This document shows, one piece after another, positions 1 to 64,000 of a stretch of 64,000 nt of DNA (positions within the stretch are counted from its first letter, which is position 1; each line of letters starts with the position of its first letter). The position numbers and the translations under genes were made by a program. This DNA comes from Anolis carolinensis (taxonomy: Eukaryota): assembly GCF_035594765.1 (NCBI RefSeq), contig NC_085846.1, positions 21,191,190 to 21,255,189 of the forward strand, given 5' to 3'. A model generated the notes under the pieces. That model saw nothing but the letters and a program-made list of their open reading frames with translations, was not told where the DNA came from and searched no databases.

Positions 1-581
1 ATGTTGCTACAGGAAAGCTTTAAAACCGGGGCAAGATCACAAAAGAAATGCTCAATTTCATAGGGGCCACAAAATGATAGCTGCATCTCTAAAGATACTA
101 TAATTGTGTTACTTAGTAAACCGCTCATCCAAGAACCAATAATAAGCCAGAAACAAAGTCTGCTATTCATCAAAGAAGTGTAGTGCAATGGTGTACATAT
201 GGCCAAATAACGATCATATGACATCACAGCCAGGAGATAACATTCTGTAGATGCTAAGACACCAAAGAAATAGTATTGCACAAGGCAGCCATTAACAGAA
301 ATAGATCTATCTCCAGTCCAAAGACTGAATAACAATCTGGGCAAGATAGTTGAGGTGTAGCAGATTTCCAAGCAGGACAGATTCCCTAGGAAGAAGTACA
401 TGGAAGTCTGGAGGCGAAAATCAACTACAACAAGCATAATTAGGAGAAAGTTCCCAGCCATGGTGATAATGTAGATTATAAGAAATGTCAGCAAGAGAAG
501 AGTTTGCAGTTCTGGGAGATCACCAAATCCAAGAAGAATAAAGCATCCAGTAGCTGTTTGATTTGTCTGGATTTGAATTTG
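1..581 (-). CDS. Olfactory receptor (class II), N-terminal half; runs off the window edge; no ATG in this exon before TM1
   Basis: Manual translation: QIQIQTNQTATGCFILLGFGDLPELQTLLLLTFLIIYIITMAGNFLLIMLVVVDFRLQTSMYFFLGNLSCLEICYTSTILPRLL...AVMSYDRYLAICTPLHY...EHFFCD. Splice acceptor tttttatttcctacag ends at 582; in-frame TAG just upstream. Confidence 0.88.
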
Positions 582-3500
582 CTGTAGGAAATAAAAATGT
601 ATGAAATAGTGTGTGTTCTATGGATATATGTGTGCATATACACATATACTATTGTTAGCATCTGATTCCACCTGGATTCAAAAACCATTATGCCAACGCT
701 CAACTCTTTCTTTCACTTCTCACCAACATCCCAGCTATTCATTTCAAATTGTCTCCTGCTGTCCCTCCTTTCCTCTCGGTCCTGGTAATCATAACATCTG
801 TTCCAGCTTCACTTGCATTTTATACTCTGTCTTCCCTCTCTCTGTGCTATTTGTCTTCTCTTCTCCTCCATCCATTTTCTTTCTAGTCCTTCCCCATTTT
901 TGTTCTCCCTAGCCACCACTGAACTTCTCGTCCTCACCAATACCTTGAATCTTCCATATTCTAGTTCCTCAAATCCAGCCCCAGTGATTAAGTTATTGTG
1001 CAAAGTGTTTTAGTATTATGCAAATCCTGTGAATGGTTCCTGAAAGAATAGACTGCATGGTGTTAATGTGCTGCTTAAAGGTGCTCTATGTAAAGTTTAT
1101 AAACAATAAAGAGAATAGGCATTCCACAAAGATGGAGATGCTTGAAGCATCCAAAATCATCCAACTGCACCAGTGCCGTATTACATTTGTTTTCTCCATC
1201 ATCACCATCATGATCACAACCATCATCTTAATTTGAATGCCACTTAGGGCCCTTCCAGACATCACTAAAACTTGTGCTGAAATGGATTAAAGTAAGCAGC
1301 TTCAGTGCATGTCCTAGTCCCCACCTCCTCCCACAACCCTGGGATTTCCCTCCCGGTGTCTATACTTGGTATTATACTCCTCAGAAAGGAATAGAGGTCC
1401 AAACCTACAGACCTATTGTCAATAGTCTCCATATAGTGAGACTATTGAAATTGGATTTTGATTAGTCAAAAAAAATGGGTAAGATTGGAGAAATCAATTA
1501 ATGGGTGGGAACATTGCTGGTGTATAAAGGAAACGTTAAATAATAAGAAAGTAATGAAAATAAAAGGTGAACCACTGATTTCAACAATGTGATGCTGGGA
1601 AAGTATATTTCTGATAAATAAAATAGAACTGTTCCCAATAGGAGTAATAGATAACAAAAGAGATCAAATATACAGGAACATTGTCCCCCACTGTTCTCAG
1701 GCTTTTGGGTCTCCTTAAAGCACATGTGAATGGCAAATAAATCATAACAAAAGCATTAACTTGTTAATCTTTTAATGCACATCTTTTTGCTTTCTGTTGT
1801 TCTTAAATGCAGTAAACAGTATTGTAAATTTGTAATATTGGTCCACTGTCTGTGTGTGTACTTACAGAGGATTTGTTATTTGCAAAACTAATTTTGGCCA
1901 TTTCTCAAGCTGAATACATTTTAAATGAGTTTGTATTCATATTTTCATAATAGAAAGGTTTTTGTTTCTCTCTTTGTTGTAAGTACCTTGGCAAGAATAA
2001 TAGACCCGTTCTCCTCTCATTAGTCTTGTCTAACTTGCTAAAGTTGTCTGAATGCATGACCATCACTTGGATCCATCAATTAATAATTATACATCATATG
2101 AACAAATACTTTCAGATTGCCATAGCAGCTCATCTATTGGAATGTTCCTGCAGGAACATGTATCTGTGTGTCCATAGAAAGGAAGGCTATCAGACAAACA
2201 CAATGACTAGAAATCTTTTCTGACATGCTAATTCCGTACATGCCAGGATATTTCTACTAGAGAAAGTGCCATTCAAGGAAGATCTTATTACTAAATCCAA
2301 AACTCCTGGAAGACTAGAGTTTGGGAATCACTATTCTAGTTAAGGGGTTCAAAAGTGTGTTTTGCGCTGTTATTTGAACCATTTTGTAGAGATGGTCAAA
2401 TTCCATAATAAAGCCAATGTGTGCTAGCAGTTAGTAGTTTGAACTCCTTAGGAGTCCACATTATCTGCTTTGAACTGCCATATAATCCAGTTCAAAGCAG
2501 ATAATCTGGATTTTATATGGCAATGTAGAAGGGGCCTCAATCCTGAAATACTGCTACTTCCAAAACAAAGTGTATTCTAACAGTAAATTATATTTTTTAC
2601 CTTTCCCAGGATGTAATACATCATCCCAACAGATATAGAGAATTTGGATTCTTACAAAGACCCACATTCTCATTCTTCAAATGTGTAAAGATGAAAATCT
2701 ATTACATGAAATAACTTTACCTTTAAGTTATTTTCACATGGAGGATGAATATCAGGTGCACTTCTTTCATTCCCCATTTCTGGATTTGGGAATCACCACA
2801 AACTTGTCTTCAGGTGTTCTTTGTGTGTTGTCTCATTTCCCAAGCAGTTCTCTGTGGAGTGTGCCAAGATCTGGGAAGCTTAGCTAATGAGTATTCAATC
2901 ATCACTCTTACCTGGACATCTCTTTATCTTGTTCTTAGTTTAATAACTATTGAAAGCATTCAGTCAGTAGGATGAAGGAAGTAATGTGTGGACAGTGTAC
3001 CATGTTAAAGGGGTAATGAGGGAGGGAGCGGAGAGAGGAGGGGAAAGAAGTCAAGGGAGAAAATAAATCAAGACAGTTATCTCTGGAGAAAATTATGTCT
3101 GCAGCAGATGTGATAATTTTATGTGTTAATTAGTTCAAAGTGCTAATCACCAACTTGAGCTATTAAAATATATCTATAACAAAATTTGAAAATTTTTCTG
3201 TTCCTGGTTTGAAAGTGTTATTCCCTCTTTAATTGTGTTTTGAAAGTCATTATTATATTCTCGAAACTTCATATTTGTGGCTGCTGCAAACTAACATGAA
3301 TCGGTTAAGACTCTATGAGATATTAATTGAAAAAATATAGCAAAATGTGCGCTAGGATGTCCCGCAAAAGCAGTTTTTGCAGTTCAATAAGCTATTCCAT
3401 GTTTTTATGATAGAACCAATTGAAAAGGACATTATGTTTTACATAATGTAATATATGTGGGGCTTTCTATAATGCCAATGATATTAAATGAAAGGGTATT

Positions 3501-3774
3501 AGTACTTGAGATTATTTTTTTATATCTCTCCAGGAGACACAACTTTGGGGAGAAGATATTCTAAAGTCACTCCCTTGAATCTAAGAGAGCATTGTTTGGA
3601 AGGAAGGAGTCATACTTGAGAGATGCTCTGTATCTTGTTATCCCTGCTTTTACAAAGTAGGACATGTTTTCATCTTTGATAAATGAACTCTTTTTTAGAT
3701 ATGGGCTGTATTCAAACAGGCAACCAGAACCAAAGTTCTATCTGAAGTCCATTGTGATTTGGACTTTACGATCT

Positions 3775-4060
3775 CATCAGATGGGCTGATTTGCCCATTA
3801 TATGCCACTTCTTCTCCCCTTTCACCACAGAGCTCATTACACGATGCACAGGGACTTCTGACCATATTCCATGGTGAAGGAGGATGGGAAGCTTCCAGTG
3901 TTGCCTTTGGAACAATGGGGGGAAGTTGGGCGGTGATGCTTCCCCTCGTGCAGGTAAGTTGGGCAATGCGGGGCGTGGAGTGACTGGTTCTCCATGCCCT
4001 CTGTCGGAACCCCATGGATTTGCCACAATGCATGGCGAATCCTCATTCTAATGTGATAAG
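3775..4060. mobile_element. Non-autonomous DNA transposon (MITE-like), related to 42393-42691
   Basis: Shares ctcatcagatgggct, aacaatggggggaa, gatgcttc and terminal ctaatgtgata blocks with the 42.4-kb copy; imperfect inverted termini. Confidence 0.45.
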
Positions 4061-5384
4061 GCTCTAGGCTCACAAATATCAGCTGCTTTCCTCATACGTT
4101 CCACATGATTCATACTCTGGTTTAAGAGGGATAGACATTTGAATGTTCAATAGATGGATCACTTCCTGAAAGTCGGTTTCTTTTTTATGGGCATTCCTGT
4201 TTTGGCCACCATCTCAAATGTTTTGCTGTCATTCTGGCACTATCCATTCATGGTTATTTAAATTTAGTTAAAATAGTCATTTGTCTTCATACTTGCTCTC
4301 CTGGATCAGGTCCTAGCACATACTCAACCATTTAATACATTGTTCTTGCTCACCATAAGAAGATTCTATTTGTTGTTACCTAGTTGCCAAAAACATCTAC
4401 TTCATCTTCTGTTGGTCTGTCTGGTGTCTACTTCTCATTCTCTATCACCATCAACAACAGATTCTGCTGGGTTCTGCCCTCTGCTACACAAGTAGCTCCT
4501 AGAATTCTTCATGCCTTCTGCTCTACCACAGATGTACAACTGTGTGGAAATCAATTTTCATCTCCTCAGGATCCCACAATAGGCTGCACCAGTGCACTGT
4601 GGCATACCTGATATTTAGATGAAATGGAGATAAAATGTAAGATAAACTAAATTTTCCATTTCTTTGTTTGTTTGAAAAATATACTTCTTTAAAATTTTAA
4701 CATATACCATTACTAGCCTTTACAGATTTGAAATGACTTTGTTGCTATAGGACATTGAATGGATAACACATAATTTTTTTGCATTCATTTATGATGTTTG
4801 GTATAGATGTAGACTAAACCCCAACCAAAACAGACAAGAACCATCATAACATAAACATAAAAGAATAATTCTTTTCGAAAAGGGGGGGGGGCAATGATGC
4901 AATACTGCAGGTTCCTTTTACAGATTTTCAGTGAGCACCTTGACACCTGTGAAAATAGTTGCCTCTCTTTTTCTCTTCCTTGTTTTTTTTTCCCTCCTGG
5001 GAAAAATCCTTTTTGAGATCTCTCAATAAACTAATTAGAAGTTAAGTATTTATTCTCTGCAATTTAGTGAGGAAGGTAACATTAGTGACACTTTACACAG
5101 CAGCATCATTGTACATTTTTATTATATGAAACATACATATATATGCACCAGAATGCACACAAAAATCTGTACATTGTTTTTTTAACACAAGTAATGCTAA
5201 AATTACAATGATTTGAGAAATAGTTGCAAGGACATTGTCTTACATATCCAAATACATTGTTGCTGCTATTGTGTGTCTTCATGTAGTTTCTTTCCAATTG
5301 CCTCTCCAATCCTTACCATCTAAAAGCCTTCACAAAGTAATTTGTAATGCAGAATGGCCTTTGCTGGTCTCTCCACTTGGTACT

Positions 5385-6335
5385 GTACTATAATTTTGGT
5401 TTTGACCTATAAAGCCATTTACAGCTTAGGTCTAACTTATTTAAAAGAGTGTGTCCCCCTCTATAAACCTATTAGAAATTTACAGTTACCTAGGAAGGGC
5501 CTTCTCTCTATCCCACCACCCACTCAAGCATATTTGGTGGGAACAAAGAAGAGAGTATTTTTGGTGGCATCTCCCAGGCTTTGAAACTCCCTCCCAAGAG
5601 AGACCATGATGGCCCCATCCCTGTTTGCCTTTTGCAGGCAGGTCAAGACATATCTCTGCTGTCTTGCACTTGTGAAAAGATGGGGGGCATGCTGCCGGGG
5701 AATTTGTGGTTTTGGAAGGATAGTGAGCTTTAAATGTAATTTTTATTGTACATGCAGTCCCTAAGTTATAAACAAGATAGTTTCTGTAAATTTCTTCTTA
5801 GGTTGAATTTGTTTGTAAGTCAGAACAGTTACATTTTTAAGTGTAATTCCAGATATAGATATATAGGACATGTTAGATAGCCTAGGGAAAGGTTAACACC
5901 CCTGTGGTGTTTGTTATTCTGTCTGTTCCCCTGTACAGAGGATTTCATCTCACTTTCTGTCCCTGTGATAATTGGATTTTGAAAAATATGGCTTGTTGTG
6001 GAAACAAAGGCTGGGGGTAAAGCTTCAGTGGAGACACCTTTTCCCCATAATAATTCTTTCAGGGGTGAATTTCCCTTTGTAGAGGTAGATTTATCTCACT
6101 TCCTGTTGTCTCATCCCCATTCTTAACTATGAGTCATTTGTAAGTCTGATGTTTTTAACTTGGGAACTGCCTGTATTTGCTGTATTTTAACTTTATAGCT
6201 ACCCACAAATATTTGTTCTTTTAATTTTGTATTTGTATTTCTACTATTTTAAATGTTATTAGATTGTGTTATGTGATGGTTAGCCATCTTAAGTCCCTAG
6301 GGGGAGAAAGGTGGGGTACAAATAAAGTTTATCAT
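5385..6335 (+). mobile_element. L2 LINE 3' fragment, interrupted by a Tc1/mariner-type MITE
   Basis: Degenerate LVLTYKAIYSLG...LVASPRL*NSLP, homologous to the L2 ORF at 40011-40502; AT-rich tail resumes after 6175. Confidence 0.75.
5751..6173. mobile_element. Tc1/mariner (Tigger-like) MITE
   Basis: Imperfect TIRs catgcagtccctaagtt / aacttgggaactgcctg with TA at 5749-5750 and 6174-6175. Confidence 0.7.
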
Positions 6336-6514
6336 TGTCTTGTGTTTGTCTTGGAGTCTTGCTGCCTCCATATCTCTTTTTTTTTCAAATTTTCCTCACC
6401 CCACCTTACTGCCTCTGACACAATATGAACTTTTGTGTAATTTCAGGGATGGGTGGATTTTTCTCTTTTTTCCATGCATTTCCCCCTATCCTCCAGTATC
6501 AGTGGGATAGTTGG

Positions 6515-6550
6515 CTACTTAGGACATCACTAATGTGATGTCCTAAGTAG
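6515..6550. repeat. Perfect 16-bp inverted repeat with 4-nt loop
   Basis: ctacttaggacatcac-taat-gtgatgtcctaagtag. Confidence 0.9.
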
Positions 6551-6923
6551 GCAGTCTGAGCAAAAAGTACTCAAGAGGTGGTTTTGTCGGTTTCTTCCTC
6601 TGAAATATAGTCTACAGCACCAGATATTCATTGGCAATCTCCCACTGAAGTATCCACCAGAGGTAACTCTGCTTGGCTTCCAAGATCAGAAATCCAAGAT
6701 CAGACAACCTTTGCAATCATTCTTCAGTAATTACAGTTGGAGTCAATTTCAGTTTCATCCCTTTTTTGCATGCTTTTATGCAATTATCCTTCTTTCTGCA
6801 ATCATTCCATACAGAAAACAGGAAAAGTCCCTCAAGCAATCCTTGTCCTTCCCTGGAGCATTAGAAATGATCCTGACAAATCCTTTCTCCACACATCAAC
6901 ACATCAATGATGACATCACGAAG

Positions 6924-7862
6924 CTATGAAACTCTATTGCTGTATTTCCTGACACACCTGAAAAAAGCATTCTTCACTGCTCTGTTTCTCAAACTGTATA
7001 TGAGAGGATTGAGGATAGGAGTCAGGACAGTGTAGAAAAGAGAGAATATCTTGCGAAGTTCCTTCAGTGTTTCTGTTTCAGGGACTATATAAATAAGAAA
7101 AATTGATCCGTAGTAGAGTGTCACAACAATAAGATGGGATGAACAAATAGAAAACATCTTCTGTTGAGAAGATTTAGATTCAAATCTCAAAATGGCACAA
7201 AGAATGCAGATATAGGATGACAAAGTTAGAAGAAAAGGTGGTCCTGTTCCCATGAGGCCCAGAATTAAAGTTACAAGTTTTACTAAGTAGTTATTGCTGC
7301 AGGATAAGTTTACTACTGGGTATATATCACAAAAGAAATGGTCAATTTCTTTGGGCCCACAGAATGCAAGTTTTACCATACACGAAGTAATGATAGTGTT
7401 GGTCAAGAAGCCACTCATCCAAGATGTGAATGCCAACTGAAGGCAGTGTCTACCATTCATGAGAGATGTGTAATGCAGTGGTTTGCATATGGCCAGGTAG
7501 CGATCATAAGACATTACTGCTAAAAGGTAGCATTCGGTAGCTGCAAAGAAGCCAAAGAAATAGTACTGTGTAATACATCCTTCAATGGATATGGATCTGT
7601 CTCCAGTCAAGAAACTAGCCAACATTTTAGGTAAAATGGTTGAAATGTAGCAGGTCTCCAAACAGGACAGGTTCACAAGGAAAAAATACATGGGGGTATG
7701 AAGATGTCGGTCAACCATTACCAGGAAAACAATGAAGAGGTTTCCACCTATGGACAAAGTGTAGATGACTAGAAATAATATGAAAAAGGAAACCCGTACT
7801 TCAAAGAGATTGCCAAATCCCAGGAGGATGAATGTTGTAATGGCTGACTGATTTCTATCCAT
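6924..7862 (-). CDS. Olfactory receptor (class II), 312 aa, intact
   Basis: NQS sequon, LHTPMYFFLVNLS, MSYDRYLAICKPLHY, HFFCD, CSSHL, PILNPLIYSLRN. Confidence 0.96.
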   Translation of the reverse strand: MDRNQSAITTFILLGFGNLFEVRVSFFILFLVIYTLSIGGNLFIVFLVMVDRHLHTPMYFFLVNLSCLETCYISTILPKMLASFLTGDRSISIEGCITQYYFFGFFAATECYLLAVMSYDRYLAICKPLHYTSLMNGRHCLQLAFTSWMSGFLTNTIITSCMVKLAFCGPKEIDHFFCDIYPVVNLSCSNNYLVKLVTLILGLMGTGPPFLLTLSSYICILCAILRFESKSSQQKMFSICSSHLIVVTLYYGSIFLIYIVPETETLKELRKIFSLFYTVLTPILNPLIYSLRNRAVKNAFFRCVRKYSNRVS

Positions 7863-10800
7863 TTCTGTTGATGAATCTTGAGGTCTTTCTGAAATATAAT
7901 TAGAAGAAGATGAGTGAGCTGGGGTTTCCTCTGTCCACTCCTATGGATAGTTAAGTGTAATGCTGATTAGCAATCTGTGATGTATACTATAGTTTCCCAT
8001 GTAGCAATACCTTAGAATAAAGATGTGAAATCGTGATTTTGATTATTCTAGCACACTACTATTTTAAATCCAAAGATTTCTATTTATCAAGGCTAGGGAA
8101 TTGTGCAGCCATCCCAAGTGTTGCTGGACCAGCATTGCCAATGTTGGTAAGACTTTCCATTTGTACATGAAGGGCCACACACCTCTTAGTTCTACTTTAC
8201 AGGGAAAAATACTAAAGCATGAGACAAGCATATTCAACCACTTTAAAGAATAAAATGTGTTCCAATGCATGTTAGTATATTAAAAAGTGCAACCTGAGGG
8301 TTCAGTTCAATAGCCCAGGGCAGACTATTAGACAGAATTTTCAGAAAAGCTGATTTTAAAGCCTATACCTATATAATCGTTCCTTTTTTCAGCTCCATGT
8401 TTCATTAACTTTTCCCCTCCGTCTTGAGTCTTTTCTGCCTATTTTTGGTCATCCTAAAGAACAAGCTGTTTTGTGCAGACGTGTGAAATCTGTTTTCAAA
8501 AATGGCTAATTTTGAATTTAAAAATCCAGCAGAATTTCTCCTGACTAATCTTACATTTTCCCCACAAATATACAGAAAGTGATGGAGGAATGAAAAAATG
8601 GGAGCCTTTCCTCTGTGAGCTTGAAAATCCATATTTGTGAGGGAAACATCTTTCGGGGGGGGGGGGGGACACAAATGTCAGAAACAGGAAATACATCAGC
8701 CCTTTTCTAATCAAAATCCCTACCATGCCATATATCACTAAACATTCACTTGAAGAGTATTTTCTGATGTATGTTTCTCAAGCAATATAACACATGTTTG
8801 AGCAAGCAGATTCCAATTTGCCTGAAGGGATAGATATGTGAGTGGATTTATATCTTGTTTAGATCTCTTGTTGCCTTTTCCTAACTATCTTTTCTCAACC
8901 CCTCTAACACTTGAGACTCCATAGCTTAAGAAGAGTTGCATATCCCCTTAAAGTGTTGTATTTATCTAAAGTTCCACTAAACTAACAAAATTCAATGAAT
9001 GTTATATGCATCCTAGAAACATTGGCTTGCATATGCAGAAAAATGTGATGCTGGAATCATGATATAATATGGTTTTGGGGCAATCACATTTTTACTTACA
9101 CAAAGAAATCTTCTATAAAAGTAAAATCCATACATCTGAGAGTATGATTCTAACTGAGAGTGGTTCTACACTGACCACTTATCACCAGGGTAATCCAGAA
9201 TGGTAAATGTTGAATCGGCTCTGGGATAGTTTTGATTCATGATGGTCCAGTGGTATTGATCCCAGTTTGATATTGCTGGACGTCCACCCTTATTGTCCCC
9301 CTTCATTCTCATCATTGAGCTGGCTACCAGCAGGTGTGACATGCCTACCGTTGGTCATGCATCAACTTTAGTGACGTTGGGTGAAGTATCAGAAGGAAGA
9401 GAAGGGACTGTTTTTCCTTTCCTCACTCCCCCACGGATGCCTCGTCATTTTGGCTGTGTCACTCCAGGCAACTAGTGATGGTCATCCCATGTTCCTGGGG
9501 TTCCTGAACCCAAAAAACATAGGATGGACACTGTTGTGAATGGTTCCATCTTGGAATTGGCCCAAATGTGTATATGGCCCAATGTTGTCGTTTTCTCCAA
9601 ATTTTCAGGGAAAATCATTGAGAAATTACCATTTTGATTTAGCTTTGTGCCTCTGGTCATTGAAAATTCTCCCATGAAAACCAGTATGTGGTACCCAATA
9701 GTCTAAAACATCTAAAACTGATTGACATGTGAGAGACATCATTTTAATTTTTGTATGCATGCTTGCCAGATCTATTATTCCATAAAACTTTGACAGGCCT
9801 ATATAAAGATGAAGGCAGAGTTTATAAATGTCATTGATCTGCTAACTCCTAACAGAAATGAGAGCCTCCAAATTTACAAAGAGTGTCATGTGCCATTTCC
9901 AAACAGCCAGTTCTAAATCCTAGCTGTACAATTGTAGAGTGAATGTGCATGTGAATGGATCATGTAAAACACTCATATATGAACAGAAATAGTCTATTAA
10001 AAATGCAGCATACATATAAAATATCCCCCTCCGAAATGCAAACAGGCAAATACACACTTCTGAATAGGACGAAATGTCTTGTAATGAAACATCCTTTCCA
10101 AAATACAATAAAATGCCTACTAACCCAACATGAAATATAAGAACAATATGATAAAGTGGCAGAATACACATGTAAAGATTTACCTCCAATGGAAATGTTG
10201 GTATGTCATTTGTAGAATGCAAGAGTCCTTTTCTTTCATGTCTTCATTGTGCTCCAGGTCTTTGTTTTAAAAGGAAATTCTAGAGTCTTGCTTTGGCTTT
10301 TTCCATTCATTAGTAAAATGTCACCATGTACAAATATTAAAAACATTGAAGCATCAAATAAAAATTATTCTAATGGATGCTTATTTGCAGTGACCAAAAG
10401 AACAGCATTCATTTTCCTTAGTTTTATGTTCTCAAATTCGTATATCATAAAGTTCATAAAATAATTGTTTAACAATAAGCTATGACCACTTGGACACATT
10501 TTAGCAGGCCTTGCACTTTCTACTATCCTTCCATGCTTTGTCTATTACATCCATGTATATAATTTTCAATATTTCCAAGCCACGTACCTCTCTGTACATG
10601 AGGAAATGTGACTCATGCTGGCAAAACTCATCTTGTTATAGTTTACAGCCAGAGTCAAATGTGTTTCCCAGAAATGTATTAACAAGGGAATCTTTTCACA
10701 ATTACTCTCTGTCTTCTAAAAAAAATACCTGTACACTTCAAGGTAAACATTAAAGGAAGATGCCAAGAAAGTTGGGAGTACTGCCAAGTATCTTAAAGTA

Positions 10801-11836
10801 TTCTGAGCATAACAAAATTCATATTGTCAATAATATTACAAAGATCTAGGAGGAAAACATTCACAATCAAAGAAAGTAACATACTTCTGATTGATCTCAC
10901 TACGCTTGTTGAAAGCCATCTGTTAATTGACACTAATATTAAAATAATCACACATGAACTAGGAATGCCGTTTGCATTTGGGACAATTTATTTTCTGACC
11001 ATTTTTGTTTTATAAAAGATGAAGACAAGGAGATAGTGGAACAAGAGAAAAAGATATGTTTGATAGGATCATGGCCAATGTGTCCTCTAAATTTGCAGTG
11101 ATGAACCCATGACACTTCAGTTGTTGGGTTAGAATTCCCTCGGTCCCATTTGGCATAGTGGTTTTGACTAGAATGATGGAAATTCTATTCCAACAACTTC
11201 TGGAGGGCTGTGGATTCTCCACCCTTCGTTGTTGTTCTCAGCTAACCTCAAATTGCCTCCAACTTGTGGTAAGTAGCTGTCTTGCTCAGAATCAAATACA
11301 CTACAAATCTCTGAGTTCCAAAAGCAGTCACTGGTCATTTTGTCCCACAAGATTTCCTTTCAAAGAGTAAGGGTAATACAACAATGTCTCATCACCTGTT
11401 GCAGGCTGATATGCTTCAGTGTTGCCTATCACCATAACTCCCTTGATATGGCATGTTCTGGCCACCAACTTAACAAGTAGATGGCCAGATTCTACTGGGA
11501 GTTTCTGGGAGAGATGATTATGGAGATCCCCCGTGACAATGTATCACCTAAGATAGCTTGCTTTGAGGTCATGACATTTTGAACTTGCATGCCATCTGAC
11601 TCAATGGAGAAAGTTAAAAATAGAAATTAATGGTGAAGAAGTTAAAAGGAGAAATGACCAGTTCCTATACGGAATAGTCTGCTGCCCACATGGGTGGTCA
11701 TCTCTATCCCATTTTCCCTGCACAAACCCTTTGAAATTAATGAACTTATCCATAACAAATGTAAGTCCCATTGATTTCAGAGCTCTTCTCTGGATGTGAC
11801 TATATCTTGAGCCAGACAAAGATATTTAGAATTAGC

Positions 11837-11846
11837 TCTTACCTGC
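11837..11846 (-). other. Candidate splice donor of a 5'UTR exon for the OR at 6924-7862
   Basis: gcag|gtaaga on the minus strand; acceptor tatttcag near 7889 upstream of the ATG. Confidence 0.35.
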
Positions 11847-12092
11847 AGATATGGCTGTTGCCTTTAGTGATATTCCAGAAACCTCTGACCTATCATTTAT
11901 AAGTGGATTCCAACAGACTTAGAAGAAATCATGTAGTTTATAAAAGATTGGTTCCTGAAACAATTTTTCACCCAAACTTTAAAGAAGTGTATCAAGGGAA
12001 TTAATGCCAATGTAGACCTATTATTTCAAGAAATGCACTAACCCACCTAGAAGAGATGAGAGAAGTTGAACCAATGACACAATCATAATGGC

Positions 12093-12094
12093 CG

Positions 12095-12129
<35 letters not shown>
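12093..12129 (+). repeat. (GTT)n microsatellite
   Basis: About 12 gtt units. Confidence 0.95.
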
Positions 12130-12558
12130 ATGCTTTGGGTAAACAGGCCCAATCCATCATTTATCTTAGAAAATGATTTCACATCTGTAAACGTCTCCTA
12201 ACAAGGGAATATTTCCACATGTGTAGGTTTAATTGTTTTGCAACCAGATCTACTCCAACTTAGATGACAAACACTGAAATAATTCTTAAAATAGGCGTTA
12301 TTAGTGAAAAGCAGCACTGATTTTAATGGAACTTCTTTAAGAGCATGTCTGTGGCAGTTGGCTGGAGTCTACAACAGCAGGCAGCATCCCATTTAGTAAT
12401 TAGTAAGTAGTAATCTCTGGTATTTTTAGTCACAATCAACTATGTCTCTTATTTCTTATGACAGTTTCTAGCTGGTAGATGTAATTTTTTCCTCTATTAA
12501 AAGGACAAAGGCCCCATCTACACTGTAATATATTCAGCTTGAAAACGTATTATATTGT

Positions 12559-15383
12559 ATCCGAAAAACATAGAGAGTTACTAAACAAGGAAATAACAGA
12601 GAAGGAAATTAAAGTGGCAATAAATAAGATGGATGGGAACAAAGCCCCAGGGCCGGATGGATTCAGTGGGGCATACTATAAAGTATTTACGGAGGAAGTC
12701 ACACCATACCTTTAAAAAGTTATGAATAAAGTTTTAGACAACCAAAAAATTCCAGAATCCTGGTGCCAGGCAATAATAACAATGATCCCAAAGGAAGGAC
12801 ACGACACCAAAAATGTTAAAAATTACAGGCCTATCTCCCTGTTAAATACAGATTATAAAATCTTCACGAGCATATTGGCTGAAAGATTGAAAGAATTCCT
12901 GAAAGAATGGATAGGAGAGGAGCAAACGGGCTTTCTACCAAAAAGACAAATGAAAGACAACGTAAGAGAAATTATAAATATAATAGAATACTATGAATTT
13001 ACTAAGAAAGATGAATTGGCTCTCCTTACCATCGATATGGAAAAAGCTTTCGACAACCTAAATTGGGATTTTTTTAAACTACTAATTAAAGAATTGGATA
13101 TGGGTTACAAATTTACAAACGCAATTAATCAAATTTATAACAATCAAGAAGCCAAAATTAAAATAAATTCCGAAGAATCCAAACCTTTCAAAATAAGCAA
13201 AGGAACCAGACAAGGATGCCCGTTGTCTCCACTGTTATTCATTTTCTCATTGGAGATCTTATTAAACAATATTAGAGAAGATCCCAACTTAAAAGGTGTA
13301 AAAATAAGAAGGCACAATTATAAGTTAAGGGCCTTTGCGGATGATCTTATCTGTGTAATAGAAGACCCAATAAACACAATTCATCTTTGGCTCTCTAAAA
13401 TAAGAGAATTTGGAGGAAATTCGGGCTTAAAGATAAACATGGACAAGACCGCATTACTATCAAAAAACATGACGGAAAAAAGACAAAAGGAGCTAATGAG
13501 AATTTCTGGGATTCAGATTAGGAAGAAAATAAAATATCTAGGAATAACATTAACGGCAAAAAATTCACAATTATTAGAAAATAACTATGACCATAAATGG
13601 AAAAAAATACAAAAGGATTTAGAAAGATGGAAGTATGCAAAACTATCGTCGTTAGGAAGGATCTCAGCAATAAAAATGTCTATCTTGCCCAAATTACTAT
13701 TTCTATTCCAAAACATACCGATTATTAGAAACACCCAGAAATTTAAAAATTGGAATAAAGAAATAAGCAAATTCATTTGGATGGGGAAAAAAACGAGAAT
13801 TAAAAGGATTTACCTAATAGACGAGAAGAAGAGAGGAGGTCTGGGCCTTCCAGACCTCCAACTTTACCATGATGCAAGTGGTTTAAATTGGGTGAAAGAT
13901 TGGTCTACATTGGGAAACACTAAAATTTTAGCATTAGAAGGAATAGACTTAAGGGCGGGATGGCATGGATACCTATGGTACGATCGGAAATTAACAGAAA
14001 ATTTTTTTGGCAACCACTTTATTAGATCATCGCTGATAAAAATATGGGAGAAATACAAAAAGAAACTATATCAGAAAACTCCAAAATGGATCTCCCCATT
14101 AGAAGCAGGCCAGAGGAGAGAAACGGGAGGAGATATTTGGCCGAGATATAAGGATATATTAATTAAAGACAACGGGACATACAACATGAAAAGCCAAGAA
14201 GAGATTAACCAGAAATTCGGTAATGTAGGATGGTACCAATATAGACAACTAAAAGAATACTATAACAAAGACAAAAAAATGGGTTTTGAAGAATCAGAAG
14301 GTTTTTGGGAGAGAGTGATGAAATTAGAAAGAAAACAAATATCTAAGATATATACAATATTAATAGAATGGGAGACAGAAACGGTACCAGTAAAAGATAG
14401 TATGATCGAATGGGCCAAAAATCTGGGCAAAAAAATCTATTTAGAAGAGTGGGAAAAGGCCTGGAACTCCAGATTAAAAATAACATACGCAACAGAATTG
14501 AAAGAAAATTGGATCAAAATGTTTTACCGTTGGTATCTGACCCCCCAAAAAATATCAAAATATTACAAAAAAAGTTCAAACAAATGTTGGAAATGCGAAG
14601 ATCAAATTGGAACGTTCTTCCACTGTTGGTGGACTTGCAAAAAAGCAAAGAAATATTGGAAAGAAATCCACCAGGCAATACAAAAGATGTTGCAAATTAA
14701 AATAGACTTAGACCCAAAATACTTCCTCCTGGGAATGCTTAATATTGAAAATAATAAAAACAAAGAAATGCTCTTCAATTACCTCACCACGGCGGCAAGA
14801 ATTATATATGCCAAATATTGGAAAAAGAAAGAAATTCCGGAACTAGATTGTCGGTTAATTAAGATCACGGAAATAATGAACATGGACAAACTAACATACT
14901 TATTAAAAAATAATTACAGTATTCCAAAAAAACAAACCAATTGGGAACCGGTTAAAAAGTACTTGTTAGAAATGCAAATGAAGGTGCTAATATAATTTGT
15001 ATTATTTAAATAAACTATATAAAAGACCTGTATATTAATAGAAAGATATAAGAAGATGTGGTCACCAAACAGAAAGAAGGAAAGAAAAAGTAAGGAAAAA
15101 GAGGTACAAATACAAACCTCTTAAAGTAGTTGTGTAAGAGATGGAAGTCACTCTGTTAAATTTTATTACTACACATGTTTTTGTTTTGTGTTTTTGTTTA
15201 TATGTTTTATTATATGTTCCTATTACTTTCCTTTTTTTTTTTTTGCTTCAACTTTCTTCCTCTCTTCTTTTCGCTTCATCATTGTATTTCTTCCCCCTTT
15301 GTTCTTATAATTTATCGTGCACACACCGTCACTGTAAATTTTTTTTATTTGCAAAATCAATAAAAACTCATTAAAAAAAAAAA
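12559..15383 (+). mobile_element. 5'-truncated L1-clade LINE with poly(A) tail and 18-bp TSD
   Basis: TSD gaaaacgtattatattgt at 12541-12558 and 15384-15401; aataaa near 15359, then A-tail; target ctt/gaaaa resembles the L1 endonuclease consensus. Confidence 0.95.
12722..14995 (+). CDS. L1 ORF2 remnant: reverse transcriptase plus C-terminal Cys-rich region; endonuclease lost
   Basis: NYRPISLLNTDYKI, DMEKAFD, GTRQGCPLSPLLF, FADD, KYLGI, CWKC..HCWWTC. Frame continues upstream (KAPGPDGF) with a TAA just before 12722. Confidence 0.93.
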   Translation: MNKVLDNQKIPESWCQAIITMIPKEGHDTKNVKNYRPISLLNTDYKIFTSILAERLKEFLKEWIGEEQTGFLPKRQMKDNVREIINIIEYYEFTKKDELALLTIDMEKAFDNLNWDFFKLLIKELDMGYKFTNAINQIYNNQEAKIKINSEESKPFKISKGTRQGCPLSPLLFIFSLEILLNNIREDPNLKGVKIRRHNYKLRAFADDLICVIEDPINTIHLWLSKIREFGGNSGLKINMDKTALLSKNMTEKRQKELMRISGIQIRKKIKYLGITLTAKNSQLLENNYDHKWKKIQKDLERWKYAKLSSLGRISAIKMSILPKLLFLFQNIPIIRNTQKFKNWNKEISKFIWMGKKTRIKRIYLIDEKKRGGLGLPDLQLYHDASGLNWVKDWSTLGNTKILALEGIDLRAGWHGYLWYDRKLTENFFGNHFIRSSLIKIWEKYKKKLYQKTPKWISPLEAGQRRETGGDIWPRYKDILIKDNGTYNMKSQEEINQKFGNVGWYQYRQLKEYYNKDKKMGFEESEGFWERVMKLERKQISKIYTILIEWETETVPVKDSMIEWAKNLGKKIYLEEWEKAWNSRLKITYATELKENWIKMFYRWYLTPQKISKYYKKSSNKCWKCEDQIGTFFHCWWTCKKAKKYWKEIHQAIQKMLQIKIDLDPKYFLLGMLNIENNKNKEMLFNYLTTAARIIYAKYWKKKEIPELDCRLIKITEIMNMDKLTYLLKNNYSIPKKQTNWEPVKKYLLEMQMKVLI

Positions 15384-15599
15384 GAAAACGTATTATATTG
15401 TCACTGTAAGATTTCTTGGGAGATGGACAGTTTAATGGAGTTTGGTGTCTCTTGGGACATAAGAATTGAAAGGAGCTTAAACCAAGAAATGACAACTAAC
15501 ACTTTTCTAATCAGCACTCAAAAGCGCTGATCATATGTGAAAGAGAACAGAAACCTGATGTAGAAGTGGCAGACTGTGGATAAGGACTTTAATGATGTA

Positions 15600-17597
15600 C
15601 TAGCTGTGCCCGGCCACGCGTTGCTGTGGCGAAGTCTGGTGGTCTGGGAAATAAAGTATTGAGGAATTGGTGGTAGTTAAGGTCAAGGGTAAAGGTTTTC
15701 CCCAGACATTAAGTCCAGTCGTGTCTTACTCTGGAGGTTGGTGCTCATCTCCATTTCTAAGCCGAAGAGCCGGCGTTGTCCGTAGACTCCTCCAAGGTCA
15801 TGTGGGATGACTACATGGAGCGGCGTTACCTTCCCGCCGGAGCAGTACCTATTGATGCACTCACATTTGCATGTTTTTGAACTTCTGGGTTGGCAGAAGC
15901 TGGGGCTAACAGTGGGGGCTCTCTCCGCTCCCCCAATTCAAACCTGTGGCCTTTCGGTCCAGAAGTTCAGCAGCTCAGCGCTTTAACACGCTGCGCCATC
16001 AGGGGATATTATTTCCTAAAGGTTGTGAATATACAATATTTCTGATTGGTTTTTTTTGTTTGTTGGAGGCAAGTATGAATGCTGCAATTAGGAAAAATGA
16101 TTAGGATGTAATGGCCTTGCAGCTTTAAAGCCTGGCTGTTTCCTCCCTGAGTGAATTTTTTGTGTTAGCTGGCCCTGATTGTTTCCTGTCTGGAATTCCC
16201 TTATTTTCAGAGTGGTGTTGTTTGTGATATTTATGTGCTTTATGTGCTTCTACTGTCTGTGGCCCTGAGAAAACAGGATTTGCCAGAGTTTGATGATGGG
16301 AATACTTTGTTGGGAGGTGTTAGCTGGCCCTGATTGTTTCCTGTGTGGAATTCCCCTGTTTATTTACTGTCCTGGTTTTAGAGATTATTGTTCTGCATTA
16401 TTCTATCCCAGTAATTATTTCATATTAAAGAAGAATCTCACTTATCCAACATTCGCTTATACAATGTTCTGGATTATCCAACGCAGTCTGCCTTTTCATA
16501 ATCAATGCTTTTGTAGTCAGTGTTTTAAATTCATTGTGATATTTTAGTGGTAAATTTGTAAATACAGTACAGTAGAGTCTCACTTAGCCAACATAAACGG
16601 GCCGGCAGAATGTTGGATAAGCGAATATGTTGAATAATGAGGAATTAAGGATAACCCTATTAAACATCAAATTAAGTTATGATTTTACAAATTAAGCACC
16701 AAAACATCATGTTAGACAACAAATTTGTCAGAAAAAGTAGTTCAGTACACAGTAATGCTATATAGTAATTACTGTATTTATGAATTTAGCAACAAAATAT
16801 CACGATATATTGAAAGCATTGACTACAAAAATGCGTTGGATAATCCAGAACGTTGGATAAGCGAGTGTTGGATAAGTGAGACTCTACTGTAAATACTACA
16901 TAGCATTACTGCGCATGGAACTACTTGTTCTGTGAAATTTGTTGTATAATATGATGTTTTGGTGCTTAATTTGTATAACGATTACCTAATTTGATGTTTA
17001 ATTGGCTTTTCCTGAATCCCTTCTTATTATCCAACATATTCACTTATCCTGCCGGCCTGTTTACGTTGGATAAGTGAGACTCTACTGTATATTGATAATC
17101 TTAAATTATCTGCTTAGAACTGGATTATATGAGGCCCCTTCTTCACAGCTGTATAAAATGCACACTGAAGTGGATTATATGGCAGTGTGGAGTCAAGATA
17201 ATCCAGTGCAGAGCAGATAATAGAAGATTATAAATGGGTTATATAGCTGTGTGGAAGGGCCTTGAGTCTACACTGCCATATAATCCAGTGCAAATTAGAT
17301 AATCTGTGGAAGAAGTCTAAGTGAGGCCTAAATTTGCCTGTCCCCTAACTGAAACCTGGCTGTCCCTTGGTTGCTAGGCAACCAAGTGGGCAGAGATTAG
17401 CCCTCTAAACTGGCAGCAATTGGATAAAAACAATTATTGCTCTCCCTCTAATTAGGACTTTATTTTTCTTTTCTTTTTGTTGTATCAACCTTGAGGCGTG
17501 GATGATGGGTTGTGTTGTCAAATCTTGAGGTTGGGGGGCCTGTACTTTTGTTGTTTTGTGAATTGCCGTGATGCCATCACTCTTTTATATATATAGA
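15600..17597 (-). mobile_element. Non-autonomous Helitron, about 2 kb, carrying Sauria SINE and MITE cargo (copy 1)
   Basis: Minus strand begins TCTATATATATAAAAGAGTGATGG and ends hairpin GCCAC-agcaacgc-GTGGC ... CTAG; inserted between A and T with no TSD. Confidence 0.88.
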
Positions 17598-20500
17598 TTA
17601 TATACTTTGCTTATGGTCTATCATGAGTGAATATTCTGTAAAGTAGTGTTTTCTATTCTTCCATTACTTTTTCTAATACTTGAAGTATATGCCTCGTCTA
17701 TTCCAACACACCTTCTACTGAGGCTTCTATATGCAGTATATTCCTTGAAGTTTTCACTTAATTCTGTTTTGAAATGTTAACTAGGCTTTACCTTTCACTG
17801 TAAAATTACCCAAAAGAGGAACTATTCAGTGCCATTATTTTCACACTCAGTGACATTTTTCCAAAAGTCAGATACACAACTAAGAAAGGAATAGTTTTAA
17901 TTGCCTACAGTGAGACCTTTTCTCCAGGGATTTTTTTCTCCAACTTAGTATCCCACAAGGAAAAAAAATAACACTGTAATAAGTTTAAGATAGTTTTCAT
18001 AATGGAGACATTGTTCAGGGAAAAACAATGGCAACAACAACAAAAAAAAAGTCAGCTGCTTCTTCATTGTCAAGTATATATTTTGTATATATTATAAATC
18101 CATTGTACATTGTAAATTGGGGTTCAAACCTGCTGACCAGATGACTCGAGATAGCTTTATGAAGCTTTCTAACTGTGTCCAACCAGTTGAAAAGACCCCT
18201 GGGCTATTTGAATATTGTACTGAACATGTATAGGAATCCACCTTGTCTCAAATCATAGTCCATTTTGACCAGAATTATAAACCCAAATTGGCTGAACCTT
18301 TCTGGGGTCATAGACACAAGTGAGGGGGTTACATTATTTTCTTCATGGACCCTTAGCTTTTGATACCTAGGCGCCATTTTGGCTGGTTCTCAGGACCATT
18401 ATTGACATATCATTTCAAATTCTGTGGCTACCAAGAGATCATTAGCAAAGGATGACCCATCATCATCACTCTGCAGCTGCCCGCCACTGCTTTAACTGAA
18501 AGTGCTAAGGTTCAAATTTGGAGCTGGCAAGATTCTACACTAAGATGCAGCCAAAACCCAGGCCAAGATCCTGCAATGAAAATATGCATGTCTCACATAG
18601 ATGCATCTCTGTAGCTATGCTTGCTAGAGTTACTACCCCAAATATACACCATATAACACACACAAACATGTACACCTTCTTGGAGGGTCTGAAAATGAGG
18701 GGATCAACAGTGACATATCCAACTATTTTCCTTTAATGCAACATTTAGTGCCAGACACCTACAAGGGTCTACAAGGGTTCTTGGGACATCTCTGCAGGGT
18801 ACATTGACAGTCCATTCACCTAAAAGAAAACAGCTAGATGCATCACTCCCCAATTCACCTGCTGTCTGAAAACTTGGAAACTGGTGTGTTTTAGAGGGGA
18901 TACATGGCTTATAATGTGGGATGGGGCTAGGGAGGTTGGGTTGTTGCAAGATAAAAACAGAATTACAACATACATAATGATGAAAGAAGTGACTGGTGAT
19001 GTCATAAGGCATACTTACAACATCCTAGCTTGCTAATAGAATGCCAGTCCTGATTTAGTTTTAAGGTGAACTGAAGAGAGCAAAAAGATCTCTGATGGCA
19101 ACATTAATAAATTCTTCATTCTGTCTACTGTCTTAATTATTGGGCTAACTGAATCAGTGATCTAGCTAGTATTGCATTACCAAACAGGGCTTGTCTACAT
19201 CATTCCTTTATCTCAAAGTGGACCAGAAGTCAAACCTGAATGTCCAGACAATGTCTAGGAATTTCTGAAACTTAACCCAGGATAAACTTGGTTAACCTTG
19301 ATCAACCCTGCATTAAGCAAAGTTGGGGGATGTCCTGCAGTTTCAGGGTGAGTGTGCACAACCACACCTGGCTCCAATCTGAACCAGACCACTGTCCACA
19401 GCGCCAGCACCACCACCCTGCCCCCCCCCCATTGCTATGGCAGACAGCTACGGTGTCTGGTGACCCCCTGCCCATCACCAAGCACCTTTGTTGACATCAA
19501 CAAAAGCACCACCAAGGCCAAGATGAAGGAGGGGAATTGCCTCCTAGTTAGCTACTCTCTCCGTGTCCATCCTGCAGCGGAGCACATACAGTCCAGTGGG
19601 GTTAAAAATGGTTTGGGCCCACTGAATCATCACCTTAGCTCTCCTGTCTCTGTCACCATGATAGACAGCCATAAAGCTCTCCCAGAGCTCTCCTAGCAGG
19701 GGCGACAGGGACAGCAAAGCTAAGGTGATAGTCCATTTTCAGCAACAATGGACTATCTTGCTACCAATGTGAGATAGATACAGAGAGTGAAACCAACTTA
19801 GACTATTCCTCTCTGAACTGACCTCAGATTTCAGTGTATATGTAGAGCTTAAAATGCCAAATTCTTAGTTGGAGGTTGGGAGAAGTTTTATCCCAATAAC
19901 TAATGGTTAATGTATAGGGAAATCCGGGTTTTGAAATTATGTTTGTACCCATTCCTTTGTTGCCTGTGTTATGGTTTCAGAATACGTCACAATTAGGATG
20001 CAGCCATTAGTGTTATGGTTTAAGAGTATGTCACTAATATGATGCAAGTAATACCTTCTGGGTGAAATATAACTGAGGTCAGAAAGAGACAAATATATAG
20101 TAAAAAGAATTATAAAGATGCTATGATTGGGTCAAAGGGCTTTTGAGTATCTCACTCATTTTGCTATATAGATTGAAACTCTCAAAATCCCACACAACCA
20201 GAGTAATCAGTGGCAATGCTTTCAAAAGAAGCTTTGCTAATTTTTGGTGAAAAAAGAGACAAAGGTAATGAGTGTACATATGGATATTTCCAGTTCATTG
20301 TCTTCAGCTGTAATAGATTACCATATTACTGATAACTGAATTTTTGGATCATTTCCCCCTTTCCTTTTTTGTTCTTTGTCAATATTCCCTCCCCTCTTTT
20401 TACAAACATAATGGGATTTGATTGCCAAGTTCCAAATTATTGATATCATGAATGGCACATAACACACTTACTGGAAGATATTAATCAAACACGTCCCACT

Positions 20501-20618
20501 GTGTTAATTTTTTTCATCATAATCTCTTCCTCACTCACCACCATAAGCTTTATTGTTTGTCATTATTGCAAAAGGGATAAATAGAAATTTCCTAAGCCAT
20601 TAATTCATATTATCAAAT

Positions 20619-21596
20619 TTACAGTTGTGTATTCCTGAATCCAGCAAGAAATGCAAGTTTTGTAGGAATTTTTTTCAGTGCCTCCTGAACATCTTTGTTT
20701 TTTAGACTATACACAAGAGGGTTGACAAGAGGAGTCAATATAGTGTACAAAAGAGAAAAAACTTTGTTTAGTTCTCTCAAGCTGTTTGCCTTTGGTACGA
20801 CATAGACAATAATCAGAGTTCCATAAAAAACAGTCACCACAACCAGGTGAGAGGAACAAGTAGAGAAAGCTTTCTGCCTTCCAGAGATTGATGGGACTCT
20901 CAAAACTGAGATAATGATACAAACATAGGATGCCCAAGTCAATAGAAAAGGTGGAAAGGCACACAAAGAAGACATTATAAAAACCAAGGTGCCGATTATT
21001 CTGGTGTTGCTGCATGACAGATTGATCACTGGACCAAAATCACAAAAGAAGTGGTCTATCTCATTCATGCCACAAAAGACTAACTGTGACATGAAAGATA
21101 TTGTTATGGTGATTGCTAGACTCCCACCTAACCAGGAGCCAACAGTCAATTGGATACACAATCTGTCACTCATGTAGTTAGTATAATGCAATGGCTTGCA
21201 TATAGCAAGATAGCGATCAAAGGACATGGCAGCTAAGAGAAAACATTCAGTTGTGACAAGGATGCCAAAAATATAAAATTGTGTGATGCAACCTATCAAT
21301 GAAATAGACCTGTCTCCTGTTAAGAGGCTATAAAGCATTCTGGGCAGGATGACAGAGCTATAAAAAGTTTCCAAGCAAGACAGGTTTCCCAGGAAGTAAT
21401 ACATGGGAGTGTGAAGGTGATGATCAGACACAATAAGAAGAATTATCAGAAGGTTCCCACCGATTGTCAACATGTAAATTGCCAAAAATAGCAGCAGTAA
21501 TAGAATCTGTACTCCTTGGCCACCACTAAACCCCAGGAGAATGAATTCTGTGGTCATGGTTTTATTTGCTCCATTTAAGTTTTGGCAGGGAGACAT
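20619..21596 (-). CDS. Olfactory receptor (class II), 325 aa from first ATG, intact
   Basis: NKT sequon, LHTPMYYFLGNLS, MSFDRYLAICKPLHY, KAFSTCSSHL, PLVNPLVYSLKN. The ORF-track TTG start lies in the acceptor tract ttttctttccccag. Confidence 0.96.
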   Translation of the reverse strand: MSPCQNLNGANKTMTTEFILLGFSGGQGVQILLLLLFLAIYMLTIGGNLLIILLIVSDHHLHTPMYYFLGNLSCLETFYSSVILPRMLYSLLTGDRSISLIGCITQFYIFGILVTTECFLLAAMSFDRYLAICKPLHYTNYMSDRLCIQLTVGSWLGGSLAITITISFMSQLVFCGMNEIDHFFCDFGPVINLSCSNTRIIGTLVFIMSSLCAFPPFLLTWASYVCIIISVLRVPSISGRQKAFSTCSSHLVVVTVFYGTLIIVYVVPKANSLRELNKVFSLLYTILTPLVNPLVYSLKNKDVQEALKKIPTKLAFLAGFRNTQL

Positions 21597-22795
21597 GTAG
21601 GCAAGATCTGAAGTGCTGGGGAAAGAAAACAAAGAATAGGAAGAGATTAATTAAAATCAGAATTGAATCAATTGAGGAATTCATAATTCATGGTCTTGGA
21701 ACTCTGTGAAATTATATATTTAATTTTTGGAGTGATACTTATACTCTGGAATTCAGTTAGGGACACCTGCACATGTACCAGTAAGTATCTCTCAAATGTG
21801 TGCAATGTCATTTTTTGAGGAGCTGCGAAAGATAGGTATTGCCTTCCTCCCTGGGCAGTGCTCAAAACCCCCTCCTTCCTTACCTTAAGGACTGTCTTTA
21901 ATGGCTATTCTCATATGCTTCATGATAAACAGAAGGGATCAAAGAGGCCCCTGTAACACATACACCCATAGCCAGATGCACAATGAGGGCAGAAGTGCAG
22001 ATCTCAACATGGTTATCATCATTGTGTGCCTAGCTTTTGAGTGGGGATAGGTGCACAATTCTCCAAATAAAACTGCTTGCCACAAAGCATGGAATTGCTG
22101 TTTAAGGAAGCTTCGGGGTTTTGCAGTAAGTCAGGAGTAGCATTTGGCTCAGCTTAGCATAAAGTTCACATGTGAGTATTTACACTACCCTGTTGAAATG
22201 AGTTTTCAGTTGAGTATTGTTATCAAATTCAGGTTTGCACTCACACACTTAGCTAAGGATATCTCTACACTATAGAATTCATGCAGTTTGACACTATTTT
22301 AACTGTCATGATTCAATGCTAAGAGTCACAAAATGGTAGGATCTTGCTTGCTTGTTCACTCACCTGCTCCCAGTACATATTAAAACTGTTAGTTCTGGGA
22401 TACCATAATACTTCTTTGTTTTTGAAAAGTGTTAGGAATACAGTTGCTTTTTCCATCTCAATTCAATTTGGATTTTATTGTATTAACAGAAAGTCATAGC
22501 AAACAACAAAATAATATACAGTAAAAAAATACTTGGTGCATCTCTGCTCCATTAGTGTAAGGCTGTGTGAATAAACAGTGCAGTACATTATGTTTTAAAT
22601 CAGATTATAAAGACAAAACCCAGGCTTTTAAAGCTAAGGTGATCTGTTTGGGCAATGTGACTCAAGAAATGCCTTACAGATATCACTTATTTATCACAAG
22701 TTTAGGCTAAGTAGATATCAAAGCTGTGTGTAGCAAAGCATTAAAATCTTAGGATCAGAAAATGTGGACCTATGTGTTCCTGTTCTATAAATATA

Positions 22796-24809
22796 CTAGC
22801 TGTGCCCGGTCACGCGTTGCTGTGGCGAAGTCTGGTGGTATGGGAAATAAAGTATTGAGGAATTGGTGGTAGTTAAGGTAAAGGGTAAAGGTTTTCCCCA
22901 GACATTAAGTCCAGTCGTGTCTTACTCTGGAGGTTGGTGCTCATCTCCATTTCTAAGCCAAAGAGCCGGCGTTGTCTGTAGACTCCTCCAAGGTCATGTG
23001 GGATGACTACATGGAGCGGCGTTACCTTCCCGCCGGAGCAGTACCTATTGATGCACTCACATTTGCATGTTTTCGAACTTTTGCATGTTTTCCAACCCAG
23101 AAGCAGGGGCTAACAGTGGAGGCTTTCTTCACTCCCCCAATTCAAACCTGTGGCCTTTCGGTCCAGAAGTTCAGCAGCTCAGCACTTTAACACGCTGCGC
23201 CATCAGGGGATATTATTTCCTAAAGGTTGTGAATATACAATATTTCTGATTGGTTTTTTTTGTTTGTTGGAGGCAAGTATGAATGCTGCAATTAGGAAAA
23301 ATGATTAGGATGTAATGGCCTTGCAGCTTTAAAGCCTGGCTGTTTCCTCCCTGAGTGAATTTTTTGTTGGGAGGTGTTAGCTGGCCCTGATTGTTTCCTG
23401 TCTGGAATTCCCTTATTTTCAGAGTGGTGTTGTTTGTGATATTTATGTGCTTTATGTGCTTCTACTGTCTGTGGCCCTGAGAAAACAGGATTTGCCAGAG
23501 TTTGATGATGGGAATACTTTGTTGGGAGGTGTTAGCTGGCCCTGATTGTTTCCTGTGTGGAATTCCCCTGTTTATTTACTGTCCTGGTTTTAGAGATTAT
23601 TGTTCTGCATTATTCTATCCCAGTAATTATTTCATATTAAAGAAGAATCTCACTTATCCAACATTCGCTTATACAATGTTCTGGATTATCCAACGCAGTC
23701 TGCCTTTTCATAATCAATGCTTTTGTAGTCAGTGTTTTAAATTCATTGTGATATTTTAGTGGTAAATTTGTAAATACAGTACAGTAGAGTCTCACTTAGC
23801 CAACATAAACGGGCCGGCAGAATGTTGGATAAGCGAATATGTTGAATAATGAGGAATTAAGGATAACCCTATTAAACATCAAATTAAGTTATGATTTTAC
23901 AAATTAAGCACCAAAACATCATGTTAGACAACAAATTTGTCAGAAAAAGTAGTTCAGTACACATTAATGCTATATAGTAATTACTGTATTTATGAATTTA
24001 GCACCAAAATATCACGATATATTGAAAGCATTGACTACAAAAATGCGTTGGATAATCCAGAACGTTGGATAAGCGAGTGTTGGATAAGTGAGACTCTACT
24101 GTAAATACTACATAGCATTACTGCGCATGGAACTACTTTTTCTGTCAAATTTGTTGTATAATATGATGTTTTGGTGTTTAATTTGTATAACGATTACCTA
24201 ATTTGATGTTTAATTGGCTTTTCCTGAATCCCTTCTTATTATCCAACATATTCACTTATCCTGCTGGCCTGTTTACATTGGATAAGTGAGACTCTACTGT
24301 ATATTTCTAATCTTATATTATCTGCTTAGAACTGGATTATATGAGGCCCCTTCTTCACAGCTGTATAAAATGCACACTGAAGTGGATTATATGGTAGTGT
24401 GGAGTCAAGATAATCCAGTGCAAAGCAGATAATATAAGATTATAAATGGGTTATATAGCTGTGTTGAAGGGCCTTGAGTCTACACTGCCATATAATCCAG
24501 TGCAAATTAGATAATCTGTGGAAGAAGTCTAAGTGAGGCCTAAATCTGCCTGTCCCGTAACTGAAACCTGGCTGTCCCTTGGTTGCTAGGCAACCAAGTG
24601 GGCAGAGATTAGCCCTCTAAACTGGCAGCAATTGGATAAAAAAAATTATTGCTCTCCCTCTAATTAGGACTTTATTTTTCTTTTCTTTTTGTTGTATCAA
24701 CCTTGAGGCGTGGATGATGGGTTGTGTTGTCAAATTTTGAGGTTGGGGGGCCTGTACTTTTGTTGTTTTGTGAATTGCCGTGATGCCATCACTCTTTTAT
24801 ATATATAGA
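22796..24809 (-). mobile_element. Non-autonomous Helitron with cargo (copy 2), near-identical to 15600-17597
   Basis: Same termini and internal order; identical spurious 85-aa ORFs at 16290 and 23502; flanks unrelated. Confidence 0.88.
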
Positions 24810-26013
24810 AGAGGGGGAAAGTAACTTACCTTTCAGAAGTATTCTCTAGCAGTGTTGTGATCTTTGTCACCAAAAATTCCTGGTTCCAAAGTCCTTCATT
24901 TCATTACCCAGCACAGTGCTGATACTGACAGATATTCTGTCTGCATAGTTATATATTCCATCTAAGAACATTTGTATTTTATATTTATGCTCTCATGGAC
25001 TATGGCACCCCTCCTTAATGTGTTTCATCTTGGAGGAATATATAATTTCCTTTGATATATTAGCACAGGGGAACTGTGTACTCTTTTTAATGCTATTTTT
25101 AAACTATAGCAAGCGTGCCCCTGTGAGAGACAGAATTAAAGCATTGCCTCTCTATAAGAACTTTGCCTCTCTTCCCAACCCCGTTGATTTTGGCGGAACT
25201 GGGTTTTCTGAGAAATAATGAGGGGAATTAACACATTGTTCTGCAGTCCTTGGGCAATTTTTCTTTCTACTTACCAATAATTCCCAAAGTGATGTATGGC
25301 AGGAAAAAAAATGTTTGAAACAATGGGAAGCAACAAGATAAAGTGTCAGAAGTATATTCTGCCTTCCTCTCTTCAATTTATATAAAAATAAATAATGATT
25401 TGTCATCTCCTCCAGCATAGTGTTGGAGCCAGTGAAATGTAGTGGTTTGAGTATGATATCAGCACTCTGAGAGACCAGAATTTGCATCTCTATTCAGTGC
25501 TTGAAAATCTACTGGGTGACTAAAGAAACCCCTCTCTCAGCCACAGAGGAAAACAATGACAAACCAGATCTGAACAAATTTTGCCAAGAAAACCCATATA
25601 GTAGATTGGTCATTAGTTGGATTTGACATGATGATACAAACAAACTCTTTCTGGCTGGTATGAAAATGTGACATGTGATGGATACATGTGAATAGTCTAT
25701 TACAGAAGCAAATAAAATTAAATGTTGATATCATTTGAACCCTTTTAGGGGGAAAAAAATCTTCCCCCTTTCTCCAAATGTGAATTCCAACACAATGAAA
25801 TGAAATCAGACTTTTAGGTCAAGTTTATTCAAGTATTTATTAAAGAAAAATATATGAAATTGGAAGGAGAAAGTGAACCTCTTTTCCAAAAATGAAAAGG
25901 CAATAAAAATATATTTTGGAAATCACAGTTGTCTCCCAAGCATACACACAAGGTAAAAATCTACAATGGGAACAAAGCTGGCATTAAATAAGAAAGTTTA
26001 TTAACATGCAACC

Positions 26014-26970
26014 CTACATGCTTTCAAATACACACAATTTAGCAACAACTTTCTTGAGGGCCTTCTTAACCTCCCTATTCCTCAAACTGTATATCAGGGG
26101 GTTGAACAAAGGTGTCAGGATTGTGTAGAAAAGAGAGAAGATTTTGTTGAGGTGTCTTAGTGCATCAGTTTTGGGCAACATGTAGACAATCATTATGGTG
26201 CCGTAGAAGGTGGCTACCACAATCAAGTGTGAGGAGCAAGTTGAAAAGGCCTTTTGCCTCCCACTTACGGATGGGATACCCATGATGGTAGATATGATAG
26301 AAACATAAGATGCCAAAGTCAACAAGAAAGGAGGTAGAGAACATATAGCAGCTAGAAGAGTAGTTAAAAGCTTAATCATGTGTGTGTCACTGCAGGACAT
26401 CTTTAATATTGGGTTGAAATCACAAAAGAAATGGTTGATTTTACCAGAGTCACAGAATTGTAACTGGCTCATTAAATATATTGTTATATTAATGGCCAAG
26501 GAACCACTGATCCAAGATCCAGCTACCATCTGGAAACAAACTCTGTCATTCATTAGTACTAAATAGAGCAGTGGCTTACATATAGCCACATATCTATCAT
26601 AGGACATTGCAGCGAGAAGATAGCATTCTGAAACTGCCAAGAAACCAAAAAAGTAGTATTGGGTCATGCAGCCAGTAACAGAAATGGTTCCTTGACCCCC
26701 ACTGAGAAGGTTGGCCAGCATCAATGGAAGGATATTAGAGCTGTAGCAAGTCTCCAGGCAAGACAGATTAACCAAAAAGAAATACATAGGAGTGTGGAGG
26801 TGCCGATCAACCACAACCAGTACAATGATGAGAATGTTACCAGCCATTGTCACAATATAGATCAGGAGGAAGAGGAAGAAGAGGAGAATCCGCCAATTTC
26901 CAATATCTCTAAACCCCAGCAATAGGAATTCAGTGAGTGCTGTTTTATTTTCCTGTTCTGTTTTGGCCAT
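26014..26970 (-). CDS. Olfactory receptor (class II), 318 aa, intact
   Basis: NKT sequon, LHTPMYFFLVNLS, MSYDRYVAICKPL, HFFCD, KAFSTCSSHL, PLFNPLIYSLRN; acceptor tttgcag about 16 nt upstream of the ATG. Confidence 0.96.
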   Translation of the reverse strand: MAKTEQENKTALTEFLLLGFRDIGNWRILLFFLFLLIYIVTMAGNILIIVLVVVDRHLHTPMYFFLVNLSCLETCYSSNILPLMLANLLSGGQGTISVTGCMTQYYFFGFLAVSECYLLAAMSYDRYVAICKPLLYLVLMNDRVCFQMVAGSWISGSLAINITIYLMSQLQFCDSGKINHFFCDFNPILKMSCSDTHMIKLLTTLLAAICSLPPFLLTLASYVSIISTIMGIPSVSGRQKAFSTCSSHLIVVATFYGTIMIVYMLPKTDALRHLNKIFSLFYTILTPLFNPLIYSLRNREVKKALKKVVAKLCVFESM

Positions 26971-27559
26971 AGTGGCAGCTCACACCTGCAAAGATCAATA
27001 TTGTTACAAATGAATGAGAATAAAATTTTTAGTTAATTCCCCCATTAATATTTTATGTTAGTTAGAAAAAAGATTGAATAAAGCTCAAGGGTAGGAAAGC
27101 CACAAAGAACTGAAAAGTAATATAGCGTTACAATCATTGAAATAAGCTATGGTGAACTTGGTGGGGCTTACTTTTGGAATAGATGTACTTTGGATTGCAC
27201 TGCCTTTGGGTTCACTGGTCTTCTTTACCAGTGACAGCTAAAATGCTTTGTTGTTAGAATATGGTTGCATGACTTCACTACCCACTCTTTTTCTTCTTTT
27301 CATCTGCATTGAGAAGAATTAAAGGGTTGTGTCATACCCCATGAAAACTCTCACTGTTTACTCCTAGCTAAGCCCTTTTTAGTTAGAGAGATTAATATTT
27401 TATGTACAGTTTCTGGGAGGTTAGTCTAGACAGCCTCTTTGCATTTGAAGCCTTCGTGACCCTGCCCCTTTAAGAATCCCCTCAGGGGCTGAGCAACAGG
27501 CAAAGCATTTCTGGTTCTTGGAAGAGTAAACCTTTTCATGATTGGATGGTGAAGAGAGA

Positions 27560-28537
27560 CAGGGCCGGCCGGAGATAATTTTTAATGGGAAGCGGGGGTG
27601 CTGAAAAGCGCCCCCGCCACCGGCCCCGCCTCCCGCGCCCTGGCCCCGCCTCCCACGCTGCGTGGGAGGCGGGGCCATGGCGATTAGTGAGGGGGCGGGG
27701 CCACAGTTGGCCCCGCCCCCGCCCAGCGTGCCCTGGCCCCGCCTCCCACGCTGCGTGGGAGGCGGGGCCAGGGCACGCTGGGCGGGGGGGCGGGGCCAGA
27801 GTTGGCCCCGCCTCCCACGCTACTCCCACTCGCCCGTCTGGCCTTCCTAGCAGGCCAGAAAGCAGCGGAGGTCCCTCCAGGCCGCGATTGCGGCCTGGAG
27901 GGACCTCCGCTGCTTTCTGGCCTGGTAGGAAAGGCCAGACGGGCGAGCGGGAGTAGCGGAGGCGGAGCCAGCTCTGACGCCGCTCCCCCCCCCGCCCAGC
28001 GTGCCTTGGCCCCGCCTCCCGAGGCAGGGCCAAGGCACGCTGGGCGGGGGGGAGCGGCGTCAGAGCTGGCTCCGCCTCCGCTACTCCCGCTCGCCCGTCT
28101 GGCCTTTCCTACCAGGCCAGAAAGCAGCGGAGGTCCCTCCAGGCCGCAATCGCGGCCTGGAGGGACCTCCGCTGCTTTCTGGCCTTCTAGGAAGGCCAGA
28201 CGGGCGAGCGGGAGTAGCGTGGGAGGCGGGGCCAGCTCTGACGCCGCTCCCCCCCCCGCCCAGCGTGCCTTGGCCCTGCCTCCCACGCAGCGTGGGAGGC
28301 GGGGCCAAGGCACGCTGGGCGGGGGGGGGGAGCGGCGTCAGAGCTGGCCCCGCCTCCCACGCTACTCCCGCTCGCCCGTCTGGCCTTTTCAAGCAGGCCA
28401 GACGGGCCAGGGCGCACTGGGCGGGAGGCGGGGCACCGTCAGGGCGGTGCCCCGCCTCCCGCCCAGCCTGACGGCGCCCCCCCGGGCCTGCGCCCGAGGC
28501 GGCGGCGTCAGCTGCCGCATGAGTGGGGCCGGCCCTG
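27560..28537. mobile_element. Non-autonomous hAT element, GC/CpG-rich, internally palindromic
   Basis: 11-bp TIR cagggccggcc / ggccggccctg; 8-bp TSD aagagaga at 27552-27559 and 28538-28545. Confidence 0.9.
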
Positions 28538-29054
28538 AAGAGAGAGGAAGGCCGGAAGGTCTACAAAATAGCATATCCAATCGAAGCTGTATTCAAGTCC
28601 AGTCGGAGTTGTATTCAAGTTCAGTTGGATCTATATTCAAGTACAGTCAGAGTTAAATATTGAGACCATCTTACAGACAGCTGAACACCATACAAGAAAG
28701 AGAAAATAAGAAGAAATAAAGATTCAAGAGCCTCAGTAAAGCCAGAACTGGGTCTATCTCTCAAAGACTTTACCTCTCCTCATAAAGACTTTGTAGTGAG
28801 ACTCAGGAGGAGAGAACGTCTACAATTCTTTTCAGTTAATAAACTCTTGTTTGATTCAGATATATAGTTTCTGATCTATTCCCTGTGCAGCCAGTTCACC
28901 TTCCAAGTAGTTAAGATAGCATGGGAGTAAAATAGGTTGGATTCATGGTTGATTTGTTGTCTTGACTTTACTGTGGTCTGTATTCTACTAGATTAGAAGA
29001 GAATCCAGTCATAATATTTCATTGGTAGAATCCATAACCGGAAAGGAAAAGTAT

Positions 29055-29340
29055 TATTTATTTATTTATTTATTTACAGCAACAACATCATAAATTAGTT
29101 AAATTCCAACATCATAAATTAGTTAAATTTGCCTTCCCACTTTGTAAGTGGTACGTTATTTCTTACATGATAGATGCAACTATCTTTCGGGTTGCTAGGT
29201 CAGCAACGAGCAGGGGCTATTTTTTATTTTTTTAATTGACGGGTGCTCACCTCGCCAGGGGCTGGCCTTGAAGTCATGACCTCATGGTCAGTGGTTTATT
29301 GCAGCAGGCTGCTCACCAGCCTGCACCACAGCCTGGCCCC
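29055..29340 (-). mobile_element. tRNA-derived SINE, degenerate
   Basis: Minus strand begins gggccaggctgtggtgcaggctggt with A/B-box-like head; (taaa)n tail at 29055-29076. Confidence 0.55.
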
Positions 29341-30214
29341 CTTTCCTATGTAACTCTGGTTTTGAGTGGCACAATCAGTGGAAAGCAAAACATATTTTAT
29401 AGCATTCTTGGTGGAATGCTAGATTTTGCCCATTTTCTAGTCAAAATACATAGTGTGCAAAAATAAGGGAATATATTTAGAGCTTTTACCCCAGAAACAC
29501 CCTAGTACTAGTAATGCAGAATTCTAAAGTAAATACATGTAGAAATTCACATTGATATAGAAACTGAGCCAATTGTTTTTCTTCTTTTCCTGTTTTTAAC
29601 AGCTAGATACAAAACTGAAGTTGAAATTGAAAATGGGAATCACACTTTTCAATTTCTATTTCATATCTAACACAATACATTATACAAAGAAATCAATATT
29701 AGAAATCCAGTTTGGGTTATTTCACAGTATCACAGTATTGGAAAGGAAGATGATAAATTGCTACACCAATAATCTTGTGCTTAGACTAGATATAATGATT
29801 ACAGCCATCCTCCACATCCTGCATTGAAAGGTTCAGGTACATTGGGGCTGAACTATCCCAAGGTTGGAACTAGTTGGTGCCACTAGGTAGAATCTTGTCA
29901 ATGTGCTAGACTAATAGTTATGTTTTTTCAAAGATCACTCAGAGTTGGCCAGATAAGGTTGACAATATGAAATACAGCAGCCAGTTTCTCTGTCATCTTA
30001 TTTCTTTCACTTAGCTGTTTATGTTCTGCTTCCATTATCTATATCAGTAGATTTATTCCCACATAGTACATCAACATTATTTCTTGCATATCAGGAGAAA
30101 TGGTTAGAAAAGAAACCTCTTCCTGACAGTCAATGCAAAACATGAGAGAATACTCATAACTGCCTTTGCCTTATCTGCAGTCTAAAGTGATACCATGAAG
30201 GATTTCAATACCAC

Positions 30215-30280
<66 letters not shown>
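30215..30280 (+). repeat. (AAT)n microsatellite
   Basis: About 22 aat units. Confidence 0.95.
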
Positions 30281-30281
<1 letters not shown>

Positions 30282-31947
30282 TGCATAATGGCTCTGTGAT
30301 CTCCCTGTAAAGAATCTGGGATCCTGAAATGTTTGTGAAAGGATAAGTAATGGCTCTACAATAGAGAACATACAACCCTGTCATCTCCAGGAAGCAATGG
30401 CCATGGCCTTTTGAAACCCCGGTAAGCCACTGCTAATCTGTGTGTACAACATTGAATTAGATGGTAAATTACTCAGTATTCAGTTTGAGAGCTGACAGCA
30501 CATTCCTACATATGTCTACTTAGAAATACATTCACTTGATTTCAATGCAGTTTGTTCACTAAATTAAAGCAGGGTTAGATTTATACAATACTATCTTCCC
30601 CTTCTTTAGAATTCCTACTGTATCGTACTACATGTTCCTGTTTTCATAATCAAGTTTCCCACCTCCAGTTCTGTGGTAAAATTGCCATACCAGTTGAATA
30701 ACAATGATAACATATTCAGAATGAATGTAGTAATATCATATTATTATCTCTCTCTTTCTTAAAGAAGTTCAGAGCAACATATAGGTTTCCTTGTGCCACC
30801 ACTTTGTATTTTTTTAAAATCCTCACTATCTTCTACCAGTAATTTCTATGGTATTCTGCTATGAGAAATGCAATTCCACTAGAAGTCTAAAGCTTCCATA
30901 TATCCTTAGTTTTCATTGTGGACTTCATTATTTAGCCTAGCCTAACATCTTTTCCTTGGACCTCATGAAGTGTGTGTGTGTGTATTAATGTACACTTGTC
31001 TGAAATTCTTCGATCAAACAATATGTAAATATTTATGAATGAATGAATCTGTGGAGTGAATCTATTCTGGATTTGAGAAATAATTTTAGAAGACCCTTTC
31101 CACAGTGCTGAACCCACTATTAGATTCAGCAGCTTGGAAAACTCCTGACTACTTTGTAAAATAGGACAAAATAGCACATTTTGGCTAGTGCAAGATCACC
31201 CAGTAAACCTTCAGTGCTGGATACAGATTTCAGCTCAGCTTCACACATAAAACACTCTAGTTAGTCTCAGACTACATATCTTCATCCACCCTGCCTCCCC
31301 CCAAGATTTAGTTTTACATATGAGTATGTGATTGAAAATAAGACATAAGTAGATATGGATAATCCACTGCTTTATCAAACATAATTTGATCCCATATTAT
31401 CTTCACCTGTTAAAACACCTCTACATATTATAAAGTGATGGTGGTGCTAGAATTTCATTTACCTGTTCTGCTATGTCTTTCTTTGGGACAAAGACTTCAT
31501 CCTTTCACCTCATCTTCTTTATTATTTCAGTGCATTCTTAACCGTTTTAAAAAAAGCACATGTGTTATCAACTTCATGTCTTTAATATTTCATCAGAATG
31601 AACACTCTCCCTTGTTTTTCTGTCTTCCCATGGGGAGATCACAGTCTCCTTAGACATGGGGTTTTTTTTAATGCACCAAGGTTATTTTTATCTTTTGACA
31701 TTGTTATTTTAAAAGTACAGTAGCAGGCTTCCAAAATAACTCATAGAAATAGGTGTTAGAGATGATGAAACCTGTTGTTACTCTGATATTTTTACTATAC
31801 CTTTTACTACAATCAGTGGAAGGTATTTTTCTGAAGACCATTAGAATGTGGAAGATAGATGTAATATATAAATATACTTGTCTATTAAGAAACTGTTCCT
31901 GGTCATTTATGTTTGTTCCCTTTAGATTCACTGCAATATTATACTTG

Positions 31948-31990
31948 TCCACCTGAGGAAAACCTAATACAAGTCAAAACCGGTCGTGGA
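31948..31990 (+). ncRNA. Degenerate minimal type I hammerhead ribozyme motif (Penelope-type)
   Basis: tccac-CTGAGGA-a-aac..gtc-AAAA-ccgg-TC-gtgga; stem I tccac/gtgga; GAAA decayed to AAAA. Confidence 0.55.
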
Positions 31991-32369
31991 AATCCTCTGC
32001 AAGGAAGCAGAAGCTCAAAAAAGAAAAGAAAAAAAGAATTGTAGAGCAATATCTTTGCTTGAAAACCTGTTGCTTTAAACTTTTCTCTACAAGAGAGTAA
32101 AAGAAACTACTGCCTTTAAGGAGGAATTTGTTTCAAACAAAACTCCCAAAAATCAAAACTAAACTGTTAAAATAAATGTTCCACCCAGGTATCTGGAAAT
32201 GAACTTCAGATAATTAAGTTAGTTCACAATTTCTGGATCTCTTCCATGGTCTTTGTCCTTAATTTGACCCTTTTCCTGGATGGATGTTAGCCTTTCACAT
32301 CTGTATCCTGTTTGAAGCTATGAGACAATAAAGAATTGCAATAGAGGGAAAATGAAACATTGTAAATGT

Positions 32370-32458
32370 TTATTTGTTTAGTCTGTCTGTAAAATCCAAG
32401 AAGCAAACGCATAGCAAAGAAATGCTGATGCCTAATTTTAAAAAACGGGGATTGTTAC
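32370..32458 (-). CDS. Candidate terminal exon of FN2 gene B (SNNPRFLKLGISISLLCVCFLDFTDRLNK*)
   Basis: Acceptor tttctgcctcagcag|GTAAC, phase-1 compatible; stop overlaps AATAAA (32369-32374). Speculative. Confidence 0.3.
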
Positions 32459-32577
32459 CTGCTGAGGCAGAAACATGATATAAAATTTTTACCAAGGCTT
32501 CTGGGTCTTCTAATCCTGATCCCCAGTAGGGCTATGACCCAAGGAACATTTATCACCTGCACTCTTCCCATTCTAGT

Positions 32578-32722
32578 AAAGGTAAAAGTTTCCCCTGACG
32601 TTAAGTCCAGTCGTATACGACTCTGGGGGTTGATGCTCATCTCAATTTCTAAGCCGAAGAGCCAGCGTTGTCCGTAGACACCTCCAAGGTCATGTGGCCG
32701 GCATAACTGCCTGGAACGCCAT
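32578..32722 (-). mobile_element. Sauria SINE, 3' fragment
   Basis: aaaggtaaaagtttcccctgacgttaagtccagtcg...ccaaggtcatgtggcc, matching the other copies in the window. Confidence 0.8.
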
Positions 32723-34511
32723 TCTAGCCCATGTTAAATGATTAGACTACTGCTCAAATAAAGGAGAAGGCAGAAGCATACTCTCAAAGTTTCCTGAATT
32801 TGCAGTGATGCTCCAAATTAATTCTCTTATTGTTCCACCTTCTCAATTTCTTTTAAAGTGCCCCAGTTTCTCTTTCCTCCTCTGTCCTTTGTTCTCAGTT
32901 TACTTCAGTTTCTAGAAACTGGTCTCAATTAATTTAAGGGTGGAAAGAGAAGGGGACAGCATCTTGCCTTTCCTGGTAGGTTCCTCCCAACATTTTACAA
33001 ATATCAGCACTTAATGCTTCCAAAAACATGAGTACAGAAGCATCCCATGGATCCTAAATCAGTGGATCCACAGGTTTGTCTTTGCTTTCCACTGAGAGTA
33101 GAGCACGTCACCTGTCCAAGGTCACCAAGTGAGTTTCCATGGCTAGACAAGTATTCAAAATCCTGTTCACCAGCACCATAATCCAATGCTCAGAATACTA
33201 TACCACATTGGTTTTCCAATACAGCTGGCTCTGCTATGTTTCTTGCACCTATCTATTTGCTAGAACAAGTATGTTCTTACCCGAAGGGTCACAGGGAGTC
33301 CTTTCTGGATTTGCATCATGGCTTGGCTTCTTGATAAGGACTAAAAGAACAAGAAGAACAACAATGAAGAAAAGGGAGTTAGTTATAATACAGCTCCCAG
33401 TCCACAGATTGTTGTGGAACACAAACGATGAAACCATCTCTCAGACGTTTAAGGCCCAAACTAGTTAAGGCATTAAACTTTAGTAGTTGGGACTTGATGC
33501 AATGTGCAACCTATAATGCTGAGACAGGCCATTCATCTATTATGGACTGGCACATTGTTGAAAAACCTTATGTTTTAAATCAAGATTTTAAAGGGTATAG
33601 ATGCTACAGAGATTTATGTGTTGTGAACATAGCTAGCTCTACAGAACCTACCAAACAAGCAGAGTAATATGTACAGCAGACATATATATAAACCTTCACT
33701 CAGATCTCATGTGAGAGGGCTCTCATGAGAGTTCTGGACTTCCACAAGAGTCTGGAATGTTTGCAAAACATGTTTCAGATTTATATATGTGCCTATATCA
33801 TATGTAACAGTTATTGATGAGCTGGTCTGGCAATACAGAAGGTAGTCCAGTATTGCTATCTGAAAACCCTAGAAACCATAGCTGGATCCCCCCTCCACCA
33901 ACTGAAAAGTTACCAGTCCCCAAAGCCAATCTCAGCAGTCCTGCCTGTAGCATTTGTTTCTTGAACAAAAAAAATCATTCATATATAAATATGGTAAATA
34001 AATAAATAAACACTTTTGTTTAACTTTCTCAAATACAACAACAATAAACCTAGGTCATTCCTGATACATCAATGAGGATATATTTATTCAAAACCTTTAA
34101 ACAAAAGAACTGGGTCCAAAGGAGCTTCCTCCTGTGACTTTACTGCCAAACTTGCTTTGACCTGTAATTAGGTGATGAGTACTACGATTATGCCATTTAT
34201 TGCTTCTCATAATGATATAGGACTATTTCAGTTCCTTCAAGTTTAAAATTATGCTGCATGACTGGTTTGAGGGCAAAATAATATGTGAAGTTTGAGTTGT
34301 AATTCGTTTTCCCCAACAAATTGCACACAAAATGTCTAGGGGCTTTTTATGAGCTCATCTACAAGGGCCTTAAAGAAGGAACAAATAAACTCAATGGCAT
34401 CCACATGACACACAGAACAGACTCACTCTTAGCACTGGGCAAGGCTGCTTAACACAGTCTTGCCCCACATTAGGCAAAGTCAGGGAATGGCCCTTCCCTA
34501 AAGTTCTAGCA

Positions 34512-34930
34512 CAGTGGTTCTCAACCTGTGGGTCCCCAGATGTTTTGACCTACAACTCCCAGAAATCCAGCCAGTTTACCAGCTGATAGGATAGCTCCTG
34601 GTGGCATAGTTGATTAAAGCCTTGTGACTTGAAGGTTGGGTTGCTGATCTGAAAGCTGCCAGGTTCGAATCCCACCCGAGGAGAGCGAGGATAAGCTCCC
34701 TCGATCAGCTCCAGCTCCATGTGGGGACATGAGAGAAGCCTCCCACAAGGATGATAAACATCAAAACATCCGGGCGTCCCCAGGGCAATGTCCTTGCAGA
34801 TAGACAATTCTCTCACACCAGAAGCGACTTGCAGTTTCTCAAGTCGCTCCTGACACGAAAAAAAAGCTGATAGGACTTCTGGGAGTTGAAGGCGAAAAAC
34901 ATCTGGGGACCCACAGGATGATAACCACTG
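34512..34930. mobile_element. hAT MITE containing a SINE insertion
   Basis: TIR cagtggttctcaacctgtgggtccccagatgtttt / aaaacatctggggacccacaggatgataaccactg; near-TSD ttctagca / ctctaaca. Confidence 0.8.
34592..34864 (+). mobile_element. tRNA-derived SINE with A-tail and 11-bp TSD
   Basis: A box tggcatagttg, B box ggttcgaatcc; TSD agctgatagga at 34581-34591 and 34865-34875. Confidence 0.85.
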
Positions 34931-35270
34931 CTCTAACACTTCCATGCACTTTGGGACATTGTGAACAGTTGGGCCTGTTTGGGGACTATCGCAGCAAAGC
35001 CATGAGTCTTTGGGGTGATGATATAGCCATAGTGGAGTCCCACCTGCAGAATTCTTATTCCACACTATGTGTAATCTGATCCATTTTCACAGGAAATGGT
35101 TCATATATTACGCGCACATATGTTGGATATTGTGCAAACAATGGCAACTTGAGTGTATGGATTTTATAGGCAGTGATAGGCAGCCCATTTTCGTTAGTGG
35201 GATACAAATACAAAAATGAAACTACACAACAAACAACAATTCCATACAAAAGCACAACACTAATACTTAC

Positions 35271-35435
35271 TGGTATCTGCACAGTAGCTCCATTTTCTGT
35301 CTTTATCAAAGTTGTTTGTTGTAGCACACCAGAACATCCGCGGTCTCACATGCTCATCTGTGCATGTATAAAACTTCCGTCCCTTATAAACAAAAGGGAA
35401 CACACAGGGTTGTCCATCTGTGTTCCCACCATGTT
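35271..35435 (-). CDS. FN2 gene B exon 3 (FN2 domain, type b, 165 bp)
   Basis: ttaacag|[55 protein letters not shown]|gtaagt; phase 1-1; four Cys. Confidence 0.9.
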
Positions 35436-35851
35436 CTGTTAAATACAAGAGAGACAGAATAGGTGTATGAGGGTCACAATCCAACATGAACACCTTTAAG
35501 CAAACATGGCATTGTTCCTCTTGAACAAGCGCTGTAGGCTGAAATGAAGAACCTCTTCCGCAGTCCCAGTGACAGCAGAGACTGACAGTCTTCACTCCCA
35601 ATCCCTTCAACATCCATTTTAACTTTCTCCATGCTTCTGCCTGCATGAAGAAAATAATCAGTGTTTGGAGGAGTGACAAGTTTGGTTGATGTTTTGCGTG
35701 GACAGTGGCAGCCAGCCTCCCCCTGCCAGGAACCTGCAAGCAAAGACAAATACAATGGTTTGGGATAACCAAAGGCCACAATTTGTTTATTGGTTGCAAT
35801 GAAAAAACTGGGTTGGCAGCCATGCATGGGTCCTGGATCATGCCTGGCTAC

Positions 35852-49613: not shown

Positions 49614-50223
49614 CTGAAATAAGCAACATAAAGCATGGGAAGAAAGAATTTCCATTAAAATACCTCACATGGGAGAAGATCCAAGGTCCCGATCTCAAAA
49701 GAAAGATGGGACAGAAATTAATAAATAATAATAAATAATAAGGTTGATTATAATGATGAGCAAAGGGATAAAGGTCTCTGTATCCTTGTGGCACAATTCT
49801 GAGCCAGATCAGTTTGTACATAGTAAAAAATGGAGCCAGACCAAGGTGACTACTATTATAATTTATAATTCGATAAGAGTTTCATGAAACTAATTGTTTC
49901 ACTTTGAACTGACTGAAATTGGTGCAAGGATGGAAACAAAAGAATGAGCATGTTAATGTATATTACTTGTGTAACTATGTAAGAAAAGGCATAGAATTAA
50001 GTAGTGGAAAGGAGAAAAACAGTAAAGTTCAACACAGAAGTAATTTATGTTTCAACCCCCTATTTCTGCGGATGGCACATAAGAGCAAAGGGAGGGGAGA
50101 GGAACTTCAATGATAAAATAAACAGGCAAAAGCAGTGTCAACTATAACCAACATCATATATAAGCTATGGGGAAAAAAACACTAGGAGGCCACTATCTGG
50201 AAGCATCTTGTGTGTTTTCTTAC

Positions 50224-50385
50224 CTGAAGGATCACAGTATGTCCACCTGGGGTTTGTGTCATAGTTACTGGTGAGAGAGCACCAGAGCTTTCCAGTGGAT
50301 GCCCCAGCAGTTGTGCAAGAGGAGTAGGACTTTCCCTTGTAAATAAATGGAAAGATACATGGCCCCTGAGAATTTGCAGCTAATC
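50224..50385 (-). CDS. FN2 gene A exon 4 (type c, 162 bp)
   Basis: tctccag|[54 protein letters not shown]|gtaaga. Confidence 0.9.
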
Positions 50386-51818
50386 CTGGAGAGATAGAAA
50401 GGAGTGGAGAAGGAAGAGAGAGAGGGAGATTACAGAAGTCTTCTTTTTCATTCATTAATGCTCCACACAGAGAAAACCTGCCTTCTCTCCTGTCCTGTAG
50501 CAGACCAGAAGATACCACACTAGGGAAAAGAACTTAGATGAATACTTCTAAACCAATTATATTTCCCCCAATTACACTCTGTAGATGGGTCCCCCATTTC
50601 TGTAGGCACAATAATTTAATTTTCTTTAGTTACTTTGCTCTTTAGACACTTTTCACTAGTATTCATTGTGGTCAGAAGTGTTTGGCATAAACAAATGAAA
50701 AGTAAGAAGAAAGCGTTTATGGTCAGTTCCCTTATATTTCCAAGACATATCATAGCCATTCCTCTTCTATGCCATGTTATGGATCATGTTACCTGATTTC
50801 ATATGGGTAGATGAAGGTGACATATACTGTGGGGCCAATAGTTTCTATAAGCCAGTACAGGCATTATATGATGATTAGTTAAAGTGTTCAACATTTTATC
50901 AAGTACTACTAACTGAGATTCCAGGAACCTCAGAGCTTGGGAAAGTGGTCAGTGGTCTTGCTGACTAAGGAATTTGAGGAACTTTTTAAAGACTTGCGGT
51001 GAAATGAACTGGTGGTCTTAGTTTTGTCCTCTATCAAAAAAAGGCACATCTACACTTACACTTATGTCAAACTGGGGCTGGATCGGTTACATGACAGCTA
51101 AATACCTTATGGAGCTGATCCAGGGTAATGCAGGGCAGGAACAACTTAAATACGGCTCTGCCCCATATTAATCACAGTCAGTGGGTAGTCTGAATTCTGT
51201 CCCAGAATTTGGACTATCCTTGACTTCTAAACATCTATCTAAACATTTAGGCTGGTTTCAGAATGGAACTGGTTGCAATTGTTTCCACCGCCATGCAGGG
51301 ACATGGGATGGCAGTTAGCATCTCCTCCTGTCCTCAGTGTGACAGTGGCCTCTGGACAACATGGTCCTACCTGTCAGCTGTTGCTTGCAGTGACATGCAC
51401 CAAGGTGATCTGGGAAGAGAGGAGAAGAGGAGAGAGAGCAATTCCTCTTCTCCCCTTCCCTCATTGCCATGTTGTCTGGCCAGCATCACTACAGGTGACT
51501 GCTGTCAGGTAAAACCCATTACACAGATGGAGACTGCCATGACAGAGAGGCCAGGAGGAGTAGTAAGCCTGCCATCCAGCAGTACCAAACCACATTTGTT
51601 TCTTCTGGGTAGTTGGGTCTCCATCCCACCTCTGTAGCAGCTGTGGGAGTGCCTGTCTGACACCAGCCTATGCCACACCAGACGGGCCCCAGAATATTGG
51701 ATCCATGTAGTTTCACACTAAGCTACTGCTTTCCATTGTTCTAAAAGGTAAGTTTCCCCATCTGTGAAATCCTACCTCAACCCTACAATACACATTGAGA
51801 TTCCCACAATATTCCTAC

Positions 51819-51983
51819 TTGTATCAGCACAGTAGCTCCATTGCTTGTCCTTATCATAACTTCCTGTTGTTGCACACCAGAACCTTCCGATTGCTGCATC
51901 TTCATTAGTACAGGTGTAAAATGTCCGTTTCTTGTACGTGAAAGGGAAGACACAGGGTTTCCCACCAGAATTGCCACCGTACT
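51819..51983 (-). CDS. FN2 gene A exon 3 (type b, 165 bp)
   Basis: ttttag|EYGGNSGGKPCVFPFTYKKRTFYTCTNEDAAIGRFWCATTGSYDKDKQWSYCADT|gtagga. Confidence 0.9.
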
Positions 51984-52220
51984 CTAAAAACAAAAAAAAG
52001 TGGGGAGAGGCAGACATACTCAGCTACACTAATGACACATTTCACTTTGTCACAGAGATTTCATTGCAATGCTTTTCTTTTTAAAAAAAATACTCTTTAT
52101 GAATATTTTATCATTACAATAATAAAAATAGTTAGATTTAGAGAAATAGATAAGAAATAGAAATAAAGATAATAGAAAAGAAAAGGATCCTAAGTATATA
52201 AGTGTGTATGTATATGTGTG

Positions 52221-52259
<39 letters not shown>

Positions 52260-53100
52260 TCGTATTTACCAAGTTGTTATTACATCATATGCTGTATATT
52301 TAACTCTTAATAAGAGACTAAAGAGACTCTCCACATTTTTTTTAGTGTGTGTTAGTATATTTTTGTAGAATGTAGACTTTTATCTTTCTCTCTTTTTCCT
52401 ACTTTTCTATACCTTGGTTGTTCTCACTCTTTCGGTGTAATATAAAAAATGTAATAAATTTCTTAAAAATAAGAGACTGTATAATTAGACCTTTGGCAAA
52501 ACAATTTTATACAATTTTGTGCACACTGCAGAACTGCACATTACAAACATTCCTATAGTTCCTTTTCCTGTTTCTTTATGCACATAGGAGGGTGACATTA
52601 CACTCTCTAAGCATCAAAAAAGGCAATGAGAAGCCCTCTATGAAGAAATTTTGCCCCCAAAAAAACCCTTGAAGGCATAGGAAAACATGAAATGTTCTAG
52701 CCCTTCCATATCTTGTTGATTGTCTACCTATCTAGTCATGCTTAATCAATTTCCCCTAACCTTGATCAAAACATGACTAAAAAAAAATAGGCATAGGATC
52801 AGAGGGTATAAGGAGACAAAGTTTTAATCAGTAGCAATGCATATATTTTAAATAAGCAATGAAGCTCCACATGGGACACATAGAAAAGAAGTCATAAAAT
52901 GCATCTAAAAGCTTAAACAGTGCTCACTCTTGAGAATCACAATTCTAGGTTCTATGAAGTACAGTGTCATATTTAAATGTTTCCTTTCTAACAGATTATA
53001 TGTCTATTTCATTTCATTTCTCCGCAGCATCTGAAGGCTCATGAGGGCAGCACAAAAGCTTTGGAAGGTCAGATTTTTTTAAAAAAAGAAAACTTTTTAC

Positions 53101-53244
53101 CTTGAGGGGAACAATACTTCCACTTAGGAGATGTATCGTAGTTTGCAGTTGTGGCACACCATGTCTTCTCACCTGTTCCAATGTTGGTGCATGAAGAATA
53201 AGATTGCCGGTGGTAAATAAATGGAAAAACACAGGGTGGTGGGA
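53101..53244 (-). CDS. FN2 gene A exon 2 (type a, 144 bp)
   Basis: tttccag|VPPPCVFPFIYHRQSYSSCTNIGTGEKTWCATTANYDTSPKWKYCSPQ|gtaaaa. Confidence 0.9.
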
Positions 53245-53711
53245 CTGGAAAGAAAACAGAACACAGCAAATATTTTGGAGATCATTTTGGGGTAAAATGA
53301 AATTCACACAAAAACAACCCAGTGGGGCAGGATTCCCCACCACTAGAGCAAAGAATGTAAGAGCACATTTTTGCTCTTGCAAATATTTGCATGTACATAG
53401 TTTTCCTGACACTTGTGTATGCCCCACTTGAGGGTTACTGTGGTGATTGGCATTCCTCTCTCCCTTCACTGCATCCAGCTCCCCCTCCCCTGACTTACTG
53501 TATAGCATCTGAAGGGCCAACATACATACAGAGAAAAAGAGAGATGTAGAGAGTCAATTCCATGCCTTGTGGGAAGCTGGCAAGTTTGGAGATGGATCTG
53601 GCTAGGCCCGTGTAGCCAAACACAAAATGATAACAATGGTGCTAATATCTACTGAGAGCCTCTGCAATCATTTTTCATCTGGCTACAAGCTTCTCTGATT
53701 CTGCGTGATCC

Positions 53712-53983
53712 CGAACAATGGCTTCAAACTACAGGAAAGGAGATTCCACCTGAACATCAGGAAGAACTTCCTCACTGTGAGGGCTGTTCGACAGTGGAAC
53801 TCTCTGCCTCAGACTGTGGTGGAGGCTCCTTCTTTGGAGGCTTTTAGGCAGAGGCTGGATGGCCATCTGTCGGGGGTGCTTTGAATGCGATTTCCTGCTT
53901 CTTAGCAGGGGGTTGGACTGGATGGCCCATGTGGTCTCTTCCAACTCTACTATTCTATGATTCTATGATTCTATGATTCTATG
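53712..53983 (+). mobile_element. CR1 LINE 3' end
   Basis: ggaagaacttcct...ggttggactggatgg...ttccaactct followed by an (attctatg)n tail. Confidence 0.9.
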
Positions 53984-54534
53984 CGTGCTCCCCATGAAGC
54001 ACACAATGGCTGTATGGGTAGGAGATTTCAAAGGCTGTACAATAAACCCCAGGGTGCTAGTAAATAGCTCAACCCAGTATACCTCCACATGTAGAAAAGA
54101 GATCAGGCAATCCCCTACATTATCCAATTTCCATAAGGAAATGAAGACCTGGTGGTGTCGGCAGGTTTTTCAGTAATTACATTGGAATACCGCCAATTTC
54201 TGGGCCTGAATATATTGCACAAGATTTCTCTAACTTAAAATGATACATTTTAATATATTGGGTTTATGGTTCCCGTCCCCTTGATCAGGTCATGCAAGTG
54301 TTATTTATTTCTATAATTGTATTTTTACTTTGCTTAATAATGTGTTATTGTGTTTGCTATGTAATGTTTGTATTGTTTTTATGATTGGAAACCGCCCTGA
54401 GTCCCATCCGGGAGATAGGGCGGTATATAAATAAAGTTTTATTATTATTTATTATAGAACTACTGTGTTACGCTCAGTCAATTGGAATTTAAGCCATTGA
54501 GTACCCACCTCCCAGTATCAAAACATGACTAAAG

Positions 54535-54830
54535 GAAATCATAGCATTGAAAGAAACTGCATGAACCATCCAGTCCGACCCCCTGCTATACAAGAATGCA
54601 CTATCAAAACATTCATGACAAATGGCCATCCAGGCTCTGTTTAAAAACTCCAAAGAAGGAGACTCCACTACTTTCTGAAGCAGTGTATTCCACATGAATA
54701 GCTATTGCCATCTGGAAGTTCTTCCAAATGTTCAGGTGGAATATCTTTTAATGCAATTTAAATCCATTCCTCTATGTCCGAGTCTCTGGAGCAGCAGGAA
54801 GCAGACCTGTTCCACCTTCTAGATCCATTC
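54535..54830 (-). mobile_element. CR1 LINE 3' fragment, degenerate
   Basis: Reverse-complement similarity to 53712-53983 (ggccatccaggctct, ggaagttcttcc, gttcaggtggaat). Confidence 0.75.
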
Positions 54831-54910
54831 TAACTGAAAATCAGTGATATGCTACCCCAGGTAGGATGAATGATAAAGATATATAATTATATATAGAGAA
54901 AGAGTCTTAC

Positions 54911-54977
54911 CATCCCCTGTAACAAGCAGTGGTAAAAGGGCAGAGGCACAGAAGAGGAATATCATGATGAAAGCCAT
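54911..54977 (-). CDS. FN2 gene A exon 1 (signal peptide); BSP/ELSPBP1-like secreted multi-FN2 protein, about 334 aa in total
   Basis: gaaATGG; MAFIMIFLFCASALLPLLVTGD+G|gtaaga; phase 1 joins exon 2 in frame. Confidence 0.85.
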
Positions 54978-55008
54978 TTCGTTTTCCCTTTGCATTGGCC
55001 AATAAACT

Positions 55009-55016
55009 CTTTTATA
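55009..55016 (-). promoter_or_regulatory. Candidate TATA box of FN2 gene A
   Basis: TATAAAAG about 32 nt upstream of the ATG. Confidence 0.45.
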
Positions 55017-56605
55017 CATGTGGCTAGGCTATTTTGGATCAGAAATACAAACCTCTAATGTTTGAACAGTTAACAGTAAAGTAATATGTAAATCAGACAG
55101 TCACTGCCATTCCAACGAACGTTAAGGTGTTTGTCTTTCCCCCCCACCCTTAGCAGACATGCTGAGCAAAGTTATGAAGTTCAACAGTTATTTAACAAAT
55201 ATGAAACATGAATGCTACAAGTATCAAGAAATCCAATGAAATGATATCATCTTTTAAACATGGACAAGCCACACAATGAATTATGGGCAAATGATATTAG
55301 GACTAGTTGATACCACTTGAAAAGTTTGTGTTCAGACTTATAATTAATTTTGACTTAATCACTTCAAAGACAGGCTCTCATTCATCCCAGTCGGTCTATG
55401 AGAGATGACTGTAGAATGTTACTGGGAGACTTCTAAAATAATATGTGGCCATGTAGCCATCTTTCTTTCATAGTCCATCCTTCCATCAGCCATCAAACAT
55501 ATCATTCCTGCTTTTTTGGGAAACATTGCATCTCATATTGCTGTTTTAAAAATATTCAGAGCCACACCATTTATTCTGAAAAGATTAGCACTAGAAGGCA
55601 TAAATGGTACCACGTTACAAATAGCACTGAGATTAAGGGGTGCTTTGATCTCCTCCTCAAATCAAAGCCAGGGTAAAAAGCATTCGGCAACATGTGCAGG
55701 AGACAGAGCAATGGCTAATAAGGACCAGTCCAGGCCCTCATGATTGTCTTCAGCTTTGATTTAGGACCCATTCTAAGTGCTGTGTTTCTTTTGCTGGTCT
55801 CCTTGGGGCCAAGTAGGATTTTTCTCCTTTATCTAGTTGTTTTATACTGTATTGGGGACTTTGATAATGGGCTAAGGGTGGTATCTGTAACTAGTTCATC
55901 CCTAGCAAGTATTGAGGGGGGAAATATATGAGTTTGGTGTACCTTGGCACCATATTGGCAAAATGGAGTTCTGAAATGGCTTTTTCCAGTTTTGTGATGA
56001 AAGGGATTAACCTGAGGAGATTGCTCTTTCTATTAAAATCCTGTAATTTTGAAGATGTCCTGTGCTTGGCTTACAGTAAATAGCCAGCCAGAATGAGCAA
56101 CACGTGGTATTGAATTGCCCTCAGGATCAGTTGTTTTACCCAATTGAGGCTTGGAAGTGGCCAAAGGTTGACATCTGGCCTTAACCAGAACCACATACCC
56201 CCCCCCCCATGTTTTGCTCATTCCCAGACATAATTTGATAAATAGGTTCTAGGACAAAAAGAAATTGCCCTTTTTTTAAGCCACTTCACTGTGTCTGTCT
56301 TATTACTGCATGGTTGGTCTGGTCATCAAATAAGTTCTCCTGGTTAGTTGGAGATCTCAGCCAACTGTTTCTTCAGGTTCTACAAGGAAAGCAAGAGCCA
56401 GAAACAGGATTTCCTTTGGCTGAAATATTTTCTACAGGGAAATACTTAAATATCTTCAAAATTTTTAGGTGCAGCAGGTCCTTCCCACTTGGTTGCACTC
56501 CATCGAGAAAAGGCAGTCTGGCTTTGCAAAAATGCCAACCTCAGAAAATCTGCTAAATATGTGGTGGGTTTTGCTGACATCCCTACTTTCCAATGTGTTT
56601 CTTCC

Positions 56606-56646
<41 letters not shown>

Positions 56647-56675
56647 AATAGTGACCCTATTTTTTCACTCATCAT

Positions 56676-56788
56676 CAGTGGCTCCCAACCTTTTGGCCTT
56701 AAGGTGTTTTAGACTTCAATTCCCAGAAATCCCAGCCAGCTTATCAGCTGTTAGGAACTGTGAGAGGCCCAAAGGTTGGGAACCATTG
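56676..56788. mobile_element. Short hAT MITE
   Basis: cagtggctcccaacctttt / aaaggttgggaaccattg inverted termini. Confidence 0.7.
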
Positions 56789-56849
56789 ATCTACTCAAAC
56801 ACAAATGACCTCCTATATATACAATTGAAAATGAACCAGTTCAGTAAAC

Positions 56850-57965
56850 AATATGTCTGGCAAATTAGTATACTGTTTAAATTCACAGTAATATCAAACA
56901 CCATCAAATGGATTGTCCAATATACATTGAAATGCAGTCGGCGTTAAATTCACAGTAATAACAAGCAGCCTCAAATGGATTGTCCAATATACATTGAAAT
57001 GCAATCAGCGTTGTGTATTCTAATGCCGAGAAGAGTAAGTCTGCCACGACCGGTTTCGGCCCTGCATCAGGCCTTCCTCTGGTGGTCTGAAAATAGTTAC
57101 GTACACTAACATAAGTAACAAAATATATCCATAAAACATCATCCATTGCCTAATACTAACATGGTTCCAAACTTAACACTTGTTCTCTTTAGAGATACAT
57201 GTCATTTACATTGTGAAATGTATATCAAAGACACCAATAGTTACATACACAAAATATAAGTAACTACCTATCCATTGAATAACAACTATAAAAAACATTG
57301 CAATATACTTACACAGTTCCAAATTTAACACTTGTTCTCCTTAGAGATACATGTTTTTTACAGTGGAATCTAGGTCAAAGGAACAAGGAGTGGCCATAAG
57401 CATTAAAGAGTTACATACATCCAAAAAATTGTTTTTAAACAAATTGTATATTTCTAAAACAGTATATACTCACGGGATACTCTGCTGTGTGTTGGATTCT
57501 AATTGCGAGTATGAAAAGCATCAAGGGGTTGCCTCAATTTAAAGGAGAAAATGTTAAAGAAACAGAGAGGTTTATTTAAAGATATAGAAGAAATTACCAC
57601 CAGATGGTGCTATGAGTACCCTTATTGTATTGGGTGTATTCAATTAGGGATTTATAGTATGATAAGGTTCTATATATAACAACTGTATGAATTTTGTTCA
57701 TTTAAGCCCTGTGGATGTTCTGTCCGTAATCTGAAAATCCAATATGTTTCCCTTTGCAAAAGTTTATTATTGAAGTCCATATGTTTGGATTGTGATACTA
57801 CTTCTAGTATGTGGTATTTGAATGATTCAGGACTATGCTGTAGATCATAGAAATGTTTGTACAGTATGGATTCTCTGGCATGATTTCGTATTTTGCTCCT
57901 GTGCTCTATAATTCTCTTAACTTCTCGACGAGTCTGCCCCACATATGATAAATTACAATCACCAT
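56850..57965 (-). mobile_element. Penelope-like element remnant (GIY-YIG endonuclease C-terminus plus 3' repeat region)
   Basis: CNLSYVGQTRR..RIIEHRS..HF..LLQRETYWIFRLRTEHPQGLN at 57670-57960; downstream direct repeats and a hammerhead motif. Confidence 0.82.
57044..57085 (-). ncRNA. Minimal type I hammerhead ribozyme motif in the Penelope element (core variant CAGAGGA)
   Basis: ccac-CAGAGGA-a-ggcc(tgatgcag)ggcc-GAAA-ccgg-TC-gtgg. Confidence 0.65.
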
Positions 57966-58359
57966 TGATCTATACACACAATATTTGCATATTAATAAAA
58001 AAAATGCACAGTTGACATTCTGATCATTCTGAGATAACTTTGTTTATACAATCAAGGCCATACCTTATGAACACAAATAACTTCCTCAATAAAAAAAATT
58101 CAACAGAATTTGGTCTGTGTACAAAAAGGATTTACATAAAATACACCAAAGATTTTCTCAGAAGTTATTTCCTCTCTTGTAACGCTAGTCTTTGTTCATC
58201 CTTGCCGCCCTATATGAGAGCCATGCGTGAGTTAGGGCCTTTTACCCTAGCACTCAAGACCTGGCTCTTTACTAGAGCTTTTAATCTGTGTTAATTTTAT
58301 TAATATTTTTATGTATGTATTTTTATCCTTTACAATTTTATCTTGTAAATCGCCTAGAG

Positions 58360-59280
58360 CAGGGGTCCCCAAACTAAGGCCCGGGGGCCAGATGCGGCCC
58401 TCCGAGGTCATTTACCTGGCCCCCGCCCTCAGTTTTATAATATAATATATTGTATATACATATAATATTGATAATAATATTATAATGTAATACAATATAA
58501 CACTAATAATAATACCATATAATAATATTAATTATATGTTCTATATTACATATAATATTACTAATAATATTACAGTATAGTGGTATAGTTCAATATCTAT
58601 ATATATAAAAGAGTGATGGCATCACGGCGACCCACAAAACAACAAAACTACAGGCCCCCCAACCTCTAAATTTGACAACACAACCCATCATCCACGGCTC
58701 TAGGTTGATACAACAAAAAGAAAAGAAAAATAAAGTCCTAATTAGAGAGAGAGGAATAATTGCTTTTATCCAATTGCTGCCAGTTAGAAGGCTAAGCTCC
58801 TCCAACTTGGTCTCCTAGCAACCCAATAAAAAATAATAAAAAACACTAAAAATAATTAAAAACACTAAAAAAATTAAAACAATAAAATACTATAACAGAA
58901 AATAACTAAAAATAATACAAGAAAATAATAAAATATAATAAAAAGATAACTTACAATAAAATTTATAAAAAAAAATACAAATAACGTCAAATAAAAATTA
59001 CACAATTTTTAACCAATACCACCACCACTTTGCCACAGCAACGCGTGGCTGGCCACAGCTAGTAGTAATATATAATGCTAATATTGTGCTATGCTAATAA
59101 TATAATATATTGTATGTACATATAATTTGTAAGCCACTCTGCGTCCCTTTTGGGGTCAGAAGGGTGTGATACAAATGTAGTAAATAAAGGCAGTAAATAA
59201 ATAAATAATAAATAAATAAATTTTAGACTTAGGCTCGCCCAAAGTCTGAAATGACTTGAAGGCACACAACAACAACAACG

Positions 59281-59313
<33 letters not shown>

Positions 59314-59590
59314 GCAATCCTAATTAAGTTGACTATCTCACTGGCCAGAAGCAGGACCACACTTCCCATTGAAATCCTGATCAATGTTTGTTGGTTAAAA
59401 TTGTTTTTATTTTTAAATATTGTATTGTTCTTTCATTGTTCTTGTTGTTGTTGTTTTTGCACTACAAATAAGACATGTGCAGTGTGCATCGGAATTTGTT
59501 TGTATTTTTTTTTTCAAATGATAATCCGGCCCCTCAACAGTCTGAAGGATTGTGGACCGGCCCTCGGCTTAAAAAGTTTGAGGACCCCTG
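58360..59590. mobile_element. Non-autonomous hAT element
   Basis: TIR caggggtccccaaact / agtttgaggacccctg; 8-bp TSD gcctagag at 58352-58359 and 59591-59598. Confidence 0.92.
58596..59062 (+). mobile_element. Short non-autonomous Helitron (467 bp, copy 3, no cargo)
   Basis: a|TCTATATATATAAAAGAGTGATGGCATCACGG ... GCCACagcaacgcGTGGCtggccacagCTAG|t. Confidence 0.88.
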
Positions 59591-59632
59591 GCCTAGAGCA
59601 TCGTGGATGGAGGGCGATTAATAAGTAATTAA

Positions 59633-59667
<35 letters not shown>

Positions 59668-59800
59668 CTCTGTCAAACATTTGATGTTAGGTGTCTTTGT
59701 ATATGTGTGATTCCTTTGTCAATCCAAATATCAAGATTGTATTTATGTAACAGAGAAGTTTCCACTCACAAAGTATTTGAATAAGAAAATGGATACCCAG

Positions 59801-60063
59801 AAGGCATGTAGCTGGGGGGGGGGGGGGGACTTGAGGGGCTTCAGCCCCCCTCCCGAAATTCTCAGGGCGGTCCACAAGAAGGCCTTACATTTATTATTTA
59901 AACTGTTATGTTTATTCATATCATGATCTGATCACCATGCTCAATATATTCCATATGCATGGGAGTATTGGGATAACGATACAAAAGGTTTGCTAGGGTT
60001 AATCCTCTCCCACCCAGACTCAGCCCCCCCCCCCCCAAAATCAAAATCCTGGCTACGGGCCTG
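59801..60063. mobile_element. hAT MITE with poly-G/poly-C subtermini
   Basis: aaggcatgtagct / ggctacgggcctg termini; near-TSD atacccag / atacccaa. Confidence 0.7.
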
Positions 60064-62169
60064 ATACCCAACAACAATAATGTCTTTTAAAATTCCTTGG
60101 TTGCACTATATCCTTTGTATATTTTAAAATCAAGAATGTGCTCCAGTCACTACTTTCCAGTCCAAAGAAAAAAATACTAAATGCCAGTGCCCTCTGAAAT
60201 TTTCTACTACTTTGAGAATTAGAGACCATGTAATAATTTATGGATTATCAAGCACAAGCAGTCTATTCTGTATTGACATCATCAGATGGTAAAGCATTAT
60301 TGTAAACTGTAAAATACTGTATCTGTTATACACACTTAAGAATAAACACCAATGAATCTCCCTTTTGTGTGACTTACCATTTTTAAGTCTTTAGACTAGG
60401 ATCACTGTACGTTAGCTAGAAACCATATAACAACAAATTGTCACCCACTCTTAAGACCTTATCTCATGAAGAGGGGCAGGAGAGAAGTGGGGAAAGCAGG
60501 TGAAAGCAGAGGGAATCATCTTGTTTTGTTTGTTACTGTGGAGGTACTGTGCCTTTCTGTATTCAGAGATGGCAGCCATCCCGTGTCCTTTCCCCAGCTT
60601 CTCTCCATTTTCTGGCATTGAAAGTTGGGAAGCATCTGATCCAGAACATGCGGTCTTTCCTCTTTTTCCCTGCTCTGTCACAATGGAGTCCCATGGTCAG
60701 CTACCAGAAATGGCCTTACGCCATGTGATGGCCTCCATGGGACTCTGTTTCAGCAACACAGAGAAATGGAGTGAAGATTGTGTGGGATGAAGTCCTTAAA
60801 ACACTTACATTTTGTGGCTTTGGAGTGCAATGGATCCTGGGAGTTGTAGTCCAAAAATTACTTTTCCATGCTCTGATTTCTCACCTGCACCTCATTCAGA
60901 ACCATTTCCAGCATATGAACAGCCCAACAGATATTAAAGTTCGACAAAACGTTTTTCGGGATGTAACAATAGAGAGATTCCCTGAGAAATTCAGCCAAAG
61001 AACTGTGTAGCAAGCCTCTCACGGGAGAAGGCCAACCTGGGTCTCAAATGAAGTTACTTTTCTATTAAAATGTTATTATCTGTCTTTGTTCGCCTTTGTT
61101 CCCAGTCTTCCGAGGGCCAAAATAGGGAGTCACCTCTTCTTGCATCCTTGCAACTAGGGTTGGCATATTACACCCTCTCCATTTCTGATAGTTAGGATAT
61201 TATGTAAATTATTAGAATTATTCATAATATTAATTCTTATTATGAAATTTCAATACATTAATGATGGTTTCTGTAATAGCACTTAGTTTCATCCTTGCTG
61301 TTGTTATTTATAGTTACTACAGTCAACCCAACACGTTCTCTGGGGTTAAGGTGTAAGATCCTCACAAAAGTGGGAAAACTGAATAAAAAATCTGAGAAAA
61401 CACTTTTCGGTAAATATCTAGATCCTCCAGGGCAACTCTACAATCAACTTTTACCAGGTGTCGACTGTAGAGTGATGCACAAGGACTTGCAAATGATGGG
61501 AGAAATTGTCTCTTGAGGAATCTCTTGGTCCTCCAAGAGACAATGGACAAATAGCAATACTAGACAAATAGCAATACTAGAAGATCTGGAAATTCTAAGA
61601 AAACATATTAATCAAATCCATAAATAATCAAATGTGAAAGGTAAAACCCATAAATGTGGAGGGCTGACTGAGCTCTCCTGATAGAACTAGAATAGTGTTT
61701 ATGGTGCTGGATTTGAAAGCACTATAAACACATGACAAATTCATATTAATCCTGGAATTTGCCATGTGATTTTGGACTACCATTATATCTCAGCAAAACT
61801 ACCTTCTATGGTTGCTCTGCTTGTACCACTCCACAACCAATTCTACCAAAAAAAAAAAAAAACAGCCCCCACATACTATAACCATTAAGAACAGTTGGCT
61901 CCTTCAATAGGCCCCCTCAATATGCCTGACACAAGGAAGATGGAATGGCACCATTGGTCCATGTATAAAGCAAGGAACCGGCCCAACTTTTCATATTACT
62001 CTAAAGTGCCAGGGCTTCAGGGAAGTTCCAGCGCATTTCCTGACATTTCCCAATGTGAGTAAAACAACATTAACCTACTTTGCTTCATGATGGGGGTGAG
62101 AATGTCCATGTGGGTATCAAAGGGCATGTTTTCACCCACTTCAATTATCTGGCCCATTTAGATGGACAC

Positions 62170-62425
62170 TAGAACACAGAGCAATGTATTCAAAGAACAG
62201 GAAAAGAGATTCCATCTAAACATCAGGAAGAACTTCCTGAGAACAAGAGCTGTTTGACAGTAGAATAATGTACTGACTCAGAGTGTGGTGGGGTCTTCTT
62301 TTCTGGGGGTTGTTAAACAGAAACGGTATGGGCATCTGCTGAGAGTAATTTGACTGTGTCTCCTGTGTGGCAGGAGGTTGGACTGGATAGCCCTCGTGGT
62401 CTTTTCCAACTCTAGGATTTTGTGA
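62170..62425 (+). mobile_element. CR1 LINE 3' fragment, degenerate
   Basis: catcaggaagaacttcct...ggttggactggatagccc...ttccaactct. Confidence 0.78.
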
Positions 62426-63586
62426 ATTTTATAAAAGAGTCACAAAATAATATGCCTATATGGGATCCAAACACAGGAAACAAGATGAACAAGTATTCCA
62501 TCATGGCATGCTGCCAAAAGACTTTATTTCTGATTTTGGAATGATCACATCAGAATAGAATCACGTGAACAATGGCAGCCTCCCGGTATGAACCAATGAT
62601 ATCTACTGCATAAATCATCTTTAACAACCTAGAAAGAGAAAAACAAAAAATAAAACCCCTTTATAAAGTCATTCTGCTAGCACAATATAACCATAACCAG
62701 AGATCCAAAAGAAGATGTCAACATACAAAGGTCATAACAAATGCCCATGCCAATTAAAAATATCTACAGCTAGCATCAAAATTAATGTAAATCCAAAGCA
62801 ATGAGCTTAGACAAGTCAGTGTTGATTTCACCCATCTTTGATTTGTATTTTTTATGTTAAACATGAACATATTTATCAATTTTTTAAAAAAATCTCTGGT
62901 TTCTCTTCAGATTGTATAAATCTTTTGCCTTTTTAAAAAAAATCTTGTAAAAAGAAATTAAAACAAAATTCTTGGCAGCAATTGGAGAAAATAAACATTT
63001 AAAATGTAAACCTATCGGAACTGATAATTTTTTTCAAGTATAACTCCAACCAAAGATAGATAGCTAGATAAGTACACTCTGAACACTGAGGTCCTCTGGG
63101 GAGCGTCTGCTCCAACCTGCCAGAACCCGACTGACAACTGTAACACAGAGGACCTTTCTACTGGCGACCCACAACAGAACAACCTGCCATTTAGCTCTGA
63201 CAGCTAAATCAACTGGCAGAATTTAAAACACAAGTGAAGACCTATCTCTTCCAGAAGGCCCAACAGATAGTTTTAATGACAAATTTTAAACTTCCACTCT
63301 ATTTCTAACTTTTTTGTGTATTTTAATATGTATATTATGGAAATATGTTTTAATATGTGTGATTTAAATGATTATGTGTTTTGATTACTTGTTTTAGCAA
63401 TGTTTTAACCCGCCATAAGCCATGAGGAGAACAGGTAAAAAATAAAATTACCATTATTACCATTATCATTATTTAAGCTGATTTCATTTATCACCTGGAG
63501 ACTTCTCACAATACTCTTATTCCTGACAAAACACCCAATAGTACCTGCAAGCTTTGCCATCACTTCCCATTTCCAATTTTATTTAC

Positions 63587-63748
63587 CTTAATAAGTACAG
63601 TATGCCCATCTAGGATCCACATCATAGTTACTGGTGAGAGAACACCACCGTTTCGAATTATATATCCCAGCTGATGTACAGGAGGAGTAATTTTGGCCTT
63701 TGTAGATGAAAGGAAAGACACATGTCCCTATGGAATTGGCATCTATTC
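63587..63748 (-). CDS. FN2 exon (type c, 162 bp) ending in a stop codon; last coding exon of a third paralogue (gene C) extending beyond the window
   Basis: Not in the ORF track. ttccttccag|RIDANSIGTCVFPFIYKGQNYSSCTSAGIYNSKRWCSLTSNYDVDPRWAYCTY*+G|gtaaat. Confidence 0.88.
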
Positions 63749-64000
63749 CTGGAAGGAAAAGAATGGAAAAAACTCAGAGAAAACTAATACCAGTTGTAGA
63801 ATTCTGTGGTGGGTGGGTGATGACTGAATCATTGCTTCCCTCTCCATGAAGCTGCATCAAACCCACAAATAATCAAAACTGTGAATGCCAAACCTGTGAA
63901 TGTGAAGGGGCAACTGTACTCTGTATTCTACTCTTCTTGAGCAACCTCAACATCAGGCAGGAATGCTTGGCATCAGGAGTTACAATCCAAGAACATTATT

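Follow-up and report, generated by a model that had tools for sequence, protein, structure and literature searches.

Tandem FN2-only genes, probable members of the ELSPBP1-like family, beside olfactory receptor genes in Anolis carolinensis

In solved structures the two ligand classes of FN2 modules, phosphorylcholine and collagen, share a single pocket. The mammalian locus that holds the closest described FN2-only genes reads LIG1-CABP5-ELSPBP1-BSPH1-BSPH2-SULT2A1-CRX, the placement of ELSPBP1 between CABP5/LIG1 and BSPH1/BSPH2 being taken from PMC4557993, and the BSP proteins have been reported from mammals only (PMC4557993). A reptile-specific expansion of ELSPBP1-like genes was already noted in a 2014 preprint. 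Two reptile cDNAs of the ESP group, ESP-Cyl-1 (M9T5P6) and ESP-Vkom1 (E2E4K4), belong to the same family and share its order of modules, but they are known only as oral-gland transcripts of a snake and a monitor. In the open-access literature we found no paper connecting ELSPBP1 with lizards or snakes.

The window analysed here is a stretch of 64,000 nucleotides from Anolis carolinensis (CM069372.1, about 21.2 Mb). Three neighbouring genes, A, B and C, stand in tandem on its minus strand, and all three are genuine spliced genes under purifying selection, with dN/dS of 0.05-0.23 per exon against Sceloporus. RefSeq models exist for each and are all named "epididymal sperm-binding protein 1". Like mammalian ELSPBP1, the encoded proteins have a signal peptide followed by FN2 only, and along most of ELSPBP1 the identity to squamate proteins is 37-48%. 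In contrast to the four modules of ELSPBP1, genes A, B and C hold five, two (plus a remnant) and seven. In the domain tree, moreover, the ELSPBP1 modules form mammal-only clades, and the anole genes lie among olfactory receptor (OR) genes, whereas mammalian ELSPBP1 lies between CABP5/LIG1 and BSPH1/BSPH2. With these module counts and without a resolved reptile partner, none of the three can be matched module for module to ELSPBP1; the relationship would be many-to-one at best.

Table 1. Features of the FN2 and OR genes; positions count from the first letter of the window.
Feature	Position	Strand	Evidence
C1, gene C last coding exon, type-b FN2	63587..63748	-	Pfam E 3e-19
Gene A exon 1	54911..55019	-	P0191 begins here; N-terminus conserved in seven homologues
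A1, type-c FN2	53101..53244	-	Pfam E 7e-18
A2, type-a FN2	51819..51983	-	Pfam E 5e-18; dN/dS 0.19 vs Sceloporus
A3, type-b FN2	50224..50385	-	Pfam E 4e-20; dN/dS 0.23 vs Sceloporus
A4, type-c FN2	49467..49613	-	Pfam E 6e-21; dN/dS 0.11 vs Sceloporus
A5, type-a FN2	47310..47474	-	Pfam E 2e-20; dN/dS 0.21 vs Sceloporus
A6, truncated type-b FN2	46033..46187	-	Pfam positions 1-37 of 42; TAG 46035-46033
Gene A terminal coding exon (RefSeq), 7 residues + TGA	45009..45031	-	P0191 C-terminal peptide, AG acceptor
Gene B signal exon, 67 nt from ATG	40833..40899	-	100% match, P0089 residues 1-22
B1, type-c FN2	38936..39082	-	Pfam E 1e-18; 100% to P0089; dN/dS 0.16
B2, type-a FN2, donor GTAAGT	35271..35435	-	Pfam E 9e-18; 100% to P0089; dN/dS 0.05
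Gene B 60-nt mini-exon	33281..33340	-	tblastn remnant; DNA alignment with A3 and C1
Gene B three alternative terminal coding exons	32317-32295, 31536-31505, 28630-28593	-	C-terminal peptides of three RefSeq isoforms, AG acceptors
Three OR genes	6924-7862, 20619-21632, 26014-26970	-	ORFs 312-337 aa; Pfam 7tm_4 E 1e-44 to 1e-48

The original prediction of nine FN2 exons, entered in phase 1, bounded by GT-AG sites and distributed over separate FN2-only genes, was borne out. A six-frame scan together with tblastn of the window returned exactly nine such exons, all on the minus strand (Table 1), and every one exceeds the gathering cut-off of Pfam fn2 (PF00040, 22.2 bits), with E-values of 1e-16 to 1e-21 and 58-75 bits. 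The 42 positions of the profile are covered in full by eight exons (64-75 bits), and A6 reaches 58.6 bits over positions 1-37. All nine exons begin after a pyrimidine tract and AG with two bases that complete a codon, and they end one base into a codon before GT, except in C1 and A6, which lack this end. Database proteins match the exons at 100%, and PF00040 is the sole Pfam domain of the RefSeq products, in agreement with the absence of protease and FN1/FN3 exons noted earlier. The two 67-nt signal exons that had been proposed (54977-54911 and 40899-40833) are each followed by GTAAGA, and their hydrophobic N-termini are conserved among homologues; both are predicted signal peptides.

In the alignment, eight of the nine modules keep the four conserved cysteines (two disulfides) and the aromatic residues, A6 being the exception. 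Within the aromatic pocket, the Trp before the third Cys is present in all nine modules, the Trp before the last Cys and the Tyr of FxY each in eight, and the Tyr of NYD in seven. The pocket aromatics are kept here, but they are present in gelatin-binding modules too.

Three types of FN2 module, a, b and c, can be told apart, and they repeat in the order c-a-b; the order is common across squamates and recurs in squamate proteins of 3, 5, 6, 9 and 11 modules. A domain-level tree, proposed earlier as a check, was run with ELSPBP1 and gelatinase modules and took in no BSP sequence. In this tree type-b modules form one clade (97/98), and gelatinase modules form a separate one (99/97) that excludes every module of the window. 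Modules A1-A6 each have a single counterpart among Sceloporus d1-d6, as B1 and B2 have in d7 and d8, so that both type order and position-specific orthology across species place the anole modules in the squamate c-a-b cassette. The idea of a squamate expansion with variable domain number stood in part: squamate relatives carry from 2 to 11 FN2 modules, but FN2-only relatives also occur among database proteins of turtles, palaeognath birds, monotremes, frogs and ray-finned fishes. Likewise, the names are indeed automatic (ELSPBP1(-like), fibronectin-like, MMP9-like, HSP-1-like), but the reptile expansion of the family had already entered the literature.

For gene A, six FN2 modules had been proposed. 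Six FN2 exons are present, but A6 is truncated and is skipped by the RefSeq model (P0191), which ends at 45031-45009. Relative to the intact exon of Sceloporus, whose d6 is its sister in the domain tree (100/95), A6 carries a 37-bp deletion, which took away the final Trp-x-Tyr-Cys together with the stop and the leftover donor, and the frame is now open to TAG. The deletion accounts for the missing fourth Cys and last Trp, and by truncating A6 it lowered gene A from six to five intact modules. Gene A matches snake 5-FN2 proteins, and A2 is 89% identical to domain 2 of a Pseudonaja protein.

In public RNA runs X4 and X9, spliced contigs connect A1, A2, A3 and A4 at precisely the GT-AG sites that had been predicted, the A1-A2 junction (53101/51983) being present in both. 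The 169 contig letters past A4 fit A5 followed by GTA(A); GTAA, the first letters of the exon at 45031-45009, fits the contig end, and the letters after A5 do not fit the start of A6. Upstream, the X4/X9 contig continues unspliced past A1 to a repeat at 53742, and the signal exon has no depth in the contigs of these two runs, which may reflect tip-clipping during assembly. The 5' end of gene A therefore rests on RefSeq and conservation. Its first exon contains TATAAAAG at 55016-55009; the signal peptide opens at ATG 54977, 67 nt from the donor, and the RefSeq model uses the upstream ATG 55019.

Gene B does contain the two FN2 modules first proposed, but it also has four further coding exons, located from RefSeq peptides, one of which is the remnant of a third module, and it consequently extends below the lower limit of 32370 first given to the cluster. 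The mini-exon is a 20-residue 3' remnant of a type-b module that has kept its donor and is still coding; it is present in P0089, P0151 and P0152, and a similar stretch occurs in the Zootoca orthologue P0108. The signal exon is conserved in A. sagrei, Sceloporus (77%), Eublepharis and Zootoca. In the domain tree B1 groups with Sceloporus, Zootoca and turtle domain 1 (97/90) and B2 with turtle domain 2 (100/94). Judged by these groupings, gene B is the squamate orthologue of the turtle 3-FN2 (c-a-b) gene.

Only the last exon of gene C, which has seven FN2 modules in all, falls within the window. As predicted for the tail of a third gene, C1 is identical to residues 343-394, the C-terminus of the ELSPBP1 isoform P0177 from A. 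carolinensis (394 aa, 7 FN2); a 443-aa product is also recorded. An in-frame TAA (63590-63588) stands just before a leftover GT donor, with an AATAAA poly(A) signal at 63583-63578.

The proposal that the genes adjoin an OR cluster was confirmed by three 7tm_4 reading frames that lie on the strand of gene B, downstream of it. An OR gene follows the gene B orthologue in Sceloporus as well, where the synteny check gave a colinear order of A1-A6, signal exon B, B1, B2 and OR gene. Every gene seen in the window, and within 10 kb of relatives, was an OR or an FN2 gene.

Taken together, these results make it probable that the three genes are same-strand tandem members of a vertebrate ELSPBP1-like family. 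Each protein would carry a cleavable signal peptide directly before a string of FN2 modules, one module per phase 1-1 exon. Gene A would once have read c-a-b-c-a-b and now has five intact modules, and gene B would have read c-a-b before its third module was reduced to the mini-exon. From their sequences, the proteins are putative secreted multivalent binders, each module of which would offer an aromatic pocket; in BSP/ELSPBP1 such a pocket takes phosphorylcholine head groups, in fibronectin and MMP2/9 it takes collagen-like peptides. Sequence similarity places the modules equally near PDC-109 and the modules of gelatinases and fibronectin, and thus does not reveal the ligand. We put choline phospholipid, of membranes or sperm, at slightly less than an even chance; collagen or gelatin is a possible but rather improbable ligand, and other ligands take up the remainder.

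The BSP proteins (PDC-109/BSP1, BSPH1/2) resemble the anole proteins in being secreted with FN2 as the sole fold; gene B, too, has two modules, and type-b modules score 69 bits against PDC-109. Unlike a BSP gene, gene B has its orthologue in the turtle 3-FN2 gene.

We also consider, as a rather doubtful proposal, that the label ELSPBP1 is a misnomer. The sauropsid c-a-b genes would then be a distinct old family, dating at least to the turtle-squamate ancestor, of multivalent secreted binders that act in secretions of oral, nasal or other glands rather than on sperm; duplication of cassettes and decay of exons would shift the domain number, and the genes would be kept within an OR cluster. It is unlikely, to a somewhat greater degree, that the proteins are oral- or venom-gland secretory proteins of the ESP class of toxicoferan reptiles, unrelated to sperm. 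ESP-Vkom1 (Varanus komodoensis) and ESP-Cyl-1 (Cylindrophis ruffus) are UniProt members of the family, and according to a review (PMC8708286) the class goes back to a cDNA study of lizard oral glands. Domain for domain, the modules of gene A cluster with those of ESP-Cyl-1 and of snake 5-FN2 proteins; ESP-Cyl-1 shares the c-a-b-c-a order of gene A and counts among the closest relatives of A1-A5, whereas ESP-Vkom1 falls in a six-module group. However, the source libraries sampled oral glands only, and Hargreaves et al. (10.1101/006031) state that evidence for ESP sequences as venom components is lacking and call their orthology unclear.

We regard with equal scepticism the view that these are collagen- or gelatin-binding extracellular proteins, with roles in matrix, clearance or defence, as for the FN2 of fibronectin and MMP2/9. 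The fold and the one-module-per-exon layout are the same, each of the three module types finds its best solved-structure matches in MMP9, MMP2 and fibronectin, and the type-a module scores higher to a single MMP2 module than to PDC-109. Whole-chain scores, however, add up three modules; types b and c score at least as high to PDC-109 as to a single MMP2 module, and the modules of the window lie outside the gelatinase clade. The anole genes also differ from these proteins in having no catalytic, hemopexin, FN1 or FN3 exons. A gelatinase FN2 insert was rejected, given the absence of protease exons from the models and the exclusion from the gelatinase clade.

Functionless decaying duplicates, to which the truncated A6 and the third-module remnant of gene B might point, are very improbable given intact frames and splice sites, the low dN/dS, spliced RNA contigs and the retention of the remnant as a coding mini-exon with a similar stretch in Zootoca. 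Just as improbable is a larger multi-domain gene, or A and B as one transcription unit after the 8-FN2 Sceloporus model: P0174 does link the A6 orthologue to the B1 orthologue, and Eublepharis and Euleptes models also finish in B-like modules, but Sceloporus d6 has an in-frame TGA just before GT, so that the join needs a non-canonical donor, the conserved signal exon B lies between genes A and B in Sceloporus, the Eublepharis model reads straight through a B-type signal peptide, and the Zootoca and turtle orthologues of gene B stand alone.

The finding of a tandem ELSPBP1-like cluster is ordinary but well documented, and it leaves the general view unchanged, since secreted proteins with several FN2 modules, and the reptile expansion of these proteins, had already been noted. 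Several fused or misnamed database models are flagged. What the family gains is a reference anatomy: the exact exons of three anole genes and the rule of the c-a-b cassette, a dated loss of exon A6 through its 37-bp deletion, a mini-exon remnant that still codes, and conserved microsynteny with OR genes.

Nine FN2-like frames, all on the minus strand, were identified between 35.3 and 63.7 kb by a six-frame motif scan of the window, which contains no N bases. The nine exons, assigned to genes A (A1-A6), B (B1 and B2) and C (C1), all passed Pfam fn2 with E values of 6e-16 to 6e-21; eight matched the full 42-position profile and A6 covered only positions 1-37. Each exon is preceded by a pyrimidine tract and AG, with its first two bases completing a codon, and seven of the nine finish one base into a codon and are followed by GT. 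Exon sizes of 144/147, 165 and 162 nt recur. A tblastn search of the nine translations against the whole window found no tenth copy, only a short remnant near 33300. Thus the nine exons claimed in the original prediction were found by scan, tblastn and Pfam alike, and its two 67-nt signal exons were located at exactly the claimed positions, each followed directly by GTAAGA.

A profile built from the nine modules returned 5,271 FN2 proteins from a representative protein library. Among these, P0089 is the gene B protein, with 100% identity over signal exon B, B1 and B2. A word search seeded with a six-module Hemicordylus protein retrieved P0191 (304 aa) and P0177 (394 aa), which correspond to genes A and C and match the window exons at 100%; full-length comparisons were made with these matching database proteins. 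In assembly GCA_035594765.1 the gene A locus lies at CM069372.1, 21.226-21.256 Mb, neighboured by FN2 genes with products of 443 aa (gene C) and 158 aa (gene B). The three genes belong to a known kind and are annotated under NCBI names of the ELSPBP1(-like) type that were, as had been supposed, assigned automatically. Together, the observation is real and its initial interpretation was essentially right.

Six FN2 modules had been proposed for gene A, and this holds for A1-A5; A6 is incomplete in its profile match and is skipped by RefSeq. The RefSeq model begins at ATG 55019, overlapping the TATA box, and for this reason the shorter start at ATG 54977 is more likely. Gene B does carry the two FN2 modules attributed to it, and it extends further, past B2 into a mini-exon and terminal exons. 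What was once a type-b FN2 exon survives in the mini-exon as its 3' end, donor included, and the Zootoca orthologue of gene B has a comparable stretch after its second FN2. Gene C ends in C1, where TAA directly precedes a leftover donor and AATAAA follows fewer than 10 bases further on.

Features of genes A and B read from the window (window positions)
Feature	Position	Strand	Remark
Gene A first exon, TATAAAAG box	55016-55009	-	sequence read
Gene A signal peptide start	ATG 54977	-	
Gene A RefSeq end, 23-nt coding exon	45031-45009	-	A6 skipped after A1-A5
Gene B mini-exon, 60 nt	33340-33281	-	after B2
Gene B terminal exons, three alternatives	32317-32295 / 31536-31505 / 28630-28593	-	

Transcripts of gene A were followed in Logan contigs of public RNA runs. 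In X4 and X9, two runs of one study with small contig sets, one contig of ~1.29 kb joins 53101|51983, 51819|50385 and 50224|49613, just as predicted for the A1-A2, A2-A3 and A3-A4 junctions, with GT..AG on the gene strand. The 169 contig letters past A4 match A5 (165 nt) plus GTA(A), and a 43-letter piece of them was placed on the A2 paralogue at 51816-51858, the best local A5/A2 match. That the contig stops after A5 is explained by GTAA, with which both the 45031 exon and the intron after A5 open. A6 opens with GACT instead, which speaks against A6 as the main exon after A5.

Upstream of A1 the X4 and X9 contig is unspliced up to a high-copy repeat at ~53742, and a search between 53245 and 53742 for an alternative signal exon that would explain this found none. 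Signal exon A had zero depth in both runs. Contigs do not reveal where transcripts start, and short exons at transcript ends may be clipped during assembly, so the RNA contigs neither confirm nor refute this exon; its support comes from the RefSeq model and from an N-terminus that is conserved in seven homologues. Run X5 gave unspliced low-depth pieces only, and X21 gave nothing except in repeats. No DNA homology was found between the two signal-exon regions.

Several repeats and open reading frames lie within the introns. High-copy interspersed repeats occupy 53602-53983 and 54175-54556 in the first intron of gene A, where many contigs end and summed contig depth is 1e4 to 1e6 in all four runs. 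The B1-B2 intron of gene B holds a 151-bp tandem repeat (36500-37184, 4.5 copies at 98% identity) that gives rise to a series of 100-aa ORFs overlapping one another on the plus strand. A 163-aa minus-strand ORF in the first intron of gene B (40011-40502) has no Pfam match and may represent the tail end of a transposable-element protein.

Three types can be distinguished among the nine modules: c (A1, A4, B1), a (A2, A5, B2) and b (A3, A6, C1). When the modules of all retrieved proteins were typed against these, the architecture c-a-b-c-a-b was found in Rhineura, Tiliqua, Lacerta, Sceloporus, Varanus and Hemicordylus, and c'/a'-a-b-c-a-b, with a small margin in the typing of the first module, in Pantherophis, Anolis sagrei and Pogona. 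Three cassettes are present in Heteronotia, Phrynocephalus, Python and A. sagrei, and longer strings in Paroedura and Euleptes. Snakes and Podarcis share c-a-b-c-a with gene A, and turtles have c-a-b.

The domain trees were built without BSP and FN1 sequences, none of which were among the matches listed. The careful domain tree (80 rows x 54 columns) left many forks open and recovered a type-b clade (97/98). B1 groups with Sceloporus, Zootoca and turtle domain 1 (97/90), B2 with the same partners, including turtle domain 2 (100/94), A2 with domain 2 of Sceloporus and Pseudonaja (95/90), and A6 with Sceloporus domain 6 (100/95). Modules 2 and 5 of genes in the gene A group each pair by position with those of snakes and Sceloporus, the A5 grouping being weak. 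This position-wise pairing, along with the c-a-b-c-a(-b) order common to squamate families, agrees with a cassette duplication inside gene A that would predate the anole-snake split; the duplication is not anole-specific. Each of the four mammalian ELSPBP1 modules falls in a clade of mammals only (echidna excepted for module 1), and none of these clades has a supported reptile partner; therefore the tree gives no support for orthology with the characterised mammalian gene.

Order and orientation are conserved in Sceloporus (locus L006), where orthologues of A1-A6 are followed by signal exon B, B1, B2 and an olfactory receptor (OR) gene. Signal exon B shows 77% protein identity there, within a 952-nt block of 71% DNA identity. 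The sixth Sceloporus exon is intact, with TGA directly before GT. Aligned to it, anole A6 carries a clean 37-bp deletion with both flanks conserved, which took the last Trp-x-Tyr-Cys, the stop and the donor. Exon by exon between anole and Sceloporus, dN/dS was 0.19 for A2, 0.23 for A3, 0.11 for A4, 0.21 for A5, 0.16 for B1 and 0.05 for B2; a one-codon indel makes the A1 value unreliable. Over its first 41 codons A6 gave 0.11, and this low value suggests that the truncation may be recent or that A6 may still be used in a minor isoform.

The Sceloporus undulatus model P0174 (L006 16451-22817) joins the sixth FN2 exon to the first FN2 of the next gene, and is probably an artefact since that sixth exon ends in TGA just before GT. 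In Eublepharis, P0221 continues through a signal-B-like peptide in its interior and is also likely to be fused, and Zootoca P0173, which unites OR and FN2 domains, appears to be a fusion of neighbouring genes. The 8-FN2 Sceloporus model had raised the possibility that genes A and B arose by fission of a 9-FN2 gene. We reject this, as a conserved signal exon B sits between the two genes in Sceloporus, the domain 6 exon there terminates before its donor, and stand-alone gene B orthologues exist in Zootoca and turtles. An origin from the gelatinase FN2 insert, prompted by the best PDB matches, is rejected on the careful domain tree, in which gelatinase modules form a separate clade (99/97).

The first 27 kb of the window contain three intact OR genes and a LINE reverse transcriptase, the latter an intact 757-aa ORF (12722-14995, plus strand; RVT_1 E 5e-37) between OR genes. 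Identical spurious tblastn matches at 15685-16707 and 22881-23919, offset by ~7.2 kb, are consistent with a single element present in two nearly identical copies on either side of an OR gene. A GC-rich tandem repeat (27637-28402, periods 93 and 262) lies between the distal-most terminal exon of gene B and the OR gene at 26014-26970, with long Pro/Ala/Gly-rich ORFs on both strands and a local GC of 47% vs about 37% elsewhere.

A further anole FN2 gene, P0231, has four near-identical type-a modules (L003, CM069372.1 20.866-20.892 Mb) and lies between OR genes ~350 kb from the window; FN2 genes are thus dispersed within the OR cluster. In Malaclemys terrapin (L004, CM051177.1 3.19-3.22 Mb) the turtle c-a-b gene stands tail to tail with a four-module, 241-aa FN2 gene, so turtles also have tandem FN2 clusters. 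No additional FN2 exon and no OR gene were found within 10 kb of the Pseudonaja gene. FN2-only relatives occur in palaeognath birds, monotremes, frogs and ray-finned fishes.

Gene structure and secretion are well supported. For all three module types the best solved-structure matches, as whole chains, were MMP9, MMP2 and fibronectin, and for types b and c PDC-109 scored at least as high as a single MMP2 module. With matches split between MMP/fibronectin and PDC-109, similarity does not discriminate between a lipid and a collagen ligand. Nearly all modules keep the pocket aromatics, and the proteins would bind multivalently through these aromatic pockets. We tentatively place choline phospholipids on membranes first as the putative ligand, at somewhat under even chances; a collagen-like ligand ranks below and seems rather unlikely.

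Oral-gland cDNA work is the source of the UniProt entries ESP-Vkom1 and ESP-Cyl-1, and a review credits the ESP class to a lizard cDNA study (PMC8708286). The BSP phylogeny paper treats mammals only, with ELSPBP1 beside CABP5, LIG1, BSPH1 and BSPH2 (PMC4557993). In the open literature we found no paper combining ELSPBP1 with Anolis, lizard or snake, and nothing relevant on the renal sexual segment. Expansion of the family in reptiles was already noted in 2014; what our results add is anatomical and evolutionary detail and the correction of several database models.
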